From a virus (taxonomy: Duplodnaviria > Heunggongvirae > Uroviricota > Caudoviricetes): a stretch of DNA of 64,000 nt. A program made the translations under genes and the position numbers. The notes beneath the pieces are model-generated. The model worked only from the letters and a program-made list of their open reading frames with translations, did not search any database and had not been told where the DNA came from. This document shows, piece after piece, positions 1 to 64,000 of this stretch (the first letter of the stretch is position 1; every line of letters begins with the position of its first letter). The DNA lies in the IMG/VR virus record IMGVR_UViG_3300046385_000126, positions 1-64,000 of that record. One strand, written 5' to 3'.

Positions 1-154
1 TAAACGTCGTGATCTTTGGAGAAAGATTCGTTACGGTGATTGGTCACGTATTCGGACAAAGAGTCCACGGTTACCTAAGAAGCCAATTCAAGGCAACCAC
101 CACTTATCACATGCGGCGGCTGGTTACTATACATCAGGGTTCTATGATGCTGTT

Positions 155-727
155 GTGTTAGTCGCTGATGCTATTGGTGAGAATGAGTCGCTGGCTGTGT
201 ATGTTGCCTCGGAAGGCAGACTCCAGCCGACACCTCTGTTTACGATGACATATCCAGATTCTCTTGGTTTGTTTTACAGCTATCACACTGCACGTGTTGG
301 AATGACGCCACTCCAGGACGAAAACAAGTTTATGGAGCTGAGCAAACAAAGCTGGATCAGGCATGATCAAAGCGTTTATGAAACGGTCGATATGGATGGA
401 CACATCTTCCGGACGACTCGCAACTTACATCGCCGTCCGGAAGTGCTTGAGACTCATCCAGATGTACAGGCTCGGATTGCTGCAACTACGCAGGATATTC
501 TTGAAGGTGCGTTAGAGCGGATTTACCTAAAGTTTAAAGACCGTAGTAAGAACCTTGTCTTCACTGGAGGGGTTGCATACAACACTTTAGCTGTTAACCG
601 CTTGCGTAGGCATGCAAAGAACATATACGTCCCTTCACATCCAGGAGATGCTGGTAGCGCGCTCGGTGCTATTCTCCAACACACCCATCAGCATATTGAG
701 TTGCCAAACGGTAAGATGTTTACCTAA
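155..727 (+). CDS. C-terminal part of a carbamoyltransferase (NodU/CmcH/Kae1-like family). The ORF probably continues upstream of the window.
   Basis: The motif LVFTGGVAYNTLAVNRL resembles the GGVALN signature of NodU/HypF/Kae1-type carbamoyltransferases. A clean ORF runs to a stop at 727. Confidence 0.45.
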   Translation: MLVADAIGENESLAVYVASEGRLQPTPLFTMTYPDSLGLFYSYHTARVGMTPLQDENKFMELSKQSWIRHDQSVYETVDMDGHIFRTTRNLHRRPEVLETHPDVQARIAATTQDILEGALERIYLKFKDRSKNLVFTGGVAYNTLAVNRLRRHAKNIYVPSHPGDAGSALGAILQHTHQHIELPNGKMFT

Positions 728-735
728 TATGAGGT

Positions 736-951
736 TTGCGTTATCATGGAGGCATGAAGCGCAAACCACAACTCAAACTGGGCGACCTTGTCCAGTATTT
801 TGATATAACTGGAGTCATTTCTCAGTTCGTATCCGACACCACAGTCACCATCATTGTTCCAGACCCCCATTGGCCGTTTCCACGTTATATCAACGTCGAT
901 CGTTGCTTTTGCGAGGAGGTTATTGTAGAATATGAAGATGCACCATTTTAA
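736..951 (+). CDS. hypothetical protein
   Basis: 71-aa ORF in a tightly packed co-directional gene run. No recognisable domain. Confidence 0.3.
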   Translation: MRYHGGMKRKPQLKLGDLVQYFDITGVISQFVSDTTVTIIVPDPHWPFPRYINVDRCFCEEVIVEYEDAPF

Positions 952-962
952 CGGAGATCACT

Positions 963-2123
963 ATGAGTAGTGCTGAAAGTGAAGTAGATCGAGCGTTGGC
1001 TTCACTACGAAACATTACACGACGACCGCGTCGGCGACCACGACGTAGAGCAAGTCGTGTTGCGTTAAACAAATATTGGACATGGGGTCCAGACGAATTA
1101 AACTTTCCTGAACTGAAAAAACAAGACATGAGCAACAATAACCTTTTTATCGGTCTGTCAGATTTGAACGACCACACCGTCACGAGCCTGTTGCAAGGCC
1201 AGATGAAAGACGGTATCAACACTGTTGTTGATAACTTCTCTGTTCTTGCTACACGTGAGAAGTGGAACGAATTCTTGTTTGAGCTGAATGATGTTCAATT
1301 GACGCAGATGAAAGGTCGTTTCGGGATTGTTAATTTCCGTGAAAAGAGTTTGTTCTTCACATACAGCATTAGCTCTAGTGATGTTGAGATCGAGGCATTT
1401 GGTTCGGATATCGATGTCAAATGGGTCACTGACTGGATCCGTGACCAGTTCGAAGAAGTTTTGACTGAAATCGAATGGATTTACGGTTCGGATGGGTCAT
1501 CCATTCAAATTCCGCTGCGCGCTGATCGTCATCCTGTAGCTGAAATGTATCCCTTCCTCGGTGATGAAACTCTTGAGCAGTACTACGAGCGTTACATGGC
1601 TTCGAGTGCCTCCATCTTGCTGTTGATTGGTCCTCCTGGCACAGGTAAGACATCGTTCATTCGTGGCCTGATGCAGCATACACAATCGAGCGCAATCGTG
1701 ACATATGATGAGAACATTATGTCCAAGGACTATGTGTTTGCAAACTTCATCGAAGGTGATAAGAACCTGATGGTGATCGAGGATGCAGATATGTTCTTGA
1801 AGGCTCGTTCAGAAGGCAATACGACTATGCACAAGTTCTTGAACGTTGGTGATGGTTTGGTGACCACACGAAACAAGAAACTGATCTTCTCAACCAACTT
1901 GCCATCGATCCGTGACATTGACCCTGCACTGATTCGTCCAGGTCGTTGCTTTGATATTGTCACTTTTGACTTACTCGACCAACAAGCAGCAGAAAAACTT
2001 GCAAAGAAGATGAATGTGACGTTGACTGAAACGAAGGACAAGTGGAACATTGCTGATATCTTCAACAAGCAAACGTTTGATCCGCACATCACAACCAAAC
2101 GTACAACTATGGGATTCGTATGA
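963..2123 (+). CDS. AAA-family ATPase
   Basis: Walker A LLLIGPPGTGKTSF and Walker B-like LMVIEDAD. 386 aa. Start is preceded by GGAG. Confidence 0.6.
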   Translation: MSSAESEVDRALASLRNITRRPRRRPRRRASRVALNKYWTWGPDELNFPELKKQDMSNNNLFIGLSDLNDHTVTSLLQGQMKDGINTVVDNFSVLATREKWNEFLFELNDVQLTQMKGRFGIVNFREKSLFFTYSISSSDVEIEAFGSDIDVKWVTDWIRDQFEEVLTEIEWIYGSDGSSIQIPLRADRHPVAEMYPFLGDETLEQYYERYMASSASILLLIGPPGTGKTSFIRGLMQHTQSSAIVTYDENIMSKDYVFANFIEGDKNLMVIEDADMFLKARSEGNTTMHKFLNVGDGLVTTRNKKLIFSTNLPSIRDIDPALIRPGRCFDIVTFDLLDQQAAEKLAKKMNVTLTETKDKWNIADIFNKQTFDPHITTKRTTMGFV

Positions 2124-2407
2124 AACAAATTTGGACAGTAACACCAGAGGTAGATGGTGATGATATGATCCTTCCACTGCCCGATGATATGATTAAGACA
2201 CTTGGCTGGCAGCAAGGTGATATCATTGACTGGAGCATTGAGGATGGCAAGGTGATTGCTAAGCGTATGCCATCACAAGCTGTTGTTGATGAATGCACCA
2301 AGATTATTGATGGTTACATTCCTGTTGCTGAAACGACAGAACAGATTGATGCTATCCATCAGTACCGCAGCGATATTATCATGGCAATCTACCGGAGGTT
2401 TACATGA
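2120..2407 (+). CDS. hypothetical protein
   Basis: 95-aa ORF whose start overlaps the upstream stop (ATGA), suggesting translational coupling. Confidence 0.4.
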   Translation: MKQIWTVTPEVDGDDMILPLPDDMIKTLGWQQGDIIDWSIEDGKVIAKRMPSQAVVDECTKIIDGYIPVAETTEQIDAIHQYRSDIIMAIYRRFT

Positions 2408-2613
2408 AGGCATTGAAGATTACAGGGTGCTCTGACTCTTTGATGTGGTATTCGAAAAAGATTGGACAGTATGTTGATTATCTCGGTGAAGATGTTGACA
2501 GAAAGGGTCCAATCTTTTGGAGCAGAGATAATGGTGGATACAAAAACATTGTGTTCAAAAAAGACGCTGAAATTGTTGAAGTAGATGCAAAGGATGGTAA
2601 ATGGCCCGTGTAA
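2404..2613 (+). CDS. hypothetical protein
   Basis: 69-aa ORF with overlapping ATGA start/stop coupling. Confidence 0.4.
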   Translation: MKALKITGCSDSLMWYSKKIGQYVDYLGEDVDRKGPIFWSRDNGGYKNIVFKKDAEIVEVDAKDGKWPV

Positions 2614-2787
2614 TTCTAATATTCCTGTTGATGACAGGATCGATCGCTATCGGTATTTCTACCTTCCGAGAGCTAACAGGTAAAGAAAAATGGCAGTTGA
2701 CGAAGTTGGTTGCTTACGGTACAATGTGTGCTGCAATCGCATTTGTGATTCTTGGTTTGGTTGTTTCAATTTTTTAAAGAGGATATC

Positions 2788-3606
2788 ATGAAACGTTTTA
2801 GTATGATTATTGGTTTGGTGTTGGCTGCAGTGTTTGCAACTGGATGCACCCGGATCGAGACTGGTGAAGTTGGCTTGCGTCGCGGCTTCGATAAGCAAGT
2901 GAGTGGCCAAGAGCTGTTGCCTGGTTCGTTCAACCAGACGATTGTTGGTGAGGTGCTGACGTTCCCGATCAAGGACGTTACCGTTAAGGTCGAGGACATG
3001 ACTCCTTTGGCTAAGGATAACAGCACAATGAAGGACTTTGACGCGATCGTTGTGTACAACATTAACCAGGCCAACGTCAGTGACCTGTACAACACGAAGA
3101 ACCGAAGCTTCCACGCTGTTCACAACGGTGATGTGTACTTGATGTACAACTATGTTTTCAACGCAACACGAAACGCTATCTACAAAGCTTCGCGTAAATA
3201 TGAAGCATTGGACATGGGTGATAACCGACAAGCAATGGAAGCTGATATTCGCGACATCGTCATCAAGACTTTGGCAGAAGAAAAGCTGGACGGTATGATT
3301 AACGTTAGCCAGGTGTTGGTTCGTAACATTGTCCCTGCTGATGCTATTGTTGCCAGCGCCAATGACTTGGTTCGCAGCAAGAACGAGTTGAAGCAAAAAG
3401 AAGTTGAAGTTGCAACTGCTCAAGCAGAAGCACGCCGTATTGCAGCTTTGAACGCTAACGCTGGTGCTATTCAGTACATGGATGCTCAAGCTCGCATGAT
3501 GCACGCCGAAGCTGCAAAGATCCAAGCAGAAGGTATTCGTAACTTTAAGGGCACCACATTGGTCCTGGGTTCAGGTGCTATCCCTAACGTACCTTTGAGC
3601 AAGTAA
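2788..3606 (+). CDS. putative lipoprotein with an SPFH/band-7-like region
   Basis: The N-terminus MKRFSMIIGLVLAAVFATGC carries a lipobox-like signal. A coiled, Ala/Gln-rich C-terminus follows. Start chosen at the internal Met after GAGGATATC. Confidence 0.45.
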   Translation: MKRFSMIIGLVLAAVFATGCTRIETGEVGLRRGFDKQVSGQELLPGSFNQTIVGEVLTFPIKDVTVKVEDMTPLAKDNSTMKDFDAIVVYNINQANVSDLYNTKNRSFHAVHNGDVYLMYNYVFNATRNAIYKASRKYEALDMGDNRQAMEADIRDIVIKTLAEEKLDGMINVSQVLVRNIVPADAIVASANDLVRSKNELKQKEVEVATAQAEARRIAALNANAGAIQYMDAQARMMHAEAAKIQAEGIRNFKGTTLVLGSGAIPNVPLSK

Positions 3607-3608
3607 TC

Positions 3609-4034
3609 ATGGACGACACCTTAGCTATCATTCTGCTAGCGGGTGTCCCACTCTTGGTTCTCTTGAGTGGGTTCCTCTATCATCTCCGTTCAGTTAGAAA
3701 AGAACGTGAAAGGAGAGCGGTACTTGTGCGTGAACGTCTGGCAGCGATTAGAGAAGCTGATTATCAACGTATGCGTGAAGTTGCTCGACGTAGTACACCT
3801 ACACAAAGCACCACAGTTCGATCTGTACCTGCTTCGTACACCACAAGTAATACAACAAGTGCTAGTGATGACATTCTTAACTTGGCGTTGATCAACAGCA
3901 TCACTAGCTCATCTGAGAGTTCACGTCCAACATCGTGGTCATCTTCTGATTCAAGTTCATCCTGGTCGTCATCTGACTCTAGCTCATCGTGGTCATCGTC
4001 TGATTCAGGATCCTCTCCTTCTTCTGATTGGTAA
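3609..4034 (+). CDS. membrane-anchored protein with a Ser-rich repetitive tail
   Basis: N-terminal hydrophobic helix. The C-terminus carries repeats SSSDSSSSWSSSDSSSSWSSSDS. Confidence 0.4.
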   Translation: MDDTLAIILLAGVPLLVLLSGFLYHLRSVRKERERRAVLVRERLAAIREADYQRMREVARRSTPTQSTTVRSVPASYTTSNTTSASDDILNLALINSITSSSESSRPTSWSSSDSSSSWSSSDSSSSWSSSDSGSSPSSDW

Positions 4035-4226
4035 GATTATGAAAAGTTTTTATGGATGGATTACGAAACATGCCGGTGGGATTTCAATGCTCGCTGCTGG
4101 TTTGTGTCTAATGGCGGGTACTCGTCTACTTGAGCAACAAGCATATGGTCTGGCAGCAATTGAATTTGCGCTTGCTGGTTTGAATATTTGGTTGTATAGT
4201 ACAGAGATCAACAACTGAGGTTAAAA

Positions 4227-4871
4227 ATGGAACAAGTGAAACGTGGATTCAAGCGCAAGACGATTGAACATACCATTCGTGACAAAATGAAAGCATGGCT
4301 CAACTCGATCGATGATATCGAGTTGCGTGATGTGGTTAAGAAAGACTACATCGTCACTGGTGGTGCAATCACCTCGATGCTGCTTGGTGATCTGCCAAAC
4401 GATTATGATGTGTACTTTCAGAACCCAGATGTCGCTGCGCGCCTGGCCAACTACTACATCAGTCGTCTGTCTACCTCCGACAATGAGATGACCAAGACTC
4501 CGATTGTCACTGTTCCATCAACGCGTGATCGCGTGGAAATTAAAGTACAGTCTGCGGGAGTGGCTGGTGAAGAGGTGGACCAGGACAAGTATGAGTACTT
4601 CGAAATGTACGAAGACGGTGCTCAACGTGCAGCCGCATATCTTGATGCAATGGCCTCTCGCAACACAGGCAAGTACACTGCTCTTGCCATTACTACCAAC
4701 GCGATCACGTTGTCTGACCAGATTCAGATCATCCTGCGTTTCGTTGGAGATCCACAAGAGATCCACAAGAACTATGACTTTGTGCACACTACCAATTGGT
4801 TCACACAGGAGCATGGTGTAGAACTGAATGTAGACGCACTACAAAGTGTTTCACACTGGAGATGGGTTTAG
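4227..4871 (+). CDS. hypothetical protein
   Basis: 214-aa ORF preceded by GAGGTTAAAAATG. No domain recognised. Confidence 0.5.
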   Translation: MEQVKRGFKRKTIEHTIRDKMKAWLNSIDDIELRDVVKKDYIVTGGAITSMLLGDLPNDYDVYFQNPDVAARLANYYISRLSTSDNEMTKTPIVTVPSTRDRVEIKVQSAGVAGEEVDQDKYEYFEMYEDGAQRAAAYLDAMASRNTGKYTALAITTNAITLSDQIQIILRFVGDPQEIHKNYDFVHTTNWFTQEHGVELNVDALQSVSHWRWV

Positions 4872-4948
4872 AACTTATTTTAGACGAAATATAATCGACT
4901 CTAGCACGTGAACTCAAGTACGTTGGTAGCAGATATCCAATTTGCTCG

Positions 4949-5272
4949 ATGTTCCGTTTAAAGAAGTTTATTAAGCGTGGTTGGACAATCACGGCTGGTG
5001 AGATGTTGAAGATTGCATGGGATATCAACAAACTCGATCTGAATGATCGTCTGGTGTTGCAAGATCAACTGACTGGTGTCGATGCTGCATACTTCCGTCA
5101 AATTATCGATTTGTTGAACAAAGATGATAAACCGATTGAAAGAACTTACTTGTTTGAGTTGATTAATCGCATCTTTGACGAGGATAATGACGTCTTGGAG
5201 AAAGTTGCTGAGACACAACCAAGTATTGGTGAGCAACTAAGAAAGAAACTGGAAGATTCGTTTAAGGAGTAA
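4949..5272 (+). CDS. hypothetical protein
   Basis: 107-aa ORF. Confidence 0.4.
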   Translation: MFRLKKFIKRGWTITAGEMLKIAWDINKLDLNDRLVLQDQLTGVDAAYFRQIIDLLNKDDKPIERTYLFELINRIFDEDNDVLEKVAETQPSIGEQLRKKLEDSFKE

Positions 5273-5275
5273 GAC

Positions 5276-5737
5276 ATGGATCTAGCATTGTTGGTTTACG
5301 GCATTAGTTTGCTGAACGGTTTCACTGGATTGGTCGGTATGGCTATTGTTGTAACAGGTGTTGTTACGATAATCTGTACGATCGGTACATTGACGTGGGT
5401 TTTTGATGGTTCCGAGTATAGTTGGAACCTCGACAAGGATGGTAACTTGAAGCCTCGGATTGCAGCAGCGCGTAAGCGTATGGTGCAAGGAATTAAATGG
5501 GGTGTGCCGGCCGTTGTTGTGCTCAGCTTCATTGCTGTGTTGATTCCAACGGAGAAGACTGCATACACAATGGTTGGTGCATATGCTGCACAAAAGGTTG
5601 CTGAGGATCCACGTGTTAAGGATGTTGGTGGTAAAGTACTGACGATCATTAACCAAAAGCTCGATCAATATGTTGATGAGGGTGTGGAACAAGCTGCCAA
5701 GAAGGCTGAGGAAGTTGCTAAGAAGGCAAAGAAATGA
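5276..5737 (+). CDS. membrane protein
   Basis: Two predicted TM helices and a K/E-rich C-terminus. GGAG lies upstream. Confidence 0.45.
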   Translation: MDLALLVYGISLLNGFTGLVGMAIVVTGVVTIICTIGTLTWVFDGSEYSWNLDKDGNLKPRIAAARKRMVQGIKWGVPAVVVLSFIAVLIPTEKTAYTMVGAYAAQKVAEDPRVKDVGGKVLTIINQKLDQYVDEGVEQAAKKAEEVAKKAKK

Positions 5738-5837
5738 AAAATATCTTAATCAAAATCCGTAACTTTATGTTTGAGCGATCTTTATCGATCGCTGACTGGT
5801 GGGCAATTAGTTTCATTGCCGTGATTGGTGGCTGGTT

Positions 5838-6383
5838 TTGGCTTGCAATCATTCCTTGGATTGTATTCTCTGTCTATATGTCGTTTTACGTGGTGGAGCA
5901 ATGAAGTCATTCCTCCATAGTAAGATCCATGTCAAAAAGTACGGAGGAAAGCCAGATGACTACGCCGACATCGACGATTTTATTGACAGTACTAAAGCAG
6001 CGGTCGCAGACGTCCGGCACCGAGCAGTACTTCATTCCGCATTCGGGTGCTTCCTTGTCGAGCGAATTTTTGGTCGTACGCGCATCAACTCAGACGGGAA
6101 AGAGTATTCTCCACGAGATGTTGCAGAAGACCACATACAACAAGACTTAGGATTCATTCCTACTATGGAACAATACTTGAACAATATGACCGTTCAACCA
6201 TGGATGAGTGGTACAGAAAAGAAGAACACTGGTCCTTCTGTTCGTCATATTGCTCTTGGTCCAAAATACATCGATTTATATGAGTGCACCGCACAGTTTC
6301 AATCGAAAGATCCTCACATGGATGCGCTGCAGTCGGTGTGGATTGATTTTGTTAAACAACAAAGCTACACGCAAAGAAGCTAA
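5838..6383 (+). CDS. hypothetical protein
   Basis: 181-aa ORF. The true start may be the internal MKSFLH. Confidence 0.35.
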   Translation: MACNHSLDCILCLYVVLRGGAMKSFLHSKIHVKKYGGKPDDYADIDDFIDSTKAAVADVRHRAVLHSAFGCFLVERIFGRTRINSDGKEYSPRDVAEDHIQQDLGFIPTMEQYLNNMTVQPWMSGTEKKNTGPSVRHIALGPKYIDLYECTAQFQSKDPHMDALQSVWIDFVKQQSYTQRS

Positions 6384-6432
6384 CCGAGTGTGTAACGGTA
6401 AACGTGAAGATGAGTAACTTAAAGGAAATATT

Positions 6433-6939
6433 ATGAGCGACCTGCAATCTGCATTTGACAAGCTGTTGGAAGAACAGCGAGCACTGACCGAGAAGTTTCA
6501 AGCAACAGCACAAGAGCTGTTCAAGGAAACGACAAAAGAGTTCTTTGATAAGAACCCCAGCGTCACCGCTGTGATCTGGAATCAATACACTCCATACTTC
6601 AATGATGGGTATACTTGTGAATTCAGTGTACAAGAGCCATACTTCACAAACACCAACACCGATCAATTCGAAGACATTACTCGCTGGGGTGAGTATGAAG
6701 GTGAAGATGAAGGTGTGTGGTCAGAGAGTGATTGGATTTTCACTGGCGACGGTGACTATGTCAAAGAGCGCCGCGCAAAGATGGATCTTACTGGTGTCGA
6801 TTCTACATCGATTAAAAAGTTCTCCAGCCTGCTTCAATCAAGTGATATGGAAGACGTGATGGAAGCGATGTTCGGTGACCACGTTCGCGTTGTTGCTACC
6901 CGCAACGGCTTTGACATTGAAGATTGCGATCACGACTGA
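6433..6939 (+). CDS. hypothetical acidic protein
   Basis: 168 aa. AGGAAATATTATG RBS. Confidence 0.45.
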   Translation: MSDLQSAFDKLLEEQRALTEKFQATAQELFKETTKEFFDKNPSVTAVIWNQYTPYFNDGYTCEFSVQEPYFTNTNTDQFEDITRWGEYEGEDEGVWSESDWIFTGDGDYVKERRAKMDLTGVDSTSIKKFSSLLQSSDMEDVMEAMFGDHVRVVATRNGFDIEDCDHD

Positions 6940-7253
6940 TGTACCCGAAAGAAGTTGCTGAATTTATCCGTGACTTCGAGCCCGCTCCTTTTGCCAATCT
7001 GGATAAGGAGGGGGTTCAGAAGATCAAAAAGATAATCGCCAAGGATGAGGAAAAGAATAAGAAGTTATGGGAAAAGATCCGTGGTGCACGAGCTGTAATG
7101 CAAACAATGTGCATGCATGGTGACTTCCAAGTCGAATCAAAGTATCATGCTGGCGACTACTACAACAAAAGTTATACCGACTACACTGTCAAGTGTGGAA
7201 TATGTGGATGCATCCTGCATACTACAGATAAAGAGCATGGCTCATATGGATAA
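6924..7253 (+). CDS. hypothetical Cys-rich protein
   Basis: 109 aa with CGICGC and CMHG motifs. May bind Zn. Confidence 0.4.
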   Translation: MRSRLMYPKEVAEFIRDFEPAPFANLDKEGVQKIKKIIAKDEEKNKKLWEKIRGARAVMQTMCMHGDFQVESKYHAGDYYNKSYTDYTVKCGICGCILHTTDKEHGSYG

Positions 7254-7256
7254 GTT

Positions 7257-7526
7257 ATGAAACTTGAATTTACAATGTGTCATTCACAGCTGGTCAGCAT
7301 GATCTTGCTGCCAGAGATGCTTAGACGTGCTGTGACCAAATACGAAGCGACTGCACCTGATATGGACGGTGAAGGGTTCAATGGGTTTATGGAAGTGAAG
7401 GCAACATTCTATATACGAGATCTTCAAGCATTCAATGAGCTTTACCAAAAATCATATGTGTTCCCTTCTGATCGTACCGCGTGGTATCACGGAATCAAGA
7501 ACGGACTCGACAAACTGAACCAATAA
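7257..7526 (+). CDS. hypothetical protein
   Basis: 89-aa ORF. Confidence 0.4.
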   Translation: MKLEFTMCHSQLVSMILLPEMLRRAVTKYEATAPDMDGEGFNGFMEVKATFYIRDLQAFNELYQKSYVFPSDRTAWYHGIKNGLDKLNQ

Positions 7527-7527
7527 G

Positions 7528-8082
7528 ATGACCCTAGCATACATTCAACCGACCGCAGGATATTTTGATGAAGACCGTTTGGTCGAGGCATCGAGACAGA
7601 TTAGTGGAATGTATCCTAATCTTGAACAAATCAACTTACGTCGTCCTGCAAGCATTACAGACTCGTATGGGGTTACCTATGGTGCGGGAAGTTTGTACAC
7701 ACCTGAACTTCAACGTCAAGGTGCTTCGGAACACATCTGGACCGATTACATTGGTTTGTTTAAAGACAATTACCTGATCGAGGTTTGTAAGGCAATGGCC
7801 AACACTATGTCGAGTGTGTTTGGTATAGAGATCGGTCGTGCTCGGTTGATGCACGTAGCACCAAAGACCAATCTTACGTTACATACAGATCATGGCGTTC
7901 AGTATCGATTTCATGTTCCCATCGTTACCAACCCAGATGTGTTCTTCGTTACCAATGATGAAGTTGAACGGATGCCAGAGGTTGGCCGGTTATACGTTTA
8001 CCGCACTGACGTTCCACACACTGTCGTAAACGCTTCACGTTCAAAACGTACACACCTTGTTATCTCCGGCTGGAAGAAATGA
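7528..8082 (+). CDS. putative 2OG-Fe(II) oxygenase (aspartyl beta-hydroxylase-like)
   Basis: HTDHGVQYRFHVPIV resembles the HxD...H iron-binding motif of AspH-type dioxygenases. Confidence 0.4.
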   Translation: MTLAYIQPTAGYFDEDRLVEASRQISGMYPNLEQINLRRPASITDSYGVTYGAGSLYTPELQRQGASEHIWTDYIGLFKDNYLIEVCKAMANTMSSVFGIEIGRARLMHVAPKTNLTLHTDHGVQYRFHVPIVTNPDVFFVTNDEVERMPEVGRLYVYRTDVPHTVVNASRSKRTHLVISGWKK

Positions 8083-8624
8083 TTAACCTGTTTGCAACAC
8101 CAGTCCTGATATACGACAATGTGTACAACGACCCAAAGGCAGCCGCTGCTATCGCAGAACAAGCAGTTGCAAACGCAGAGAAGCAGCCCGAATGGGACTG
8201 CAATATTTTAACTTCGTTTGCACAAAGCAGTAGACTGCACGAGCTGCAGACGCTCAGACCACTGATCAGTGTAGTCACACGGTACGCAAGCGTGTACAGC
8301 AAGTCATTGTTCAATAAAGACGCTAAAGTGCTACACAGCTGGGCCAATGTAGCACGGTCAGGTCAGTACCAGGAGCATCACAACCACCTAGGTGATCGCT
8401 CGGCTTTCTCAGGGGTATACTATCCTCAGACTCCAGAAGGTGAAGATCTGATCATGCATAGCCCATTCCAGAATATTATACTGGCTGGACGTCAGACAGT
8501 CAACCTTATTCCAGTGGTCACGAATAGGTTGATTTTGTTCCCTTCGTACCTCGACCACTCGTTCAAAGCAAGGGACAGGGACACCCCTAAGATATCGATC
8601 GCATTCAACTTCGTGTTGACATAA
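8079..8624 (+). CDS. putative 2OG-Fe(II) oxygenase-like protein
   Basis: EHHNHLGDRSAFSGVYYP resembles a TIGR02466-type oxygenase motif. Weak. Confidence 0.3.
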   Translation: MINLFATPVLIYDNVYNDPKAAAAIAEQAVANAEKQPEWDCNILTSFAQSSRLHELQTLRPLISVVTRYASVYSKSLFNKDAKVLHSWANVARSGQYQEHHNHLGDRSAFSGVYYPQTPEGEDLIMHSPFQNIILAGRQTVNLIPVVTNRLILFPSYLDHSFKARDRDTPKISIAFNFVLT

Positions 8625-8671
8625 AATCAAAACCATGTTATAGTGGACTCACATTAACACATGGAGTCTAT

Positions 8672-9094
8672 ATGACAAACGCCACTGATCAAGATTACGG
8701 TTCCCGTAAGCTCGACCACTACAACAAATGGTTGCTCGACCCTAAGCGTCCGTCTGGCGAACGCTATCCTGGTTTCCCAGAAGATGTGATGACTGAGAAA
8801 GCACGAGCAAAGATCATCGCTGAATACACTGCTAAAGCAGAAGCACGCGCTGCTGCCAAAGACCTCCCTGAGAAGAAGAAAAAGGCATCCGTCAAGAAGC
8901 CTGTGTCAGGTGCAAAGAAAGCAAAGAGCTTGCCTGGTGAAAGCAAACTCGATAAAGCGATTGTCATCTTCGAAAGGATCGGGGATAATAAAGCTGTTGT
9001 GATTGAGACGATCCAGAAAGAGTGTGGAATGACCCCGCTTGGTGCACAGACGTACTATTACAACGCTCGTAAACACTTTTCACAGAAAGCTTAA
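8672..9094 (+). CDS. hypothetical basic protein
   Basis: 140 aa with a Lys-rich central segment. Confidence 0.4.
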   Translation: MTNATDQDYGSRKLDHYNKWLLDPKRPSGERYPGFPEDVMTEKARAKIIAEYTAKAEARAAAKDLPEKKKKASVKKPVSGAKKAKSLPGESKLDKAIVIFERIGDNKAVVIETIQKECGMTPLGAQTYYYNARKHFSQKA

Positions 9095-9095
9095 T

Positions 9096-9371
9096 ATGTC
9101 CAAATTGACCCTGAAACAAAAGATCCGTGGTGCATTGTACGGTACCGGTATTGGTATGACTGATGAGCAGCTCGCTGCTATGCTCAACACAACTGCTGGT
9201 GCTGTTCGTGGCACACTGAGCATGTTGCGCAACGATGATGGTTTCACTGTTGTCAAACGCTTGGTGATGGAAGACAATAAAGTCACCAAAGCGAAATACT
9301 TCATGCCTGCAGGCGTTGCAGAAGATGTGTATACACGCCTTGGCCGTCCATCGCATCTGATGGTAAAGTAA
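9096..9371 (+). CDS. hypothetical protein
   Basis: ORF starting MSKLTLKQKIRG. Confidence 0.4.
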   Translation: MSKLTLKQKIRGALYGTGIGMTDEQLAAMLNTTAGAVRGTLSMLRNDDGFTVVKRLVMEDNKVTKAKYFMPAGVAEDVYTRLGRPSHLMVK

Positions 9372-9564
9372 TCACAAGGAGCACTCTATGACAATGGCAG
9401 CAATTGATTCGATCCAGCGCGCTGTAATCGAAACTGATATGGACATCGATATGGTGTACAATCAGTATGTCCACGACTGGAGTGCAATCCTTTCCCCTTC
9501 CGAACTGGAACGAGTGTGGGAAGCTGCACTCACGATGATCCCTGAACTCAACTAAGGAACAATC

Positions 9565-9828
9565 ATGCATACGCAATCCTCTAGTCAATCTCGTTTGAAG
9601 AACGATACACTGGGCAACACTGCTCTTACTGAGCTGTACTCAGCGTTTGAGATGATGGACCTTGACAATTTCCGTATCTTTGCGGAAGGTGTTGTGATGG
9701 CTGGTGGTGGCAAGCAACCTCGCAAGCTCGAGATCTGCAATGCCATCAACGATCCACGTACGACGAAGGCCCAAGCTCTGAAAAAGGCTCAGGACTTTAT
9801 CTTGGCCGGCATGGGGTTAGGCGTATGA
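9565..9828 (+). CDS. hypothetical protein
   Basis: 87-aa ORF. AGGAACAATCATG RBS. Confidence 0.4.
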   Translation: MHTQSSSQSRLKNDTLGNTALTELYSAFEMMDLDNFRIFAEGVVMAGGGKQPRKLEICNAINDPRTTKAQALKKAQDFILAGMGLGV

Positions 9829-9975
9829 TTGGTACTCTTTTGATCTTGCTCGGTTGCGGTGCAATCGTGCTGTCATCTGCTTTGGATGGCAATCCTACAT
9901 CCGAGCGATGGCTCGGTGTTTCAATTTTATTTTGTGTCGGTATAATCCTGCTGTATGCGGGTGGAGGTATGCTCA

Positions 9976-10395
9976 ATGGATGAACAAGGAACGTTCTCGA
10001 TCAATTATGAGAACATCATGAAGGCAAACAACCTGTTGGCCGTCACGAAGATGCTGGCATCTGATATGCAACGCAATGCATACATGACGCCTGGTGACTT
10101 TATGAAGAACCTATCTGATGGTGATCTTCACTATCTCGTGGGCCTCTGTGAGGAAGAAGACAATGAACACTTTGCTGAGCTGATGCTGATGGCAGAGATG
10201 CTTGCGCAAGGCGAGGGTTTGCCTCGTGCTAATGAAGAGCAGATGATGCACCGTGTCAATGGAATGGTCGGGTTCATTGTGTGTGAGTCTCTTGCACGCC
10301 GAGGAATGGTCAAGATCCACCGCGAGAATATGTCATTCGGTGAAGACATGGCCAAGGCTGTACTTGTGGAGCGTATCGATGAAAATGACAATTGA
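9976..10395 (+). CDS. hypothetical acidic protein
   Basis: ORF with start chosen at MDEQGTF. Confidence 0.4.
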   Translation: MDEQGTFSINYENIMKANNLLAVTKMLASDMQRNAYMTPGDFMKNLSDGDLHYLVGLCEEEDNEHFAELMLMAEMLAQGEGLPRANEEQMMHRVNGMVGFIVCESLARRGMVKIHRENMSFGEDMAKAVLVERIDENDN

Positions 10396-10562
10396 CCAAC
10401 TGATCGATGAGCTCAAAGAGATTGCTCTGCAACAAGCATGGGATGATGATGAAGACTTCATGGCTGATGACTATGCAGGTGGAAACATCGATGATGCGTT
10501 CTATGGTGGACATCGAAGCGGTCGGATCGATATGGCGCGTGAAGTGCTGATTAACCTAGGGA

Positions 10563-11063
10563 TTGAGTGGGATGAAAACAATCAAGGGTGATTTGATTGC
10601 ACTTGCAGAAGATGGTGAGTTTGACATCATTGTTCAAGGGTGCAATTGCTTCAACACAATGGGTAGTGGCCTTGCGAAGCAGATTCGTGAGAAGTACCCT
10701 GCTGCATATGAAGCGGACTGTCAGACTGTTAAAGGTGACTACAACAAGCTCGGGAATTATACATCCACTGTTATTCCTGTCCTTCCATGGACTGATAAGG
10801 AATTTGTTGTCGTAAACGCATATACACAGTATGATTACAATAGACCTGGTGAAACTAAGGAAGTGTTTGAGTATGTTGCATTGAAGTTAATTCTACGCAA
10901 ACTGTACCATGCATATCCTAATGCACATTACGGGTTTCCTTTGATCGGCTGTGGATTGGCCAGAGCAGACAAAGGCAAAGTACTAACGATCCTTGAAGCG
11001 ATGGATAATGCTGTCAGTCGCAATGGAGGATCTGTTACAATTGTTGAATGGAGTGAATCATGA
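10563..11063 (+). CDS. macro-domain protein (ADP-ribose binding/processing)
   Basis: IVQGCNCFNTMGSGLAKQI and VVVNAYTQ are typical of macro domains / O-acetyl-ADP-ribose deacetylases. Confidence 0.65.
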   Translation: MSGMKTIKGDLIALAEDGEFDIIVQGCNCFNTMGSGLAKQIREKYPAAYEADCQTVKGDYNKLGNYTSTVIPVLPWTDKEFVVVNAYTQYDYNRPGETKEVFEYVALKLILRKLYHAYPNAHYGFPLIGCGLARADKGKVLTILEAMDNAVSRNGGSVTIVEWSES

Positions 11064-11368
11064 TTATTTTGGGTTGGATCGCATTTGTCATCGCTACAGT
11101 AGGGTTGGCAATTCTTGTCCGTGGTTGGGTGTTGACTGTGCTGTGGAGCTGGTTTGTTGTTCCTACGTTCAGCTTGCCCGAGCTATCGATCCCTGTTGCA
11201 CTTGGGTTCACATTGATCGTGGGGATGTTCACACATCATTTGGCTCAAAAGACCGCTAACGATACTACGAGAAGCACAGCAACAAAGGCTGGTGAAGTGA
11301 TTGGTACTGCTATTGTCAATCCGTTGATTGTTTTGTTGTTTGGCTGGATCATCCAGTCTTTCATGTAA
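11060..11368 (+). CDS. small membrane protein
   Basis: Three hydrophobic segments. Overlapping ATGA coupling. Confidence 0.45.
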   Translation: MIILGWIAFVIATVGLAILVRGWVLTVLWSWFVVPTFSLPELSIPVALGFTLIVGMFTHHLAQKTANDTTRSTATKAGEVIGTAIVNPLIVLLFGWIIQSFM

Positions 11369-11546
11369 GGAAATAAGATGTCTAAAACTGAACAAGAACC
11401 ATTGTTTGTCGAGCTGGTGCATGACAATAACGGCTGGTACGCATTCGATGTGATGGCTCAAGAGCTAATCAAGATGGGTGCAAAACAACAGGAACGTGCT
11501 GATCTGTTTACGATGATCGGTCAAACCCCTACTCAGAAGTGGTGAC

Positions 11547-11948
11547 ATGCTGATGCTCGAGTGTATGATTTTAGGTGATAGCATTGCGACCGGGATTGCA
11601 AAGCACCGGCCTGAATGTGTGTCGTATGTGAAGATTGGGGTCAACAGCCACAACTTCAACAGCTTCTACCGTGCTCGGTCGTTCGAGGCTGAGGCTGTTA
11701 TTATCAGCCTTGGCTCTAATGATCACAAGAAAATCCACACTCGACGCGAGCTCACAGAGTTGCGTGAAAGAGTGGGTGGTCGGCGCATTTACTGGATTTT
11801 ACCCGCTAATAACGTGGAGATCCAGGAAGATATCCGTCAACTTGCTGCAGAGTACAAGGACATTGTACTGCCGATTCCCCTGTTGTCTTTAGACAAAGTT
11901 CACCCTACAATTGACGGGTACAAACAACTTGCAGCGAGTGTAAAATGA
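11547..11948 (+). CDS. SGNH/GDSL-type hydrolase
   Basis: GDSIATG N-terminal motif and SLGSNDH block. Confidence 0.5.
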   Translation: MLMLECMILGDSIATGIAKHRPECVSYVKIGVNSHNFNSFYRARSFEAEAVIISLGSNDHKKIHTRRELTELRERVGGRRIYWILPANNVEIQEDIRQLAAEYKDIVLPIPLLSLDKVHPTIDGYKQLAASVK

Positions 11949-12115
11949 ACTTCAAAAAGATTGCCGGATGGTTGATATTCCTGTACCTGCTCAATGCAGT
12001 GCTTACATGGATGTACAAGTTAATCGATGGCGATGAAGAAGAAGAGAGCTTAGAGTAAGCTATATACAACTGTACGGGATAGACCTGTACGACATTTTAT
12101 TCAAAGGAGCTTTGA

Positions 12116-13135
12116 ATGTCAAAAAAGTATCACACCCTTGTCCTTATTGGACGTTTCCAACCATTCCACAATGCTCACCTCGAGATTGTGAAGCGTGCCA
12201 CTGCGCTATGTGAACAGTTGATCATCATCACTGGGTCAGCAAAGCAGCCACGTACGTACAAGAACCCATTCACGAGCGCCGAACGTCGTGGTATGATCAA
12301 AGCAGCAACTGCTGGTCTGAGCATACAGATTCATGTTGAGGAAAACATCGACACGATCTATAATGACCAAGCATGGGCCATTCGTGTTCAAGGTATTGTT
12401 AGCAAGTATCGTGCTCTTGGTGGTAAGATCGGTGTTATCGGTCACAAGAAAGACGATTCATCATTTTACCTCGATATGTTCCCTCAGTGGGAGTACGAAA
12501 ACGTCGATGAGATTGAGCCTCTGAGCGCAGTCAACATCCGTGACCTATATTTCAAAGAGAATGTCAACTACAACTTTCTCAAAGGCGTGATCCCACAGAC
12601 CACCTACGACTTCTTGCTCGACTTTGCTCACACAGAAGAGTATCGTCAGATCATTCGTGAACGTGAGTTTGTGGCAACGTACAAGAAGCAGTACGCTTCG
12701 CTGCCCTACCCTCCAATCTTCTCTACCGCTGATGCTGTAGTGATTCAGTCCGGTCACGTTCTTATGATCAAACGTCGTGCTGAGCCTGGTAAAGGATTGT
12801 GGGCAGTTCCTGGTGGATATGTCAACGCCAACACAGACAAGAGTGTAGAGGATGCTGCAATCCGTGAATTACGGGAAGAAACACTGATCAAGGTACCTGC
12901 TCCTGTGTTGCGTGGGTCAATCGTTGATAATCGTGTTTTTGACGCTGTTGATCGTAGTCCTCGTGGCCGGATCATCACGCACTGCTTTAAGATTGTATTG
13001 CCTGATGGTGAATTGCCAAAGGTCAAAGGAAGTGACGATGCTGAGAAAGCCCGTTGGGTGCCTATTGCAGAGGTCAAATCAGAAGAGTGTTTTGAAGACC
13101 ACTATGACATGATCATGTGGGCAGTTGGAGCTTGA
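12116..13135 (+). CDS. natV: bifunctional NMN adenylyltransferase / Nudix ADP-ribose pyrophosphatase (NatV-like)
   Basis: N-terminal GRFQPFHNAH (HxGH nucleotidyltransferase motif). C-terminal Nudix box GGYVNANTDKSVEDAAIRELREETLI. Confidence 0.8.
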   Translation: MSKKYHTLVLIGRFQPFHNAHLEIVKRATALCEQLIIITGSAKQPRTYKNPFTSAERRGMIKAATAGLSIQIHVEENIDTIYNDQAWAIRVQGIVSKYRALGGKIGVIGHKKDDSSFYLDMFPQWEYENVDEIEPLSAVNIRDLYFKENVNYNFLKGVIPQTTYDFLLDFAHTEEYRQIIREREFVATYKKQYASLPYPPIFSTADAVVIQSGHVLMIKRRAEPGKGLWAVPGGYVNANTDKSVEDAAIRELREETLIKVPAPVLRGSIVDNRVFDAVDRSPRGRIITHCFKIVLPDGELPKVKGSDDAEKARWVPIAEVKSEECFEDHYDMIMWAVGA

Positions 13136-13504
13136 TATGGCATATCGTCCATGCATTCGATATGAGGACCACCTTTGGTATCCTATCCTTGTAAAGGTAG
13201 GTGGAGGACATTGGATCGTAGAGATGCAAGGTAAGAGCGTCAATGCATGGAATGATATGGTAAGAGAGCAGTGGAAAAAGGACACAGAAGGTCATCCAAG
13301 AGGTTGGCACGTTTAAGGAGTGAAACATGAGTGCAATGAAAGATAGTATTCCGATGTTGATCACCAAGCTAGAACAGGTTGGCACACAATACGCATACGA
13401 AAGACGGTACATTGGTGAGGCAGTAACATACTTGCGACACCTGTATGATTTGCTTGATGCTCAACCGGTCAAGCAAATTGATGAAACAACCCTAGGACAA
13501 TGAT

Positions 13505-14038
13505 ATGACAATTGAAGTGAAAGCACCAGCACCGTACAATACAGCTGGTAAAATTGCAGTGTTCCTTGCTGGTTCGATTGAAATGGACACAGCAGAGCGG
13601 TGGCAAGAGAAGGTCGTCAAGATGATTGACCATCCAGACGTGATGTTCCTCAACCCTCGCCGTGACGATTGGGATGCTTCGTGGAAGCAAGAGAAGGATG
13701 ATCCAGATTTCAGTGAGCAAGTCGAGTGGGAGTTGGATTCCATGGAGCTTGCTGATGTGATTTTCTTCTACTTTGCCCCTGGCACCAAGTCACCAATTAC
13801 ATTGCTTGAGCTCGGTCTGATGGCCAACAGCGATAAGCCTGTCGTTGTGTGCTGTCCAGAAGGGTTCTGGCGTAAGGGTAATGTGGACATCGTATGTGAA
13901 CGTACAGGTATCCGTGTTTACGAAGATCTTGTTGACATGATCACCAAATTCCCTGAGAATATTGAATTCCTGCTCGAAGCTAAGCGACGAGCAACCGAGA
14001 TGGAGGCACGATACAACGTGCCCCCTACCAAGTTCTGA
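13505..14038 (+). CDS. nucleoside 2-deoxyribosyltransferase-like protein
   Basis: AVFLAGSIE...W pattern of NDT/Rcl-family Rossmann-like proteins. Sits between natV and nadV. Confidence 0.45.
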   Translation: MTIEVKAPAPYNTAGKIAVFLAGSIEMDTAERWQEKVVKMIDHPDVMFLNPRRDDWDASWKQEKDDPDFSEQVEWELDSMELADVIFFYFAPGTKSPITLLELGLMANSDKPVVVCCPEGFWRKGNVDIVCERTGIRVYEDLVDMITKFPENIEFLLEAKRRATEMEARYNVPPTKF

Positions 14039-14080
14039 GATAGACTTAGGACTTTTTATTAACTTGTTAAGGAGATTAAC

Positions 14081-15481
14081 ATGAAAATTGCAAAAAACAT
14101 CATTCTGAACACTGACTCATACAAGACTAGCATGTTCGCTCAATACCCTGCAGGCACTACTGGTGTCTATAGTTACATTGAGTCTCGTGGTGGTCGTTAT
14201 GATCAGACCGTGTTCTTCGGTCTGCAGGCGTTCATTAAGGAGTATTTGCTTGAGCCTATCACACAAAGCGATATTGACTTCGCAGACGAGATCCTCACTG
14301 CACACGGTGAACCATTCAACCGTGCCGGATGGGAATACATTCTGGACAAACACAATGGCTTCCTACCGGTCGTCATCCGTGCAGTCCCTGAAGGTTCCGT
14401 GGTCCCTACGCGAAATGTACTCGCCACGATCGAAAACACAGACCCAGCATGTTTCTGGCTGACCACTTGGTTGGAGACTGCTTTGCTTCGTGCTGTGTGG
14501 TATGGCACTACCGTGGCTTCGCAGAGCTACAAGATCAAGACCATTATCCTCGACTACCTGGAGAAAACTGGTGATCCTAGCCTTATCGATTTTAAGTTGC
14601 ACGATTTTGGTGCTCGTGGTGTATCTTCAATGGAGAGTGCTGGAATCGGTGGAGCGGCTCACCTGGTCAACTTTATGGGCACGGACACTATTAGTGGTAT
14701 TTTGTTTGCTCGTGAGTATTACAACGCTGGCATCGCTGGTTTTAGCATTCCAGCAGCCGAGCACAGTACAATTACTAGTTGGGGACGAGACAACGAGGTA
14801 AAAGCCTATGCTAACATGCTCAATCAATTCGCCAAGCCTGGCAGTATCGTGGCTGTTGTTTCTGATAGCTATGATGTTTTTAATGCCGCTAGTAATCTTT
14901 GGGGAGAAGAACTTCGCCAACAAGTTATTGATAGTGGTGCTACTATTGTTATCCGCCCAGATAGTGGGGACCCTGTTGCAGTTAACGTGCAACTGATCCA
15001 AATCTTGGATAGCAAGTTCGGAAGTGTGGTAAACGCTAAAGGATTTAAAGTTCTTAACAATGTTCGATTGATTCAAGGAGACGGTGTAAATGAACTTACT
15101 ATTCGCAGCATTCTTGGTGCCTTTATGGCTCTTGGGTATAGTGCTGACAACATTGCATTCGGTATGGGTGGAGCGCTGCTGCAAGGCGTTGACCGTGACA
15201 CTCAGAAGTTCGCAATGAAGTGCTCATCCGCTTGCATCGATGGTGCATGGGTTGATGTTCAGAAGGATCCTGTCACAGACAGTGGTAAGAAGTCTAAAGC
15301 TGGCCGCGTCACTCTGTGGAAGAGTGGTGGCGAGTATACGTCTGGCGTTCATCGCCCTTTGGCTGGTTGGACTGATAAAGCAATTGGTCCTTGGACCGAG
15401 GCTCTGGAAGAAGTGTATCGGGATGGTGTAATGACCAAGCAATACGACTTCGAAGAGGTTCGCGCAAACGCACGTAAGTAA
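14081..15481 (+). CDS. nadV: nicotinamide phosphoribosyltransferase (NadV-like)
   Basis: 466 aa, NTDSYKTSMFAQYP...DSGDP...GGALLQ. Typical NAMPT family. Confidence 0.85.
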   Translation: MKIAKNIILNTDSYKTSMFAQYPAGTTGVYSYIESRGGRYDQTVFFGLQAFIKEYLLEPITQSDIDFADEILTAHGEPFNRAGWEYILDKHNGFLPVVIRAVPEGSVVPTRNVLATIENTDPACFWLTTWLETALLRAVWYGTTVASQSYKIKTIILDYLEKTGDPSLIDFKLHDFGARGVSSMESAGIGGAAHLVNFMGTDTISGILFAREYYNAGIAGFSIPAAEHSTITSWGRDNEVKAYANMLNQFAKPGSIVAVVSDSYDVFNAASNLWGEELRQQVIDSGATIVIRPDSGDPVAVNVQLIQILDSKFGSVVNAKGFKVLNNVRLIQGDGVNELTIRSILGAFMALGYSADNIAFGMGGALLQGVDRDTQKFAMKCSSACIDGAWVDVQKDPVTDSGKKSKAGRVTLWKSGGEYTSGVHRPLAGWTDKAIGPWTEALEEVYRDGVMTKQYDFEEVRANARK

Positions 15482-15505
15482 TCCCGTTGTCATGGGTTAA
15501 GGGTT

Positions 15506-15552
15506 GTGGTGATAATAACGTCATCGCAACCCTTTTTTTGTTTATCATGATT
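15506..15552 (+). terminator. rho-independent terminator after nadV
   Basis: GGGTTGTGGTGATAATAACGTCATCGCAACCC hairpin followed by TTTTTTTG. Confidence 0.7.
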
Positions 15553-15835
15553 TATCCATGTGAATTGATCTCCGCTGCACAACTCCAACAGCTTGCCAAG
15601 CCTGCTCGTGCTGTCGTCAATAGCGAATGTGCATTCGTTGCTGATACTCTGCGCAAGCAAGGCCATACCGATCTGGCAAAAGAGTATTGGAGCTGGGTGT
15701 GCTCATCAGCATCCAATGATCCTGTTGTGGGTAAACTGCGCTTCGGTGCGGAAGTGTATGACCAGTATACACGATTGAGAGCGATCGATGCTCAACAAAC
15801 AATGCCATCATGGGGAACATACGGAACTTGACCTG

Positions 15836-15895
15836 TTGACTCATCATCCGATCTAACAGATAATTGAGTCATCGCAAACACAAACGGAGTTTATT
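15836..15895 (+). promoter_or_regulatory. sigma70-like promoter plus conserved leader (copy 1)
   Basis: TTGACT, 17-nt spacer, GATAAT, then the conserved TGAGTCATCGCAAAC leader and GGAG RBS before the ATG at 15896. Confidence 0.55.
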
Positions 15896-16498
15896 ATGAG
15901 TGCATACAAAATCGGCGAATACGACCTGATGCGCATCGGTGCTAATGGTTGTGGTTCAATCAACTGCAGTGTCGAAGGATACTGGAGCCGTGATCCTCTG
16001 ACGTTGTATATCAACCGCGGATGGGCAACTTCAATAGAAGAAGGTGTGTGGACTGTTAGTATGTCTCACAGCTCTGGCGGCCGTGACACAAAGGTTCTCG
16101 AGGATGATATGCAAGCTACGTGTAACTTCGCAGAAGGGATGACTGCACTTGCCAATCTTGGCCGTGAGATCCGTGAGATGCAGGTGCAATTAGAAGCATT
16201 CTATCAAGCTCAACGTGAACTTAATCGTCAGGAACGTGAAGCTGAGAAGAAAGCACAAGCTGAACGTGAGGCTGCTGATCAACCGCTCGGTCGCTTGCAA
16301 GCTGAACGTCTGATGTTGGATGCTGAGATCTATCATCAGCACATCACATACTTCCTGCGCGGCAGTGACCAACCACGTACCATCGAGCTCCAGCAGCGAG
16401 TGAAGACCAAGTGGTACATGAACGGCACTAATGCATCAAAGAAGGCTGTTGTCGAGTTCTTGGCAACGTGCTCTGAGCGTTCCAAACTGGCTGAATGA
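15896..16498 (+). CDS. hypothetical coiled-coil protein
   Basis: 200 aa with an RE-rich helical segment. Confidence 0.45.
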   Translation: MSAYKIGEYDLMRIGANGCGSINCSVEGYWSRDPLTLYINRGWATSIEEGVWTVSMSHSSGGRDTKVLEDDMQATCNFAEGMTALANLGREIREMQVQLEAFYQAQRELNRQEREAEKKAQAEREAADQPLGRLQAERLMLDAEIYHQHITYFLRGSDQPRTIELQQRVKTKWYMNGTNASKKAVVEFLATCSERSKLAE

Positions 16499-16887
16499 TC
16501 ATGCGCAAAAACGAACTGATTGAGCTCCTTGCTACGATCGATGGTAATCCTGAGATCGTGCTGTGGAACGGGATGGTCGGCGACTACATGCACATCGACA
16601 ACAAACTGGTTGAGGGTGACCTTGTCAAGATGACGCTCGATTATTATCTGAGGACGAACTTGCTACGTGACTGTCGTGATGCAAAAAACTGGGACCTCGT
16701 GCATACACCAGAAGAGGTTCAAGAGTTGAAGAGTGCGTACAAAAAGTACGTCGCTTGGGAAACAAACCAGTACGTCACAGATAACGATGTAGAAAACAAA
16801 CGGTACAAGCGTAAACGCGTGTTCTACATCGATGCAAAGAAGCGCAATCAAACATTTCACGACCGAATGGGTTCAATCGAATATTGA
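16495..16887 (+). CDS. hypothetical protein
   Basis: 130-aa ORF with overlapping start. Confidence 0.45.
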   Translation: MIMRKNELIELLATIDGNPEIVLWNGMVGDYMHIDNKLVEGDLVKMTLDYYLRTNLLRDCRDAKNWDLVHTPEEVQELKSAYKKYVAWETNQYVTDNDVENKRYKRKRVFYIDAKKRNQTFHDRMGSIEY

Positions 16888-16890
16888 CCG

Positions 16891-16949
16891 TTGACTGATC
16901 CATCGAATGCAATGATAATTGAATCATCACAAACGCAAACGGAGCTGAT
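16891..16949 (+). promoter_or_regulatory. sigma70-like promoter plus conserved leader (copy 2)
   Basis: TTGACT, 17-nt spacer, GATAAT, TGAATCATCACAAACGCAAACGGAG, then ATG at 16950. Confidence 0.55.
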
Positions 16950-17252
16950 ATGAAAAAGATCACTAAATCCACATTCAAGTCCTTCATCAAGAAGAACCGT
17001 GCTGCCCTATTGGTCAGCCGTCCATCATCGTTCGATGGTATGGTTGATGGTATCGTTAGCAACGATGCTGGATTCAAGCCTGCAGAAGAGGATGGGTTCA
17101 TGGACAACTCGCTTGGAATCAAGGGTGTGTGGCTGGTTAATGGCAGTCGTGATTATTTCGAGCACTACGAACAAGGTGGTCTCGTTGGTATCCGTGTGCA
17201 CAACTGCTGCGGAACATCGATCGTTGCTGTCCGTGCAGGAGAAGTGAAATGA
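16950..17252 (+). CDS. hypothetical protein
   Basis: 100-aa ORF. Confidence 0.45.
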   Translation: MKKITKSTFKSFIKKNRAALLVSRPSSFDGMVDGIVSNDAGFKPAEEDGFMDNSLGIKGVWLVNGSRDYFEHYEQGGLVGIRVHNCCGTSIVAVRAGEVK

Positions 17253-17440
17253 ACATTGAAAAAGCATTGGAAATCGTTCAAACCATCCAGACTGAGATGG
17301 GGGAGGGTCTGTTGGAGACTCTTCAATATATGGATCGCAACCTCTTCCAGTTTGATGAGGAACAACGTAGCGCATTCCGTGTTACGATGCGTGAATTTAG
17401 TAAATTGTTTGCACCTAAGAAAGAGGTTCAGTATGAGTAA
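17249..17440 (+). CDS. hypothetical protein
   Basis: 63-aa ORF with coupled start. Confidence 0.4.
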   Translation: MNIEKALEIVQTIQTEMGEGLLETLQYMDRNLFQFDEEQRSAFRVTMREFSKLFAPKKEVQYE

Positions 17441-18452
17441 GTTAATTTCTGCAGTGGTCCTTGCCGCTGCCGTAGTGAGTTCGTTCCCTAGCCATTCCGG
17501 AAGCATTGGTCGTTCCGGAGGTGGTGCATCAGTGAGTCGCAGTGTGTCGGTATCACGACCGAGCGTTGCCCCTTCGCGACCATCTGTTGCTCCGGCACCG
17601 AGCCGTCCAGGTGGAATCGGTGGCACACAGAGTGCTATGGGTGTTCGTAAGAGCGAAGTGACTGCTCCTGTTGCACAGAAGGTCAATCCTCCCGTCAGCA
17701 GCGGTGTTGCTTCAACGGGTAGTACATCACAATACAGCTCACCACAACCATCATATGGAAACGCTAATGTCCCCAACTACGGTGGTGGCGGTGTGACAAA
17801 CGGCAGTATGTTCATGAGCTCTATGGGTGGTGCTGTTGCAGGTACGTTGCTTGGCAATGCAATCTCTGGCGGTCATGGTCACGGTGGTGGCACAACGGTG
17901 ATCAACAATGGTGGTGGGGGCGGAGGTACAAGTGCTCCCGCTGTTGTGGCTGGTGGTCCTTCAAACTCGTTTGACCAGAGTGGTCCTGGTGGATACACTC
18001 AAGCTGCTGAAAAGAAGTCCAACTACGGCTTCTGGCACTTCATCATCGATGTGTTCTTGTTTGCTCTGACTGCTGTTGTCCTCGTCGGGGTAATCTGGTT
18101 GTTCTACAAAGGTTTCAAAATGATCAAAAATTATATCAACAAGGAGCGTGGCATTGCACCTAAGCAGCCATTCAGTCCTACCGCTCAGTTCTGGGAGATT
18201 CAGCGATCGTTTGCTGAGGGCAACGTTGAGAAGTTGAAGACGTTGCTCGGTCCAGATCTTGTCGATGAAGCAACACAAGACCTTACTCCTAGCGAACTGA
18301 CGCTGAGTAAGGTCAGTCATGAGGTTGTCCTTGACACGCCGCGTGAGTTCAGTGTACACTACACGTTCAATGACGGTGATTTGGTGATCAACCAAGTGTG
18401 GCACTATGAGCTGCACGGCACATGGAAGCTCAATGGAATCGAAAACGTTTGA
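17433..18452 (+). CDS. Gly/Ser-rich protein with a single TM helix
   Basis: N-terminal signal-like helix, long G/S/P-rich low-complexity segment, TM helix FIIDVFLFALTAVVLVGVIWLF, then a ~110-aa globular C-terminus. Start chosen at MSKLISAV. Confidence 0.5.
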   Translation: MSKLISAVVLAAAVVSSFPSHSGSIGRSGGGASVSRSVSVSRPSVAPSRPSVAPAPSRPGGIGGTQSAMGVRKSEVTAPVAQKVNPPVSSGVASTGSTSQYSSPQPSYGNANVPNYGGGGVTNGSMFMSSMGGAVAGTLLGNAISGGHGHGGGTTVINNGGGGGGTSAPAVVAGGPSNSFDQSGPGGYTQAAEKKSNYGFWHFIIDVFLFALTAVVLVGVIWLFYKGFKMIKNYINKERGIAPKQPFSPTAQFWEIQRSFAEGNVEKLKTLLGPDLVDEATQDLTPSELTLSKVSHEVVLDTPREFSVHYTFNDGDLVINQVWHYELHGTWKLNGIENV

Positions 18453-18706
18453 TGATATTGACCAGCTCATGGATGCGCTGGCATGGGCAAAGGAGTGTGG
18501 TCTTGAGCATGAATTCCTTGAGTTCTTCCTCAATGACTACGCTACAACAAAAAGCATACCATCAGCCATTTGGTATGCCAACTGCGAATGGGACCTATGA
18601 ACGAAGAAGAGGAAGAGAAGTTCAGATACACATTAACGATGGACATTGCTGACTCCATTGGTCTGATCTTGCTGTGTGTGTTGTTGATGTTGGTTGTTCT
18701 TCTATG

Positions 18707-19006
18707 AAAATGTACATCGTCATATTGGACTGGGTTCCAACAGGTCATGCTCTAAACACCGCAGCTCATGCGGGTTTGATCGGATACTTGGAATACCAGC
18801 ACCTGCCCGAGACACAGGAATGGTTGGATACCAGCTTCAAGAAGGTCACATGCGTTGTGTCTGAGGAAGAGTTCAGAGAGTTGATTAACGTTGAGAACCG
18901 TTATATAATGACGGAGAGTCGCCTCGACCATGCTGTTGTTGGTGCTGTGTTTGCCCCTCGTAAAGAGTGGCCTCCTATTATGAAAACATTGAGGTTATGG
19001 TCATGA
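18707..19006 (+). CDS. hypothetical protein
   Basis: ORF with start at MKMYIVILDW. Confidence 0.4.
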   Translation, partial: KMYIVILDWVPTGHALNTAAHAGLIGYLEYQHLPETQEWLDTSFKKVTCVVSEEEFRELINVENRYIMTESRLDHAVVGAVFAPRKEWPPIMKTLRLWS

Positions 19007-19203
19007 AAGTCAGGATCCGAATTGTAAACCAGTATGGTACGTTCACGAGTGATGAGCTCACTGACACTCCAGTCGTACATGATTATGTCATGAAGGCAGC
19101 ACGTGGTGAAGCGTACTACCTGAACATGGAAATAAATGGAAACGACACATACTTTACAGAGCATGTCCTTAAGCAGTCAATCATTACGGTACTTCGCTCA
19201 TGA
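19007..19203 (+). CDS. hypothetical protein
   Basis: Small ORF starting MKVRIRIVNQYG. Confidence 0.35.
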
Positions 19204-19532
19204 CCAGTTCAGTATCACTCCGCGCTAGTGCGTTGATCAAGGCTTGTGATGTGTACCTTGCACATCACAAGGCCAAGGTGGAAGAACGTAGAGAAAAGCA
19301 CATTGCAGAGGAGATGAAACGAAAGCGTTGGTGGGGACTTGCTCGCTGCCTCACCCGTGAAGAAGTGGAGGCTCAGATCTCACCACTAGATTCATGGATC
19401 CTTAGTGGTTGGTGGCGATACCAATGCGAGCGTTTGAGGAAAATGGCTATCATGGTGGATCCTGATGTGGGATGTGTCGATGTTGATGAAGAGATGGCCG
19501 TGTTTTTGTATGATTACTGGGAGCACCAATGA
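19200..19532 (+). CDS. hypothetical protein
   Basis: 110 aa. Confidence 0.4.
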   Translation: MTSSVSLRASALIKACDVYLAHHKAKVEERREKHIAEEMKRKRWWGLARCLTREEVEAQISPLDSWILSGWWRYQCERLRKMAIMVDPDVGCVDVDEEMAVFLYDYWEHQ

Positions 19533-19729
19533 AAGAGCCGTATAAGACACTACATGAAGAAGCAGTGAAGATCGTTACAACACCTCCGCGTACCGACTAT
19601 CCAACGAATGGTGAGCTTGCAGAGGCATATGGTGAGCTGGTTGCAATTGCTGTGATCAGTGCAGCCGAAAGGATGGGCCTCGGATCAGATGCTGTTGAGG
19701 AACTGATGGATCGCTTCGGTATAGAGTGA
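19529..19729 (+). CDS. hypothetical protein
   Basis: 66 aa. Confidence 0.4.
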   Translation: MKEPYKTLHEEAVKIVTTPPRTDYPTNGELAEAYGELVAIAVISAAERMGLGSDAVEELMDRFGIE

Positions 19730-19742
19730 CCCTTCATAAGCG

Positions 19743-19797
19743 TTGACATGGATGATGATCTCCGTTACAATTGACACATCGCAATTAGGAGCTCATC
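19743..19797 (+). promoter_or_regulatory. sigma70-like promoter (copy 3 variant)
   Basis: TTGACA, 16 nt, TACAAT, TTGACACATCGCAATTAGGAG, then ATG at 19798. Confidence 0.45.
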
Positions 19798-20196
19798 ATG
19801 AAAGTCTTCATCTATTTCAATCTGCACAAGCGTGTGTTCAGTGTGAAAGCCATGGAAGGTGAGAATAAGGGTCGTGTGATTGCTCATCGCGAGCAAGCTC
19901 TTGTCAACAACCCACAATTCCGTGTGTCTCAAGCTGGCCGCGCTCGTGTTCTTCGTGAAAAGAAGAAGAACGTCCATGCTGGCGTGTATGGTACATGGGT
20001 TGATGTTGTGGATGATGGCCTTGCTCGGACAGCTCTGTCGATTGCTGCTGACGGTCAGCCTGTCCGTTACAATCCGTACAAGTACGATTCATTCGTTGAT
20101 GACAATGAACAACGTGTGTTCGAAGCACGTGTTGCTGCTCTGTCTCTGAGAACTAATGATGCTGGTCTGCGAGTCGGTTCGATCTCTATGATTTGA
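19798..20196 (+). CDS. hypothetical protein
   Basis: 132 aa. Confidence 0.45.
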   Translation: MKVFIYFNLHKRVFSVKAMEGENKGRVIAHREQALVNNPQFRVSQAGRARVLREKKKNVHAGVYGTWVDVVDDGLARTALSIAADGQPVRYNPYKYDSFVDDNEQRVFEARVAALSLRTNDAGLRVGSISMI

Positions 20197-20199
20197 CCG

Positions 20200-20254
20200 T
20201 TGACATCCAATGCAATCTAACAGATAATTGAGTCATCGCAAACAGGAGCACATC
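20200..20254 (+). promoter_or_regulatory. sigma70-like promoter plus conserved leader (copy 4)
   Basis: TTGACA, 17 nt, GATAAT, TGAGTCATCGCAAACAGGAG, then ATG at 20255. Confidence 0.55.
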
Positions 20255-20491
20255 ATGAGCTGGAATCTCGAAGGCAAACGAATCAATGGCATGTACTTGG
20301 GTCTGTTCCCATACAGTGGTACAGTGTTGGAGAGCCGTGTCAAGTATGGTGGCAAGGTTCAGCATACTGTCCAGGTAGATGAGCCATTCAAGGTGTATGG
20401 CGAAGTACGTGAGCGCGTGCTCGTGGAAGACTTCAATCGCATTCTGGACGAGCGCGATGCTCAGTATGCCGTTGACATGGCATCCGTCTGA
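20255..20491 (+). CDS. hypothetical protein
   Basis: ORF starting MSWNLEGK. Confidence 0.4.
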   Translation: MSWNLEGKRINGMYLGLFPYSGTVLESRVKYGGKVQHTVQVDEPFKVYGEVRERVLVEDFNRILDERDAQYAVDMASV

Positions 20492-20525
20492 ATGTATAAT
20501 TGACACATCACAACACGGAGTATGA

Positions 20526-20727
20526 TATGATCAACGAAGCAAACGTTCTCGCAGTCGTCAAGCAAGTGACCAGCAAACGCGCATATTTCTTCAACGGTAC
20601 ACTGTTCCTGGAGACAGAGGACTCGAAGATTGCTGTTGCTGTGTTCAATGCTCTGCGTGATAATATCACTGCGGCCTTGTCATTCTGCAAGGCTGGCCAA
20701 AGCGAAACAGCATACGACTTCATCTAA
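20526..20727 (+). CDS. hypothetical protein
   Basis: ORF starting MINEANVLAV. An upstream GTATAAT -10-like box lies at 20494. Confidence 0.4.
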
Positions 20728-20737
20728 GGATCACATC

Positions 20738-20938
20738 ATGTCTCTGACAATCGCTGAACGTAACTATCTCGAGGCTGAGCTGTTCGCTGTCGCTAATTTG
20801 CCAGTCGATGACAAGCACTTCCCATATGGATTCAATATGCAGATTCGCTCAGAGCGAGGTGCAACCAAATGGCTGAAAATCAGCCCTCGACAGATGAAAG
20901 CAATCGAGCAGATCCTGCTCACAGGAGAACAACAATGA
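20738..20938 (+). CDS. hypothetical protein
   Basis: ORF starting MSLTIAERNY. Confidence 0.4.
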   Translation: MSLTIAERNYLEAELFAVANLPVDDKHFPYGFNMQIRSERGATKWLKISPRQMKAIEQILLTGEQQ

Positions 20939-21180
20939 ACCTTCGTGATAATGTACCAGAACACACTCTGGGAGCGATTGACAATTATGTCAAGCACAAG
21001 TACGAGCCAGGGAGCTTCCTGTACTCTGTGCTAATCAACGATCTCAAGGGAGCAGTCAGTTGTGCCGACATGATGAACCAGGCTGCACTTGCTGACATTG
21101 TCAAATATCTGTACAACTATGTTCCAGCAACGTGCTGGGGCAGTGAGGATGCAGTACAACGTTGGTTGGCATCGCGATGA
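20935..21180 (+). CDS. hypothetical protein
   Basis: ORF starting MNLRDNVPEH. Confidence 0.4.
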   Translation: MNLRDNVPEHTLGAIDNYVKHKYEPGSFLYSVLINDLKGAVSCADMMNQAALADIVKYLYNYVPATCWGSEDAVQRWLASR

Positions 21181-21560
21181 GAGAAGCAACACTATACACC
21201 ATTCAGGAGCAGAGAGTGGTTGTCCATAACAGAGACTACGTCAGCTTCCATCGTATGGACGCTCCACATCTGATGTGGACAGATGATCACGCTAGTGCTC
21301 TACAGCCTATGAGACGGATCGATGTCCCTGTTGAGCACATTGTTGAAGTGACGGATGGTGTTCGTAAGGATGATTTCATTGCGATTGACCCTGATCTACG
21401 GGAGATGATCGAGGCGCCGATCAAACGTGAGCATGGTGAGCATATGGACATGCTAAGAAAACAGATTCAGATCCTGACATGGGATGTGGAGTGGTATCGA
21501 CTGCGTGTCAAGGGGTACAACGAACTGCCATGGTACAAACGCATTTGGAGAAAACCATGA
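21162..21560 (+). CDS. hypothetical protein
   Basis: 132 aa. Confidence 0.4.
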   Translation: MVGIAMREATLYTIQEQRVVVHNRDYVSFHRMDAPHLMWTDDHASALQPMRRIDVPVEHIVEVTDGVRKDDFIAIDPDLREMIEAPIKREHGEHMDMLRKQIQILTWDVEWYRLRVKGYNELPWYKRIWRKP

Positions 21561-21787
21561 CTGTGCCACGCGAGAGAACGAATGCTGTTGTGTTCACAGG
21601 GAACTTCCTGTACGATCTGATTGATCCGAAGAAGACGCCACGTGTACCGAAAGCAATCCGTCAACGAGCAAAAGGTCTGCTCAGACATTATCCCACTCTG
21701 TATGAGATGGAAGTGATTGCTGACCGCGAAGATGGTGACAATCAACATCCATTCGGATCGAAAGTTTTTGGCAAAGGATATATGTAA
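21557..21787 (+). CDS. hypothetical protein
   Basis: ORF starting MTVPRERTNA. Confidence 0.4.
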   Translation: MTVPRERTNAVVFTGNFLYDLIDPKKTPRVPKAIRQRAKGLLRHYPTLYEMEVIADREDGDNQHPFGSKVFGKGYM

Positions 21788-21999
21788 TGGCAAGGATCGA
21801 AAAGCCTCAGGGCGATATGTTCAAAGTGGAGTTCACAGAGTATGAACGTGGATGGGGATCAAAGCACTGGGACACTGAGTATTATGACAACGAAGCGGAG
21901 GCTCGTCAACGAGCAGTCGACTACAACAAGGAGCATAACAACTTGGATTCTGCTCCCGACTGGTATGTCCGTGCTGATTATGCTGGTATGGTGCGGTAA
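21787..21999 (+). CDS. hypothetical protein
   Basis: 70 aa. Confidence 0.4.
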   Translation: MARIEKPQGDMFKVEFTEYERGWGSKHWDTEYYDNEAEARQRAVDYNKEHNNLDSAPDWYVRADYAGMVR

Positions 22000-22193
22000 T
22001 GGAGCAGGACTATGATGTTGTAGTTGATGTCCTGCAAAAGCATTACGACAAGTTGTGGGACATGACAAGACAGAACATGCAGTCTGAGTTCATAGGGATG
22101 AACATCATGGATGACATTCGCCTAAGGCAGATGGATGAGCTTAGAGAAGCGATCTGGATGTGGCAAGAGAAAAAGCTCCATGAAACTAAGTGA
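21999..22193 (+). CDS. hypothetical protein
   Basis: 64 aa. Confidence 0.35.
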   Translation: MEQDYDVVVDVLQKHYDKLWDMTRQNMQSEFIGMNIMDDIRLRQMDELREAIWMWQEKKLHETK

Positions 22194-22506
22194 ACTTCAC
22201 AGGATTGTCAACCTAACACACCGTCCGGGCCATTATGTGGATCCGGACGTAACTATTGCAATCAGCATGCCATATGCTACGATTGGCGCTCATCCTATGG
22301 TCAATGTCAAATCAGCATCGCTAGGGTTTGACTGGGAGAATGGCAAGTTCATAATCTGGCCAGAGGAAAAGCTACAGCATTTCGATGTTGACTTTGCTGC
22401 TCAAATGAGTAAAATGCAAAAGGAGCTTGGTGCGTCTGACTATGAGCGCCGAGGGTTACAGGCCGAGGTCAAGAGACTGAGGAAACTATTGAAAGAGAGC
22501 GAATGA
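22180..22506 (+). CDS. hypothetical protein
   Basis: ORF starting MKLSELHRIV. Confidence 0.4.
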   Translation: MKLSELHRIVNLTHRPGHYVDPDVTIAISMPYATIGAHPMVNVKSASLGFDWENGKFIIWPEEKLQHFDVDFAAQMSKMQKELGASDYERRGLQAEVKRLRKLLKESE

Positions 22507-22611
22507 TGTGTGGTGAAAGTATTGTGTTGTACATTGTACTTGGCCTGTTCATTGCTGGAATTGTATGGGTGCTGCATCTATTCCATGCAGCAACAAAACG
22601 ATAGGGAGTAC

Positions 22612-22837
22612 CATGGGACGGTATGTTGAAGTATACATTGACGAGGACTGGCAAGATGATGTCTCAGATGAGGATCTGATCGCTGAGTGTGATGCCCGGG
22701 GGCTCGAAATAGAGGACCCATTAGACAAACAGGTCAAGCACATTATTACAGCAATGTGGCTGAAAAGACGACTGGGTGTTGACCATCAGAGCGAAATTGA
22801 TCAGTTGATCTATTGCGCAATTGGAAAGATCATATGA
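22612..22837 (+). CDS. hypothetical protein
   Basis: ORF starting MGRYVEVYID. Confidence 0.35.
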
Positions 22838-23013
22838 AAATCCTGACAGACGAGCAGATTGCACGGTGGAAGTCAAAGACAACACGGCAGCTCGAGCAAG
22901 ACCTCAAGAAGGCCATGGAGTTTGTGCAGGAATACCCTCAGTTTGAGCATTCATTGCACAATGAGTACATTCACTTGCTTAAGCGAGAGATTGCTGAAAG
23001 GATTGGACGTTGA
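22813..23013 (+). CDS. hypothetical protein
   Basis: 66 aa. Confidence 0.35.
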   Translation: MRNWKDHMKILTDEQIARWKSKTTRQLEQDLKKAMEFVQEYPQFEHSLHNEYIHLLKREIAERIGR

Positions 23014-23222
23014 ACGAGCACATTAAGAGTTTATCACAAAAGGCTTTGGACTATGCTGCTGAGCAGTATGGTCCTCAACGTCGTGATGAGAAGGTATGGG
23101 AGGCATCTGTGTTTGATGAGAAGTTCGCTGAGCTGATCGTGCGAGCATGTATTGATATCGCTTTGGCCAACGATGATCCATACACTGCTGTGGACATTGG
23201 CAACTACTTTGGTGTGAAATGA
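23010..23222 (+). CDS. hypothetical protein
   Basis: 70 aa. Confidence 0.35.
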   Translation: MNEHIKSLSQKALDYAAEQYGPQRRDEKVWEASVFDEKFAELIVRACIDIALANDDPYTAVDIGNYFGVK

Positions 23223-23515
23223 AGACGACCAAGCTGGTGCTGAGGACATGGGAACAATGGGAATCTGATGGTTTCCATGTGATAAAGGGCCAAAGAGCTA
23301 CAGCATACAATGGAAGAAGTCAAGCGTTGTTCTCATCAGCACAAGTGACAAAGACGATCCATCACAGCTTCGGTGATATACACTATCCACATGGAGAAGT
23401 GTTGACTGCTAGTGAACCACAGCCAAGGACAGTGTACTATGCTGATGGGTCAGGGTATGTTGATTATGGTGGTCCGTGCGGACCGTTGTACTTTGATAGG
23501 AATGGCAATACATGA
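23219..23515 (+). CDS. hypothetical protein
   Basis: 98 aa. Confidence 0.4.
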   Translation: MKTTKLVLRTWEQWESDGFHVIKGQRATAYNGRSQALFSSAQVTKTIHHSFGDIHYPHGEVLTASEPQPRTVYYADGSGYVDYGGPCGPLYFDRNGNT

Positions 23516-23654
23516 AAACGTATTATGTCGTGTACAAGTCGTACCAGAGGCCAGGACTGGAACATTATGAGGTTGTTGCAGAGAACAAAGCCGTTGCCAG
23601 GATGAAGTTTCTGGAAGAGAATATCAAGCATGACTACATCATCAAGATCATTCT

Positions 23655-23921
23655 ATGATACACTACAGTAACACAAACAATCCAATTGACTTTCCCAAGG
23701 CCAGTGATAAGCCTTTTGTCGATCAGATCATTGGTCAGGCATTGGATGATGTTGTCAGCCACACATGGACATCATTACAATACGAACAGGTCACTGATGT
23801 TCAGAGGCGAACGATAGAGCTCGTGGTCAGGGAATGTGCATTGATTGCTGGCCTGATGGAGCTTGAAGGTCGTAAGAGTATTGGAGCTGTTATGTTGGAC
23901 AGATTTGGAGTACCGCAATGA
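23655..23921 (+). CDS. hypothetical protein
   Basis: 88 aa. Confidence 0.4.
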   Translation: MIHYSNTNNPIDFPKASDKPFVDQIIGQALDDVVSHTWTSLQYEQVTDVQRRTIELVVRECALIAGLMELEGRKSIGAVMLDRFGVPQ

Positions 23922-24412
23922 TCCGATGGATTGAAAATGTTAGCATGAGTGCTATTCACCTTGGTCACCATAGTGATCTGGGGGATAATTGCTTGCTGAT
24001 CCGCATTCAGGACCCAGCAACGGAGTTCAAACCATCAAAACGTCAGTTCAAGCAAGTGCATTGTTTTGAATTCCTCGATGCAGAGGACTCGGACGGGTTT
24101 CCAGATGAGACCAAGATCAGTGATGATCAGGCAAAGGAAATCATTTCGCTGCTTGAGCATGCACTTGAGAAGCAGATGAACGTGATGGTTCATTGTCATG
24201 CAGGGATCTGTAGGAGCGGTGCTGTCACTGAGGTTGGTACAATGATGGGGTTCACGGCAACGGAACGTTTTCGTCAGCCAAACCTTCGTGTCAAGCATAA
24301 GATGATGAAGGCACTCGGATGGACATATGACTCTGATGAGCCTAAGAAGTCTGTTGGTGGATGGATATCTGATGGTGGCGTGTGGCTGCCAGACAACTTT
24401 GGAGTAGAATAA
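23918..24412 (+). CDS. Cys-based protein phosphatase (dual-specificity/tyrosine phosphatase fold)
   Basis: HCHAGICRSG is a perfect CX5R P-loop (HCxxGxxRS) of the PTP/DSP family. Confidence 0.7.
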   Translation: MIRWIENVSMSAIHLGHHSDLGDNCLLIRIQDPATEFKPSKRQFKQVHCFEFLDAEDSDGFPDETKISDDQAKEIISLLEHALEKQMNVMVHCHAGICRSGAVTEVGTMMGFTATERFRQPNLRVKHKMMKALGWTYDSDEPKKSVGGWISDGGVWLPDNFGVE

Positions 24413-24615
24413 TGATCGAATTTAGGTATGTCATTCGTAAGAGCAGTGCGACTGCTGAAAAGATCAGGGAGTATGCTAATGAGCATGACATTCCTTTGAT
24501 GCTGGCCAAGAGAGAATTGGAAGATGTAACTGATCCAATCCTGCAGTATCGTGTGCTACCCGTTCCTGCATTGTGGCAGGATGTTCAAACTGTTGTGGAG
24601 TACCGGAATGAATGA
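24412..24615 (+). CDS. hypothetical protein
   Basis: ORF starting MIEFRYVIRK. Confidence 0.35.
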   Translation: MIEFRYVIRKSSATAEKIREYANEHDIPLMLAKRELEDVTDPILQYRVLPVPALWQDVQTVVEYRNE

Positions 24616-24820
24616 TCAGATCTATAAACTTTACGCACGAGCATTTCAAGTGTTTGACAAACGTGATGAAAACTATTACGAAATGATGGCTAAGTTCACA
24701 GAGTTGATTGTTGAGGAGTGCGTTCAAGTTGCCGGACCAGATGATTCGTATACGGACGAGTGGTTCAAGGCAAAAGCAGATTCTGTGGCAAAGATCAAGC
24801 AACATTTTGGAATTCAATAA
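24611..24820 (+). CDS. hypothetical protein
   Basis: ORF starting MNDQIYKLYA. Confidence 0.35.
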   Translation, partial: NDQIYKLYARAFQVFDKRDENYYEMMAKFTELIVEECVQVAGPDDSYTDEWFKAKADSVAKIKQHFGIQ

Positions 24821-24990
24821 TGTCTCAGTTCGTTGTAAGAGAAGTTGAATGGGGTGGTGATGTGGATGGCACTGGTCCTGAGCGTTGGCTGGGCAGGGCA
24901 TTGGGATGTTTCGACACTGAGAATGAAGCCTTGGACTTCGTCGATACACAGTGGACTGATTGTCAAGTTGTTGAAGAAGAAGTAAAATGA
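24820..24990 (+). CDS. hypothetical protein
   Basis: ORF starting MSQFVVREVEW. Confidence 0.3.
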   Translation: MSQFVVREVEWGGDVDGTGPERWLGRALGCFDTENEALDFVDTQWTDCQVVEEEVK

Positions 24991-25235
24991 CCGAAGCTAA
25001 ACCATGTCCATTCTGCGGAACAAAAATCGACGTCAACAACCGAGACATCATGTATCCGGCAGGATTTGGTTGGAAGGAAGAAGACGGGCATCGACACTAT
25101 GTGGACATATATGATGTGCCACACGAACAGTGGTGCTATAAGATTGTTTGCCAAGAGCACTATGGCGGATGCTGTGCACAGATGATTGGTGATTCTGTTG
25201 ATGAAGTTATAGAGAAATGGAATAAGCGAGTATGA
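24987..25235 (+). CDS. hypothetical Cys-rich (probable Zn-ribbon) protein
   Basis: CPFCGTK...CQEHYGGCC. Confidence 0.4.
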   Translation: MTEAKPCPFCGTKIDVNNRDIMYPAGFGWKEEDGHRHYVDIYDVPHEQWCYKIVCQEHYGGCCAQMIGDSVDEVIEKWNKRV

Positions 25236-25546
25236 ATGATCAAATCAAAGCCGGAGCTGAGATCCATGCAGGGGATGGTGGATACTCTATTGGCACGAAG
25301 GAAGCTCATGATGAATTTGTTAAAGCACGTAATGCGTCAATGGAGCAGACAGCAATCGAGCAATGGCTGAGTAAGCCACGTCCATGGCCACAGGCATGTG
25401 GATGTCTCGGTCCGATCAATGGTGATCCTGTATGTCCATGTGCAATGCAATGGATGGAGAAGGTTGCCGGGCAATGGTATCAGATTATTGAGCACCATGG
25501 TCCGTCTGGCGTTACGCATACAGCACAGTTGGTGGAGGTCAAATGA
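25232..25546 (+). CDS. hypothetical Cys-rich protein
   Basis: 104 aa, CGCLGPINGDPVCPC. Confidence 0.4.
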   Translation: MNDQIKAGAEIHAGDGGYSIGTKEAHDEFVKARNASMEQTAIEQWLSKPRPWPQACGCLGPINGDPVCPCAMQWMEKVAGQWYQIIEHHGPSGVTHTAQLVEVK

Positions 25547-25728
25547 ATGATTTGATGGTAATAGAAGAGGTTGACCAACTTGATGATCTGCCAGAGTATT
25601 GTCCGACATGCGGGCTGGAGTGGAGCGGTACGAGCTGTGGTCTTGATGATTGCGGATGGGTAACAGGAGGTGACGAATGAACGAACGAATCAAAGAACTT
25701 GCTAGAGTTATACATTACATGCAATATG

Positions 25729-26022
25729 GAGAATATCATGGATAAGCGACTTATGCAGCTGATTCAAGAAACTAAAGGTATACTTCGTAACAAAACAATT
25801 ACCGTAGATGATTTGAATAGAGCGTTGGCATGTGCAGAATGGTCTGAGCGGGTTTTACGTGGACAAATATCAAAAGAAATCAGTGAGTTGTTGACCAAGT
25901 TTGTTGAAGAAATTCTATTACTCAATAAAGAAATTCAAAAAGATATGGACTATATGGCTGCCAGAGATTACTCTGATTGGGTTAGTGATTCTCAGTCTAA
26001 TTACGATTGCGGGGAACTATGA
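25729..26022 (+). CDS. hypothetical protein
   Basis: ORF starting MENIMDKRLM. Confidence 0.35.
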   Translation, partial: ENIMDKRLMQLIQETKGILRNKTITVDDLNRALACAEWSERVLRGQISKEISELLTKFVEEILLLNKEIQKDMDYMAARDYSDWVSDSQSNYDCGEL

Positions 26023-26231
26023 ACGAACGAATTCTACAACTTGCTGAACAAGCTAACGTCAATTTTGGTAAAGGCTTAGAATTTGCGGTGGTGTTTGGTG
26101 AGCTAGAAGATTTTAAAAAGTTCGCCGAGTTGCTTGTTCAGGAATGTGCTACAATCGCAGATAAAAACAGCCCGTTGTCATATCCGGATCATGGCATTAA
26201 GATTAAAAGACATTTCGGAGTTGAAGAATGA
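26022..26231 (+). CDS. hypothetical protein
   Basis: ORF starting MNERILQLAE. Confidence 0.35.
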   Translation, partial: NERILQLAEQANVNFGKGLEFAVVFGELEDFKKFAELLVQECATIADKNSPLSYPDHGIKIKRHFGVEE

Positions 26232-26446
26232 ACATCCAAACAGTAGCAGAAAATCTGCGTAACACAATCTCCGGCAAAGAACAATATTTGGTAGCAGTCA
26301 TTAATGGACTGCAAAGCTCCAAAGGTGTTGATCGTGTTGTTCTTAAAACTACAAAGGCTATGCTTGAACTCAACATCAACGAACTCAAGCGTGTCTTGCA
26401 GGATGTGGAACAGTGTGAAGATCAATTAGCCGCTGACGCTAGATAA
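26228..26446 (+). CDS. hypothetical protein
   Basis: 72 aa. Confidence 0.35.
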   Translation: MNIQTVAENLRNTISGKEQYLVAVINGLQSSKGVDRVVLKTTKAMLELNINELKRVLQDVEQCEDQLAADAR

Positions 26447-26611
26447 TAAGGAAATAGTATGAGTCAAATTCTAGTTTGAACAACTTGAGTTAGTAAGCGA
26501 CACCGAGTCCTTCGATGCGATGCCTGAAGGAGCCAAAGACCACTCATTTGGTCGTGTGGTTGCCATCAATCAAGTTGTAGCGGATATCAAAGAACATTTC
26601 GGAGTTGAAGA

Positions 26612-26815
26612 ATGAATGTACAACAATTGATTGATAAGCTCAAAGAGTATCCAAAGGACAGTATGGTTGTCGTCAATGGGTACGAAGGTGGGGTGAGTGA
26701 AGTCAGTAGCATGTCCGAGTGTAGGCTACGATTAAATGTCAATACTGCATGGTATTATGGGTGTCATGAGGTGAAAGATGATGGCGATACACCTGCTGTG
26801 TGGATTGGCGGGTAA
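26612..26815 (+). CDS. hypothetical protein
   Basis: 67 aa. Confidence 0.35.
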   Translation: MNVQQLIDKLKEYPKDSMVVVNGYEGGVSEVSSMSECRLRLNVNTAWYYGCHEVKDDGDTPAVWIGG

Positions 26816-26923
26816 AGTAATTAATTTGTGTGTGACAATGGAATAATTTAATTAATTAATGTCTGAGCGGAATTAATTAAAATAATTGTTGTATGCACAT
26901 GCGAACCAGGAGATAATTGGCGT

Positions 26924-27271
26924 ATGAATAATGCTCTTACATCATTTGAATGGTTCGTACTATACATTGTAGTGACGAGTGCCGTCGCTCATGTCCAATG
27001 GGTAAAGAAGGCGGCAAGTAAGAAGAAGACTACAGTACGTAAGCCAGTAGCACAACAGGTAGAAGAGCCACAGCCAAAACAAGCTAAATGCGCACAAACA
27101 GTAGAGAATGTGTATAAAGAGCGATTGATTACCCCTAAGGAGACTAAGGTAAGGGATAGGGTAGTAAAGGTCAATGAGAAGGCAGCACAGTACTACCTTA
27201 TGCAGAAAGAGATAGACAGAGGGATGGCCAACTTGACTAGCAAGTATCATAAAGGTTCCCAAGCAAAGTGA
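26924..27271 (+). CDS. hypothetical protein with an N-terminal TM helix
   Basis: 115 aa, hydrophobic N-terminus then K-rich segment. GGAGATAATTGGCGTATG upstream. Confidence 0.4.
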   Translation: MNNALTSFEWFVLYIVVTSAVAHVQWVKKAASKKKTTVRKPVAQQVEEPQPKQAKCAQTVENVYKERLITPKETKVRDRVVKVNEKAAQYYLMQKEIDRGMANLTSKYHKGSQAK

Positions 27272-27539
27272 TGGGAGATCCCGTTTACCTGGCATAGCAG
27301 AAAGCCAGTTACCTATACACGTTACCTGCATCCACTAGAATCCGTTTTACCAGCGTTTTACCCACTCGTCTATAGGATGATGTGGGTTTTCGTTGTTCAC
27401 ATTTAAATACGGTTTTAAACAGGGTATCGTGACACATTGTTGCTCTAATGCCGGGATAAAAGAAACAATCTTGCTAATCCGCAGGGTATCGGGATAAAGT
27501 GTTGCTTTCCAGGATATTCCTGCCACTATCGGCCGCTTA

Positions 27540-27790
27540 TGTGCTTGGACACAAAAGTACCCACAGCCACGCTCAGAGTAGCACAGGATAGCCACAGTAG
27601 CACTTTTGGTTCCAGAAACGTTCTGGACACAGAGTAGCCCATAGCACTTCTGTGTCCCAGCCGGAGTTGAACACAGAGTAGCCACTAGCACGTTTGGTTC
27701 CAGTTCGAGCCTGGACACTGAAGTCCCATAGCACTTTTGTTTCCCATTCAGATTGAACACAGAATAGCTACAGCCCTTTCTAGCCACACA
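27540..27790. repeat. array of ~4-5 degenerate direct repeats (~42-45 nt units beginning CACAGAGTAGC...)
   Basis: Units CACAGAGTAGCCCATAGCACTTCTGTGTCCCAGCCGGAGTTGAA, CACAGAGTAGCCACTAGCACGTTTGGTTCCAGTTCGAGCCTGGA, CACTGAAGTCCCATAGCACTTTTGTTTCCCATTCAGATTGAA and CACAGAATAGCTACAGCC... Lies in a ~900-nt noncoding stretch. Confidence 0.6.
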
Positions 27791-28371
27791 GCTATAGTTT
27801 TAGCAACAGCAATCGTATATCAAAACATGCAAGCTTGTCAACAGTAAGGTTATTCAAGCGTACAGTTGACAAGGTTATTATTTTGCTGTATGCTGCTGAG
27901 TGGGAAGATCCCAAAACTCGGCCGCAACTATTATTAGTCACTCTCGCTGTCCATCCCCAGATTGCCTGTTCGAACGCATGTCAGTAGCATCTCATAGATC
28001 TGAGGGTCAGTCAACATGTAAATAATGTCCTTCAATTCCGTATGGATACTTTGTAGCCATGTTGTCAGAAGTTCAAAAACCATGATGATAGACGCAACAA
28101 CCACAGGAGTGTTTCTATGACGATCGATCAAATCAATTCAATTGCACGTCTACAACGGATGGAACGACAGTTGTATCAGACAATCACCAAAACGATTCCG
28201 ATGCGGAATATCGATCAGGCAAAATGGATGCACGAACAACTCACTACCATACAACAACACATCCGTCAACAACAACAATATTGTGCTTACAAACAAGGCT
28301 GATACTTCTAACCTACGTTGACCAAGTTCAGAATCCATCAGACAATCATCACACATTAACAGGAGAATCAC

Positions 28372-28734
28372 ATGATCAATACTACTCACCCCTTCCCCAG
28401 CGTCAACAACAACAACCTGCAGAAGGTTCTACACGATCGTGACACTATTCGCGCACTCGCTGTTCAAATTGTCGGTGCGCAAGTAGAGGCACATTTGGAC
28501 ATGATTTCGGATGCTGGCACTATTGAGTACGGAACGTTCCAAGAAGTAGCAGGATGTATTCAAGGGGCAAAAGAGAGTGTAAAGGACTACATTGCCGATC
28601 TGTTGGCAGACTTCAGTACTACTCTTTACGAAGAAGTCGCTAAGGTGAAAGTGGAAACAAAAGCGTTCATTCAGAAACCGACAGCAGATGGTCGGATCGA
28701 CATCGATGCAGAAGTGGATGTGTATATCGACTGA
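28372..28734 (+). CDS. hypothetical protein
   Basis: 120 aa. AGGAGAATCACATG RBS. Confidence 0.45.
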   Translation: MINTTHPFPSVNNNNLQKVLHDRDTIRALAVQIVGAQVEAHLDMISDAGTIEYGTFQEVAGCIQGAKESVKDYIADLLADFSTTLYEEVAKVKVETKAFIQKPTADGRIDIDAEVDVYID

Positions 28735-28753
28735 GAGTCAACAGGATCAAATA

Positions 28754-28999
28754 ATGCCCTTCTCTTTTGGGAGGGTATTGTTGGACACTGTTGTCCGTTT
28801 GGAGAAAAGCATGACCGAATTCACACATGACGATTATGAGGAGTTTCTGAACGACATCCATCCTGAGGTGGTTGTCTTGGGATCGAAAGTAGGGTACGGA
28901 TCGATTGCACGTTCTGTTGAACCGATTGGCTTTGTAGAGTCTTTCAATCAATATGTCAACAGCTTCGATCAATACCCTTCACAAACCAACGCTTATTAA
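28754..28999 (+). CDS. hypothetical protein
   Basis: ORF starting MPFSFGRVLL. Confidence 0.4.
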   Translation: MPFSFGRVLLDTVVRLEKSMTEFTHDDYEEFLNDIHPEVVVLGSKVGYGSIARSVEPIGFVESFNQYVNSFDQYPSQTNAY

Positions 29000-29084
29000 A
29001 TTAACAGTTGACCAAGTTTAGAAACTGTTGATAATAGGACGTACTGCAGTAAGCAGTGATTCAAAAACCTAAATGGAGTTTATC

Positions 29085-29717
29085 ATGACAGCAGCAATCG
29101 CACAAATGGCAGCAACTTTGACCACCGACAAAACCCCTGCGAAAAAGACTCGCAAACCTACGGCGAAGAAAGTTGAAACCAAAAGTGTTACGAACGAAGT
29201 GGCAATCAACCCTGTGGCTATTATGGAGTCGTTGGGGTTGGATGTTGACGGTTCAGTGTCCAAAGCAGTCAACGATTTGGGGATGTACTTCAACGAATCT
29301 GAAAACAAACTTGCTAGTGCCAACACAATCATCACTAGTTTGGGTGGCACTGAAATGTCCAACGAACTCGAAGCGGACATGATGGCAAAGGCTCTGATTG
29401 AGCAAGTAATGAAAACAAAAGAGTCATATTCGGCAGAAGTGGCAGTGACGAAAGCTACTGAGAAAGTAGCACGAGTGTTGAACAATATGCCAGAACTGAA
29501 AGTAGCAAAGGAAGTCACAGAAGTGCCTACTACTACCCCATCAGGACGTGCGAACAAAAACAACAACGAGAAGAAAGCTAACGCTAAAGTGATCTACGAT
29601 CGCATGAATGACGGTACTTCTAGCCAGTCTGCTATCGCAAAGCAGATCGCAAGTGAACTTGACATCACGTTTGCTAACGCTTTCTACTACGTGTCACGAG
29701 TGTTCGGCAAGAAGTGA
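29085..29717 (+). CDS. Lys/Ala-rich basic protein (possible nucleic-acid-binding)
   Basis: The N-terminus has many K/T/A (TPAKKTRKPTAKKVETK). The C-terminus is helical. Confidence 0.5.
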   Translation: MTAAIAQMAATLTTDKTPAKKTRKPTAKKVETKSVTNEVAINPVAIMESLGLDVDGSVSKAVNDLGMYFNESENKLASANTIITSLGGTEMSNELEADMMAKALIEQVMKTKESYSAEVAVTKATEKVARVLNNMPELKVAKEVTEVPTTTPSGRANKNNNEKKANAKVIYDRMNDGTSSQSAIAKQIASELDITFANAFYYVSRVFGKK

Positions 29718-30295
29718 TACTAGTTAGTTACCTCCCCTGCAGACAACCTTGCAGGGGAGTAACGACAAGGACCAACCAATGTTGAAACCAATAGTGTCAC
29801 TACTCGAAGCATTCTCTAACACATGGGAGTCACTCATGCAAGTCGTTGAATGGATTGGACTGAACACAGAAGTGCTACTGACCAAGCTATTCATTCATGA
29901 GTAAGCGTACATCAGAACCCCCTGCAGGACAACACTAAAAACAAGTGTATTCTGTAGGGGGTTATAGCCATATGGGTGCTATAGGGATACCCACCCCGGA
30001 GAGGGGTTTTTAAACCAAATATTATGCATGGCTGTAGATGAATTTCTTTCCGCTCAGGATAGCTCAGCACGCCCCCCGAAAGTTCCCGCGTTTCTCTTCC
30101 CGCGGATCTCAGAATTTTTTTTCCCGCAAAATCAGTAAAATCCGAAATCCACACGGGGGCGGAAATATACGCTATATGTGGCCGACACGTCCATAGAAAT
30201 TTTTTTTGTAAAAAATTATGAAAATAACGGTTGCCTGTTGTTTAGAGTTCTGATACAATAAACGTTCTTTCAACAAACTCGTATAGGATGTTATT

Positions 30296-31246
30296 ATGGC
30301 ACACATGGTAGAAACAATGGCATATGCAGGTGAAACTCCTTGGCACGGTCTTGGTGTTCACGTTCCGGCAGACTTGTCGCCAGCTCAGATGCTTGAGAAG
30401 GCAGGCCTCGATTGGACGGTAGAGAAGGTTCCTGCATTTGCAGAGATTGGTGGCGTCAAGAAGAACGTTGGATGGTCCGCACTTGTTCGTAGCACCGATC
30501 AGAGCGTCCTGTCTGTCGTATCCAATGATTGGAATGCAGTGCAGAACCATGAAGCGTTTGAGTTCTTCCATGAGTACTGTGCAGCAGGTGATATGGAGAT
30601 GCATACTGCAGGCTCTTTGCGTGACGGGCAAGTTGTGTGGGCGCTTGCTAAGATCAAGGAATCGTTTGAGCTGTTCAAGGGCGACCAGGTCGATTCATAC
30701 TTGCTGTTCACCAACCCTCATAAGTTTGGCCAATCCATCGACGTGCGGTTTACTCCTATCCGCGTTGTGTGCAATAACACACTGACTCTGTCACTCGAGC
30801 AGAAAGCAGACCGTGTGGTCAAGAAAAGCCACCGCACTGCATTCGATCCCGCTCAGGTAAAAGAGCAACTGGGGATTGCAACGGATAAACTTGCCAAGTA
30901 CAAAGAGATGGCAGCATTCCTTGGCAGCAAGCGTTATACAGAAGGATCGCTGTCAGAGTACTTCAACAAGATCTTCCCCGTCCTTGCATATAACAAGGAA
31001 AAGGGCCCTCAGCGCAAACAACTGTCCAAGTCCGCCTCTCGTGCACTCGAAATCATTGACACACAACCTGGTGCTGCATTCGCTCAGGGTTCGTGGTGGC
31101 AAGCATTCAACGCTGTGACGTACCTGACGGATCACGAAATTGGCCGCTCTGCCGATAGCCGTCTGCAGTCTGCATGGTTTGGTGCCAATAAGAACGTCAA
31201 ACTGAAGGCTCTGGAAACTGCAGTTGAATTTGCGGAGGCAGCATGA
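30296..31246 (+). CDS. DUF932-like phage/plasmid protein
   Basis: N-terminal MAHMVETMAYAGETPWHGLG is characteristic of the DUF932 / TIGR03299 family seen on mobile elements. Confidence 0.55.
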   Translation: MAHMVETMAYAGETPWHGLGVHVPADLSPAQMLEKAGLDWTVEKVPAFAEIGGVKKNVGWSALVRSTDQSVLSVVSNDWNAVQNHEAFEFFHEYCAAGDMEMHTAGSLRDGQVVWALAKIKESFELFKGDQVDSYLLFTNPHKFGQSIDVRFTPIRVVCNNTLTLSLEQKADRVVKKSHRTAFDPAQVKEQLGIATDKLAKYKEMAAFLGSKRYTEGSLSEYFNKIFPVLAYNKEKGPQRKQLSKSASRALEIIDTQPGAAFAQGSWWQAFNAVTYLTDHEIGRSADSRLQSAWFGANKNVKLKALETAVEFAEAA

Positions 31247-31479
31247 CATATTACACAGACGAAGGTGTCCACCGGGACGCAGCAGTACGGAAAGCTGTCC
31301 GTAACCCATCAGCTTTCCCTCATCCACACTCGCAACAACAAAGCGGGATGACGCTACGCGATTACTTTGCGGGGCAATGCATGCAGGCTTTGCTTACAAG
31401 GGGCGATGATACTAATCGCCCGGCTATCGCAGAATGGGCATACATGATGGCAGATGCAATGCTTAAGGAGCGAGCATGA
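31243..31479 (+). CDS. hypothetical protein
   Basis: 78 aa, coupled start. Confidence 0.4.
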   Translation: MTYYTDEGVHRDAAVRKAVRNPSAFPHPHSQQQSGMTLRDYFAGQCMQALLTRGDDTNRPAIAEWAYMMADAMLKERA

Positions 31480-31763
31480 CCAAAGACAAAGCCCTTGCAA
31501 AGCCTGTGGCGTGGATAAACGCAAAAGGTGATATGACTTACTTGCATGGCCCGTACAATAACGATGACAGGCCACTCATTTACGGCGACATACCGCTCAC
31601 AGCACCTGTGTCGCTGACCGACCTGGAAAAGGACGCAGCAGCTCTTTTGTTCGCTCTGCATGATGCGTGGCCATATGTCCATCAGTGGTGCACAATTGAG
31701 TCTAAGAGGAAGTCTATTCTGGCGCTGATGCGCAAACACGGAGATTTTGCGGACCTCGCTTAA
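31476..31763 (+). CDS. hypothetical protein
   Basis: 95 aa. Confidence 0.4.
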   Translation: MTKDKALAKPVAWINAKGDMTYLHGPYNNDDRPLIYGDIPLTAPVSLTDLEKDAAALLFALHDAWPYVHQWCTIESKRKSILALMRKHGDFADLA

Positions 31764-31822
31764 AAAAATCGGTGGGCACCGGCTGATTATTACCTATAGA
31801 TATTGATTTTCAGTGTAGTGAC

Positions 31823-32479
31823 ATGAATATTACCAAGTTTCCAGTGCTAATCTTATCAGCCCCAAGGACAGGAAGCACTCCTCTGATGCAGTACATACAA
31901 AAACACTGCAATGAGGACGTGCCTTTCTTCATGGAGCCGACTACAGGCAACTGGCAGCCGGGCGTTTCCCACTGGTCTACTGGCAAAGTAATGGATGAAT
32001 TTATGGCAACTGCCACAACTTCTCATAAATTCATCGTCAAAGACCACATCCATACGTTTTCAAAGCACGATCAACATATACAAAACCTTCTGTTATCAGA
32101 TTCAACGTTTAAAATCCGACTACAACGACGCAATTTTGCCGAACAAGTGGCGAGTCGGTACATCGTGTGGTGTAGGAATGAGTGGCACTACACGGAAAAA
32201 ACTGTTTCTACAGATTACGAACAGCCAATTCCACTGAGTGCTGACATAATTTTACGAATTTGCAGCTTCATACATGCAATAAATGAGCAGCTTCGCGAAA
32301 CAGATATAAATTTTGACCTGGATTTGTACTACGAAGATGTGTTGACATCGTGTGACTTAGACCAGTCAGGGCTTTTGGCGACTCCAAAACCTAAAAACTA
32401 CCAAGAACTACTGGATTTTATCAAATTCCAAATAGAGCACGCCTGGCCGTCTCATAGTACACGTCACCTTCGTTTATAG
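31823..32479 (+). CDS. sulfotransferase-like P-loop protein
   Basis: LILSAPRTGST resembles the 5'-PSB loop. RLQRRNFAEQVAS resembles the 3'-PB motif of PAPS-dependent sulfotransferases. Confidence 0.45.
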   Translation: MNITKFPVLILSAPRTGSTPLMQYIQKHCNEDVPFFMEPTTGNWQPGVSHWSTGKVMDEFMATATTSHKFIVKDHIHTFSKHDQHIQNLLLSDSTFKIRLQRRNFAEQVASRYIVWCRNEWHYTEKTVSTDYEQPIPLSADIILRICSFIHAINEQLRETDINFDLDLYYEDVLTSCDLDQSGLLATPKPKNYQELLDFIKFQIEHAWPSHSTRHLRL

Positions 32480-33032
32480 TTCTGAGTGAAAGTAGCTTGC
32501 GATTGCTATCACTCATCCTATTATCGAAGTCATGGTAGATGTCGACGTTGATTAGTATGCACTCACCCTGCTTAAATGTAGCTGTTTTGGCGGGAGTAAA
32601 CTTATCTGGGTCGAAACCTTTCAGTTCTCGTGTGAACGGACCGTCGTTAAACACCTCATACCCCTGGCTGACCGACTCATCATACCAGTTGGTCTTGCAT
32701 TTATCGTCATTTACTTCTAGGTAATAGTTAATACCGAACCTATTACACAGTCCATCTTTGTGTGCAACGTAGTAACTATTCGGTTTAGCGCTCAACATCC
32801 CCGTATGGCGTGTTTTTGTTTTTACTAAGCTGAACGGACTCAGTGTATGGATAAGGTATTCATCGGCAAGAGGCAGTCTTATATGGCCAACCTTCTTTGC
32901 TGATGCCTCTTCATCAAAGAACTGTTTGTTGGCCTGAGCAATGCGCTGGCCAATCTCTATGATGTCTTCCATATTTTCATGAACAATCCTCATGTAGTAA
33001 GGACTGCAGTCTTCGATGATTTCAATTTTCAT
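32421..33032 (-). CDS. hypothetical protein
   Basis: 203 aa. Its start overlaps the radical-SAM gene stop. First gene of the minus-strand accessory operon as read downstream. Confidence 0.45.
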   Translation of the reverse strand: MKIEIIEDCSPYYMRIVHENMEDIIEIGQRIAQANKQFFDEEASAKKVGHIRLPLADEYLIHTLSPFSLVKTKTRHTGMLSAKPNSYYVAHKDGLCNRFGINYYLEVNDDKCKTNWYDESVSQGYEVFNDGPFTRELKGFDPDKFTPAKTATFKQGECILINVDIYHDFDNRMSDSNRKLLSLRTINEGDVYYETARRALFGI

Positions 33033-34473
33033 TGTAGGATCTGTCTAGTAGAATATCGCGGTAGTTGTTTACAGTATCGAGCACTCTAAGTGATAACATA
33101 TCGCTTTCTGGCATTCGTCTATCATCAGCTAAACGTATGCCTAGATTCTTGATAATTGTTGTAGCAAAACCACCCACTCGGTTTCTTTTTGTTGTTTGGC
33201 ATTTGGTTGCTATATCACTACTGAACGATGCTGCCCATTTTCTGTCAAAATTTCCATTGTGCCACACGCCGTCATCCATTGTGTAGTATTTTTGCCAGTT
33301 AAGGTCAAACTCACTTTTGAATGTTTTTTTATCTGATATGTCTATGGTTAGTGGAGATATGGCAAAGCTGTCCAATGGATAATCAGGTGATAACAACCGT
33401 TCAGACCATCCAGCAATAGTGTCTGTGGTTTCATATGGCAATCCAGCAATAAAACTTCCCTCGGTCGAGCATTGAGGCATTAGAGTTTTAAACCTGTGTA
33501 ATTCGTCCTCGATCTTCTCAGGTCGCAATCCTTTGCCTACAGCCTTACTGCTTTCGTAGTTCAGAGATTCGATTCCGAAGAGCGCACCAACCAAACCAGC
33601 ATCCTTTAACATGGTATACTGTTCTGGATGTGCTCTTAGCAGCTCCAACCTAATGTATGCTGTGTACTCAAAGTTGAATGGCAGACTTTGCTTAACATCA
33701 GCCAGCATTGCTAACTTTACTGAGGTGTCGTTGTGTGTATCATCCGCAATAATGTAACTTGTAGTACCACGTTCGTAGTAATTTTTGATTAATTCATTGT
33801 AGATGGTCTGTTTATGCTTTACGTAATCGTTTTTCTTTTTCCCATTCAGCGGATAATTGCAAAACGAGCATTTGAAAATACATCCTCTTGCAATTTCGAG
33901 AACTAGACTTTCCCCATGTCTAATGTTATCATGTGCAATGTATTCGATTGCGCTTGAATTGAAATCAAACGAGGAGTTATGTGTATTGCCATCCAATACC
34001 ATTTTGTTATTGGCGTTTGTTGAATATGTGAAGAATGGATTCTTGCCATCCAACCATTTTAAATACTCAACGATAGATCTATCAGCATATCCAGTGGCCA
34101 GCACGTCAACAAGGTTATGAGATAAGGCTAGTACGTTTGCACCGCCTGCAACGATCTTTGTACTGCTGTTAATCTTTTTTATGTGTTTGAATACTATGTC
34201 CACTCTTCTCAAGTACACATTCGTGTCTGCATCACGGTATGGGTTCAGCCCATGTGTAAAGGTCGTGCTTATACCTACAACCTTTGTAGACTTTCCTACA
34301 CTTGCTGTAATAGCAGAAAGCAAATCATTAATTGGTAGTTGTGAAAAGAAGTCAACTATTTGACAGCTATAGTTGGCTGATCTGATTTCTGTTGCAAGAC
34401 GGTATGCACCAGCGGTCCTCATTCCAAATGAGGCTTCAGACAGGATCACGACGTCTGCGTTAGACTGTATCAT
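33022..34473 (-). CDS. radical SAM enzyme with an N-terminal B12-binding-like domain
   Basis: IARGCIFKCSFCNY gives the CxxxCxxC cluster motif. The first ~130 aa are Rossmann-like, as in class B radical SAM enzymes. Confidence 0.65.
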   Translation of the reverse strand: MIQSNADVVILSEASFGMRTAGAYRLATEIRSANYSCQIVDFFSQLPINDLLSAITASVGKSTKVVGISTTFTHGLNPYRDADTNVYLRRVDIVFKHIKKINSSTKIVAGGANVLALSHNLVDVLATGYADRSIVEYLKWLDGKNPFFTYSTNANNKMVLDGNTHNSSFDFNSSAIEYIAHDNIRHGESLVLEIARGCIFKCSFCNYPLNGKKKNDYVKHKQTIYNELIKNYYERGTTSYIIADDTHNDTSVKLAMLADVKQSLPFNFEYTAYIRLELLRAHPEQYTMLKDAGLVGALFGIESLNYESSKAVGKGLRPEKIEDELHRFKTLMPQCSTEGSFIAGLPYETTDTIAGWSERLLSPDYPLDSFAISPLTIDISDKKTFKSEFDLNWQKYYTMDDGVWHNGNFDRKWAASFSSDIATKCQTTKRNRVGGFATTIIKNLGIRLADDRRMPESDMLSLRVLDTVNNYRDILLDRSYNEN

Positions 34474-34511
34474 TATAATTCATACTGTGCCGGTGTTCCA
34501 GCACAGGGTAC

Positions 34512-34811
34512 TTACGCTTCTATGATAGTTTCGGTAATGTTTTTAGTAATACCACGCTCAGTAAGAAGGGGATCCTGGGCGCTCAACAGCGCGATTGTGA
34601 TTGGGCTGTCAGCCACTACCTGCCAATCAGCTTTGGTTTCCCAATCAACATTGTTGGTAATCTCAGTATCTGTGTTGACTAAGTTGAATTTGCCAATAAA
34701 ACCGCTCGCAGTAGCAATTAAATCGTTATAGTCATCAATCTGGCTCAGCCCTTCCCATGGCCATGCCACATCTGTGCTTGGTCTAATCCATTGAATTGTG
34801 CGTCTGTACAT
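34512..34811 (-). CDS. hypothetical protein
   Basis: 99 aa. Confidence 0.35.
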   Translation of the reverse strand: MYRRTIQWIRPSTDVAWPWEGLSQIDDYNDLIATASGFIGKFNLVNTDTEITNNVDWETKADWQVVADSPITIALLSAQDPLLTERGITKNITETIIEA

Positions 34812-34841
34812 AGTTGCCTCGTTTGTAAATATTGTAGCTAT

Positions 34842-35489
34842 TTATCTATTAATGAAAAACCCCGGAGTCAAGGGATCATCAACCTTTACTTGAACAGCTA
34901 ATCTACCTCGTCGGTCTCCCTGAATATTATGTACGCTATGCAACACAGTAGCTTTCATTAAATACCACGTACGGGGTTTAAAACAAGCCTCACCTAAAAA
35001 CTCACAATTGTCCCAATCGTTCAAGAACGTACTTCTGCTTCGCTCGATAGGCATTCCACGTTCTCTCCAGAATTTTGTATACTGATCTGGGTTGCTTGCT
35101 TCCAAAATGTAGATTAAAACAAAATCTCTACTCATATCCGTGTGAATAGGAGCAGTTGTACCGTCACCTTCTTTGTTCTGATATGCGACATTGACGTAAG
35201 ACCCATCATGAACCTTACATACATTCTCTGATACCCACGTATCAAACTGATCACTTAGTTTAAACTTAATATTTGGTCGACCTCTGACTATCTTACCGTC
35301 GAGATCTTTGATTTCCCTGAACCAAATACTAGGACTCAGCTCTTTATACAGCTCTCCCGTCTGTGGGACCGCGTTGTTTTCATCCAAAGCAATTGCCATA
35401 GCCTCGTCGATGAGCGATTGTGGTAGGTTTGGTACGTTCGAAAGCTCTTCAAATAAAAACACTTCTTCTGTGTCGTCTTTATAATACAT
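34842..35489 (-). CDS. hypothetical protein
   Basis: 215 aa, no recognisable motif. Sits in the accessory operon. Confidence 0.45.
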   Translation of the reverse strand: MYYKDDTEEVFLFEELSNVPNLPQSLIDEAMAIALDENNAVPQTGELYKELSPSIWFREIKDLDGKIVRGRPNIKFKLSDQFDTWVSENVCKVHDGSYVNVAYQNKEGDGTTAPIHTDMSRDFVLIYILEASNPDQYTKFWRERGMPIERSRSTFLNDWDNCEFLGEACFKPRTWYLMKATVLHSVHNIQGDRRGRLAVQVKVDDPLTPGFFINR

Positions 35490-35496
35490 ATTTTTC

Positions 35497-36687
35497 CTAT
35501 ACGTTGAGCGTAAACAATTTTGTAGTTATCATCTGAAGACCTACCATTCTACCATTAGCATCTACAGTTTTGAATTGAGGGCTAATACCGTCAGACAGAT
35601 CGTTGAGTTTATATATTAGTTTATTGTTTATGTGTTTAAACTCGTCTGATGTATACAGATAGTGAAACCACGGATGGTATATTTTGTTAAAGTTGTCTGG
35701 TTTCGCTACTTGGAACGTATTCTGGTCCCAGTTTGGATAACAGACTGAATTAACCACTTTATCAAACTCAAAAAACATTTCGAGCTTTTTATTATGAGTC
35801 GCAGTCTTCCTTACGTTTAGATCGATCAACCTTTTTAGATGAGGATTGCGTCTTACATAGAATGCAACAGCATGTGCTCTTGCAAGCGTTAGATCAGGAT
35901 AATCAGCAGAGTAGTAAAAGTTTACCCTAGAATCTACTTCTAGTTTATTATGGGAGTGTTGGTTGCCAGCAGCCATAATAGTTAGATCAGGGAAGCAAGT
36001 AGCGAACTTATCTGTGTTTGGATCGTATGTTAGGATCGGCTTGTCGATACCAAAAATATTAGCTACCCGTTTTCCCTTATTTCCATTAGCAATAGCGTTT
36101 TCCGATACGACCTCGCTAAACCCAAAGTTAGCCATTCCAAAGTTATGGTTCTGCTTATACAGCAGATCTTCGGTGATGTTAACTTGCTTTACAGTATCAA
36201 TCCAATCATCAATAACAATCTTTATCTCAGGATGATGTTCTCTTACCCAGTCGAGTTTAGGCTTAATGGAAAAATCCCATTCACTCAACATATTGGTGGC
36301 ACGTCTGTCGTTAATATCTGGTACATACTTGTTAGCATCTACCAAACGTTTGGGCCATCTCACGTAGATTTCATCTAGCTTGATATTGTTCTTTATGAAG
36401 GTTTCGAGAATTGTTGTGCTGTCAACACCACCACTAAAGTTGAGTATCAAGTAATCGTATGTTTCTCGTATCTGCCAAGCCCGAGTCTTGTACATATCTT
36501 CCAAGACGGTGCTCGGATTGTGCTTATACATCTTTAACGATGCATCCCATACCTCATCATAGTAATGGTATGTGACATTAGTCCTGCCCGCTGATGATGC
36601 ATACAACAGCGCTTGCATCTTGCTAGTGAATACCTTAGCTCCACTAGCTGTGTGTGCTTTGTAATAACCCAGCGAGCTGTTTATCAT
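35497..36687 (-). CDS. PP-loop ATP pyrophosphatase family protein (adenine-nucleotide alpha-hydrolase fold)
   Basis: LNFSGGVDSTTILE is an SGGxDS PP-loop motif. Confidence 0.55.
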   Translation of the reverse strand: MINSSLGYYKAHTASGAKVFTSKMQALLYASSAGRTNVTYHYYDEVWDASLKMYKHNPSTVLEDMYKTRAWQIRETYDYLILNFSGGVDSTTILETFIKNNIKLDEIYVRWPKRLVDANKYVPDINDRRATNMLSEWDFSIKPKLDWVREHHPEIKIVIDDWIDTVKQVNITEDLLYKQNHNFGMANFGFSEVVSENAIANGNKGKRVANIFGIDKPILTYDPNTDKFATCFPDLTIMAAGNQHSHNKLEVDSRVNFYYSADYPDLTLARAHAVAFYVRRNPHLKRLIDLNVRKTATHNKKLEMFFEFDKVVNSVCYPNWDQNTFQVAKPDNFNKIYHPWFHYLYTSDEFKHINNKLIYKLNDLSDGISPQFKTVDANGRMVGLQMITTKLFTLNV

Positions 36688-37562
36688 TTCAGCAACCGCT
36701 TGATAATATCTTTTTCTGTTTTCAGTGCGTTAGGTTTTTTAGTGTCAATGCACGACTCATAACCCATGCCAGTAAAGATCTGTGCCATCTGTTCTTCATT
36801 GAGCTTTTTGTCGATGTATGTCTTTAACTTGGTCGATAATGCCGTATTACCTACAAATAGTTGGCGACTTTTGAACCCATGAATATCAACCCCGACATCT
36901 TTGAACGTAGGGACATCAGGATACTTTTTAAGAGGTTGTGACGCTGCTAGGATTCTAAACTTACCTGAGTCGATGAGAGGTGAAACCAGTGTAACACTAT
37001 CCAAATACCACACGATTGTATCGGCAAGAAGAGCATTCATAACATCAGCAGCACCCTTGAATGGAATCTCGATTTGGTTCTTATCACCTCCTGCGATTAG
37101 TGGCGACACCATACTCTGCACCGTACCAGTTCCTGATGTGCCGTATGGGATTGTTCTGGTTGCTGATGCTGAGCGAATATCTTGAAATCGTTTGATCGGG
37201 CTATCTGCTTTCACAATAACAACACTTGGATCGGTAATTAGACACGACAAGAAAATGAAGTCGTTTTCGATATCGTATTTTGCATTGCCAAGTAGTGTAT
37301 TAGTGACGAGTGCTTGACCACTTACCAGTAGCGTCGGTTCACTCTTTTCATTTGCTACAAGAGTTGCTCCAAGAGCTCCGCCAGCTCCTGGTTTGTTCTC
37401 AACCACAAAAGTGTATTCATCGTTGGTTAGATGAGTCTGCAATTGACGTGCTAATTTGTCTGATGTTCCCCCTGCTGTGTATGGAACGACTATCTTAATG
37501 GTTTCTTTTGCGTATGTGGTAAAGCTAGCAGCTAAGAGTAGAATGGTAATTAGTTTTTTCAT
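36684..37562 (-). CDS. periplasmic substrate-binding protein, TctC/Bug-like
   Basis: Signal peptide MKKLITILLLAASFTTYA. IVVPYTAGGTSD...KPGAGGALG resembles tripartite tricarboxylate transporter binding proteins. Confidence 0.5.
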   Translation of the reverse strand: MKKLITILLLAASFTTYAKETIKIVVPYTAGGTSDKLARQLQTHLTNDEYTFVVENKPGAGGALGATLVANEKSEPTLLVSGQALVTNTLLGNAKYDIENDFIFLSCLITDPSVVIVKADSPIKRFQDIRSASATRTIPYGTSGTGTVQSMVSPLIAGGDKNQIEIPFKGAADVMNALLADTIVWYLDSVTLVSPLIDSGKFRILAASQPLKKYPDVPTFKDVGVDIHGFKSRQLFVGNTALSTKLKTYIDKKLNEEQMAQIFTGMGYESCIDTKKPNALKTEKDIIKRLLK

Positions 37563-37564
37563 GA

Positions 37565-38431
37565 TTAAGGTTTATCAGTTCGAATAAGTTGTATGAACCA
37601 GAAGGTTGGATCGATCTCCCACCACCTACGCCCTCCATAATTTGGATTGCGGCCTTCACCGTGATGGTTGTTATGCCACGCCTCTCCTAGTATTAAAGGA
37701 AAGAGCCACGGCGAATTTATACTATCATCTTTAACTGCATAATTGCGATACCCCATCTGCGGTATATGAGTAACACTTGTTTGCAATAAAAACAAATGCA
37801 AAGTGATTACGGAAGGCAGCAGCAGTAAAAACACCCACAACTGTACACTAACCATTGCCAAAAGTAAATGGGTGATCCATATGATGTATATGTAATATTT
37901 GTGTGCAAACAGCATATCTGGATCTCGTTGCAGATCGATTGTCGATCTAACACTAATGTTTACGTGTTTAAACATCCACGCCATGTAGCTGTGCCAAAAT
38001 CCATCTCTTGGGCTGTGCAAATCTTTTGGAGTATCGGCATGGCGATGGTGATACCCTCGATGTATGGAGCACCATGCAATAGGACTTCCTTGTCCTGCTA
38101 AGACGCCAAAATACAGAGTAATCAGTTTAATATGTCTGCTTACTTTATACCCTCTGTGACAAAATAATCTGTGGTAACCAGCAGCAATACCAATCATCTT
38201 TAGGCAGACATAGCCTATAAGTAATGCAACCCACCACCAAGCGGGAATAGACACCGTAAACAGCGCTATAACAGCGATAACATGGAAAGGCACTATCACC
38301 CCCCATAGTTGAGGTAACTTACGTGTATTTCTGAGTATTTGAGTTACCGATGTTTCCACTGCTTTAAAATGTCTTGATTGCCGTTGTAGATGATGTATTG
38401 CCAGCATGCGTCTTGTTGTTCGCATGGACAT
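37565..38431 (-). CDS. membrane fatty-acid-desaturase / hydroxylase-like di-iron protein
   Basis: Three His boxes (HRLFCH, HHRHADTP, HNNHH) plus multiple TM helices. Confidence 0.55.
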   Translation of the reverse strand: MSMRTTRRMLAIHHLQRQSRHFKAVETSVTQILRNTRKLPQLWGVIVPFHVIAVIALFTVSIPAWWWVALLIGYVCLKMIGIAAGYHRLFCHRGYKVSRHIKLITLYFGVLAGQGSPIAWCSIHRGYHHRHADTPKDLHSPRDGFWHSYMAWMFKHVNISVRSTIDLQRDPDMLFAHKYYIYIIWITHLLLAMVSVQLWVFLLLLPSVITLHLFLLQTSVTHIPQMGYRNYAVKDDSINSPWLFPLILGEAWHNNHHGEGRNPNYGGRRWWEIDPTFWFIQLIRTDKP

Positions 38432-38895
38432 GTCAAATACTTATATGGGTCTTTGGTAAAGTGAATGTTGTGATCATTTTTAAATGAATCGATCATCCAA
38501 TCCTGCCAGTTGCTTGTTTCGCGGCTTATGAAATATAACTCGAAGTCGGTATGTTGCTTGAGCCAGTCTATCTGACTTGCACCAGCTGCACCTACGCCCA
38601 GCGTCACTCGCCGTAAATATTCTTTACGGTCATTGGGCTTCCACAATCTATTGTATATTCGATATGTGTCATCGGGCCAGCAGCTTCGTGCAGATATACT
38701 TGAACAAACAATAGGTTGGTTATCACAATCAAATACGATTGTGCACGCTACACAATCATCCATCATTCTCTTGTTATAGTTTTTCCAAAGTCTGTGTGTT
38801 TTATCCTGGTGCTGCTTTTCGCGAAGACTGTCAAAAAGGGTATCCATTGCTGGATTGGACCCTGGAGTCCATGTTATCGATGTCACTGTTTGCAT
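38344..38895 (-). CDS. hypothetical Cys-rich protein
   Basis: 183 aa. Its 3' end overlaps the desaturase-like gene start. Confidence 0.4.
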   Translation of the reverse strand: MQTVTSITWTPGSNPAMDTLFDSLREKQHQDKTHRLWKNYNKRMMDDCVACTIVFDCDNQPIVCSSISARSCWPDDTYRIYNRLWKPNDRKEYLRRVTLGVGAAGASQIDWLKQHTDFELYFISRETSNWQDWMIDSFKNDHNIHFTKDPYKYLTCPCEQQDACWQYIIYNGNQDILKQWKHR

Positions 38896-39764
38896 AGGTT
38901 ATATTTTTTCATGAAGGCAAAAAAATCTATATCGTAACTACCATTCCATCTTTTGCCCTGCTTATGTAATTCTTGAAAGTAGGGGTGTTTGAAGATAGGT
39001 GATTGCTCGATCTGCTCATAACCATGATACTTTGGTCGCGCAATAAGATTGAAACCACTATGTCTGTTGTATATCTCTACTTTGCTAGAGTTTGAACCTT
39101 GTTTGTGGGGGCGTCTATTACTCGCCAATTCAAACATTACTGGATCTGTAAGCATTGCAGACATCATTTCAGGTCTGTATGTGTTGAAATGTGTAGTACC
39201 GTCTATTCCCTTTTTTTCAAAATATCGATACACAGCAAATTCGTGCTCATCCAGATGTATTACCCATGACAGCGATTGTTGGTCTGGCTTTATGTACATC
39301 TCACCGTCACCACATATGACAGTGCCATCGAGCTTTTCAGCAACAAATGCTGTCAACGCCCGATGATATATTTCAGACTTACATATTTGAGCAACTTCGA
39401 GCATCTTACCACTAGAGACGAAGTGGTCGAAGTCAATGTTAATTACTAAAGGTGTTAGATTTTTTGATCTACAGAAATCAAAAGCATATTTGGTATCGTA
39501 GGTATTATATCCCTGTATCATATTGATAATGACAGGAACTATCGGTATACCAGCGCTGAGAAAAACACTCAATGTGTTTTCACTATCTAAACCACCACTA
39601 TACAATAAGTGGAGCTTGCCGACCTTTAGAGAATTAATTTCCTCTGCAGCCAGCAAGCTCTCTTTGTAATAGTTTTGAAACGTAGTGGGAAGAGGGTTAA
39701 TATGGACAGTAAAATTAGAACCATGACCGCGTGGTTCATAGTAATTGCTCTTTACAAAATCCAT
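38883..39764 (-). CDS. PP-loop ATP pyrophosphatase family protein
   Basis: LLYSGGLDSENTL is an SGGxDS PP-loop. Confidence 0.55.
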   Translation of the reverse strand: MDFVKSNYYEPRGHGSNFTVHINPLPTTFQNYYKESLLAAEEINSLKVGKLHLLYSGGLDSENTLSVFLSAGIPIVPVIINMIQGYNTYDTKYAFDFCRSKNLTPLVINIDFDHFVSSGKMLEVAQICKSEIYHRALTAFVAEKLDGTVICGDGEMYIKPDQQSLSWVIHLDEHEFAVYRYFEKKGIDGTTHFNTYRPEMMSAMLTDPVMFELASNRRPHKQGSNSSKVEIYNRHSGFNLIARPKYHGYEQIEQSPIFKHPYFQELHKQGKRWNGSYDIDFFAFMKKYNLCKQ

Positions 39765-39777
39765 ATTCCCTCTTTTA

Positions 39778-40260
39778 TTATGCAGCTAATACTTCCTTCA
39801 AACGATCAGCAGCGTATGATGCAGCAAACGCTCTTGGTTTAACCATTGGGATAACGTTACACGTTCCCTTGATGTATCCAATTGCTTGCTGTACAACACA
39901 GCTTGAACCATACATTTCGTTTGGGTTAATATCTAGGTGAACTTCAACTTCCCGATCTTCCAATACATCTTTCAACTTTTGGAACAAATCAGAAACCTTA
40001 TACACTTCGTTCATCAACCGCATTGAAGGCTTGCTCTTCTTTTGATCGTAGTCAAGTTCGGTTTGCACTTCACCGAAAATCTTACAACCATGACATCCAT
40101 CGATGTGTACAACAACGGCGAGAGTATAGTCAGCATACCATTGGCCATTCAGTTTAAAGCGTACTGAATCAGCGCCAATGTAAATCTTTGTAGATGGTCC
40201 TTGTGCCTCAATGAATTCTTTAACTTCATTGATATCTAACTTTTTCATCATACTCTCCAA
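39778..40260 (-). CDS. hypothetical protein
   Basis: 160 aa. Directly downstream of tRNA-Gly on the minus strand. Confidence 0.45.
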   Translation of the reverse strand: MESMMKKLDINEVKEFIEAQGPSTKIYIGADSVRFKLNGQWYADYTLAVVVHIDGCHGCKIFGEVQTELDYDQKKSKPSMRLMNEVYKVSDLFQKLKDVLEDREVEVHLDINPNEMYGSSCVVQQAIGYIKGTCNVIPMVKPRAFAASYAADRLKEVLAA

Positions 40261-40266
40261 AATATT

Positions 40267-40340
40267 TGGTGCGGGGTAAGGGAATCGAACCCTTAACTAA
40301 ACGTTGGCAACGTCTGATTTTACCGTTAAACTAACCACGC
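40267..40340 (-). tRNA. tRNA-Gly(GCC)
   Basis: Cloverleaf with T-loop GGTTCGATTCC, anticodon loop TTGCCAA and encoded CCA. One acceptor mismatch. Sits immediately 3' of the TROVE/vWA gene. Confidence 0.6.
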
Positions 40341-40372
40341 ATGATGGCAGGGGATACGTCCCCTGCCTTTAC

Positions 40373-41791
40373 TTAGGTCAACGCATAGCGATCGACCATA
40401 ACTGCCTTAAGCATGATGCCTTGTGGAGTGAATTGTTCCGTGTTGGAAGACAAGACAGCTTTCACAACTGCTGGGCTAAACCCAGACACAAGCGCCACAC
40501 CGGACTCGTTTGCCTTTACAGGTACGTTGTCCTTAGCGTTCAGGTTCCAGAACACAATGGCAGGAACCTTGTAGCCAGCTTCTGCAAACTTACGCTTGAT
40601 CATCTGCATTGCAGAGTCATCGTACGTTGCGCACTGGTTGAATTGCATGTCTGACAGGATCAGCAACATTTCTGGCATCTCTGCTTGAGGAACGTTTGCA
40701 TCTACAGCAGTCTTCAAGATCTTTGCCATAGCCTTGTTCAGGTTAGTGGACATATTCCAAGAAGACTTAGACATTTGCTGGACCTTCTGAACAATGTTGC
40801 CCTTCAAGTGCAACAGCTCTGGATTGTCAGAGAAAGTCAGGAACGTGTCCTTGAACTTACCCTTGTTCTTATCTGCCAGGTACAAACCAAGCGAGATAGC
40901 AACATCCATACAGGTCACAGAACCAGAACCACCAGCTGGGCAGCTCATAGAGCCGGAAACATCAACCAAAGGCAGAATGTTTGCATCCCCAACGTAGTTA
41001 GGCAGAGCTTCCCATTGCTTTGCAATGTGATCCAACTCGGTCTTACCGTAGTTGTTAGACATATATCCGTTGCACATGCCTTTCAGCACGTCGTATGGAT
41101 ACACAGCCCCTGCGTTAACCTTGACGCCTGCTTCGCCCTTAACGAGCTTAGCAACGTATTCAGCAAACTTCGTACCGTGACGAGTAAACGCCTTCTTGTA
41201 ACGAGCAGATGCTACGGATGGCACATGGTTGTAGTTAATATCATCCCACTTACCAGCACACATTTGCTGTTCGACCACATTCGTCAGATTAACCAACGAC
41301 TTACGGTAGAACTTTGGCGACATGCCGAAGAAGGTACGAATCTCTGCGGCCAGAGGGCCTTGACGAGGTGTCCACTTTGCAGCCAAGCCATTCTTCTCAC
41401 GAAGAGCATCACCTAACATGGTGAAAGCCTTAGCCTTCAGATCCTTATCTTCAAAAACAAAGATGTCATCCCAGCGACCGATTTCTGGCGTCTTGGCCAG
41501 CAATGCTGCTGCAGCATCCTTATCGTGCTTTTCCAGATACTTTAGAATCTGACGGTACAACGCACGTTCACCAGATCCACCACGTGCGTCACGTGCCCAT
41601 TGAGCAATACGCAATGCAACGTCTTTGTCTTCGACGTATGCGGCTACAAAGTCCTTGGTAATATCCTTACCACGGCTTGCACCGATCTTGAAAAACAAGT
41701 CTACACATGCATCTGCAGTGGACTTGCGAGCCTTCATACCGTTAGTGGTACGAGCTTCTTGGTTCTTAACAGCTTCTACGAATGTTGACAT
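40373..41791 (-). CDS. TROVE-like + von Willebrand A protein (Ro60/Rsr-related, DUF2828-like)
   Basis: The N-terminus TTNGMKARKST...LFFKIGASRG resembles the start of a TROVE domain. A MIDAS motif VDVSGSMS lies near the C-terminal third. Confidence 0.55.
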   Translation of the reverse strand: MSTFVEAVKNQEARTTNGMKARKSTADACVDLFFKIGASRGKDITKDFVAAYVEDKDVALRIAQWARDARGGSGERALYRQILKYLEKHDKDAAAALLAKTPEIGRWDDIFVFEDKDLKAKAFTMLGDALREKNGLAAKWTPRQGPLAAEIRTFFGMSPKFYRKSLVNLTNVVEQQMCAGKWDDINYNHVPSVASARYKKAFTRHGTKFAEYVAKLVKGEAGVKVNAGAVYPYDVLKGMCNGYMSNNYGKTELDHIAKQWEALPNYVGDANILPLVDVSGSMSCPAGGSGSVTCMDVAISLGLYLADKNKGKFKDTFLTFSDNPELLHLKGNIVQKVQQMSKSSWNMSTNLNKAMAKILKTAVDANVPQAEMPEMLLILSDMQFNQCATYDDSAMQMIKRKFAEAGYKVPAIVFWNLNAKDNVPVKANESGVALVSGFSPAVVKAVLSSNTEQFTPQGIMLKAVMVDRYALT

Positions 41792-41821
41792 AATGAACTC
41801 CTTTTCAAATCAACAGGTTAA

Positions 41822-41995
41822 ACTTTTTGCTAAGCGGGTGTGCTACCATTACACTACTAGTCGGAATCGAACCGATCCACCTGCGTGGGTTTGCATTAAA
41901 GAGATTGCGGAACTTAACCTAAATTCAGCAGATTGGTTATCATTGAGGCTATCACGGCACTCAGCCAGATTCGGGCTATCTTTATGGTGATTTTT
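41822..41995 (-). ncRNA. candidate tRNA-like / Y-RNA-like noncoding RNA upstream of the TROVE/vWA gene
   Basis: On the minus strand, a T-arm-like GGTGGATCGGTTCGATTCCGACTAG is followed by a D-arm-like GTAGTGTAATGGTAGCACAC. The order is noncanonical, there is no ORF, and promoter-like and terminator-like hairpins are absent. Confidence 0.25.
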
Positions 41996-42223
41996 GTACT
42001 TGCTGTACCCAATCTAAAATCAACAGAGTAGTTTCCTTCTTTTTGTTTTACATGAGAACACGAAACTCATGTCTACCATACGTGTTAACGTATACAACCT
42101 TCAAAGCCCATACAGGCTCCAGTTGCATACCACCTTGGTAAGCCGTTACTGGAATTGCTCCCAGTTAGTTTTGTTTGCTGAACCTACTCTAAAAACTCTC
42201 GATGACTCAATTATCTGTGCTTT

Positions 42224-42748
42224 TCAGATTAGAGTCAACTGTTTAAAAATATCTTCAAGCAAAATAGGTCTAAAATCTGTTTGCTCTACGCAAGCACAGA
42301 AGTACCAAGGATCAGGGTTTACACCCCACTTGTCTTTGACCACATTTGCGTGCAAGTGACCGTGCACGTTAGCCTTGAAGCGGCCTTTGCTTTCCGTGTG
42401 AATGGGAATGTGACTAAAGATGACGTTGTTCATCACATGGTAAGCTCTAATGTCCCGAAAATGTTCTGTATATTCTTCGAGACGGAAAATATCGTGGTTA
42501 CCTTTGATCAGGACCTTGTCGCCATTCAACCTGCTAAGCGTTTTAAGTGCCTTTCGGTTAATAACAACATCACCCAAGTGATAAACCTTGTCGCCAGGAC
42601 GAACAGTTTCGTTCCAACGCTTAATCATTTCTTCATCCATTTCTTCTGGCGTATCCCAGGGACGAAGCTTTGTTCCATCATCACGAAGGAACTTACACAC
42701 ACCGGCGTGGCCAAAGTGTGTGTCGCTAACTACGAATGTCGCAGCCAT
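42224..42748 (-). CDS. calcineurin-like metallophosphoesterase
   Basis: DTHFGH, GD and GNHD motifs. Confidence 0.7.
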   Translation of the reverse strand: MAATFVVSDTHFGHAGVCKFLRDDGTKLRPWDTPEEMDEEMIKRWNETVRPGDKVYHLGDVVINRKALKTLSRLNGDKVLIKGNHDIFRLEEYTEHFRDIRAYHVMNNVIFSHIPIHTESKGRFKANVHGHLHANVVKDKWGVNPDPWYFCACVEQTDFRPILLEDIFKQLTLI

Positions 42749-42755
42749 AATAATC

Positions 42756-42947
42756 TCACTTTTTAATTAGGGGATTTTCTGTATTGTCGTACAGACTGAG
42801 TTTTTCGTTTTCTCTTACCATTGCAGTAAGAGCCTCTTCACGCTTTTTCTTTTCTAGTCGTGATTCGCCAAAGATGCGTGTGTGACCTTCATCATATGCT
42901 TTGATATTTGTTGGTCGTTGGCTATCACCTTTTCCACCATCACTCAT
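42756..42947 (-). CDS. hypothetical protein
   Basis: 63 aa, basic. Confidence 0.3.
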   Translation of the reverse strand: MSDGGKGDSQRPTNIKAYDEGHTRIFGESRLEKKKREEALTAMVRENEKLSLYDNTENPLIKK

Positions 42948-43037
42948 AATAATCTCCTGGTGGTACTAGAAGGTAACGATCCTTCCTGTCAGGCTTATGA
43001 GACCCGTGCATATCCATCTATGCTATAGTACCGTTAT

Positions 43038-43111
43038 TGGATGCGGGTGACGGATTCGAACCGCCGATGCTGCGAGCTTATGAGACTGCAGTGGTGACCT
43101 CCCTACCCGCG
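43038..43111 (-). tRNA. tRNA-like with CAU anticodon motif and initiator-like acceptor (C1·A72)
   Basis: Acceptor CGCGGGT/ACCCGCA as in bacterial tRNA-fMet. T-loop TTCGAAT and CTCATAA loop present. The D and anticodon arms do not fold canonically. Confidence 0.4.
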
Positions 43112-43118
43112 TAAATTT

Positions 43119-43192
43119 TGGTGCCCCTTGACAGAATCGAACTGCCGTAACCTGATTACAAAACAGGTGTAATACCATTATACTAAAAGGGC
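43119..43192 (-). tRNA. tRNA-Thr(UGU)
   Basis: GCCCTTT/AAGGGGC acceptor, D-loop AATGGT, anticodon loop TTTGTAA, T-loop TTCGATT, CCA encoded. Confidence 0.65.
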
Positions 43193-43201
43193 AAAATTGG
43201 C

Positions 43202-43273
43202 TGGCCAACCTGGGCTCGAACCAGGGACATTTTGATTAACAGTCAAACGCTCTACCAACTGAGCTATAGGCCA
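43202..43273 (-). tRNA. tRNA-Asn(GUU)
   Basis: D-arm GCTCAGTTGGTAGAGC, anticodon arm TTTGA-CTGTTAA-TCAAA, T-arm CCTGGTTCGAGCCCAGG. Confidence 0.7.
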
Positions 43274-43311
43274 ATATCTTGTATTATATAGTCGACCCGT
43301 TAAAAGTCAAC

Positions 43312-43386
43312 TGGTGGATGGTACTGGGATCGAACCAGTGACCGCTTCCATGTCAAGGAAGTATTCTACCGCTGAAATAACCATCC
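43312..43386 (-). tRNA. tRNA-Val(GAC)
   Basis: Acceptor GGATGGT/ACCATCC perfect. Anticodon loop TTGACAT, T-loop TTCGATC, CCA encoded. Confidence 0.7.
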
Positions 43387-43390
43387 ATTT

Positions 43391-43465
43391 TGGTGCCCAC
43401 GAAAGGACTCGAACCTTCACTCCGTCGATTATGAGTCGACCGCTTCACCTTTAAGCTACCTGGGC
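43391..43465 (-). tRNA. tRNA with CAU anticodon (elongator Met or Ile2/lysidine type)
   Basis: D-arm GCTTAAAGGTGAAGC, anticodon arm GTCGA-CTCATAA-TCGAC, T-loop TTCGAGT. Confidence 0.65.
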
Positions 43466-43470
43466 ATCTC

Positions 43471-43548
43471 TGGTGCGGCCAATGGGATTCGAACCCATAC
43501 TGTACAGATTTTAAGTCTGTTGCCTCCTACCTATTGCGCTATGGCCGC
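43471..43548 (-). tRNA. tRNA-Leu(UAA), short-variable-arm type with atypical D-arm
   Basis: Acceptor GCGGCCA/TGGCCGC perfect, A73. Anticodon arm ACAGA-CTTAAAA-TCTGT. Only a 5-nt variable loop. D region is GCGCAATAGGTAGGAGGC. Confidence 0.55.
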
Positions 43549-43555
43549 AAAACCA

Positions 43556-43650
43556 TATTAAAACACACTGCTCACTATCTTTATGTACACTATTACATAG
43601 TGGGTTGCATATTGTTCGTGTGTGCCATGCAACTAGCGCCTCACAGTGTG
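43556..43650. other. long hairpin (17-bp stem, ~60-nt loop) in an inter-tRNA spacer
   Basis: ATATTAAAACACACTG pairs with CAGTGTGTTTTAATAT. Confidence 0.5.
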
Positions 43651-43658
43651 TTTTAATA

Positions 43659-43735
43659 TGGCGCGCCAAGAGGGATTCGAACCCCCGACATGCGGTGTAG
43701 AAGACCGCTGTTCTATCCAGCTGAACTATAGGCGC
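43659..43735 (-). tRNA. tRNA-Arg(UCU)
   Basis: D-arm GTTCAGCTGGATAGAAC, anticodon arm GCGGT-CTTCTAC-ACCGC, T-loop TTCGAAT. Confidence 0.7.
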
Positions 43736-43738
43736 AAA

Positions 43739-43813
43739 TTGGTGCTCTCGTCAAGAATCGAACTTGAGTTACATCCGTACCAAGGATGTGTAATGCCATT
43801 ATACTACAAGAGC
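43739..43813 (-). tRNA. tRNA-Thr(GGU)
   Basis: Acceptor GCTCTTG/CGAGAGC, anticodon arm CATCC-TTGGTAC-GGATG, T-loop TTCGATT. Confidence 0.7.
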
Positions 43814-43821
43814 ATTTATAT

Positions 43822-43899
43822 TGGTACCCACAGCGAGATTCGAACTCGCACTGTACAGATTTTGAATCTGTTGCCTCCTACCTATTGCGCTATGTGGGC
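43822..43899 (-). tRNA. tRNA-Leu(CAA), short-variable-arm type with atypical D-arm
   Basis: Same body as 43471-43548 (TAGCGCAATAGGTAGGAGGCA). Anticodon arm ACAGA-TTCAAAA-TCTGT. A73. Confidence 0.55.
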
Positions 43900-43925
43900 A
43901 TTATTAAACAGGATACGTTTTTTAC

Positions 43926-44075
43926 TCTGCTCTACCAACTGAGCTACCCCTCCACTAAACTTATTCATCGAACTCCTCAGACGGTTACTCTAAGTCATAA
44001 CGCTCTTCAAATCGTAGACCAATACGACAGGAATAAGTTTAGTGGAGGGGGATGGAATTGAACCACCGACACGAG
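43926..44075 (-). ncRNA. circularly permuted tRNA-like unit (T-arm + 3' acceptor, 64-nt insert, 5' acceptor + D-arm)
   Basis: On the minus strand GGTGGTTCAATTCCATC then CCCCTCCA, a perfect 20-bp inverted repeat (43947-43966 / 44031-44050), then GGAGGGGTAGCTCAGTTGGTAGAGC. No anticodon arm in canonical position. Confidence 0.3.
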
Positions 44076-44117
44076 GCTTTCAATGCATTTTATGTTGCTG
44101 AATGTATCCTAAAACTT

Positions 44118-44207
44118 TGGCGGTGCGACTGAGACTCGAACTCAGAACCCAGCTTTCGCTAAGCGACAGATTAGCAATCTGCTCTAATACCATTATAGGA
44201 CCGCACC
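44118..44207 (-). tRNA. tRNA-Ser(GCU), type II
   Basis: Acceptor GGTGCGG/TCGCACC, anticodon arm GCAGA-TTGCTAA-TCTGT, long variable hairpin, T-loop TTCGAGT. Confidence 0.7.
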
Positions 44208-44214
44208 AATATTC

Positions 44215-44304
44215 TGGCGGTGTGTGGAGGAGTCGAACCCCGGCCAGCATTCGCCAACCGTCCGCTTTCCAGGCGGATGCTAGAACCATCTAGCTGCACA
44301 CACC
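44215..44304 (-). tRNA. tRNA-Ser(GGA), type II
   Basis: Anticodon arm TCCGC-CTGGAAA-GCGGA, long variable arm, T-loop TTCGACT. Confidence 0.65.
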
Positions 44305-44329
44305 AATAACAGGTTCAATTTTTTACGTG

Positions 44330-44400
44330 CTACCACTACACCAACGCGAAGACCAACTCGCGTCCGGGATTCGAACCCGGCCCCTCTTTTTTACAGAAAG
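44330..44400 (-). ncRNA. permuted tRNA-like unit (T-arm, acceptor-like hairpin, D-arm)
   Basis: Minus strand reads CCGGGTTCGAATCCCGG, ACGCGAG-TTGGTC-TTCGCGT, TGGTGTAGTGGTAGCAC. No CCA. Confidence 0.3.
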
Positions 44401-44439
44401 ATTATTTTTGATTGCTGAAATGAACCTAATGGTCTAATT

Positions 44440-44520
44440 TAACAGGATGCTGTGTTATCGCCGGGAATCGAACCCCTATTACAAACACGGTCCCCAACTG
44501 GACGGCCTGGCAAAAGTGGC
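44440..44520 (-). ncRNA. degenerate tRNA-like element (D-arm and T-arm present, no anticodon arm)
   Basis: GTCCAGTTGGGGAC D-arm-like and GGGGTTCGATTCCC T-arm-like segments sit only ~14 nt apart. Confidence 0.25.
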
Positions 44521-44540
44521 GCCATAAGTTGTTTGCTGTA

Positions 44541-44600
44541 TTCATCCTAAAAATGGCGGGACATTTAAAATTGCAGAATAAATTCTTTACAGAATTATAT
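44541..44600 (-). ncRNA. tRNA-acceptor-like minihelix with CCA
   Basis: GGGACA...TGTCCC + GCCA ends. Internal AATTCT-GTAA-AGAATT GNRA-capped hairpin. Confidence 0.2.
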
Positions 44601-44615
44601 TTTTGTCCCATAACT

Positions 44616-44707
44616 TGGCGGAAAGCAGAGGAGTCGAACCCCATCCCCGTTAGGAGAACCTGGTTTTCAAGGCCAGTCGCAGGACCAACCCCGCTGCATT
44701 ACTTTCC
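44616..44707 (-). tRNA. tRNA-Ser(UGA), type II
   Basis: Acceptor GGAAAGT/GCTTTCC, anticodon loop CTTGAAA, long variable arm, T-loop TTCGACT, CCA. Confidence 0.65.
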
Positions 44708-44715
44708 ATTATTCT

Positions 44716-44979
44716 TTAGACATCCTCATATGTTGCAAGGATGTGTTGCTCTTCAATGATGAAGAACGGAACTGCACCGAACTTTGAAGGTTGGGCTTTG
44801 CTCCAATCGATATACACATAGTCTCCGATCTTAACATCAGCTACATCTGGTCCTGTGGCAATCACTTTACCACGTGGGCTTTCTGATTCGTGCCCTTCAA
44901 CAATAATACCAGATGCAGTAGCATTTGCTGGTTTAATCCGAGCAACTGCGACTTTATTTCCAATAGGAACTAGTGCCAT
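44716..44979 (-). CDS. GroES-like co-chaperonin (gp31-type)
   Basis: LVPIGNKVAVARIKP...SGIIVEGHESESPRGKVIATG...VKIGDYVYID follows the GroES/Cpn10 pattern. Embedded in the tRNA array. Confidence 0.7.
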   Translation of the reverse strand: MALVPIGNKVAVARIKPANATASGIIVEGHESESPRGKVIATGPDVADVKIGDYVYIDWSKAQPSKFGAVPFFIIEEQHILATYEDV

Positions 44980-44995
44980 AACAAACCTTTAAAAT

Positions 44996-45069
44996 TGGCA
45001 TCCCGGGAGGGACTCGAACCCCCACAAACAGTTTTGGAGACTGCTGTGCTGCCATTACACTACCGAGAT
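44996..45069 (-). tRNA. tRNA-Trp(CCA)
   Basis: D-arm GTGTAATGGCAGCAC, anticodon arm GCAGT-CTCCAAA-ACTGT, T-arm GGGGGTTCGAGTCCCTC, G73. Confidence 0.7.
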
Positions 45070-45076
45070 ATAAAAA

Positions 45077-45152
45077 TGGTGCCAAGGGACGGGATCGAAC
45101 CGCCGACACACGGATTTTCAATCCGCTGCTCTACCATCTGAGCTACCGAGGC
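45077..45152 (-). tRNA. tRNA-Phe(GAA)
   Basis: D-arm GCTCAGATGGTAGAGC, anticodon arm GCGGA-TTGAAAA-TCCGT, variable GTGTC. Acceptor has two mismatches. Confidence 0.65.
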
Positions 45153-45155
45153 ATT

Positions 45156-45230
45156 TGGTACATCGTGACGGGATCGAACCGCCGACCTACTCCGTGTAAA
45201 GGAGGCACTCTACCGCTGAGTTAACGATGC
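45156..45230 (-). tRNA. tRNA-Val(UAC)
   Basis: Anticodon arm CCTCC-TTTACAC-GGAGT. T-arm GGCGGTTCGATCCCGTC. Confidence 0.7.
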
Positions 45231-45859
45231 ATATTCTGAAAATAATCTTTGTAATTATCCGGCATTTCGTAGTCGGATTTCAACATAAGATTAGTAACAT
45301 TATCATACTGCAGATTACCGTTCCACGGTGCACCTGCAGCAATTGTTAGTTTGAAGTCATCTGTGGTATTATTCATACCGTGAAGCCAACTACCATCCAT
45401 TATGAATGGTCCATCAACTTCTGGGACATTGACATCGCCCTTTGTTGTTTTAAAGTACAGCGTGCTTGTTTTACCATGCACAACTATACGGAATTTGTGT
45501 TGCATTGTCCCCATCTTATGAGGATCACAATCGATATGTTCTTCGTTTGCAAAGTTTGGTTTGGTTATCAAGGCCATTACACGTGTTTTCGTTCCCATCC
45601 AAGGAAACACAACACTATCAAACCAGACTTTAATACATTCTGGAGTGTATGGCAACCATAAGAAATCACCAGATCTGCTATTCGATGATCCTGTGGCTCC
45701 AGGTTTTGCTTCTTTTGTCATCAACGGTAGCATAGATGTAGCTCTGTATGTATCCCACCACCAATATGATTCATCAACACAAAGAAGCTGTTCAGTAGCC
45801 AGTTCTTTATTGAGTGCTGGTAAATTAACACTAGCAAACAACATATCATCTATTGTCAT
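45221..45859 (-). CDS. hypothetical protein encoded inside the tRNA array
   Basis: 212-aa ORF from MTIDDMLF. Trp-rich. Confidence 0.45.
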   Translation of the reverse strand: MTIDDMLFASVNLPALNKELATEQLLCVDESYWWWDTYRATSMLPLMTKEAKPGATGSSNSRSGDFLWLPYTPECIKVWFDSVVFPWMGTKTRVMALITKPNFANEEHIDCDPHKMGTMQHKFRIVVHGKTSTLYFKTTKGDVNVPEVDGPFIMDGSWLHGMNNTTDDFKLTIAAGAPWNGNLQYDNVTNLMLKSDYEMPDNYKDYFQNMHR

Positions 45860-45872
45860 AATAACTCCGTTA

Positions 45873-45946
45873 TGGGGTGAAAGGGGGAATCGAACCCTCG
45901 TCAACTGTTTCACAGACAGCTATGTTACCACTACACTACTAACACC
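45873..45946 (-). tRNA. tRNA-His(GUG) with encoded G-1
   Basis: Anticodon arm GCTGT-CTGTGAA-ACAGT. An extra 5' G pairs with C73, as expected for tRNA-His. Confidence 0.65.
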
Positions 45947-46072
45947 ATATAGAAACACTCTGCCAGTGCTTGAACCTGAGGTAGCCCTACTCTTCCTGGC
46001 AACGTTCACAGCGTAGTCGACTTTGCTGTTACTTGATGAACTCCAGTGTAGCTACTCAAAGTGTTTTTATAT

Positions 46073-46147
46073 GGTAGGGGCACAGAGAATCGAACTCTGA
46101 TTACATGGTTAAAAGCCACGTACTTTAGCCGTTAAGTTATACCCCCT
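46073..46147 (-). tRNA. tRNA-Lys(UUU)
   Basis: Anticodon arm CGTGG-CTTTTAA-CCATG. T-arm CAGAGTTCGATTCTCTG. Confidence 0.7.
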
Positions 46148-46421
46148 CAAGTGCATACCCAGAACCTTCGCGGTTCAGGCTGCGGCGCATTTGTTTATTA
46201 GTCTTGCGGTGACTACCAGCTTTTCTGAATAATGCCAAAGCAACGAACTGGTTACGTTCCTTGGCGATCTGTTTTCGCTTCATCTCGTATTTCCTTATCT
46301 GCTTCTTTTAAGCGTTGTTCCCACTTGCAGTTGATCATCATACAACAATAGCATGACAACAACTTCGTTTTTTTGCCGTTACATTTGACGTTACCGGCTC
46401 TTGCTCCATATACAGGTGACC

Positions 46422-46646
46422 TCATACACGAACCCTTTTTGGTGCGCCAATGCGGCTTGCTTTATTCCAATCGTAGGCAACTCCGTCTGGACACTTGCCA
46501 TCTTTAACACTATCGACACCAAACTTACCTACTACTTCAAAGTCTGGGCCTTGAATGGTGACAAATACATCTAGTTCTTTAGCATATGACATTGCTGTGT
46601 CCAAGCTAGGAAACTCAATCTTTGTTTCATGCAATATCACATTGTA
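46422..46646 (-). CDS. hypothetical protein
   Basis: ~74-aa ORF from MYNVILHETKIEF. The longer ORF-track version overlaps tRNAs and was trimmed. Confidence 0.35.
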   Translation of the reverse strand, partial: YNVILHETKIEFPSLDTAMSYAKELDVFVTIQGPDFEVVGKFGVDSVKDGKCPDGVAYDWNKASRIGAPKRVRV

Positions 46647-46666
46647 CATATTATATCTTTTATTTT

Positions 46667-46741
46667 TGGCAGAGGGAATGGGGATCGAACCCATCTTCCT
46701 GCAGTCAAAGTGCAGTGTCATCACCAGATGACAATCCCCCA
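46667..46741 (-). tRNA. tRNA-Gln-like (UUG), U1·U72 mismatch
   Basis: D-arm GTCATCTGGTGATGAC, anticodon arm CTGCA-CTTTGAC-TGCAG, G73. Confidence 0.55.
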
Positions 46742-46747
46742 ACAATT

Positions 46748-46823
46748 TGGCACCCCGTAATGGACTCGAACCACTGAATGTCGGAATCAAAATCCGATGC
46801 CTTACCAACTTGGCGAACGAGGT
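46748..46823 (-). tRNA. tRNA-Gln(UUG)
   Basis: D-arm GCCAAGTTGGTAAGGC and anticodon loop TTTTGAT closely match the bacterial tRNA-Gln pattern. Confidence 0.7.
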
Positions 46824-46834
46824 ATAAACAACAG

Positions 46835-46940
46835 GATGCGTTTTTCGAAGGCTATGCGCCTTTGCTCGACCACTGAGCGATCTACGCTTGAAGCGTGGAG
46901 TTGGATTCGAACCAACGTGTCGTTAGACATTGCTGTATGC
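46835..46940 (-). ncRNA. circularly permuted tRNA-like unit (T-arm, 3' acceptor, loop, 5' acceptor, D-arm, CAU-containing hairpin)
   Basis: Minus strand reads GTTGGTTCGAATCCAAC TCCACGC TTCAA GCGTAGA TC GCTCAGTGGTCGAGC A AAGG-CGCATAG-CCTT. The acceptor strands are contiguous and closed by a 5-nt loop. Confidence 0.3.
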
Positions 46941-46950
46941 ATCCTAAAAC

Positions 46951-47025
46951 TGGTGGGTCGTCGCAGATTCAAACTGCGTTCTCGCGGGTTAAGAGCCCGG
47001 ACTTCATCATCAAAGTTTACAACCC
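46951..47025 (-). tRNA. tRNA-Lys(CUU), tentative
   Basis: Acceptor GGGTTGT/ACGACCC, anticodon loop CTCTTAA with a 4-bp stem, T-loop TTTGAAT, CCA. Confidence 0.5.
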
Positions 47026-47029
47026 ATAT

Positions 47030-47105
47030 TGGTGGAGGACCAGGGTATCGAACCCTTGTAGTCATGATCCTTGCAAAAGAACACCGCCGCCCTCGGCTCC
47101 CCCCA
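47030..47105 (-). tRNA. tRNA-like, anticodon uncertain (possibly UGC)
   Basis: T-arm and CCA are clear. The 5' half, with its G-rich start, does not fold cleanly. Confidence 0.35.
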
Positions 47106-47185
47106 TAAAATAACAGAGTAGTTATGTCGAACATGACAAATTAAAAGTTTGGTGTTCTAATATATTGCTGAACCTACTCTAAAAC

Positions 47186-47260
47186 TGGTACTCGATAGCG
47201 GAGTTGAACCGCTCTTCTCAGGTTGAAAACCTGATGTCCTAACCGATAGACGAATCGAGC
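47186..47260 (-). tRNA. tRNA-Glu(UUC)
   Basis: Anticodon arm TCAGG-TTTTCAA-CCTGA. T-arm AGCGGTTCAACTCCGCT. Confidence 0.7.
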
Positions 47261-47265
47261 ATAAC

Positions 47266-47344
47266 TGGCTCCGGATGTGGGGATCGAACCCACCTAATCA
47301 TTGATTAACAGTCAAGTCCTTGCACCATGCTTGGATTTTCCGGA
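47266..47344 (-). tRNA. tRNA with GUU anticodon (Asn-like, second copy, enlarged D-loop)
   Basis: Anticodon loop CTGTTAA. T-arm GTGGGTTCGATCCCCAC. 79 nt. Confidence 0.45.
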
Positions 47345-47349
47345 ATAAA

Positions 47350-47745
47350 ATTGGCCCCGTTTTTTTGTTGCTCTTACTGAGGTGGACGGGAGTTCCTCAG
47401 GTCAGTACGTACATACGCATTAAATTTGTAAGTTGTAGCGTCCCTCATATCGCTACCATTTTCCCTTGATATAAAGCCGGCAGGGTCAAGATACGTCACT
47501 TGGGTCTTGTCCAGTTTGTCCACCTTTAGAACTAGCACCTTTAGAGTGCTGGGATTCGAACCCAAAACCTTTTGCTGCACAATACCTTCGAAGTATATTG
47601 ATACAACGTGACTCCACTTGCTGACACTTACAAAACTGATTTGTAGCGGGCTCCACACATTGATTGAAGTTGCGCTTCGATGTTTAACGCCATTTAAGGT
47701 TCCGCAACACCCCTTACCCTAGCTCCAGGCTAAGACTACAAAACT
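47350..47745 (-). ncRNA. structured noncoding region of unknown function (no convincing ORF)
   Basis: Contains a T-arm-like GGGTTCGAATCCCAG (47545-47565) without a matching acceptor, plus hairpins such as CTGAGG...CCTCAG. The 94-aa ORF on the minus strand has no start context. Confidence 0.2.
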
Positions 47746-47828
47746 TGGTGCAGCCAGAGGACTCGAACCTCTGTGGCAACTAGTATACGATGCACAGGGC
47801 ATCTGCCTCCTCCATTACTGCATATAGG
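47746..47828 (-). tRNA. tRNA-like (83 nt), anticodon uncertain (CUG or other)
   Basis: T-arm AGAGGTTCGAGTCCTCT, CCA, acceptor GCAGTAA/TGGCTGC. The internal region folds ambiguously. Confidence 0.35.
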
Positions 47829-48082
47829 TTTTTGAGAGGCCAACTATCTTTCTCAAGGACTCGTCGGTTTGTCTCGAATGAGAGAGTTTAAACAACCTTA
47901 CACAATTCTACTGGTGTGTCATGCTCAAGGATAGGGCACTAGAATGTAAGGGACTCATCTCACCGTCTATCTCAAAATTTACGTGTCGTTACGGGTTTTT
48001 ACCGTACCTGAACCTTGTTCCACCGCTCGTTTAAAGACTTACATGGCGATCCCGTGCATTCTCATTACACTATGACAAAACT

Positions 48083-48158
48083 TGGTGCTCACGTCAGGCC
48101 TCGAACCTGATCCTCCGCGTTACGAGGGCGGCATACCACCAACTAATACTTCGCGAGC
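48083..48158 (-). tRNA. tRNA-Thr(CGU), tentative
   Basis: Acceptor GCTCGCG/CGTGAGC, anticodon loop CTCGTAA, T-arm TCAGGTTCGAGGCCTGA. Confidence 0.5.
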
Positions 48159-48232
48159 TAATACAACAGGTTAGTTTTTGCGGTTTCAATTACAAGTTGA
48201 ATGCTTTATGCTTGCTGAACCTAACCTAAAAC

Positions 48233-48308
48233 TGGTCTGAGTGGGGAATTCCGAGATCCCAACCTCCAGGTTCCAAACCCGGCCGTCTGCCTTTGACAAT
48301 ACACTCAG
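48233..48308 (-). tRNA. tRNA-Pro-like (UGG) with noncanonical T-loop
   Basis: Perfect acceptor CTGAGTG/CACTCAG. Anticodon arm CCGGG-TTTGGAA-CCTGG. T-loop TCTCGGAAT lacks TTC. Confidence 0.45.
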
Positions 48309-48315
48309 ATAAAAA

Positions 48316-48391
48316 TGGTCTCCGTACGAGGATTTGAACCTCGACCACATGACCCCAAATCACGGACGCTACCAGATTACGCCATACGGAG
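48316..48391 (-). tRNA. tRNA-Pro(UGG)
   Basis: Perfect acceptor, anticodon arm CGTGA-TTTGGGG-TCATG (G37), T-arm CGAGGTTCAAATCCTCG. Confidence 0.7.
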
Positions 48392-48400
48392 ATAAAAAAA

Positions 48401-48484
48401 TGGTGGAGACGGATGGATTTGAACCACCGTGCTGTTAAGAACAGATTTACAGTCTGCCGCAATCGACCTCTCTGCCACGTCTCC
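48401..48484 (-). tRNA. tRNA-Tyr(GUA), type II
   Basis: Anticodon arm GCAGA-CTGTAAA-TCTGT matches the bacterial Tyr pattern. 84 nt, perfect acceptor. Confidence 0.7.
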
Positions 48485-48489
48485 AAAAC

Positions 48490-48571
48490 TGGTGGATGAG
48501 GTAGGGATCGAACCTACTTGCCGAAGCCATGGGGTTACAGCCCACTGCCCTACCATTAGAGCATCTCATCC
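48490..48571 (-). tRNA. second GUA-anticodon tRNA (Tyr-like, type II)
   Basis: Anticodon arm GTGGG-CTGTAAC-CCCAT. Variable hairpin GGCTTCGGC. T-arm GTAGGTTCGATCCCTAC. Confidence 0.55.
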
Positions 48572-48648
48572 ATTATACAACAGGATCCGGTTTGCTTTTC
48601 ACAGCCAAAAGTGAAATATTTTGTGTTGCTGAAAGGATCCTAAAAATC

Positions 48649-48722
48649 TGGAGCGGGTAGGGAGAATCGAACTCCACTCAGCGCAGCTTGGAAGGCTGGC
48701 GTCTCACCTTGAGCTTACCCGC
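48649..48722 (-). tRNA. tRNA-Gly(UCC)
   Basis: Perfect acceptor GCGGGTA/TACCCGC, U73, anticodon loop CTTCCAA. Confidence 0.65.
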
Positions 48723-49094
48723 ATACCTTATTATAGTACATTTCCAAACAGGTGTCAACTGTTTGTAACCATTATCCACATCTTAATATAAGGAGCTACC
48801 AAATACCTCAATGGATCTTGATCCTATCTGGCTATGATAGACACTTTTGACAAAAATGCACTATAATAAGGTGTCTAGCTACTCGACCCATCGAGCCCTA
48901 GACTGAGTGGTTACCCTGTCCGTTGAGTTACCTTATGGAAAGTACTCACAACACCCACGATATTCTCAAGATCCCCATGTAAGCGGGGTTTGGGGCTACT
49001 GCCGCTAAGCAGATTCGAGATCGTGCGCGCCCAGGCTATTGTGGTATTGCCAATATACCCACTTTCGATAACGCTCAAAGTGTAAAGCGGGGTT
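48723..49094. other. noncoding spacer with internal direct repeats (GTAA(A)GCGGGGTTTGG at ~48980 and ~49082)
   Basis: No ORF of convincing length. The repeats immediately precede tRNA-Arg(ACG). Confidence 0.3.
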
Positions 49095-49172
49095 TGGTGC
49101 GTCCCGAGGAATTCGAATCCCCAACCTCACGGGTTCGTAGCCCGGTGCTCTATCCAGTTGAACTAGAGACGC
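49095..49172 (-). tRNA. tRNA-Arg(ACG)
   Basis: D-arm GTTCAACTGGATAGAGC, anticodon loop CTACGAA, T-loop TTCGAAT. Confidence 0.65.
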
Positions 49173-49179
49173 ATTATTC

Positions 49180-49254
49180 TGGTGGAATCACGGGGAATCG
49201 AACCCCGAACTGAAGCTTGCAAAGCTACTGCGTTCCCAATTACGCCATAACCCC
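49180..49254 (-). tRNA. tRNA-Ala(UGC)
   Basis: GGGGTTA start with a G3·U70 wobble. Anticodon arm GTAGC-TTTGCAA-GCTTC. Confidence 0.65.
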
Positions 49255-49303
49255 AAAGTGACTAGTATCTTATCCTATTATACGCGACTAGTCAACGCGA
49301 AGA

Positions 49304-49381
49304 TGGTGCCCACGGTCGGATTCGAACCGACACTGTTCGGCTTCTAAGACCGTTGTCTCCTACCAATTGCACTACGTGGGC
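49304..49381 (-). tRNA. tRNA-Leu(UAG), short-variable-arm type with atypical D-arm
   Basis: Perfect acceptor GCCCACG/CGTGGGC, A73. D region GTGCAATTGGTAGGAGAC parallels the other two Leu-anticodon genes. Anticodon loop CTTAGAA. Confidence 0.55.
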
Positions 49382-49533
49382 TTAATCAACAGAATCCGCT
49401 TTTTTTCATTAACAGTGAAATTTTTAAATTGCTGAATGGATTCTAAAACTTAATATTCTTGACTTATCAGAACGGTTAGTCTACCGGTTGAATTCTCGAC
49501 TCTGATTGTGATTCAACAGACCATGTTGAATCT

Positions 49534-49608
49534 TGGTACCCGCGGACAATTTCGAAATGTCGACTTATCCCTTATCAAGGGATTACTCTGCCTCTGAGTT
49601 ACGCGGGC
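49534..49608 (-). tRNA. tRNA-Ile(GAU)
   Basis: D-arm ACTCAGAGGCAGAGT, anticodon arm ATCCC-TTGATAA-GGGAT, T-arm GACATTTCGAAATTGTC. Confidence 0.7.
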
Positions 49609-49614
49609 AATGAT

Positions 49615-49689
49615 TGGCGGTTCCAAGGGGTAACGATCCCCTTCTTCATGCGTGACAGGCATGCGTGCGTCCGTGAACACTTTGAAACC
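49615..49689 (-). tRNA. tRNA-Asp(GUC) with unusual T-loop (ATCGTTA)
   Basis: Anticodon arm CATGC-CTGTCAC-GCATG is perfect. In the T-loop positions 54 and 58 read A and T (swapped). Confidence 0.55.
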
Positions 49690-49693
49690 AAAT

Positions 49694-49771
49694 TGGAAGC
49701 TGGAGTCAGATTTGAACTGACGGTTTTACGGGTTTGCAATCCGTTGCCTTGGACCACTCGGCCATCCAGCC
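49694..49771 (-). tRNA. tRNA-Cys(GCA)
   Basis: D-arm GCCGAGTGGTCCAAGGC, anticodon loop TTGCAAA, U73, T-arm GTCAGTTCAAATCTGAC. Confidence 0.65.
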
Positions 49772-50106
49772 ATAAAAATTAACCATTAATTGTATCCTCT
49801 GCACTATTTGCCTATCCTCAACACGCTTTACTGCAGTCTTACGGTTTATCGAATAGGTTACATAACGAATGATCAGTCCTCTGGGCTTACAAAGGACACA
49901 ATTAATGGTACACCGTACGGGTAACGATCCCGTCTAATCACCTTGAAAGGGTGGTGACCTCACCTGAAGTCGAACGGTGTACAATTTTTACCATCTACAA
50001 ATTTTAAAAGAACAATGATTGATTTCTCAATCGATGCGTCAATTGTCTCTTAAATAAAACAACTAGTCAACATCTTTTTTTGCTATCCTGAGATCAAAAT
50101 AGTCTT

Positions 50107-50150
50107 AAATAAAAAAACCCCGGTATCTTTCGAGACCGGGGTTCCTTATT
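50107..50150. terminator. bidirectional rho-independent terminator
   Basis: AAAAAAACCCCGGTATCTTTCGAGACCGGGGTTCCTTATTT. The GC stem is flanked by an A-run and a T-run. Confidence 0.6.
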
Positions 50151-50905
50151 TAAAGCCACTAAGAGCTAGATTTAGGTTCCCCGCGTACATCCCCAATCAA
50201 TAAAGCATGAGCGTGCCGCCAAGCTATTATAGCTCGGTTGCTCAAGTTTTACTGTAATTGTCGAATGTAGGTTCATTTGTTTGTTTGAAGAAAAATCTGT
50301 TACGTCAAGTATATATCTAAACGACAACGCATGACAACAGATTTTTAAAAATAATTTTGGTTGGTTATTCTGTTACGAGGAAACCAACCGAAACCCTAGT
50401 CAGCGTTTAGGCTGCCAATGCGAACTTTTCATCGTTTGCGTTTACTTTGTTTTGCTTCTTCGGCCGGGAAACCCCAACCCTACGGTTTTCACATTACCGT
50501 GCTGTCCACTCTGTTACTCTTTGCCCTGTCGAATCCATTTCACCCCCATCAGAAGCATTATCTGGTCTATATCTGGCAACCAACCCTTAATTGTGATAAT
50601 GCTTTTGGTGGAGGTGGGGGTTTCGAAACCCCGTCCAGAACACTTTTCTCTTTGCTTCATACAGCAATAAGTGTATATAGTACTTCATATACACGACGAA
50701 GACAACAGGATCAATCTTACTTTTCTCAAAGTATTTACATGAATGCCTAAATACCTTTTCAAGATAGGTTACCAACCTACTATAGGTACTACCAGCCGCC
50801 ACTCATAGCGGACTGTATACTACTTTTGTTAAAAGTCAACAGCTTTCTTTGTTGACAACTCGTTGTTGTTGTGGTACGATAACGTTTTATTCATTTCCAC
50901 AAATT

Positions 50906-51409
50906 ATGAACAAAGTCAAACACTCAATGTTTGGTGTATTCTTAACTCTACTAATGTACTGTGGTGGGGTAAACATATATCAAACAAACACTCAGGTCAG
51001 TGAGCCTATTCGTGTTTCTGAAAAGGAACTGAAGTGTCTTACGGACAACGTATATTACGAAGCAGGTAATCAGCCTGTGGAAGGTAAGCTAGCAGTTGCG
51101 TTTGTAACTCTTAACCGTGTGTTCGCAAATGGATTCCCTTCAAGCATATGCGGTGTAGTATACCAACGCAAGGTGTATTCTACATGTCAGTTCTCTTGGG
51201 TATGTCAAAAGCCAAACCGCTTTGAAGCAAAGCATCATGAAGAAGCAAAGACAGTTGCCAAAGCTGTTTTAAACGGGTACAATGGCCAACTTAAAGATCC
51301 TACAAACGGAGCTTTGTTTTTCCACGCACATTATGTGAAGCCAAAATGGCGGCACCATTTTGTTAAGACGGCACACATTGCCGATCATATTTTTTATAGG
51401 CCAACATGA
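50906..51409 (+). CDS. SleB-like cell wall hydrolase
   Basis: Signal/TM N-terminus then CLTDNVYYEAGNQPVEGKLAVAFVTLNRV, typical of the spore-cortex-lytic (Hydrolase_2) fold. Confidence 0.6.
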   Translation: MNKVKHSMFGVFLTLLMYCGGVNIYQTNTQVSEPIRVSEKELKCLTDNVYYEAGNQPVEGKLAVAFVTLNRVFANGFPSSICGVVYQRKVYSTCQFSWVCQKPNRFEAKHHEEAKTVAKAVLNGYNGQLKDPTNGALFFHAHYVKPKWRHHFVKTAHIADHIFYRPT

Positions 51410-51642
51410 CAGAATTCACCCCAGTCAAAACACTAAAGGACTTCCAGCGCGAAGTTGAGCAGCTTGCATATGAAAAGCGAATTGAATTCATGGATGCTGT
51501 GATCCTGTACTGTGAGTTGACCGGTATGGAGATTGAAGCGGCAGGTAGTCTAATCAAAACAAGCGCAAAAATGAAAGCTCGTATCCAAGACGAAGCTGAA
51601 CAGTTGAACTATTTTCCCAAAACTGATAAACTACCTATTTGA
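51406..51642 (+). CDS. hypothetical protein
   Basis: 78 aa, coupled. Confidence 0.4.
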   Translation: MTEFTPVKTLKDFQREVEQLAYEKRIEFMDAVILYCELTGMEIEAAGSLIKTSAKMKARIQDEAEQLNYFPKTDKLPI

Positions 51643-52247
51643 TGATTTTAAGAATGGATGCCTTTGAAGCGTACAAACACTATCTTGCTTTGAAGAGTCA
51701 TTTTACGTCCAAGACGTATGACTACTTTAAGTACAATGGTGCTGTACGGGCTAAACGTGAGTCGTTCGAGCAACGACGTGACAAATACTTCTTTCAGAAG
51801 TTAGCAAAGCACAAAGACTTGACCAACTTTCTTGTTTCCATTTTTGTTTATGGAAAGAAGGATATATGGGTCGGGGACCTTTTAAACAATGAACATACAG
51901 AGCAGCTGTATCAACGCTGGCAGCGGGTGAAGCAGTCTATGACGTATGTTTTCATGAGTGATCTGGAAAAGTTTAATGATGACTTGCTGAGTAGCTTTGT
52001 GGTAGAGGATGGACAACATCCCCACGCCCTCAAGCTGTTATTGCAAGATGAGATCCAGATCGAAACGTTCATTATTCTGAATGATATCATGCGGTTCACG
52101 CCAGCATGGAATCGTCAGATCAATGACACCATTGTTTGGCCTGAAATCAGACAGCGGTGCAAGAAGTATCATCCATTCATGGAGTACGACAAAGAAAAAT
52201 GCAAAAAAGTTCTTGTTGACCACTTCCATCTGAATGAGGTAAGATAA
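51639..52247 (+). CDS. gp59-like helicase loading protein
   Basis: RRDKYFFQKLAKHKDLTNFLVSIFVYGKKDIWVGD matches the conserved core of T4 gene 59 protein as I recall it. Confidence 0.65.
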   Translation: MMILRMDAFEAYKHYLALKSHFTSKTYDYFKYNGAVRAKRESFEQRRDKYFFQKLAKHKDLTNFLVSIFVYGKKDIWVGDLLNNEHTEQLYQRWQRVKQSMTYVFMSDLEKFNDDLLSSFVVEDGQHPHALKLLLQDEIQIETFIILNDIMRFTPAWNRQINDTIVWPEIRQRCKKYHPFMEYDKEKCKKVLVDHFHLNEVR

Positions 52248-52315
52248 ATACCTGGTTCGTTATGATACCGTGGATACAAACATACATTTAATACAATCTA
52301 TACAAGGAATACGAT

Positions 52316-53251
52316 ATGTCAATTGACTTCTCCTCTCTGAAAAAGAGCAGCTCTTCTTCTCTGTCTAAGCTCAACGACGAGCTGACCAAACTCTCCACTC
52401 CCCAATCTTCTAAGCCGTCTGACGACGATCGCTTCTGGCGTCCCGAAGTAGATAAAGCTGGTAACGGTTATGCTGTTATTCGCTTTCTGCCTCAGCCTGC
52501 CGGTGAAGATGTGCCGTTTGTTCGCTTGTTCGATCATGCATTCAAGAGCGCTTCCGGCCAATGGCTGATCGATGGTTGCTTGACTTCCATCGGTGAAAAG
52601 TGCCCTGTGTGTGAGCACAACAGTGAGTTGTGGGCGACAGGTACTAAAGACAATCAAGCTCAGGTTCGTAACCAAAAGCGTAAGCTGTCTTTCATTAGCA
52701 ACATCTACGTTGTTAAGGATCCTGCTCATCCAGAAAATGAAGGTAAGGTGTTCTTGTTCAAGTTCGGTAAAAAGATCTTCGATAAGCTGAATGCTGCGAT
52801 GAATCCCGAATTCGAAGATGAACAACCTCTGAACCCATTCGATTTGTGGGCTGGTGCTAACTTCAAGTTGAAGATCCGTAAGGTTGAAGGCTACCAGAAC
52901 TACGACAAGTCAGAATTCGAATCCCCAGCTGCATTGCTGACGGACGATGATGAATTGGAAAGCGTATGGAAGCAGGAATATCCTCTGGTCACTTTCCTGG
53001 ATCGTAAGAACTACAAGTCCTACGACGAAGTGAAGTCTCGCCTGAATAAGGTGCTTGGTTTGGAAGGCTCTAGCCGTCCTTCTCAAGCAGCAGAACGCCA
53101 ATCCGCTTGGGATGATGAAGCAGATTCTGCTCCGCCACCACGCGCATCAGCAAAGCCTGCTAAAGCAGCTCCTCGAGCAGAAGCTGCACCTTCTTGGGAT
53201 GATCAAGAGGATGACGATCTCGCAATGTTCCAGCGACTAGCTAACGATTAA
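52316..53251 (+). CDS. gp32-like single-stranded DNA-binding protein
   Basis: DKAGNGYAVIRFLP, CPVCEH Zn site and VVKDPAHPENEGKVFLFKFGKKIFDKLN match T4 gp32 blocks. Acidic C-terminus. Confidence 0.8.
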   Translation: MSIDFSSLKKSSSSSLSKLNDELTKLSTPQSSKPSDDDRFWRPEVDKAGNGYAVIRFLPQPAGEDVPFVRLFDHAFKSASGQWLIDGCLTSIGEKCPVCEHNSELWATGTKDNQAQVRNQKRKLSFISNIYVVKDPAHPENEGKVFLFKFGKKIFDKLNAAMNPEFEDEQPLNPFDLWAGANFKLKIRKVEGYQNYDKSEFESPAALLTDDDELESVWKQEYPLVTFLDRKNYKSYDEVKSRLNKVLGLEGSSRPSQAAERQSAWDDEADSAPPPRASAKPAKAAPRAEAAPSWDDQEDDDLAMFQRLAND

Positions 53252-55119
53252 GCAGCCGCCACGAACGTAACGTTCTGATCTAGCGATCCCCTGTCAGCGA
53301 TTGGCGAGGGGATCGCCCTACGTCCGGCTACCTGGTTTCCGCCACTCGTATTGTTGTTAACGATGGTTGTATTGCCAGCAGATACAGGTGTAGATTGTGC
53401 GGCAGCAACCTGTGTACTCTGTGTAGCAACCTGTGCACCTGTGTTTGGCGCAGCACCGACTACTGTACCAGAAGGAGCACCTAGTCTACTTGCTAGTGTT
53501 TGCTCAAAACTACCAACCTTCAATCTGGCTAGTTCGGGATTGTTAGATGTAGGGTCTCTATGTCCAGCCTTTACAAGAGCTTGGGCGACCGTAATGTCTT
53601 CGCCTCTCTTGGCTGCCTGGTTAACAGCAATAGCTCCACCGGCACCGATGTAGTGAGCCATGTACATATTACCTGGTGTAGGAGCAACGCCAGCACCCTG
53701 CAAAGTATTTTTGTTCTGTTGTTGGAGGATGTCATTCATCTTCTCTTGGTTGGCAGGTGAGAACTTATCGTTCATACTCAATCCTGCTTTTTCAACCAAA
53801 CCACCTTTACCGAACAATGTGTTAGGCATGAACTGATACTTACCTACAGCACCTGTTCCTTGTTTTTGGAAGTTACGAGTCGTTTGGAATCGCTGTACTT
53901 CTGCAAGTGTCATTTCGGAAAGGCTTTTACCGCCAAACTCTTTAGCGGTAACCAAACCAATACTGTTGGAAATTTCACCAGACTGTTTATCAGCTCTATC
54001 CCCGAACGCTACATCATAGTTGTTACCAGACTCTGCAGCTCCGATACCACCTGTACCGCTTACACCAGGACGCATCCCAGGTACTGGCTTGGCATCATAG
54101 ACAGGTGCAAGACCGTTAGCGATAGCAACTTGGTTTTCAATTGTGTCAGCATCAGGTGTGTTGACTTCGTTTCCATTAGAATCCAAATATGTGCGCTGGC
54201 TACCTCTTCCAGCACCTGCAGTAGAAAGACTCTTTGGTATAATAGGAGCTGGAATTTTAACTGGCTTCTTGTCAGGAATGACTTCGCCAACAGTCTCTAG
54301 GTACTTTTTACGCAGTGCTGGTGAGCATTTGTCTATAATGTAGTATAGATCTGCTTCTGGTGAAAATTCACGGATAAAGGCAGCGGCTTGAGCGCCGTTC
54401 CATTTTTCCTTTATCAATACGCTCATGATGTCATCAGCGACACCCTGTGTAATAGTTGATCTAGCCTTTAAAGCTTCGCGCTGGTTCATTGCCCCCGCTT
54501 CACGAAGATTCGTCGCTTCTCCGCGTCTTACACGGTTAATAGGAGCACTTCTTGCACTAGGATCTTCCAACCCTCTATTGGCAAGGAACTTAGCAACTGC
54601 AGCCAGCACACCCGTCACTAGACCACCAACAACAAGAGGACTCGATAACGCTCTGATTAAACCAGCTCCTCTTGCCGCATCTCCAAGCAGCCCACCTTCT
54701 TTGTTGCCGCCTGCTATCTTTTCAAGTGTTGCTTCTTCGCTTATTGCTTGCTCACGAGACTTTGCAATTCTCATGTCACGTCGTGTTTGTTCCATCGACG
54801 TTAATTGTGCATTCAATATACCAGCAATGTTGTAGAGATTATCGGATACATTCTGAGCAATGATCTCTACTCTCATCATAGTAGCTGCCATTTGCTGTTG
54901 GGTTTGCAGAACAGTTGCACCCATCATTCCACGTTGATCAACCTTACCAAACATCTTTTCTGACGTGGATTGCATAACACGTCCAACAAGACTACCACCA
55001 AAAGCATTGCCGATTACTTGGTGGGATTTTTCAGCGGCGTATTCTTTAGCAACAGATTTAATAGACTCTGCTGTCTGTTTAATTACAGAGTTGTTGCCTT
55101 TGGTTTTTTTCGTGGCCAT
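53248..55119 (-). CDS. large virion/baseplate-associated protein (possibly hub / tail-length protein)
   Basis: 623 aa. Gly/Ala/Gln-rich, with no convincing catalytic motif. Sits in the morphogenesis block with gp4-like and baseplate genes. Confidence 0.5.
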   Translation of the reverse strand: MATKKTKGNNSVIKQTAESIKSVAKEYAAEKSHQVIGNAFGGSLVGRVMQSTSEKMFGKVDQRGMMGATVLQTQQQMAATMMRVEIIAQNVSDNLYNIAGILNAQLTSMEQTRRDMRIAKSREQAISEEATLEKIAGGNKEGGLLGDAARGAGLIRALSSPLVVGGLVTGVLAAVAKFLANRGLEDPSARSAPINRVRRGEATNLREAGAMNQREALKARSTITQGVADDIMSVLIKEKWNGAQAAAFIREFSPEADLYYIIDKCSPALRKKYLETVGEVIPDKKPVKIPAPIIPKSLSTAGAGRGSQRTYLDSNGNEVNTPDADTIENQVAIANGLAPVYDAKPVPGMRPGVSGTGGIGAAESGNNYDVAFGDRADKQSGEISNSIGLVTAKEFGGKSLSEMTLAEVQRFQTTRNFQKQGTGAVGKYQFMPNTLFGKGGLVEKAGLSMNDKFSPANQEKMNDILQQQNKNTLQGAGVAPTPGNMYMAHYIGAGGAIAVNQAAKRGEDITVAQALVKAGHRDPTSNNPELARLKVGSFEQTLASRLGAPSGTVVGAAPNTGAQVATQSTQVAAAQSTPVSAGNTTIVNNNTSGGNQVAGRRAIPSPIADRGSLDQNVTFVAAA

Positions 55120-55283
55120 TTAACTGTTTAGTCTTTGTTGTTCTTGTTCTAGGTAATCCTTGAGCATATCGACATACAAATCGCGTTCGTATGGGTACAT
55201 ATGTTCAATTTCAGTTAATGAGTATTTATGGTGCTGGATCAGGCTAAAACACAACGTATAGTAATTGGGCACACTATTGTGGT

Positions 55284-55994
55284 TTAGCCCAACGAGAAAA
55301 AATCTTGTAAGTTTCTTAGAACAATTTCACGTTGGTTGCCCAGCTTATTGACATACTCAATTTTATGTTCAATCTTTGGCATGTTGTCAAAGAATGCTTG
55401 AATCTTCTCAAATGTCTTAACATCTAAATCGTTGAGAAATTCTTCCATCTCTTTTGCGGTGTAGTCGGAGGCCTTAAAAACCTCATCAGATGTGTATACC
55501 TTATCTACACATTGCTTCATAAGCTCGAATGTGAAATCTGTCATGGTATCGACGTTACCCATCTTTTCTGTGACACCAATTTGAGGGTATTTCAACACGA
55601 TACCTAAATCATCGTTTACGGTGATTGTATTGGTAGTGTTTGTAGAAGATGTTACCTCGATATCTTCGAGATCAATATCAAATGAATATACTTCTTCATC
55701 CTCAGCATCGCGGTAGCTAAGTGTTACGATATTGTTAACAGACTTAGAGCGCAGCTTCAAAAAGAAATACTCAAGATCAAATGTGGTAAAAGATTCCACA
55801 TCCACTTTATCAGTGACGATACAATTGTTGATAACTTGTTTGATTGCGCGTAACGTCTCCGCCACATCATTAGCCGCTTGCGCAACAAGAAGAATCTTTT
55901 CTTCTTTGACTAAAAATGGACGATATGTAATCTGCTGCTGTGTTGATGGTAATGTCAATACAAAAGTTGGGTGTTCTAGTTTTGGTAGTCCCAC
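55284..55994 (-). CDS. virion morphogenesis protein (unassigned)
   Basis: 236 aa, acidic. Confidence 0.45.
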   Translation of the reverse strand: MGLPKLEHPTFVLTLPSTQQQITYRPFLVKEEKILLVAQAANDVAETLRAIKQVINNCIVTDKVDVESFTTFDLEYFFLKLRSKSVNNIVTLSYRDAEDEEVYSFDIDLEDIEVTSSTNTTNTITVNDDLGIVLKYPQIGVTEKMGNVDTMTDFTFELMKQCVDKVYTSDEVFKASDYTAKEMEEFLNDLDVKTFEKIQAFFDNMPKIEHKIEYVNKLGNQREIVLRNLQDFFSLG

Positions 55995-56011
55995 AATTCA
56001 CTCCTAATAAT

Positions 56012-56836
56012 TTAAAATAAGTTTTTTACCGTCGACGCTGAGCTCAATGCTTGTTGTACGTTGGAAGGACGCTTCAAAGATGAGATTACTTGCACTGCTG
56101 TGCCAATCTTTACCAGCTTTTGTAGTAGAGACAGCTCCTGGATACCGTTGCCCGTATCTGCAATAGGAGGATCTTCTGCGTTTCGTAGTTGTGCGGTTCT
56201 AAAGGTAAACTGCACACTGAATTCCATCATCCCTTCACCACCCCAATCCAGATCGACCTCTGTAATGTTTATAGGGTATGCGCTGATTAAACGGTTGATC
56301 AGGACTTCCTTGCCCTGCTCGTTGTATGTGTTGATATCAATGTCGGTGGCATAGTCTTCTCTGAAATCAACCTCAAATGCTTCCTTAGCGTTGCTGTCAG
56401 TTTGACCATAAAGAGCGCTATAGTCGCCTCTTACAATGTTCTGGATCCAGTTGTAGAAGAATTTGTAGACTTCACCCTTACCATCGCCGATAAACTTGAT
56501 TGTTATATCGTTGTGTTCGATGCCGTATGCAAATTTATCAGAGACGCCATAGCCGTAGCGCTTTACACTGCTCGTTTGAATGTAGTATCCAGGGAGTTGT
56601 GCTGCGTGACCAAAAAGAGATATCTTTGCTGCTGCATCAGCCTTCTTTCCGATCAATACTTTTGGCGCATTGATCGTTACATCGAAAAGGTTTGTTCGAG
56701 CAACAGAGGAGCTTCTTACCTGAGCAAGAAACTCATTCATCTTACCTGATGAGCTACCTTTTGGCTTTTCACCAAAAAGAGATTTAAGTGCTGCCACTGT
56801 TCCGACAGCATTCATTGCTGTATTAAGCAAAGCCAT
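56012..56836 (-). CDS. probable tail tube / baseplate-tube family protein
   Basis: 274 aa, beta-rich. Position in the structural block. Weak resemblance to the gp19/gp48/gp54 tube family. Confidence 0.4.
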   Translation of the reverse strand: MALLNTAMNAVGTVAALKSLFGEKPKGSSSGKMNEFLAQVRSSSVARTNLFDVTINAPKVLIGKKADAAAKISLFGHAAQLPGYYIQTSSVKRYGYGVSDKFAYGIEHNDITIKFIGDGKGEVYKFFYNWIQNIVRGDYSALYGQTDSNAKEAFEVDFREDYATDIDINTYNEQGKEVLINRLISAYPINITEVDLDWGGEGMMEFSVQFTFRTAQLRNAEDPPIADTGNGIQELSLLQKLVKIGTAVQVISSLKRPSNVQQALSSASTVKNLF

Positions 56837-56838
56837 TT

Positions 56839-57441
56839 TTATCCTCGTACTTTATTTCGACTATCTCTATACACTTGCTGCTTCGAGGCACCGACGAATC
56901 GTTCAAGAGGAAGAAACAGCACTCTATCCCATGCATCAGCGGGCACAGAAATAAAGCGTGACCGGACGTGGCTATTTAGGTAGTGCTTTACACATGGAGT
57001 AAAATACTTAAACTTAGATGCGCTGTTCAGAATGTTATAGGACAACTTTAACTTCATTGAATCGTCAAAGTTAAGGTTGTTTGCTAACGAATACAATTGA
57101 TCCATTAGCTTTGCACGGAGCAAAGGTGGAAGGTAGTGCATATTGATACCGTAGAAACCACCCTTTACACGTCGGAAAGGAAAGATAAGTGGGAACTTAT
57201 CATAGTACGGTAGATCTTCTTTTGTTTTAGGGTCGTATGCAAATAGATACATGCGGCCGACTGTAATTTGTGATACTAGACGGTCTTCGGCAATATTGAC
57301 AATACGCTGTGGAGACACTTGCGAAAGCGAACGTGAAGTCTGTTGTGTCAACCACTCAACAGATTTGCTGGTGGCTGTCTTTGGATCCGCTGTAGTATTC
57401 AGCAGGTCCTGATATATCTGTTGTTGTTTAGAGATTGTCAT
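56839..57441 (-). CDS. virion morphogenesis protein (unassigned)
   Basis: 200 aa. Coupled to the downstream gp4-like gene. Confidence 0.45.
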   Translation of the reverse strand: MTISKQQQIYQDLLNTTADPKTATSKSVEWLTQQTSRSLSQVSPQRIVNIAEDRLVSQITVGRMYLFAYDPKTKEDLPYYDKFPLIFPFRRVKGGFYGINMHYLPPLLRAKLMDQLYSLANNLNFDDSMKLKLSYNILNSASKFKYFTPCVKHYLNSHVRSRFISVPADAWDRVLFLPLERFVGASKQQVYRDSRNKVRG

Positions 57442-57881
57442 TAGAATTTAATTCCGAGTTCGTGTTCGGTCATTATTAGAAACGTCCATTTACGGTCAGC
57501 ACAGAATTGTCTAGCCGCTTCCCATTTAGCGCTGTTTATACCCCATGTGTAAACTTCACGGATGTATTGTTTAGTCTGCTTTGTTTGTGGTGTTGGTGCC
57601 TTTGTTTCCTTATAAGGCTTTATTTCCACTACGACTCTTTCTATTTTACCATCAGCGTTCTGCTTTTTCAACAAAAAGTCCGGAAAATATCTATGGATCT
57701 TGTTGTCAATTGGCGAGCGATATGGTATTGAAAACTCCTCACTAGACCATTCCAATACATCTTGGTGGGAGTCTAAATAACCCATAAACTTCAATTCCCA
57801 CCGGCTTCGGTAGATAATGTTTAATGGATCGCCCTGGTATTTTGCAGGATTGCGCGGTTTGAAGAAGCCTTTATAACTCAT
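57441..57881 (-). CDS. gp4-like head completion protein
   Basis: MSYKGFFKPRNPAKYQGDP...YRSRWELKFMGYLD...LEWSSEEFSIPYRSPIDNKIHRYFPDF closely parallels T4 gp4. Confidence 0.7.
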   Translation of the reverse strand: MSYKGFFKPRNPAKYQGDPLNIIYRSRWELKFMGYLDSHQDVLEWSSEEFSIPYRSPIDNKIHRYFPDFLLKKQNADGKIERVVVEIKPYKETKAPTPQTKQTKQYIREVYTWGINSAKWEAARQFCADRKWTFLIMTEHELGIKF

Positions 57882-57894
57882 AGGAAATATTTAT

Positions 57895-58911
57895 ATGTCT
57901 GATCCGTCTGGCTTATATAGCACGGCTTCAACAATTGCGGATAAAATGGGCATTCAAAAGATATCAGACGCACTCAAATCCGGTGTTGGAAAGATATCTG
58001 ATGCTTTAGGTAGCGCTACAAAGAAAGCAACATCGTTTCCAGTAAACGATAAGAAAGCAACCGCACCAACATCTTCGAGCCAAAAGCGCCCGGAAGAAGT
58101 CCGCCCTGTGAAATATCAAGGAGCATTGACGTTCCCTGCTGAGTTGAAATACTTCACGATGTTTACTTTCAAGAAGTATAAACGTGTTGATATTTTCGAA
58201 GATAAAAAGGAATTGTCAGATGTCACCATCATCCTCCCAGTTCCTAGCAACATTTCTGAAAACTTTGGTGTAACATACGACACACCAGCACTGGGACCTA
58301 TTGCTGGTCAGCTTGGTGATACCGCTATTGCGATTGGTCGTGAAATGGCCGGGCAGGGTGGGACACAGGACTTTAGACAGCGTATCCAAGACACCAATGC
58401 TGCGATGGCGAAGCTAAGTGGTGCTCAGGGTGCCTATGTGTTGGCGCGTGGCGCTGTTACGTCTGGTAATGAAACTGGTATTTTGGATCGAGCACTAGGT
58501 GTTATTCCTAACCCTCATCTTGCTACAGTGTTCAGTAACGTGGGGCTACGCCAACATTCATTCTCATACCGTCTGATTCCTTCTAACGCTAAAGAGCTGG
58601 AGACGATCAAGAAGATTATTTATAACTTCAAAACAAGAATGCTTCCAGGTCTATTGAATGACTCAAACTTCCTGTTTACCTTTCCTGCAACATGCGAAAT
58701 TAAAATGATTGCTGGTAACAAAGACATTGTGAAGATGAAAGAATGCGTGCTCGAAAGTTTGAATATCAACTACTCACCAAATGGACCGGCTTTTTTCAAA
58801 ACAGGTGATCCTGTTGAAGTAATTATCGATATGGTATTCAAAGAAGTGAGTGTATTTACTCGTGAAGATGTCGAACCTTTAACAACAATGCAAGACGCAC
58901 CGAACCCATAA
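57895..58911 (+). CDS. baseplate/structural protein (unassigned)
   Basis: 338 aa. First gene of the plus-strand baseplate block. Confidence 0.45.
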   Translation: MSDPSGLYSTASTIADKMGIQKISDALKSGVGKISDALGSATKKATSFPVNDKKATAPTSSSQKRPEEVRPVKYQGALTFPAELKYFTMFTFKKYKRVDIFEDKKELSDVTIILPVPSNISENFGVTYDTPALGPIAGQLGDTAIAIGREMAGQGGTQDFRQRIQDTNAAMAKLSGAQGAYVLARGAVTSGNETGILDRALGVIPNPHLATVFSNVGLRQHSFSYRLIPSNAKELETIKKIIYNFKTRMLPGLLNDSNFLFTFPATCEIKMIAGNKDIVKMKECVLESLNINYSPNGPAFFKTGDPVEVIIDMVFKEVSVFTREDVEPLTTMQDAPNP

Positions 58912-58912
58912 T

Positions 58913-59728
58913 ATGTCTAGTTTCTTTTCATACTTCCCATCGCTGATATATGATGACAAGGCAGTAACAAATGTTATTGCAAAGGTCAAATTCAAAGAAA
59001 GCATTATTCGTAACGCAGCTTTGTTTTATCCATATACCGTTATCGATAATGAACGCCCAGATCAAATTGCTGAGCGGTATTATAATGACTCATCATATGA
59101 TTGGGTGATCTATATGGCTAACGACATTACAGATCCATACTATGAGTGGCCCCGTAGTGATGATGAAGTCAATAATCTTTTGATTACTAAGTTTGGTAAT
59201 GTGGCAAACTCACAAGCACAAATATCACATTATATGATTAACTACACAACTGATGATAGGGTGATATCAACAGCTGCATATGATGCTCTAGCTACAAATG
59301 TCAAGAAATACTGGCAACCAATCATTGGTTACAATGACACGATTATCAACTATCAGCGGAAACCGCTTGATATGTTTGTTGAAACTAATAGAGTGGTAGG
59401 ATTAACTGGTACGTTCAGCAATGTGTATGTAAATGATATCATCACACAAAGCAGTGCTCGTGGAACAGTTGCGTTTGCAAATACAACCAATTTGACTATT
59501 AGACACGTGACAGGAACATTTGCAAACGGATCTATTAGCCAAGGCAATATCACAAACACGACAGTGATTAGTGAAACTATTCCTTTGGATGAGTTTGCGT
59601 ACTGGACTCCTGTGTCTGCTTATGAAGCGGCCCACATGGAAAATGAGAGCCGTAAAACTATCCGTGTGTTATCGCCATCCTACTTAGATGTGGTTGAGCG
59701 TGATATGAAAGAGTTGTTGACAGCATGA
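58913..59728 (+). CDS. baseplate/structural protein (unassigned)
   Basis: 271 aa. Confidence 0.45.
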   Translation: MSSFFSYFPSLIYDDKAVTNVIAKVKFKESIIRNAALFYPYTVIDNERPDQIAERYYNDSSYDWVIYMANDITDPYYEWPRSDDEVNNLLITKFGNVANSQAQISHYMINYTTDDRVISTAAYDALATNVKKYWQPIIGYNDTIINYQRKPLDMFVETNRVVGLTGTFSNVYVNDIITQSSARGTVAFANTTNLTIRHVTGTFANGSISQGNITNTTVISETIPLDEFAYWTPVSAYEAAHMENESRKTIRVLSPSYLDVVERDMKELLTA

Positions 59729-60966
59729 AGCGCGTAGAAAACGGTGACGTTAAGCTCCTTAAATTGGAGATGACGAATAAAAATATCAGCGCCGGGGTCA
59801 ATATACTTGACCAAGTGCAAGGGTTCGATGTGTTTGAAGACATGACGAAACCTACAATGTACGCGTTGTTTTTCATGACGGATTCTATCGGTCTGTTCAC
59901 CTCGTTCCCGATTATTGGTGAAGAGACTATCACCGTTGAGTATGGTACGCCTGGTCTAAAACCAACTCGTCAACAATTTAGATGTTTTGAAGTAGCTAAC
60001 ATTGTTCGTTCAGAAAACGGAAAGCTAATGCACTACATGTTGAAATGTGTAAGTGAGGAACATCTTAACAACGGTACGAATGTCGTAGCTCACAGTTTCA
60101 ATCAGGCGCTGAGCTCTACTGTTAGCGATCTTCTGACAACGTTTTTGAAGACTAAAAAGAAGCTAATTGTAGATGACACTAAGGGAACACAGAATATTGT
60201 ATTCCCAAGAATGGCACCACTGGTAGCAATTGATATGTGCCGCAGACGCGCGGTTAGTATCTCATATGCATCATCATCATATGTGTTTTTCGAAAACCAA
60301 CAAGGGTTCAACTTCAAGACAGTTGAAGGTCTTATCGATGATGGCAAAAAGAGCATCGGCTCTCGTGTGTTCAATTTTAACGAATCGCCAACATCAGATA
60401 AGGAAAGTCAGTTTCTATCAAACCGCACCGTATTGAGCTTTGAAAATATTACGAGCGTTGATACTGTAAGAAACCTTAATGATGGCATGCACTATGCGGT
60501 TGCTGATGTATTCGATATCAAGCAGAAAAAGTTTTCAACAACAACATTTAAACTGAAAGATGCTTTTGGTAAATTCCAAAAGACTAATGACAAAGACAAA
60601 AACGTTAACACTGATGCCTTTGTATCAGAGTTTGCTAGCACATCGCCACGTCGATTCTTTATACCAAAAGACACATCCCGCCCAGATCAGTTTATCGAGG
60701 ACATGCTGCCAGTACGTAACTCATATGTCATGCTGCTGAATCAAAACGTTACACGTATTTTAATTCATGGTGATTCTGGTCTAAAGGCAGGTGATGTAAT
60801 ACGTCTGGAAGCGCCGGAAGCAACTGGTACAACAGGTAAGAAAAAGCAGGATGAAGTATTAACAGGCAACTATATGATTACTAGATTGCGTCACATGGTG
60901 ACAAATAGCACAGTACCTAAACACGAAGTTGTGTTTGATTGTGTACGAGTTGGAGCAGCAACATGA
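59725..60966 (+). CDS. gp27-like baseplate hub protein
   Basis: 413 aa immediately upstream of, and overlapping, the gp5-like spike gene. The size and position match the gp27-gp5 pair. Confidence 0.5.
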   Translation: MKRVENGDVKLLKLEMTNKNISAGVNILDQVQGFDVFEDMTKPTMYALFFMTDSIGLFTSFPIIGEETITVEYGTPGLKPTRQQFRCFEVANIVRSENGKLMHYMLKCVSEEHLNNGTNVVAHSFNQALSSTVSDLLTTFLKTKKKLIVDDTKGTQNIVFPRMAPLVAIDMCRRRAVSISYASSSYVFFENQQGFNFKTVEGLIDDGKKSIGSRVFNFNESPTSDKESQFLSNRTVLSFENITSVDTVRNLNDGMHYAVADVFDIKQKKFSTTTFKLKDAFGKFQKTNDKDKNVNTDAFVSEFASTSPRRFFIPKDTSRPDQFIEDMLPVRNSYVMLLNQNVTRILIHGDSGLKAGDVIRLEAPEATGTTGKKKQDEVLTGNYMITRLRHMVTNSTVPKHEVVFDCVRVGAAT

Positions 60967-61790
60967 CAACAAAGAGCATGGGTACTGAGGGCTTTAGATG
61001 GTTCGTCGGAGTTGTTGAAAATAGAGATGACCCCGAGCAGCTTGGCCGTGTGCAGGTACGTGCATATGGATTTCATGGTGATGAGGTTGATACGCCTACC
61101 AAGGATTTGCAATGGGCAGTATCAATGATGCCAGTGACTACGTCCGGAACCAAGCAAGTTGGTGTTTCGCCTACAGGTATTCAAGTGGGTTCAACAGTAA
61201 TCGGCTTTTTCATGGATGGCAATGAAATGCAAATTCCTGTAATCATGGGAACTTTGTATGGTGCACCTGATAATGTCAATGATATTTCAAAGCTAGCTCT
61301 AGGAGCAATGAGTTTAAACAAGACTCAACTCGGCCCAGAGCCTCCGTCTGCTTACAGTGCGTTTTATCCGTACAACAAAGTAATGCAATCAGAGTCAGGT
61401 CACGTAATAGAGGTGGATGACACACCAAATTACGAACGTCTACACGTGTATCATCGCACTGGCACATACATGGAAGTAGATGCTAGTGGCCAGCGCGTAA
61501 ACAAGATCGTAGGTAATGATTTTGAAATTATCCAAAAGGATAAAACGGTGTATGTGCAAGGCAATGTTGAAGTTGTTGTAAAAGGCAATGTCAATATCAA
61601 AGTGGATGGGTCTTACAACTTAGACGTCAAAGGACCTATTACTATTCAGGGATCCACTATCAACCTGAACAATGGCACAATGGGTGCGGCACGTATTGGG
61701 GATTCTACACTTGATGATGATACAGAAAAGAATGGTCCAGACAACGGTACGATTAATTCTGGTTCCGGCACGGTTATCATAGGAGACTGA
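60939..61790 (+). CDS. gp5-like baseplate spike (OB-fold + beta-helix, no lysozyme domain)
   Basis: N-terminal WFVGVVENRDDPEQLGRVQVRAYGFHG OB-domain signature. C-terminal VxGNVxVxV beta-helix repeats. Confidence 0.6.
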   Translation: MCTSWSSNMTTKSMGTEGFRWFVGVVENRDDPEQLGRVQVRAYGFHGDEVDTPTKDLQWAVSMMPVTTSGTKQVGVSPTGIQVGSTVIGFFMDGNEMQIPVIMGTLYGAPDNVNDISKLALGAMSLNKTQLGPEPPSAYSAFYPYNKVMQSESGHVIEVDDTPNYERLHVYHRTGTYMEVDASGQRVNKIVGNDFEIIQKDKTVYVQGNVEVVVKGNVNIKVDGSYNLDVKGPITIQGSTINLNNGTMGAARIGDSTLDDDTEKNGPDNGTINSGSGTVIIGD

Positions 61791-61791
61791 C

Positions 61792-62220
61792 ATGGCTATC
61801 GTCAGACAAACAGCACAAGACACACTACAAAGTAAACAACCTGAGTTGTTTTCAGACTTCTTAACAGACTTTGACTCTCATCCAGTTAAAAAAGATTTGG
61901 TAAAATACACGAACGAAAACGCCGTCAAACAATCCATAAAGAGTTTAGTGCTCACCAATCGAGGTGAGCGCTTCTTTAACTACTCTTTGGGATGTGATGT
62001 GCGCACAATGCTTTTCGAGCAGTTAACGCCAGCAACAGAGCTTGTTGTGGCAGACCTGATCAAAACGACAATTGAAAATTATGAACCCAGAGCAAGGGTG
62101 ATTGACGTCGCAGCTAGTGGGGATTACGACACAGGGACAGTTTTTGTCACTATTGTTTTCTCAATCATAAATAAACAAGAACCTATAACTCTCGAACTAA
62201 TTCTCGATAGGATCAGATAA
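61792..62220 (+). CDS. gp25-like baseplate wedge protein (GPW/gp25 family)
   Basis: VLTNRGERFFNYSLGCDVRTMLFEQLT...ENYEPRARV matches the conserved gp25 core. Confidence 0.7.
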   Translation: MAIVRQTAQDTLQSKQPELFSDFLTDFDSHPVKKDLVKYTNENAVKQSIKSLVLTNRGERFFNYSLGCDVRTMLFEQLTPATELVVADLIKTTIENYEPRARVIDVAASGDYDTGTVFVTIVFSIINKQEPITLELILDRIR

Positions 62221-64000
62221 ATGGCGAATACCAATATCGACCTAGTTGGACTTGACTTTGCGTCAATGAAGTCAAATCTAAAGTCGTTTCTCAAAAATAA
62301 CACCCAATTCAAAGACATTGACTTCGAGGGATCGAACATCAATGTGTTGCTAGATTTACTGGCATATAACACATACCTAAATGGTTTTTATACCAACATG
62401 GTAGCTAGTGAGATGTTCCTCGACACCGCACAGCTCCGTGACAGTGTCGTGTCTCATGCAAAAGAACTCAACTATACCCCACGTTCGTTTACTGCTGCTA
62501 AAGCAAAAATAACTGTTGACATTACTCCAGCATACGATGTATCGTCCGTTGTGGTTCCGAAATTTACTTCCTTCACTTCTAAAGTAGGATCTAATACATA
62601 TTCGTTTACCACAAATGAAACGTTGGTGGCTACTAATCTGGTGAATAGTAAGTTTACACTAGACGTAGATGTGTACGAGGGTGTTGTAACAACAGAATCT
62701 TTTGTCGTCAATAATCAAAGCACAAGACAGCGTTTTGTTATTTCTAACCCCACTGTTGATGCGTCTATTTTAGATGTTACGGTGTATGAAGACAACGGAC
62801 AGACATCTACAACATTTACACCAGTATCCAAGATTATCAATCTGACGAGCACTTCCCCAGTGTACTTTGTTCAAGCTGCAGAAAACCAACAGTTTGAAAT
62901 TTTGTTTGGTGATGGTGTATTCGGTCGCCGTCCAAAGGACGGCTCTACGGTAGTTGTGCGATACAGAGCATGTTCCGGCGAGTTGCCGAACGGGGCGCTG
63001 CGCTTTATTTCAGACGGACCTATCGACGGACACTCATCTGTAGCTGTTACAACAGTCAGTGCTGCTACTGGTGGTGCTGTTGCTGAAACGGTCGAATCCA
63101 TTCGCTTCAATGCTCCACGTTCTTTCCAATCACAAAACAGAGCAGTTACATCTTCTGACTATGAAACATTGTTGTTGACCAAGTTTCCTGAGATCCAATC
63201 AATCAGTGTTTACGGTGGTGAAGAAGCAGACCCACCACAGTACGGTCGTGTGTTTGTTTCCGTTGACGTTGCAGATGCTGACGGTGCACCACAGTCCCGT
63301 AAAGATGTGTTCTATGATTATATCAAAGACAGAACGCCGCTGACGATCGATGTCAACTTCGTAAACCCAGACTTTTTGTATGTCCGGGTACAGTCTGATG
63401 TTTTGTATGATGTTACAAAGACAAGCAAAACGACGGCAGATATTAAGTCGCTTGTTCAAGCATCCATCAGTGATTACAACAACGTAGAGCTCGAAGATTT
63501 CAAGACGACATTATTCTATAGTGCATTGTGCAGTGCAATCGATGGTGCCGATTCAAGTATCCTTTCTAATGATACAACGTTGACTGTGATTAAGCGTGTA
63601 GCTCCTAAGCTAGGTCAATCAACAGATATCAACTTTAGTATCGGTAATGCTCTATCAACTGAAACAGGTAAAAAGTTGAACGTCAGTGAGGCTCACTACG
63701 GCCACACTCTTACAACCACAACTTTTACATACCAGAACGCATCATGTACCTTGGTAGACGATACCTTGGGTAATGTTTTTGTTGCTGCACAGCAAGCTGA
63801 CTCTATTCAAATTATTAAGAAGGTCGGTAATATTGATTATATCACAGGCAAGATCGCAATATCTGGTTTAAATATTGCTGCTTATTCTGGTTCATACATT
63901 GAGTTCAGACTTAAAACTGCATCAAAAAATATCAGCAGTTTGAAAAACATGATTATTAAGATTGATCCTGCAGATGTAACTGTTAACGTTGCCGGCGCTA
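62221..64000 (+). CDS. gp6-like baseplate wedge protein (baseplate J family), truncated at the window end
   Basis: Open frame from ATGGCGAATACC continues to the window end. MANTNIDLVGLDF...NVLLDLLAYNTYLNGFY is typical of gp6/gpJ. Confidence 0.5.
   Translation, partial: MANTNIDLVGLDFASMKSNLKSFLKNNTQFKDIDFEGSNINVLLDLLAYNTYLNGFYTNMVASEMFLDTAQLRDSVVSHAKELNYTPRSFTAAKAKITVDITPAYDVSSVVVPKFTSFTSKVGSNTYSFTTNETLVATNLVNSKFTLDVDVYEGVVTTESFVVNNQSTRQRFVISNPTVDASILDVTVYEDNGQTSTTFTPVSKIINLTSTSPVYFVQAAENQQFEILFGDGVFGRRPKDGSTVVVRYRACSGELPNGALRFISDGPIDGHSSVAVTTVSAATGGAVAETVESIRFNAPRSFQSQNRAVTSSDYETLLLTKFPEIQSISVYGGEEADPPQYGRVFVSVDVADADGAPQSRKDVFYDYIKDRTPLTIDVNFVNPDFLYVRVQSDVLYDVTKTSKTTADIKSLVQASISDYNNVELEDFKTTLFYSALCSAIDGADSSILSNDTTLTVIKRVAPKLGQSTDINFSIGNALSTETGKKLNVSEAHYGHTLTTTTFTYQNASCTLVDDTLGNVFVAAQQADSIQIIKKVGNIDYITGKIAISGLNIAAYSGSYIEFRLKTASKNISSLKNMIIKIDPADVTVNVAGA

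What the first reader, a model, noticed from the sequence alone, without database searches (positions are those of the whole stretch)
43926..44075. Circularly permuted tRNA-like unit with a perfect 20-bp inverted repeat joining the acceptor halves
Read on the minus strand, a canonical T-arm (GGTGGTTCAATTCCATC) and 3' acceptor strand (CCCCTCC-A) come first. The matching 5' acceptor strand and D-arm (GGAGGGG-TA-GCTCAGTTGGTAGAGC) lie ~90 nt downstream. The two are connected by a perfect 20-bp inverted repeat (43947-43966 / 44031-44050) around a 64-nt loop. This 3'-half-before-5'-half order is the hallmark of permuted tRNA genes, which are known only from a red alga and a few archaea. It could instead be a recombination scar within the array.
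Basis: seen in the sequence. Interest (0 to 1): 0.7.

Follow-up and report, generated by a model that had tools for sequence, protein, structure and literature searches.

The report
Phage tRNA-mimic Y-like RNA gene
The "permuted tRNA" is real, but it is one of about eleven small structured RNA genes in this phage's tRNA array that carry tRNA look-alike parts on a shared handle, next to a gene for a Ro60-like RNA-binding protein, and that handle closely resembles an orphan RNA class so far reported only from social amoebae.

Summary
On the minus strand a T arm and 3' acceptor strand precede the 5' acceptor strand and D arm, joined by a perfect 20-bp helix around a 64-nt loop. It is neither a scar nor a translating permuted tRNA. 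The full unit is 43907-44109(-). Its ends pair (GGAUAC/GUAUCC) and flank a conserved handle: UUUAG-stem-AUUCAGCAA ... A-rich-stem'-CUGUU. The window holds 11 such units, all on the minus strand. Three lie directly upstream of a 472-aa DUF2828/DUF7788 protein whose predicted fold matches Ro60. Syntenic orthologues keep the long acceptor helix through compensatory changes. A family covariance model built without window sequences scores the unit 70 bits (E 9e-12). CAGCAA-handle RNAs sit beside DUF2828 genes in at least eight cultured phage lineages. The topology is that of bacterial YrlA Y RNAs (a tRNA mimic with a closed acceptor stem), but the handle differs. Its best Rfam match is Dictyostelium Class I RNA (40.1 bits, threshold 41.5). 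Short siblings carry anticodon-stem-loop mimics, and the opposite circular permutation also exists. Binding to the Ro-like protein and a decoy or tether function are inferred, not shown.

The parts
43907..44109 (-). Whole unit: a ~203-nt structured RNA gene made of the handle, a tRNA-like module and a long acceptor-arm extension
   Evidence: Frame scan. Family covariance model R1, built without window sequences, gives 70.3 bits, E 9.4e-12, model 1-117/117.
44104..44109 (-). Handle, 5' strand of the terminal stem (GGAUAC), preceded by UUUUA at 44110-44114
   Evidence: Pairs with 43911-43916. The stem covaries in all 11 window units and in A7: 6 of 6 pairs show double changes.
44095..44103 (-). 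Handle motif AUU-CAGCAA, the conserved single-stranded signature
   Evidence: Present in all units. The scan that collected the 505 unique frames required C[AC]GCAA and TG[TC]T, so invariance of those letters is by construction; within the frames the first-motif variable position is A in 91%. In the MAFFT alignments of parsed units the CAGCAA columns are invariant. The motif aligns to the CCUUACAGCAA motif of Rfam RF01414.
44068..44094 (-). Linker with a degenerate anticodon-arm remnant. CUC at 44075-44073 can pair with GAG at 43927-43925 (tRNA positions 41-43/27-29). GUGUC at 44072-44068 is the 5-nt variable loop.
   Evidence: Read from the sequence. Nearly identical in orthologue L165.
44051..44067 (-). 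T arm (GGUGG UUCAAUU CCAUC)
   Evidence: T stem is 100% paired, with 4 of 5 pairs showing double changes across the family.
44031..44050 (-). 3' acceptor strand CCCCUCC (44050-44044), then A and a 12-nt extension strand
   Evidence: Perfect 20-bp inverted repeat. 7 pairs with changes on both sides versus L165.
43967..44030 (-). 64-nt loop with two small hairpins. It is fast-evolving: the equivalent is 15-111 nt in orthologues.
43947..43966 (-). Extension strand (43966-43955), U (43954) and 5' acceptor strand GGAGGGG (43953-43947)
43929..43946 (-). UA (tRNA positions 8-9) and D arm GCUC AGUUGGUA GAGC
43917..43928 (-). A26, GAG and the A-rich strand (UAAAAAAC) of the handle's internal loop
   Evidence: A-rich 3' segment is conserved in the family.
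43907..43916 (-). Handle, 3' strand of the terminal stem (GUAUCC) and UGUU tail
44308..44426 (-). Sibling unit: handle plus permuted tRNA-like module (acceptor stem ACGCGAG/UUCGCGU capped by a 6-nt loop)
   Evidence: R1 gives 59.4 bits.
46830..46944 (-). Sibling unit: handle plus permuted tRNA-like module
   Evidence: R1 gives 62.4 bits. Rfam YrlA gives 25.1 bits over the full model, below threshold.
44441..44547 (-). Sibling unit with a T-arm-containing payload of unclear fold
49388..49443 (-). Short sibling: handle plus an anticodon-stem-loop mimic (UUUCA CUGUUAA UGAAA)
   Evidence: Rfam RF01414 Dicty_Class_I_RNA gives 40.1 bits (threshold 41.5), full model.
48579..48640 (-). Short sibling handle unit
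   Evidence: RF01414 gives 23.7 bits.
48165..48226 (-). Short sibling: handle plus an anticodon-stem-loop mimic (UUCAA CUUGUAA UUGAA)
47112..47179 (-). Short sibling handle unit
42022..42189 (-). Sibling handle unit with a long payload
41927..42014 (-). Sibling handle unit (tail UGCU)
41812..41919 (-). Sibling unit (CCGCAA variant) with T arm and D arm but no acceptor stem. It ends 20 nt before the start codon of the Ro-like gene.
   Evidence: R1 gives 31.8 bits. Conserved at the same place in L001-L004.
40373..41791 (-). Ro60-like protein gene (472 aa; Pfam DUF2828 + DUF7788; helical repeats plus vWA), the presumed partner of the handle
   Evidence: Pfam. AlphaFold2 model, pLDDT 70. The Foldseek top three are phage phiLo Ro60 (9kop E 6.5e-8; 9l5y 4e-6) and Xenopus Ro 1yvr (1.4e-5), all full length. 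PHROG 850 'RNA-binding protein'.
44118..44207 (-). Upstream tRNA-Ser(GCU). Its CCA end lies 8 nt before the unit's first paired G.
43822..43899 (-). Downstream tRNA-Leu(CAA). It starts 7 nt after the unit's UGUU.

Best explanation
The unit at 43907-44109(-) is a gene for a ~200-nt non-coding RNA of the Y-RNA type with a tRNA-mimic module. The closest analogue is bacterial YrlA. It has two modules.

(1) A handle. It is a 6-bp stem that pairs the RNA's 5' and 3' ends, with UUCAGCAA on one side of an internal loop, an A-rich strand on the other, and a CUGU(U) tail.

(2) A tRNA body. It comprises a T arm, a 7-bp acceptor stem, a D arm and the top three pairs of the anticodon stem. The chain is open at the handle and closed at the acceptor end, so the sequence reads as a circularly permuted tRNA. 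In this lineage the closed acceptor stem continues into a 13-bp extension with a variable loop.

Inferred steps. The RNA is co-transcribed with the tRNA array. RNase P processing of the downstream tRNA-Leu and 3' maturation of the upstream tRNA-Ser release it. The phage's Ro60-like DUF2828 protein binds the handle. The L-shaped tRNA body then presents a tRNA look-alike to tRNA-recognising factors, either as a tether (as Y RNA tethers PNPase to Ro60) or as a decoy for host tRNA-targeting enzymes. Sibling units mount other tRNA parts, mostly anticodon-stem-loop mimics, on the same handle.

Shown here: sequence, fold, covariation, family membership and gene association. Inferred: transcription and processing, protein binding and function.
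For: Anatomy and repetition:
- There are 11 handle units in the window, all on the minus strand and all inside or next to the tRNA array. The terminal stem differs in sequence but pairs in each.

Family scale:
- In 84 related loci (L001-L004, L006-L085), 226 handles lie on the strand of the Ro-like gene and 16 on the other.
- Across all 207 sources scanned later there are 505 unique handles.

Structure:
- In a MAFFT alignment of 10 non-window units the named structure is 100% paired, against 85.8% when partners are shuffled. 10 pairs have double changes. Slid controls give 30-46%.
- In the alignment of 32 model hits, 97.5% of cells pair against 68.7% shuffled. 19 of 22 pairs show double changes.

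Membership of this unit:
- Covariance model R1, built without window sequences, scores it 70.3 bits, E 9e-12, full length.

Selection on the long helix:
- Against orthologue L165 there are 7 compensatory pairs.
- Orthologues L067, L032 and L006 keep a paired extension with different sequences and loop sizes. T-loop U55/G55 co-varies with D-loop G18/A18.

Protein partner:
- The adjacent 472-aa DUF2828/DUF7788 protein has a Ro60 fold.
- CAGCAA handles lie in intergenic DNA beside DUF2828 genes, on the same strand, in phages of Mycobacterium, Escherichia (Felixounavirus), Listeria, Campylobacter, Bacillus, Synechococcus, Cronobacter and Vibrio.

Precedent:
- YrlA has the order V-T-closed acceptor stem-D with ends forming the Ro-binding stem, is encoded within 4 kb of Ro60 on the same strand, and sometimes has a longer acceptor stem (PMC4201824).
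- Phage phiLo Ro60 binds two Y-like RNAs encoded just upstream (PMC12135203).

Co-transcription:
- Spacers to the flanking tRNAs are 8 nt and 7 nt, with no promoter- or terminator-like site between them.
Against: - No experiment: expression, RNA ends and protein binding are all untested.
- The handle lacks the GNCGAAN0-1G motif thought to bind canonical Ro60. Rfam YrlA does not reach threshold: there is no hit on this unit, 25 bits on a sibling, and 37.7 bits on the T-AS-D core only in phage Lolly9.
- The protein is DUF2828, not Pfam TROVE, and no sequence-level match to solved Ro60 was found. The Ro assignment therefore rests on one pLDDT-70 model.
- The handle-gene association is comparative only. 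Another protein could be the ligand.
- Most handles end a few nt before a tRNA or an ORF start, which also fits a cis-acting role.
- The predicted fold pairs UUCAGCA with downstream UGC..UGAA in this unit. That could mask the motif. The pairing is identical in the orthologue, so it is uninformative.
Confidence: 0.7

Rival explanations
1. The handle is a cis-acting element of the polycistronic transcript rather than the binding site of a trans-acting RNP. It could be a processing or punctuation signal (for example for RNase E, G or III), or a 5' leader that stabilises or regulates the downstream tRNA or ORF. On this reading the tRNA-like payloads are processing guides for RNase P.
For: Nearly every window unit ends 4-12 nt before a tRNA 5' end. 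One ends 20 nt before the ribosome-binding site and ATG of the Ro-like gene. That last position is conserved in L001-L004. The units lie inside the tRNA array with no promoters of their own.
Against: In phage Lolly9 the three units lie downstream of the gene, not before a tRNA. The closed-handle permutation places the handle inside a tRNA-like RNA with its own CCA end. The look-alike Dictyostelium Class I RNAs are abundant free-standing small RNAs (PMC7919456). A punctuation signal would not need anticodon-loop mimics or a covarying tRNA body.
Confidence: 0.1
2. The unit is processed at the acceptor end into a two-piece tRNA-like RNA, like permuted tmRNA or M. smegmatis YrlA. RNase P cuts 5' of GGAGGGG, the extension hairpin is removed, and CCA is added after CCCCUCC-A. 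The free acceptor end would then be the functional feature and might be aminoacylated.
For: The acceptor stem is a full 7 bp, the main RNase P determinant. M. smegmatis YrlA with a 7-bp stem is cleaved and receives CCA (PMC4201824). Orthologue L006 reads CCCCUCC-ACCA before its linker. Closed-handle relatives have open acceptor ends with encoded CCA. The weak Rfam match is to permuted tmRNA, 18.2 bits.
Against: In the window unit the -1 and discriminator positions are paired within an uninterrupted 20-bp helix, with no CCA. The extension helix is itself kept by compensatory changes, which argues that it is retained. Most family members cap the acceptor stem with 3-8 nt.
Confidence: 0.1
3. It is a genuine permuted tRNA gene. 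The transcript would be circularised and re-opened to give a normal translating tRNA, as in Cyanidioschyzon merolae.
For: The 3' half precedes the 5' half, and the two are joined at the acceptor ends.
Against: There is no anticodon stem-loop. The RNA ends carry the conserved handle, which is shared with units that have no tRNA body. No bulge-helix-bulge motif was seen. The needed splicing endonuclease/ligase pathway is not known in bacteria (general knowledge). ARAGORN and the Rfam tRNA model do not call it.
Confidence: 0.02
4. It is a recombination scar or decaying remnant of tandem tRNA genes, with no function.
For: It lies in a dense tRNA array with duplicated tRNAs. In phage S13 two tandem chimeras together mimic a permuted unit, so duplication probably did create the permutation originally.
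Against: Syntenic orthologues in at least four other phage contigs conserve the handle, T arm and D arm. They keep the acceptor helix through compensatory changes. 60 unique permuted units covary in every stem.
Confidence: 0.02

Closest known systems
YrlA (Y RNA-like A; Rfam RF02553), the tRNA-mimic Y RNA bound by bacterial Ro60/Rsr (Chen et al. 2014, PMC4201824)
   Same: The order is 5' stem strand, (V), T arm, closed acceptor stem-loop, D arm, 3' stem strand. tRNA-invariant nucleotides are kept. It is encoded on the same strand within a few kb of a Ro60-type gene. Several paralogous RNAs occur per genome. Some have longer acceptor stems. It occurs in phages.
   Different: The handle differs: UUCAGCAA plus an A-rich loop plus a CUGU tail, instead of GNCGAAN0-1G in a bulged helix. 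The partner is DUF2828/DUF7788 rather than Pfam TROVE. Rfam scores are below threshold. There are 11 copies interleaved with tRNAs. Payloads are modular (anticodon-loop mimics, whole tRNAs, both permutations). This unit has a 20-bp acceptor helix.
Dictyostelium Class I RNAs (Rfam RF01414; Kjellin et al. 2021, PMC7919456)
   Same: A 6-bp covarying stem joins the 5' and 3' ends, with a conserved 5' G. The ..UU(A)CAGCAA motif lies directly 3' of the 5' stem strand. The middle is variable. The 3' part is A-rich. The RNA ends in CUGU. Short phage units align to the full model: 40.1, 23.7, 23.1 and 18.5 bits.
   Different: Class I RNAs are eukaryotic, 42-65 nt, and have a DUSE promoter. They have been reported as restricted to Dictyostelia. 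Their known direct binder is the RRM protein Rnp1A. The unit studied here is 203 nt with a tRNA body. All phage hits fall below the 41.5-bit threshold.
Yrl1/Yrl2 of Thermus phage phiLo with phage Ro60 (PMC12135203)
   Same: Phage-encoded Y-like RNAs lie just upstream of a phage Ro60-fold gene. phiLo Ro60 is the best structural match of the window's protein.
   Different: phiLo RNAs use the CGAA motif. No tRNA-array context is reported for them. Binding and PNPase recruitment were shown experimentally there, not here.
Permuted tRNA genes of Cyanidioschyzon merolae and some archaea
   Same: The 3' half is encoded upstream of the 5' half, and the halves are linked at the acceptor ends.
   Different: Those yield complete translating tRNAs through circularisation at a bulge-helix-bulge junction. 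This unit has no anticodon arm, carries a conserved protein-binding-type handle at its ends, and is probably never opened at the acceptor end.
Two-piece (circularly permuted) tmRNA
   Same: The T arm and 3' acceptor strand are encoded before the 5' acceptor strand, with an intervening loop. A real permuted tmRNA lies 6 kb away in the same array.
   Different: This unit has no tag reading frame or pseudoknots. It has a canonical D arm. It scores 18.2 bits against a 47-bit threshold.
T4 stable RNAs species 1 and 2 (rnaC, rnaD) in the T4 tRNA cluster
   Same: They are small stable non-tRNA RNAs embedded in the tRNA cluster of a T4-type phage. rnaC ends with a T arm.
   Different: They have no CAGCAA handle or permuted tRNA body (read from the sequence).

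Membership tests
YrlA (RF02553) | T arm, then a closed 'acceptor' stem-loop, then a D arm, with tRNA-invariant nucleotides, between the two strands of a terminal stem | tested here: met
   Tertiary G18/U55 to A18/G55 co-variation in orthologues.
YrlA (RF02553) | GNCGAAN0-1G motif near the 5' end (proposed Ro60 contact) | tested here: not met
   The sequence at that place is AUUCAGCAAC. It is CAGCAA in the whole phage family.
YrlA (RF02553) | Encoded within ~4 kb of a Ro60 orthologue on the same strand | tested here: inconclusive
   The unit lies 2.1 kb upstream of, and on the same strand as, a protein with a Ro60 fold. That protein is DUF2828/DUF7788 and does not match Pfam TROVE.
YrlA (RF02553) | Score at or above the Rfam gathering threshold (69 bits) | tested here: not met
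   No hit at E<=10 on this unit. Sibling 46830-46944 scores 25.1 bits. The Lolly9 unit scores 37.7 bits on the core only.
YrlA (RF02553) | Bound by Ro60/Rsr in vivo | not testable with these tools
   Needs immunoprecipitation or a gel-shift assay.
Dictyostelium Class I RNA (RF01414) | Short covarying stem joining the 5' and 3' ends, with a 5' G paired to the C of the terminal CUGU | tested here: met
   GGAUAC/GUAUCC followed by UGUU. Covaries across units.
Dictyostelium Class I RNA (RF01414) | 11-nt motif next to the 5' stem strand, with near-invariant T3, C6, C9, A10 and A11 | tested here: inconclusive
   C6, A7, G8, C9, A10 and A11 (CAGCAA) are present, and U lies 1-2 nt upstream. The motif is one nt shorter and position 3 is not always U.
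Dictyostelium Class I RNA (RF01414) | Length 42-65 nt with a variable middle | tested here: not met
   This unit is 203 nt. Four window siblings are 56-68 nt.
Dictyostelium Class I RNA (RF01414) | Rfam gathering score of 41.5 bits | tested here: not met
   The best phage unit, 49390-49443, scores 40.1 bits (E 4.5e-5 for 7.75 kb against all families). Others score 18-24 bits.
Dictyostelium Class I RNA (RF01414) | DUSE promoter about 60 nt upstream; dictyostelid genome | tested here: not met
   The window is phage DNA, and the units sit directly behind tRNAs.
Permuted tRNA gene (C. merolae type) | 3' half upstream of 5' half, joined at the acceptor ends | tested here: met
Permuted tRNA gene (C. 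merolae type) | Complete anticodon arm reconstituted from the transcript's ends, giving a full cloverleaf | tested here: not met
   Only 3 bp (GAG/CUC) remain, and the ends carry the handle. ARAGORN and the Rfam tRNA model make no call.
Permuted tRNA gene (C. merolae type) | Circularisation and re-opening to a mature tRNA ending in CCA | not testable with these tools
   Needs RNA end-mapping.
Permuted (two-piece) tmRNA (RF04321) | tRNA-like domain plus tag reading frame and pseudoknots; Rfam threshold 47 bits | tested here: not met
   18.2 bits, covering model positions 36-95 only.
Ro60 / TROVE proteins (for the neighbouring gene) | Ring of helical repeats followed by a vWA domain | tested here: met
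   The model has helices at residues 2-261 and an alpha/beta domain at 272-464. The Foldseek top three hits are Ro60 structures over ~500 columns.
Ro60 / TROVE proteins (for the neighbouring gene) | Sequence match to Pfam TROVE or to solved Ro60 chains | tested here: not met
   Pfam gives DUF2828 + DUF7788 only. phmmer and hmmsearch against PDB sequences give no Ro60 hit.

The most novel reading that the evidence does not exclude
The CAGCAA handle may be the cognate RNA ligand of the DUF2828 branch of Ro60-like proteins. From my own recollection, which I did not test here, this Pfam family is also present in eukaryotes. On this reading, Dictyostelium Class I RNAs are the eukaryotic members of the same RNA class. 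They are abundant, developmentally important, of unknown mechanism, and have been reported as unique to dictyostelids. They would then be Y-like RNAs. One candidate partner is the uncharacterised pull-down protein DDB_G0281243. Phages would use the same handle as a platform to display tRNA parts (anticodon loops of particular tRNAs, or whole tRNA bodies in either circular permutation) as decoys or tethers against tRNA-targeting host factors.
Probability: 0.35. Interest if true: 0.9.

Novelty: new variant of a known kind. Interest (0 to 1): 0.75.

Why it matters
If the inference holds, it defines a second, widespread Ro/Y-RNA-type system. The protein family (DUF2828/DUF7788, PHROG 850) occurs in 710 of 50,697 cultured phage records, including Felix O1-like, Listeria P100-like and mycobacteriophage cluster L-type (Lumosvirus) phages, and carries only generic names. 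Its RNA partners are unannotated, or mis-annotated as odd 113-121-nt 'tRNAs'.

It would also give a concrete, testable idea for why large phage tRNA arrays carry non-tRNA RNAs: modular tRNA mimics (anticodon loops, tRNA bodies) on a protein-binding handle. That is relevant to the conflict over tRNA-targeting defences.

The near-threshold match of the handle to Dictyostelium Class I RNAs makes an open question directly testable: what do Class I RNAs bind, and what do they do?

The occurrence of both circular permutations, together with a tandem arrangement that looks like the duplication intermediate, is a clean natural example of RNA circular permutation.

Tried and rejected
- blastn of the unit against 50,697 phage records found no match.
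- An exact scan for the T arm plus acceptor strand in viral contigs found none.
- The single metagenome scan returned only two ordinary tRNAs.
- The Rfam gathering scan of 10 related loci was swamped by tRNAs. Only the top 150 rows were shown, so it says nothing about Class I hits.
- MAFFT alignments A2-A4 of units with different loop lengths misaligned the acceptor and D stems. I did not use them for counting. A length-matched seed (A6) solved this.
- The outer-stem table is invalid because of a register bug in my trimming. Use instead.
- Sequence searches of the Ro-like protein against PDB found nothing, and NCBIfam found nothing.
- The afdb50 fold library was unavailable. I therefore could not check for Dictyostelium or plant structural homologues.
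- T4 rnaC/rnaD were examined as possible homologues. They have no handle.
- Promoter reading of the 5' motif and of the 3' 'TGTTGTATAAT': rejected. tRNAs start immediately after, and the two flanks covary as a stem.
- Ribozyme, CRISPR or miRNA readings: only chance-level Rfam hits.
- The Avesson 2011 paper is not held. The identity of DDB_G0281243 could not be established.
- The closed-handle regex scan is noisy, because tRNA-Trp D arms match it. Only hand-checked cases are cited.
Full report
**1. Observation.**

On the minus strand the sequence reads as follows.
- T arm: GGTGG-TTCAATT-CCATC, 44067-44051.
- 3' acceptor strand: CCCCTCC, then A, 44050-44043.
- After 90 nt, the 5' acceptor strand: GGAGGGG, 43953-43947.
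- Then TA and a canonical D arm: GCTC-AGTTGGTA-GAGC, ending at 43929.

The repeat finder confirms the perfect 20-nt inverted repeat 43947-43966 / 44031-44050 with 64 nt between the arms. The repeat consists of the 7-bp acceptor stem, an A:U pair and 12 further pairs. The region folds far better than shuffles (z = -4.8).

It pairs the two outer flanks, so the real unit is 43907-44109.

**2. It is one of a family.**

Reading the neighbouring spacers showed the same frame eleven times on the minus strand between 41812 and 49443:

UUUAG - 5-7-nt stem strand - NUW-CAGCAA - payload - A-rich - complementary stem strand - (C)UGUU

- The stem sequence differs from unit to unit, but it always pairs.
- Two siblings (44308-44426 and 46830-46944) carry the same T arm / closed acceptor stem / D arm order, with short capping loops.
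- One sibling (41812-41919) has T and D arms without an acceptor stem.
- Four siblings are only 56-68 nt long.

ARAGORN and the Rfam tRNA model call none of them.

**3. The neighbouring gene.**

Three units lie directly upstream of ORF 40373-41791(-). The last one ends 20 nt before its ATG.
- The 472-aa product is Pfam DUF2828 + DUF7788 and PHROG 850 'RNA-binding protein'.
- Sequence searches against solved structures find nothing.
- An AlphaFold2 model (pLDDT 70) has N-terminal helical repeats and a C-terminal alpha/beta domain.
- Its three best Foldseek matches, all over ~500 columns, are the Ro60 of Thermus phage phiLo (9kop, E 6.5e-8; 9l5y, 4e-6) and Xenopus Ro (1yvr, 1.4e-5). After those come only isolated vWA domains.

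It is therefore a Ro60-like protein of a sequence family distinct from Pfam TROVE.

**4. Known precedent for the topology.**

Chen et al. 2014 (PMC4201824) described YrlA.
- Its 5' and 3' ends form the Ro60-binding stem.
- Its interior is a tRNA mimic in the order V, T arm, closed 'acceptor' stem-loop, D arm.
- It is encoded within 4 kb of Ro60 on the same strand, and it also occurs in phages.
- Some have longer acceptor stems.
- M. smegmatis YrlA, which has a 7-bp acceptor stem, is cut by RNase P and receives CCA.

A YrlA necessarily reads as a circularly permuted tRNA. The phiLo study (PMC12135203) showed that a phage Ro60 binds two Y-like RNAs encoded just upstream of its gene.

**5. Comparative evidence.**

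The protein has thousands of metagenomic relatives.

*Handle counts and strand bias.*
- In four contigs encoding 76-91%-identical proteins, and in 80 viral contigs fetched with the protein, I found 226 handles on the protein's strand and 16 on the other.
- With further loci the total is 505 unique handles.

*Permuted units.*
- Sixty unique handles carry the permuted tRNA body.
- When partner strands are shuffled among sequences, acceptor-stem pairing drops from 97.9% to 50.9%. The parse that selected these units required 6 of 7 pairs, so the absolute value is biased. The contrast is not.

*Structure test on independent alignments.*
- A MAFFT alignment of ten non-window units (A6) is 100% paired in the named structure, against 85.8% for shuffles and 30-46% for slid partners. 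It has 10 doubly changed pairs.
- Covariance model R1, built from A6, scores the finding's unit 70.3 bits, E 9e-12, end to end.
- R1 also recovers the siblings.
- The alignment of its 32 best hits is 97.5% paired, against 68.7% shuffled. 19 of 22 pairs have double changes. That alignment is fitted to the model, so it leans towards the structure.

**6. Orthologues of this particular unit.**

*L165.* It is preceded by the same tRNA-Ser 3' end.
- Handle, linker, T arm and D arm are nearly identical to the window's.
- The acceptor stem is CCCCUUC/GAAGGGG.
- A 12-bp extension of entirely different sequence still pairs. There are 7 pairs changed on both sides and one changed on one side.

*L067, L032 and L006*.
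- L067 has the same 203-nt architecture, with acceptor stem CUCCUCC/GGAGGAG.
- L032 has a 10-bp extension and a 41-nt loop, and is followed by tRNA-Leu as in the window.
- L006 has a short linker that begins ACCA.

These three share T-loop UGC (G55) and D-loop AG (A18). The window and L165 have UUC and GG. This matches the G18:U55 tertiary contact of tRNA, though it may reflect a single evolutionary event.

That test comes out negative: relatives carry the permuted unit.

**7. Both circular permutations exist.**

In Cronobacter phage S13, two features annotated as a 121-nt 'tRNA-Ser' and a 113-nt 'tRNA-OTHER' lie just downstream of the DUF2828 gene. They are tRNA bodies with these features.
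- An open acceptor stem with encoded CCA.
- A 5-bp anticodon stem.
- In place of the anticodon loop: AAAAAC-GCAAAC-UGACAA-GUUUGU-AUU-CAGCAC. This is the handle closed by a loop.

Close relatives of the window's phage have the same form, with the loop UGUUA. That loop is the two conserved tails joined together (L027, L015, L033).

The finding's unit is thus the handle-open, acceptor-closed permutation of one RNA design. R1 also matches the interval between the two tandem S13 chimeras. That arrangement is what a duplication route to the permutation would look like.

**8. Generality of the RNA-protein association.**

tblastn finds the protein in 710 cultured phage records. Five of these proteins were checked, and all are DUF2828 + DUF7788. 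Some records name the protein 'Ro-like RNA binding protein'.

CAGCAA handles with 7-9-bp closing stems lie in the intergenic DNA next to the gene, on its strand, in the following phages.

| Phage | Handles found |
|---|---|
| Mycobacterium phage Lolly9 | three, one with a permuted tRNA body |
| Felixounavirus EcoM2 | three or four; the gene heads the tRNA array |
| Listeria LP-048 | three; an RtcB-like ligase lies 1.3 kb away |
| Campylobacter Los1 | at least one |
| Bacillus PJN02 | five |
| Synechococcus phage BUCT-ZZ01 | at least two |
| Cronobacter S13 | at least one open-handle unit, plus the two chimeras |
| Vibrio nt-1 | at least one |

Comparable hits on the opposite strand fall inside coding regions and have atypical spacing.

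**9. What the handle resembles.**

Rfam does not place these RNAs in YrlA.
- There is no hit on this unit.
- A sibling scores 25.1 bits.
- In Lolly9 the score is 37.7 bits, covering only the T/acceptor/D core.

Instead, the short units hit Dicty_Class_I_RNA (RF01414) over the full model.
- Unit 49390-49443 scores 40.1 bits, against a threshold of 41.5 (E 4.5e-5 in a 7.75-kb search of all families).
- Unit 48581-48640 scores 23.7 bits.
- The two Listeria phage units score 23.1 and 18.5 bits.

Kjellin et al. 2021 (PMC7919456) define Class I RNAs by these features.
- A 5' G.
- A 6-bp covarying terminal stem.
- An adjacent 11-nt motif, CCUUACAGCAA.
- A variable middle.
- A CUGU end.

They report no Class I RNA genes outside Dictyostelia. 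The phage handle has the terminal stem, CAGCAA at the same place, the A-rich 3' side and the CUGU end.

The held literature does not connect Class I RNAs with Ro or Y RNAs. One of the four pull-down partners of Class I RNA DdR-21 is DDB_G0281243, of unknown function. I could not determine its family. My recollection that DUF2828 has eukaryotic members was not tested here.

**10. Payloads.**

Of 175 unique short units, 118 contain a 5-bp stem with a loop of exactly 7 nt. Shuffled payloads give a mean of 17.5 and a maximum of 32. The loops mostly read C-U-NNN-A-A, which is the anticodon-loop signature. The commonest 'anticodons' are UUU, UGU, UGA, GUU and GGA.

In short-loop orthologues of the finding, the 'V' hairpin is such an anticodon arm. 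Those units are therefore complete tRNAs permuted at position 26/27. The family thus mounts tRNA parts on a common handle.

**11. Mechanism and confidence.**

*Shown.* A conserved, covarying RNA structure. Membership in a large family. Tight, strand-specific association with a Ro60-fold gene across distant phages.

*Inferred.*
- Co-transcription with the tRNAs. The spacers are 8 and 7 nt, and no promoter- or terminator-like site lies between the flanking tRNAs.
- Release by tRNA processing.
- Binding of the handle by the DUF2828 protein.
- Use of the tRNA body as tether or decoy.

I put 0.7 on this package. About 0.9 of that is for 'structured tRNA-mimic ncRNA of this family', and about 0.65 is for the protein partner.

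*Rivals.*
- A cis-acting processing or leader element: 0.1.
- A two-piece RNA opened at the acceptor end: 0.1.
- A true permuted tRNA: 0.02.
- A scar: 0.02.

**12. Verdict.**

Relative to what is known, this is a new variant of the Ro/Y-RNA kind. It has YrlA-like topology on a different handle, with a different Ro-like protein family, an unusual 20-bp acceptor arm, and an unexpected resemblance to Dictyostelium Class I RNAs.

Noticed in passing
window 50316-50728 (-): The phage encodes a circularly permuted (two-piece) tmRNA at the head of the tRNA array. Rfam tmRNA_permuted gives 119 bits and beta_tmRNA gives 106 bits. The ARAGORN tag peptide is ANDEKFALAA, which to my recollection resembles the tags of betaproteobacteria (not tested here) and would then hint at the host.
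   Followed up: no
window 44218-44305 (-) and 44620-44707 (-): Two long-arm tRNA-like genes were missed by ARAGORN. The first passes the Rfam tRNA-Sec threshold (50.9 bits against 47), but its anticodon loop reads CUGGAAA, so it is probably Ser-GGA. The second scores 36.7 bits on tRNA-Sec, has loop CUUGAAA (probably Ser-UGA), an odd D arm and an encoded CCA.
   Followed up: partly
window 47747-47822 (-): ARAGORN reports a tRNA of undetermined identity with a 4-base anticodon (auac). An enlarged anticodon loop could mean a frameshift-suppressor-like tRNA or another tRNA mimic.
   Followed up: no
window 47350-47740 (-) and 47830-48080 (-): There are long spacers in the tRNA array with no convincing ORF and no tRNA. 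One contains a hairpin followed by UG-CAGCAA and a T arm (around 47560-47605), which may be a closed-handle variant. They may hold further structured RNAs.
   Followed up: partly
short handle units in the window (49388-49443, 48165-48226) and in loci such as L198, L181 and L003: Short handle RNAs carry 5-bp/7-nt hairpins whose loops read C-U-NNN-A-A (anticodon-loop mimics). This holds for 118 of 175 units, against about 17 expected from shuffles. The commonest 'anticodons' are UUU, UGU, UGA and GUU.
   Followed up: yes
L086 7896-8016 and 8026-8138 (Cronobacter phage S13, NC_028773): Two features annotated as a 121-nt 'tRNA-Ser' and a 113-nt 'tRNA-OTHER' are tRNA bodies with a CAGCA handle hairpin in place of the anticodon loop. 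In tandem they also mimic a permuted unit (R1 gives 49 bits at 7948-8068), which looks like a duplication intermediate.
   Followed up: yes
L211 6852-8063 (Listeria phage LP-048), L086 12280-13320 (S13), window 42224-42748 (-): RNA-repair-type genes accompany the DUF2828 gene in several phages: an RtcB-like ligase and an HD phosphohydrolase in Listeria, a tRNA nucleotidyltransferase in S13, and a Metallophos_2 phosphoesterase in the window and in Lolly9. This echoes the rsr-yrlBA-rtcBA operon of Salmonella.
   Followed up: partly
window 44716-44979 (-): A GroES/Cpn10-like 87-aa ORF is embedded in the middle of the tRNA array (Pfam Cpn10, E 7e-9).
   Followed up: no
window 48730-48758 (-): A perfect sigma-70 consensus promoter (TTGACA-17-TATAAT) lies inside the array, about 90 nt upstream of handle unit 48579-48640. 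It may start one of the array transcripts.
   Followed up: no
L067 1741-1943, L032 2612-2786, L006 7352-7483 versus window 43907-44109 and L165 153-375: Among orthologues of the finding, T-loop position 55 (U or G) changes together with D-loop position 18 (G or A). That is what the tRNA elbow contact would predict. There are only two states, so this may be a single event.
   Followed up: partly
window 33022-34473 (-), 36684-37562 (-): A radical-SAM protein and a TctC-like periplasmic-binding-family protein are encoded a few kb downstream of the Ro-like gene in this T4-like genome (gp32, gp59 and baseplate genes are present).
   Followed up: no

What the first reader, a model, noticed from the sequence alone, without database searches (positions are those of the whole stretch)
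46835..46940. Second permuted tRNA-like unit: acceptor stem closed by a 5-nt loop, followed by D-arm and a CAU-containing hairpin
The minus strand reads T-arm GTTGGTTCGAATCCAAC, TCCACGC, TTCAA, GCGTAGA, TC, GCTCAGTGGTCGAGC, A, AAGG-CGCATAG-CCTT. All the parts of a tRNA are present, but rotated so that the acceptor helix forms a hairpin and the break lies between the anticodon arm and the T-arm. A third unit with the same T-arm, acceptor-hairpin, D-arm order lies at 44330-44400 (CCGGGTTCGAATCCCGG / ACGCGAG-TTGGTC-TTCGCGT / GTGTAGTGGTAGCAC). Three independent instances with the same architecture argue against random decay.
Basis: seen in the sequence. Interest (0 to 1): 0.7.

Follow-up and report, generated by a model that had tools for sequence, protein, structure and literature searches.

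The report
Phage Y-RNA-like tRNA-mimic gene family
The flagged sequence is a real small-RNA gene that mimics the upper half of a tRNA, with its acceptor stem closed by a loop. It is one of about eleven RNAs in this phage that share a conserved stem next to a Ro60-like protein gene, so the design is known from bacterial Y RNAs but this variant is widespread and appears undescribed.

Summary
Window 46945-46833 (minus strand) folds into T-arm, a 7-bp acceptor stem closed by a loop, and D-arm. ARAGORN and Rfam find no canonical tRNA there. AAAAAC|GCAUCCU|GUU.

About eleven units in the window share this scaffold. Their inner domains differ: permuted tRNA-like, natural-order tRNA-like, anticodon-stem-loop-like, and others. 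Covariation supports all four helices (98% of cells paired versus 36-43% in slid controls). A model built without window sequences scores the unit 60.4 bits (E 3.5e-10), against 32.5 bits or less for ordinary tRNA junctions.

Best reading: a Y RNA-like tRNA mimic of YrlA type, and a new variant, because it lacks the YrlA GNCGAA motif. The scaffold also closely matches Dictyostelium Class I RNAs (40.1 bits versus a 41.5-bit threshold). That link is open and testable.

The parts
46833..46945 (-). U4, the finding. Layout: scaffold 5' strand AGGAUGC (46945-46939), AUA-CAGCAA (46938-46930), V hairpin UGUC-UAAC-GACA (46929-46918), T-arm (46916-46900), closed acceptor hairpin (46899-46881), U8-C9 (46880-46879), D-arm (46878-46864), extra hairpin AAGGC-GCAUA-GCCUU (46862-46848), A-rich CGAAAAAC (46847-46840), scaffold 3' strand GCAUCCU (46839-46833). 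Flanked by UUUU (46949-46946) and GUU (46832-46830).
44311..44427 (-). Scaffold AGGUUCA/UGAACCU, V hairpin, T-arm CCGGG-UUCGAAU-CCCGG, closed acceptor ACGCGAG-UUGGUC-UUCGCGU, D-arm GUGU-AGUGGUA-GCAC.
   Evidence: 92.3 bits
43910..44110 (-). U1, same V-T-AS-D order. Scaffold AGGAUAC/GUAUCCU. The acceptor hairpin is extended to about 20 bp and carries an insert of about 65 nt.
   Evidence: 67.3 bits; not in any seed
44445..44548 (-). U3. Scaffold AGGAUGA/(G)CAUCCU, 6 bp. The inner domain has a D-like arm and then a T-arm in the natural order. Orthologs occur in L001, L006 and L022.
41815..41920 (-). U11. It ends 24 nt before the start codon of the Ro-like gene. Scaffold AGGUUAA/UUAACCU with the variant loop CCGCAA. 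T-arm and D-arm are present with no acceptor hairpin between them. Conserved in L083 and L084.
   Evidence: 45.1 bits
41930..42015 (-). U10. Scaffold AGAUUGG/CCAAUCU, non-tRNA inner domain. Ortholog in L001.
42025..42190 (-). U9. Scaffold AGAGUAG/CUACUCU. Large inner domain that includes a conserved GAGUUUCGUGUUCUCA hairpin.
47115..47180 (-). U8, a short unit. Scaffold AGAGUAG/CUACUCU.
48168..48227 (-). U5, a short unit. Scaffold AGGUUAG/CUAACCU. Inner hairpin UUCAA-CUUGUAA-UUGAA looks like an anticodon stem-loop.
48582..48641 (-). U6, a short unit. Scaffold AGGAUCC/GGAUCCU. Rfam's Dictyostelium Class I model scores it 23.7 bits.
49391..49444 (-). U7, a short unit. Scaffold AGAAUCC/GGAUUCU. 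Inner hairpin UUUCA-CUGUUAA-UGAAA. It aligns end to end with Rfam's Dictyostelium Class I RNA model (40.1 bits; gathering score 41.5).
40373..41791 (-). ORF of 472 aa with DUF2828 and DUF7788 domains and a Ro60/TROVE-plus-vWA fold. It is the proposed protein partner.
42224..42748 (-). Calcineurin-like metallophosphoesterase ORF. It is linked to the Ro-like gene, on the same strand, in 61 of 85 loci.
39778..40260 (-). RNase H-like (PF04308) ORF immediately downstream of the Ro-like gene. The linkage recurs in 18 loci.

Best explanation
U4 is a gene for a stable non-coding RNA of about 113 nt, built from two modules.

Module 1 is a scaffold. A 7-bp helix joins the 5' and 3' ends. An unpaired nUa-CAGCAA follows its 5' strand, and an A-rich stretch sits opposite on the 3' side.

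Module 2 is a tRNA 'upper half': variable hairpin, T-arm, a 7-bp acceptor stem closed by a loop, U8, and D-arm. It keeps the elbow nucleotides, and the scaffold stands where the anticodon stem would be.

This is the design of bacterial YrlA Y RNAs.

Proposed mechanism:
1. The unit is transcribed with the phage tRNA array and cut out of the transcript.
2. The Ro60-fold protein encoded at 40373-41791 binds the scaffold, as Ro60/Rsr binds the conserved stem of Y RNAs.
3. The tRNA-like module presents a tRNA surface to a tRNA-recognising factor. In this way the RNA tethers, gates or decoys that factor.

Sister units on the same scaffold present other tRNA parts, either a whole tRNA body or an anticodon stem-loop. 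This suggests a repertoire aimed at tRNA-directed host nucleases, tRNA repair or tRNA quality control during infection.

What is shown and what is inferred:
- Shown: the fold, its conservation and covariation, the multi-copy family, the tight same-strand linkage to the gene, and the Ro60 fold of the protein.
- Inferred: expression and processing, protein-RNA binding, and the biological role.
For: Structure:
- On 20 units, 98.2% of cells are paired, versus 36-43% for slid partners.
- 18 of 23 pairs change on both sides. This includes all 7 acceptor-hairpin pairs and 6 of 7 scaffold pairs.
- RNAalifold finds the same four helices on an alignment that has no window sequence.
- With that model U4 scores 60.4 bits, E 3.5e-10.
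- U8, A14, G18-G19, T54-Psi55-C56 and A58 are invariant, and positions 15:48 covary.

Scaffold:
- The 5' motif is enriched: 17 matches versus 3.9 expected.
- Starting from the 5' motif alone, 68% of occurrences have the exact reverse complement plus GU downstream. Shuffled stems give 0.24%, and the opposite strand gives 0 of 58.

Linkage to the gene:
- 286 units lie on the gene's strand versus 22 on the other, in 80 loci. 167 are within 600 nt upstream of the start codon.
- In the reverse test, 49 of 119 stretches found by the RNA motif alone contain the gene, and motif strand equals gene strand 59:0.
- The pairing persists at 32-49% protein identity in Felix O1-like, cyanophage, Aeromonas, Listeria P100 and mycobacteriophage genomes.

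Protein:
- Weak profile hits to Ro60 fall over the MIDAS motif.

Precedent:
- Ro60 binds Y RNAs encoded next to its gene in bacteria and phages (PMC4201824, PMC12135203).
- Distant homologs sit beside RtcB, Rnl2, phosphoesterase and band-7 genes. This resembles the bacterial rsr-yrlA-rtcBA operon (PMC7790460).
Against: - No expression or binding data exist for this phage.
- The units lack the GNCGAAN0-1G motif that defines YrlA.
- Rfam's YrlA model scores U4 only 25.1 bits (gathering score 69). It scores an ordinary tRNA junction 22.4 bits.
- The protein has no Pfam TROVE hit, and the structural model is of moderate confidence (pLDDT 72.9).
- U4 lies about 5 kb from the gene, outside the 4-kb window used for YrlA.
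- In Bas63 the Ro60-like gp130 alone, even when moved into T7, counters the ppl defence (PMC11482910). At least one activity of such a protein therefore does not need the phage's own RNAs.
- No close ortholog of U4 itself was found, so its extra hairpin is untested.
Confidence: 0.7

Rival explanations
1. The scaffold is not a protein-binding site for the Ro-like protein. It is a processing or stability cassette, a leader-trailer helix recognised by an RNase. The tRNA-part cargoes act on their own as decoys or sponges for host tRNA-targeting nucleases or tRNA-modifying enzymes. The nearness of the Ro-like gene reflects co-regulation only.
For: - The short units display canonical anticodon-loop patterns (C-U-NNN-A-A) far above chance: 42% versus 1.6% in shuffles.
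- Class B units enclose an almost complete tRNA. Rfam's tRNA model scores 60.7 bits inside L009 6427-6526.
- Units are interspersed among tRNAs and flanked by UUUU and GUU, which could be cleavage contexts.
- gp130 works without the phage RNAs (PMC11482910).
Against: - The loop sequence CAGCAA is invariant across phages of Proteobacteria, Cyanobacteria, Firmicutes and Actinobacteria. The proximal stem sequence (AGGAU in this lineage) differs between phage lineages. Together these fit sequence-specific protein recognition better than a generic RNase site.
- The 59:0 strand agreement and the placement abutting the start codon, at 32-49% protein identity, are hard to explain by co-regulation alone.
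- The protein has the fold of a dedicated Y-RNA-binding protein.
Confidence: 0.17
2. U4 is a true circularly permuted tRNA gene. Its transcript is rearranged, or opened at the acceptor loop by RNase P and given CCA, to yield a functional or aminoacylatable tRNA.
For: - The acceptor hairpin has 7 positions, like a tRNA acceptor stem.
- M. smegmatis YrlA, which has a 7-bp stem, is cut by RNase P and receives CCA (PMC4201824).
- Cyanophage BUCT-ZZ01 encodes versions of the same design with an open acceptor stem ending in ACCA (L081).
Against: - There is no conserved anticodon arm. The only candidate is a U4-specific insertion with a 5-nt loop.
- The anticodon-stem position is occupied by the scaffold and its CAGCAA loop.
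- The acceptor loops are not CCA.
- The known maturation route for permuted tRNA genes, a bulge-helix-bulge motif cut by the splicing endonuclease in red algae, is archaeal or eukaryotic (own knowledge). No such motif was seen here.
Confidence: 0.06
3. The unit is the chance junction of two adjacent decayed tRNA genes: the 3' half of one and the 5' half of the next.
For: - It lies in a dense tRNA array.
- Rfam's YrlA model scores true tRNA junctions almost as high as U4: 22.4 versus 25.1 bits.
- Chen et al. warn of exactly this artefact (PMC4201824).
Against: - In a junction, the acceptor strands of two different tRNAs need not pair. Here they pair and covary at all 7 positions across 20 units.
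- A conserved scaffold encloses the unit.
- The independent model separates units (45-92 bits) from junctions (32.5 bits or less).
- The same architecture is found in unrelated phages.
Confidence: 0.02

Closest known systems
YrlA, the bacterial and phage Y RNA-like RNA (Rfam RF02553; Chen et al. 2014, PMC4201824; structure in bioRxiv 10.1101/312249)
   Same: - A modular RNA closed by a 5'/3' stem.
- An inner tRNA-like domain in the order V, T-arm, closed acceptor stem-loop, D-arm, with tRNA elbow nucleotides and a covarying 15:48 pair.
- The long stem stands in for the anticodon stem.
- It is encoded on the same strand as, and close to, a Ro60-fold protein gene.
- Shorter sister RNAs lack the tRNA domain, as YrlB does.
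- RNA-repair genes sit in the neighbourhood in some genomes.
   Different: - No GNCGAAN0-1G motif. The conserved element is nUaCAGCAA.
- It falls far below the Rfam gathering score (25.1 versus 69 bits).
- The partner protein is a DUF2828/DUF7788 family member that Pfam does not call TROVE.
- There are up to about 11 units per genome, with very diverse cargo modules scattered through a tRNA array.
Dictyostelium Class I RNAs (Rfam RF01414; Kjellin et al. 2021, PMC7919456)
   Same: - A 6-7-bp covarying stem joins the 5' and 3' ends.
- A G at or next to the 5' end pairs with the C of a 3'-terminal CUGU.
- The motif next to the 5' stem strand (consensus CCUUACAGCAA) matches the phage nUaCAGCAA.
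- The inner part is variable, with an A-rich 3' segment.
- The length is about 45-65 nt, as in the short phage units.
- There are many paralogs per genome.
- U7 aligns end to end at 40.1 bits versus a gathering score of 41.5. U6, an L010 unit and an Archie unit also hit.
   Different: - Class I RNAs are eukaryotic nuclear genes with a DUSE promoter and probable Pol III termination.
- They are reported as unique to Dictyostelia.
- The known direct binder is an RRM protein, Rnp1A/CIBP.
- No tRNA-like cargo has been described for them.
- All phage units score below the gathering threshold.
- Homology versus convergence is unresolved.
Thermus phage phiLo phiRo60 with Yrl1 and Yrl2 (PMC12135203; PDB 9KOP, 9L5Y)
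   Same: - A phage Ro60-fold protein, which is the best structural match to the window's ORF.
- Small stem-bulge-stem RNAs are encoded directly upstream of its gene.
- Binding has been shown experimentally, and host PNPase is recruited.
   Different: - phiRo60 is a recognisable TROVE protein.
- Its RNAs carry a CGAA motif and no tRNA-like module.
- There are two RNAs, not a large family.
Permuted tRNA genes of the red alga Cyanidioschyzon merolae (own knowledge; not checked with tools)
   Same: At the DNA level, the 3' tRNA half (T-arm and acceptor 3' strand) lies upstream of the 5' half (acceptor 5' strand and D-arm).
   Different: Those genes encode complete tRNAs with an anticodon arm, and they mature through a circular intermediate made by the splicing endonuclease. 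U4 has no anticodon arm, and its ends lie in a conserved scaffold.

Membership tests
YrlA (RF02553) | T stem-loop, closed acceptor-like stem-loop and D stem-loop in that order, enclosed by a 5'/3' stem | tested here: met
YrlA (RF02553) | tRNA tertiary-interaction nucleotides, including a covarying 15:48 pair | tested here: met
   U8, A14, G18-G19, TPsiC, A58 and G53:C61 are invariant. The 15:48 pair is U:A in 7 units, A:U in 4, and G:C in U4. A few units were mis-parsed.
YrlA (RF02553) | GNCGAAN0-1G motif near the 5' end (PMC4201824) | tested here: not met
   The 5' region of U4 reads AGGAUGCAUACAGCAAUGUC. The family consensus is nUaCAGCAA.
YrlA (RF02553) | Reaches the Rfam gathering score (69 bits) | tested here: not met
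   U4 scores 25.1 bits. The best class A units score 40 and 31 bits. An ordinary tRNA junction scores 22.4 bits.
YrlA (RF02553) | Within about 4 kb of a TROVE/Ro60 gene, on the same strand | tested here: inconclusive
   U4 is on the same strand but 5.0 kb upstream of the ORF. U9, U10 and U11 lie within 400 nt. The ORF has the Ro60 fold but no Pfam TROVE hit.
YrlA (RF02553) | Bound by the Ro60 ortholog in vivo | not testable with these tools
   Needs RIP, CLIP or gel-shift assays.
Dictyostelium Class I RNA (RF01414) | Short covarying stem joining the 5' and 3' ends, with the conserved 5' G pairing to the C of a 3' CUGU | tested here: met
   The consensus is (A)GG...CCU-GU(U). The G and U after the stem were required by my scanner, but the enrichment test (68% versus 0.24%) applied the same rule to the controls.
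Dictyostelium Class I RNA (RF01414) | 11-nt motif next to the 5' stem strand, with U, C, C, A, A conserved at positions 3, 6, 9, 10 and 11 | tested here: met
   The phage nUaCAGCAA matches positions 4-11 of the Rfam consensus CCUUACAGCAA. Position 3 is U in only about half of the units.
Dictyostelium Class I RNA (RF01414) | Reaches the Rfam gathering score (41.5 bits) | tested here: not met
   The best score is U7 at 40.1 bits. Others score 32.7, 23.7 and 18.9 bits. U4 itself is not hit.
Dictyostelium Class I RNA (RF01414) | Length 42-65 nt, upstream DUSE promoter, dictyostelid genome | tested here: not met
   U4 is 113 nt. The short units (47-70 nt) fit the length only. The context is a T4-like phage.
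Permuted tRNA gene (red-alga type) | A complete tRNA, including an anticodon arm, once the halves are rejoined | tested here: not met
   There is no conserved anticodon arm. The U4 hairpin is a unit-specific insertion with a 5-nt loop.
Ro60/TROVE protein (for ORF 40373-41791) | HEAT-repeat TROVE module followed by a vWA domain with a MIDAS DxSxS motif | tested here: met
Ro60/TROVE protein (for ORF 40373-41791) | Significant sequence match to Pfam TROVE or to solved Ro60 proteins | tested here: not met
   Pfam gives only DUF2828 and DUF7788. phmmer against the PDB finds nothing. The profile search is marginal, with Ro60 at E 0.045.

The most novel reading that the evidence does not exclude
The phage scaffold RNAs and the Class I RNAs of dictyostelid social amoebae are the same RNA family. 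The shared features are the covarying 5'/3' stem, UUACAGCAA, the variable cargo and the 3' CUGU.

On this reading the cognate partner of the family is the DUF2828/DUF7788 Ro60-fold protein, which is found in phages, in giant viruses of amoebae and in eukaryotes. Class I RNAs are abundant, were reported in 2021 as unique to Dictyostelia, and have no known mechanism. They would then be Y-RNA-like RNAs.

The phage versions would show what the variable region is for: displaying tRNA parts or other ligands on a Ro-type platform.

Probability: 0.3. Interest if true: 0.9.

Novelty: new variant of a known kind. Interest (0 to 1): 0.72.

Why it matters
1. It identifies likely RNA partners for a very large Ro60-fold protein family. 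Its RNAs are unannotated, or are mis-annotated as hypothetical proteins or tRNAs.
2. It turns a published speculation into a testable statement with coordinates. The speculation is that some 'tRNA genes' next to Bas63 gp130, a Ro60-like counter-defence protein, are Y RNAs.
3. One scaffold displays different parts of a tRNA: the elbow plus acceptor, a whole body, or an anticodon stem-loop. This points to a phage toolkit aimed at tRNA-targeting host defences or at tRNA repair.
4. The close match to Dictyostelium Class I RNAs could give a mechanistic handle on an abundant eukaryotic RNA class of unknown function.

Tried and rejected
- **Rfam YrlA score as evidence.** Rejected. An ordinary tRNA-Val/tRNA-Phe junction scores almost the same (22.4 versus 25.1 bits).
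- **First regex parse of T/AS/D segments.** It mistook the acceptor hairpin for a D-arm, so I replaced it with an alignment and covariance models.
- **Close orthologs of U4, to test its extra hairpin.** None were found in 80 loci, in the contigs of the 91% and 83% identical proteins, or by a pattern scan of the viral contigs.
- **Megablast of the region against phages.** It returned only short tRNA matches.
- **Sequence-level link of the ORF to Ro60.** phmmer found nothing and the profile search was only marginal. Fold comparison was needed.
- **RNA ligase or kinase genes near the array in the window.** None were found.
- **Whether Dictyostelium encodes a DUF2828 protein, or what DDB_G0281243 is.** This could not be tested. 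The AlphaFold-database library was unavailable, Avesson 2011 and two Ro60 reviews are not held, and the supplements and literature searches gave nothing.
- **One literature search was wasted** on the word 'trove'.
- **Considered and rejected: group I intron-split tRNAs.** There is no room for this, since a tRNA-Gln starts 10 nt after the unit, and Rfam found no intron.
- **Considered and rejected: a two-piece tmRNA-like element.** Only the T-loop matches.
Full report
**Setting.** The finding lies in a minus-strand array of 31 ARAGORN-called tRNAs plus a permuted tmRNA, spanning window 40267-50697. The genome is T4-like: gp59, gp32, a baseplate protein and a GroES-like protein are present. It has no close relative among deposited phages.

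**The observation.** On the minus strand, 46945-46833 reads as follows:
- AGGAUGC-AUA-CAGCAA
- V hairpin UGUC-UAAC-GACA, then C
- T-arm GUUGG-UUCGAAU-CCAAC
- UCCACGC-UUCAA-GCGUAGA
- UC
- D-arm GCUC-AGUGGUC-GAGC, then A
- AAGGC-GCAUA-GCCUU
- CGAAAAAC-GCAUCCU

ARAGORN and the Rfam tRNA model call nothing at these coordinates. The unconstrained minimum-free-energy fold gives exactly these helices (z = -3.56; 0 of 200 shuffles fold as well).

**A caution.** Rfam's YrlA model (Y RNA-like) aligns end to end with the unit, but at only 25.1 bits against a gathering score of 69. It gives 22.4 bits to the junction of two ordinary tRNAs at 45104-45198. Chen et al. warned of this false positive (PMC4201824). 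I therefore did not use that score as evidence.

**A family, not three instances.** Reading the gaps in the array and scanning for the scaffold shows about eleven units on the minus strand. All are framed as UUUU | 7-nt stem | nUn | CAGCAA ... A-rich | complementary stem | GUU.
- U1: 44110-43910
- U2: 44427-44311
- U3: 44548-44445
- U4: 46945-46833
- U5: 48227-48168
- U6: 48641-48582
- U7: 49444-49391
- U8: 47180-47115
- U9: 42190-42025
- U10: about 42015-41930
- U11: 41920-41815

The stem differs between paralogs by compensatory changes: AGGAUGC/GCAUCCU, AGGAUAC/GUAUCCU, AGGUUCA/UGAACCU, AGGUUAG/CUAACCU, AGGAUCC/GGAUCCU, AGAAUCC/GGAUUCU and AGAGUAG/CUACUCU. The 5' motif is enriched in the window, with 17 matches against 3.9 expected.

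**Related loci.** I fetched 80 viral contigs that encode relatives of the neighbouring ORF.
- The scanner finds 286 units on the gene's strand and 22 on the other strand. 76 of 80 loci have at least one unit.
- 167 units lie within 600 nt upstream of the start codon, often as tandem arrays abutting the gene.
- The scanner demanded complementarity, so I ran an independent test. Starting from the 5' motif alone, 213 of 314 occurrences (68%) have the exact reverse complement plus GU within 340 nt. Shuffled stems give 0.24%, and the opposite strand gives 0 of 58.
- The consensus is a.UUUU|AGGAUNN|nUa|CAGCAA ... AAAAn|NNAUCCU|GUU.

**Structure of the tRNA-like class.** I aligned twenty units with the order V, T-arm, closed acceptor hairpin (AS), D-arm.
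- For the structure scaffold/T/AS/D, 98.2% of cells form standard pairs. This falls to 36-43% when the 3' partners are slid by 1-3 columns.
- 18 of 23 pairs change on both sides. That includes all 7 AS pairs and 6 of 7 scaffold pairs.
- U8, G10, A14, G18-G19, C25, G53, T54-Psi55-C56, A58 and C61 are invariant.
- Position 15 covaries with the nucleotide 5' of the T-stem: U:A in 7 units, A:U in 4, and G:C in U4.
- RNAalifold, run on an alignment of 18 units with no window sequence (including a Felix O1-type and a mycobacteriophage unit), returns the same four helices.
- The resulting model scores U2 at 92.3 bits, U1 at 67.3, U4 at 60.4 (E 3.5e-10) and U11 at 45.1. tRNA junctions stay at 32.5 bits or less.
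- These E-values are rough, because model calibration was shortened.

It is an insertion relative to every other member of the class. It closes to a 5-nt loop. It is not an anticodon arm. I found no close U4 ortholog with which to test it further.

**Other cargo classes on the same scaffold.**
- Class B units carry a D-arm, an anticodon-like arm and a T-arm in the natural order. Rfam's tRNA model scores 60.7 bits inside L009 6427-6526.
- In cyanophage BUCT-ZZ01, two RNAs have an open acceptor stem ending in ACCA. In them the scaffold is closed by a GUAA loop where the anticodon arm should be. This is the same design as U4 with the opposite connectivity.
- Of 79 unique short units, 33 have a 5-bp stem and a 7-nt loop with U at loop position 2 and a purine at position 6. 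Shuffles give 1.6%. Examples are CUUGUAA, CUGUUAA, CUGGAAA, CUGCAAA and CUUUUAA.

**The neighbouring protein.**
- ORF 40373-41791 (472 aa) has Pfam DUF2828 and DUF7788 domains. PHROGs calls it an 'RNA-binding protein'.
- Direct sequence search against the PDB finds nothing. A family profile gives only marginal hits, and the best of them are Ro60/TROVE chains matched over the MIDAS DxSxS motif.
- An AlphaFold model (pLDDT 72.9, pTM 0.65) shows a helical-repeat region followed by an alpha/beta domain.
- The family is very large. It occurs in 710 cultured-phage records and in giant viruses of protists.

**Generality of the pairing.** Scaffold units with the invariant CAGCAA sit next to the gene in the following phages:
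- Felix O1-like UAB_Phi87 (AGACCnn...nnGGUCU)
- cyanophage BUCT-ZZ01
- Aeromonas LAh_9, with five or more tandem units
- Listeria P100, with three units behind a promoter
- mycobacteriophage Archie, with three units downstream. The middle one is a full class A unit at 68.6 bits.

In the reverse direction, the RNA motif alone retrieves 119 viral stretches. 49 of them contain the gene, motif strand equals gene strand 59:0, and 35 motif copies lie within 600 nt upstream. The Felix O1-type class A unit is conserved in 234 records. It is almost always unannotated, and occasionally labelled as a hypothetical protein or a tRNA. Rfam has no family that reaches threshold on any unit.

**Gene company.**
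- A metallophosphoesterase is linked in 61 of 85 loci, and a PF04308 RNase H-like gene in 18.
- P100 has a phosphohydrolase and an RtcB 'tRNA splicing ligase' just downstream.
- LAh_9 has a band-7 protein and an RNA ligase 2.
- Archie has a metallophosphoesterase.
- This resembles the bacterial rsr-yrlA-rtcBA RNA-repair operon (PMC7790460).

**Comparison with the literature.**
- YrlA RNAs are Ro60-bound, and are encoded within about 4 kb of the Ro60 gene on the same strand. They carry T, closed-acceptor and D stem-loops plus a GNCGAAN0-1G motif (PMC4201824). Their authors describe them as resembling circularly permuted tRNAs with closed acceptor stems (10.1101/312249). U4 shares the architecture but not the motif, and it fails the Rfam threshold.
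- Thermus phage phiLo Ro60 binds two RNAs encoded upstream of its gene and recruits host PNPase (PMC12135203).
- A preprint found that Bas63 gp130 is Ro60-like, lies beside the tRNA block and counters the ppl defence. It speculated that some of the neighbouring tRNA genes are Y RNAs. It also showed that gp130 alone works in T7 (PMC11482910). That last result argues against an obligate need for the phage RNAs in that activity.
- Whether gp130 belongs to this family is an inference. It rests on Bas63 being a Felixounavirus and on the layout seen.

**An unexpected match.** Rfam's Dictyostelium Class I RNA model (RF01414) has the consensus GaUcuCC-UUA-CAGCAA-Uua...GagAuC-UG.
- It aligns end to end with U7 at 40.1 bits, against a gathering score of 41.5 (E 7.6e-6 in a 1.3-kb search).
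- It also hits U6 (23.7 bits), L010 3581-3637 (32.7 bits) and part of the Archie unit (18.9 bits).
- Class I RNAs are 42-65 nt long. They have a covarying 6-bp terminal stem, a conserved 5' G, an 11-nt motif next to the 5' stem strand, a variable interior and a 3' CUGU. They are reported as unique to Dictyostelia, with no known mechanism (PMC7919456).
- I could not test whether dictyostelids encode a DUF2828 protein.

**Verdict.** The unit is best explained as a Y RNA-like tRNA mimic on a conserved scaffold. It belongs to a multi-copy family that is genetically coupled to a divergent Ro60-fold protein. It works like YrlA, but it fails two defining tests for membership of that family. I therefore file it as a new variant of a known kind. 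Expression, binding and biological role remain inferred.

Noticed in passing
L081 (Synechococcus phage BUCT-ZZ01, ON615601.1), about 7595-7710 and 7711-7824: Two tRNA-shaped RNAs have an open 7-bp acceptor stem that ends in ACCA or CCA. The conserved scaffold (AAAAC-GCAUUCU-GUAA-AGAAUGA-AUU-CUGCAA) is closed by a loop in place of the anticodon arm. This is the opposite connectivity to U4. The Rfam tRNA model scores one of them 50.7 bits.
   Followed up: partly
window 48168-48227, 49391-49444, and short units in many loci: The short scaffold units carry hairpins with the canonical anticodon-loop pattern C-U-NNN-A-A. The commonest triplets are UGU, GGA, GUU, GCA and UUU. 33 of 79 unique units fit the pattern, versus 1.6% of shuffles. 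They may be anticodon-stem-loop decoys.
   Followed up: partly
L009 6427-6526, L024, L001, L002, L006 (class B units): Some units enclose an almost complete tRNA (D-arm, anticodon arm, T-arm and a short acceptor-like helix) inside the scaffold, and they lack an encoded CCA. Rfam's tRNA model scores 60.7 bits inside L009 6447-6517.
   Followed up: partly
window 44218-44305 and 44620-44707, minus strand: Two long-variable-arm tRNAs were missed by ARAGORN but hit by Rfam's tRNA-Sec model (50.9 and 36.7 bits). Read by eye, their anticodon loops give GGA and UGA, so they are probably tRNA-Ser rather than tRNA-Sec.
   Followed up: partly
window about 47106-47031 and 47026-46951, minus strand: Two further tRNA-like sequences end in CCA but are called by neither ARAGORN nor Rfam. 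The second has a paired acceptor stem, a CUCUUAA loop (anticodon CUU), a D-loop without GG and a T-loop that reads UUUGAAU. It could be a non-canonical tRNA or a pseudogene.
   Followed up: no
window 47747-47822, minus strand: ARAGORN reports a 'tRNA-???' with a four-base anticodon (auac), which implies an enlarged anticodon loop.
   Followed up: no
window 50316-50728, minus strand: The phage encodes a permuted (two-piece) tmRNA with tag ANDEKFALAA. It matches Rfam tmRNA_permuted (119 bits) and beta_tmRNA (106 bits). Related phages L002 and L081 have one too. Together with a TctC-family ORF at 36684-37562, this hints at a betaproteobacterial host.
   Followed up: no
L206 (Listeria phage P100, NC_007610.1) 2468-3019: A ROOL RNA match (86 bits, gathering score 99.1, E 7e-16) lies just upstream of a tRNA, the three scaffold units and the Ro-like gene.
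   Followed up: no
window 42224-42748, and 61 of 85 related loci: A calcineurin-like metallophosphoesterase is consistently linked to the Ro-like gene on the same strand, at a median distance of about 1.5 kb. Distant homologs of the Ro-like gene sit beside RtcB, Rnl2, a phosphohydrolase and a band-7 protein.
   Followed up: partly
L205 (Aeromonas phage LAh_9, NC_048776.1) 3851-3966; Felix O1-like records: There are likely annotation errors. The annotated start of the LAh_9 'RNA-binding protein' CDS (3875) overlaps scaffold units, whereas the homology match starts at 4001. In several Felix O1-like genomes the class A unit is annotated as a hypothetical protein or as tRNA-Thr.
   Followed up: no
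window about 47640-47370, minus strand: This may be a divergent long unit. It has GUUUUGUAAGUGUCAGCAAG and AGGUAUUGUGCAGCAAAAGG motifs, followed by a T-arm-like GGGUUCGAAUCCC. The models score it weakly (18.8-18.9 bits).
   Followed up: no
window about 48760-48730, minus strand: A near-consensus sigma-70 promoter (TTGACA, 17 nt, TATAAT) sits in front of a weak tRNA call at 48722-48652. It may be an internal promoter of the array.
   Followed up: no
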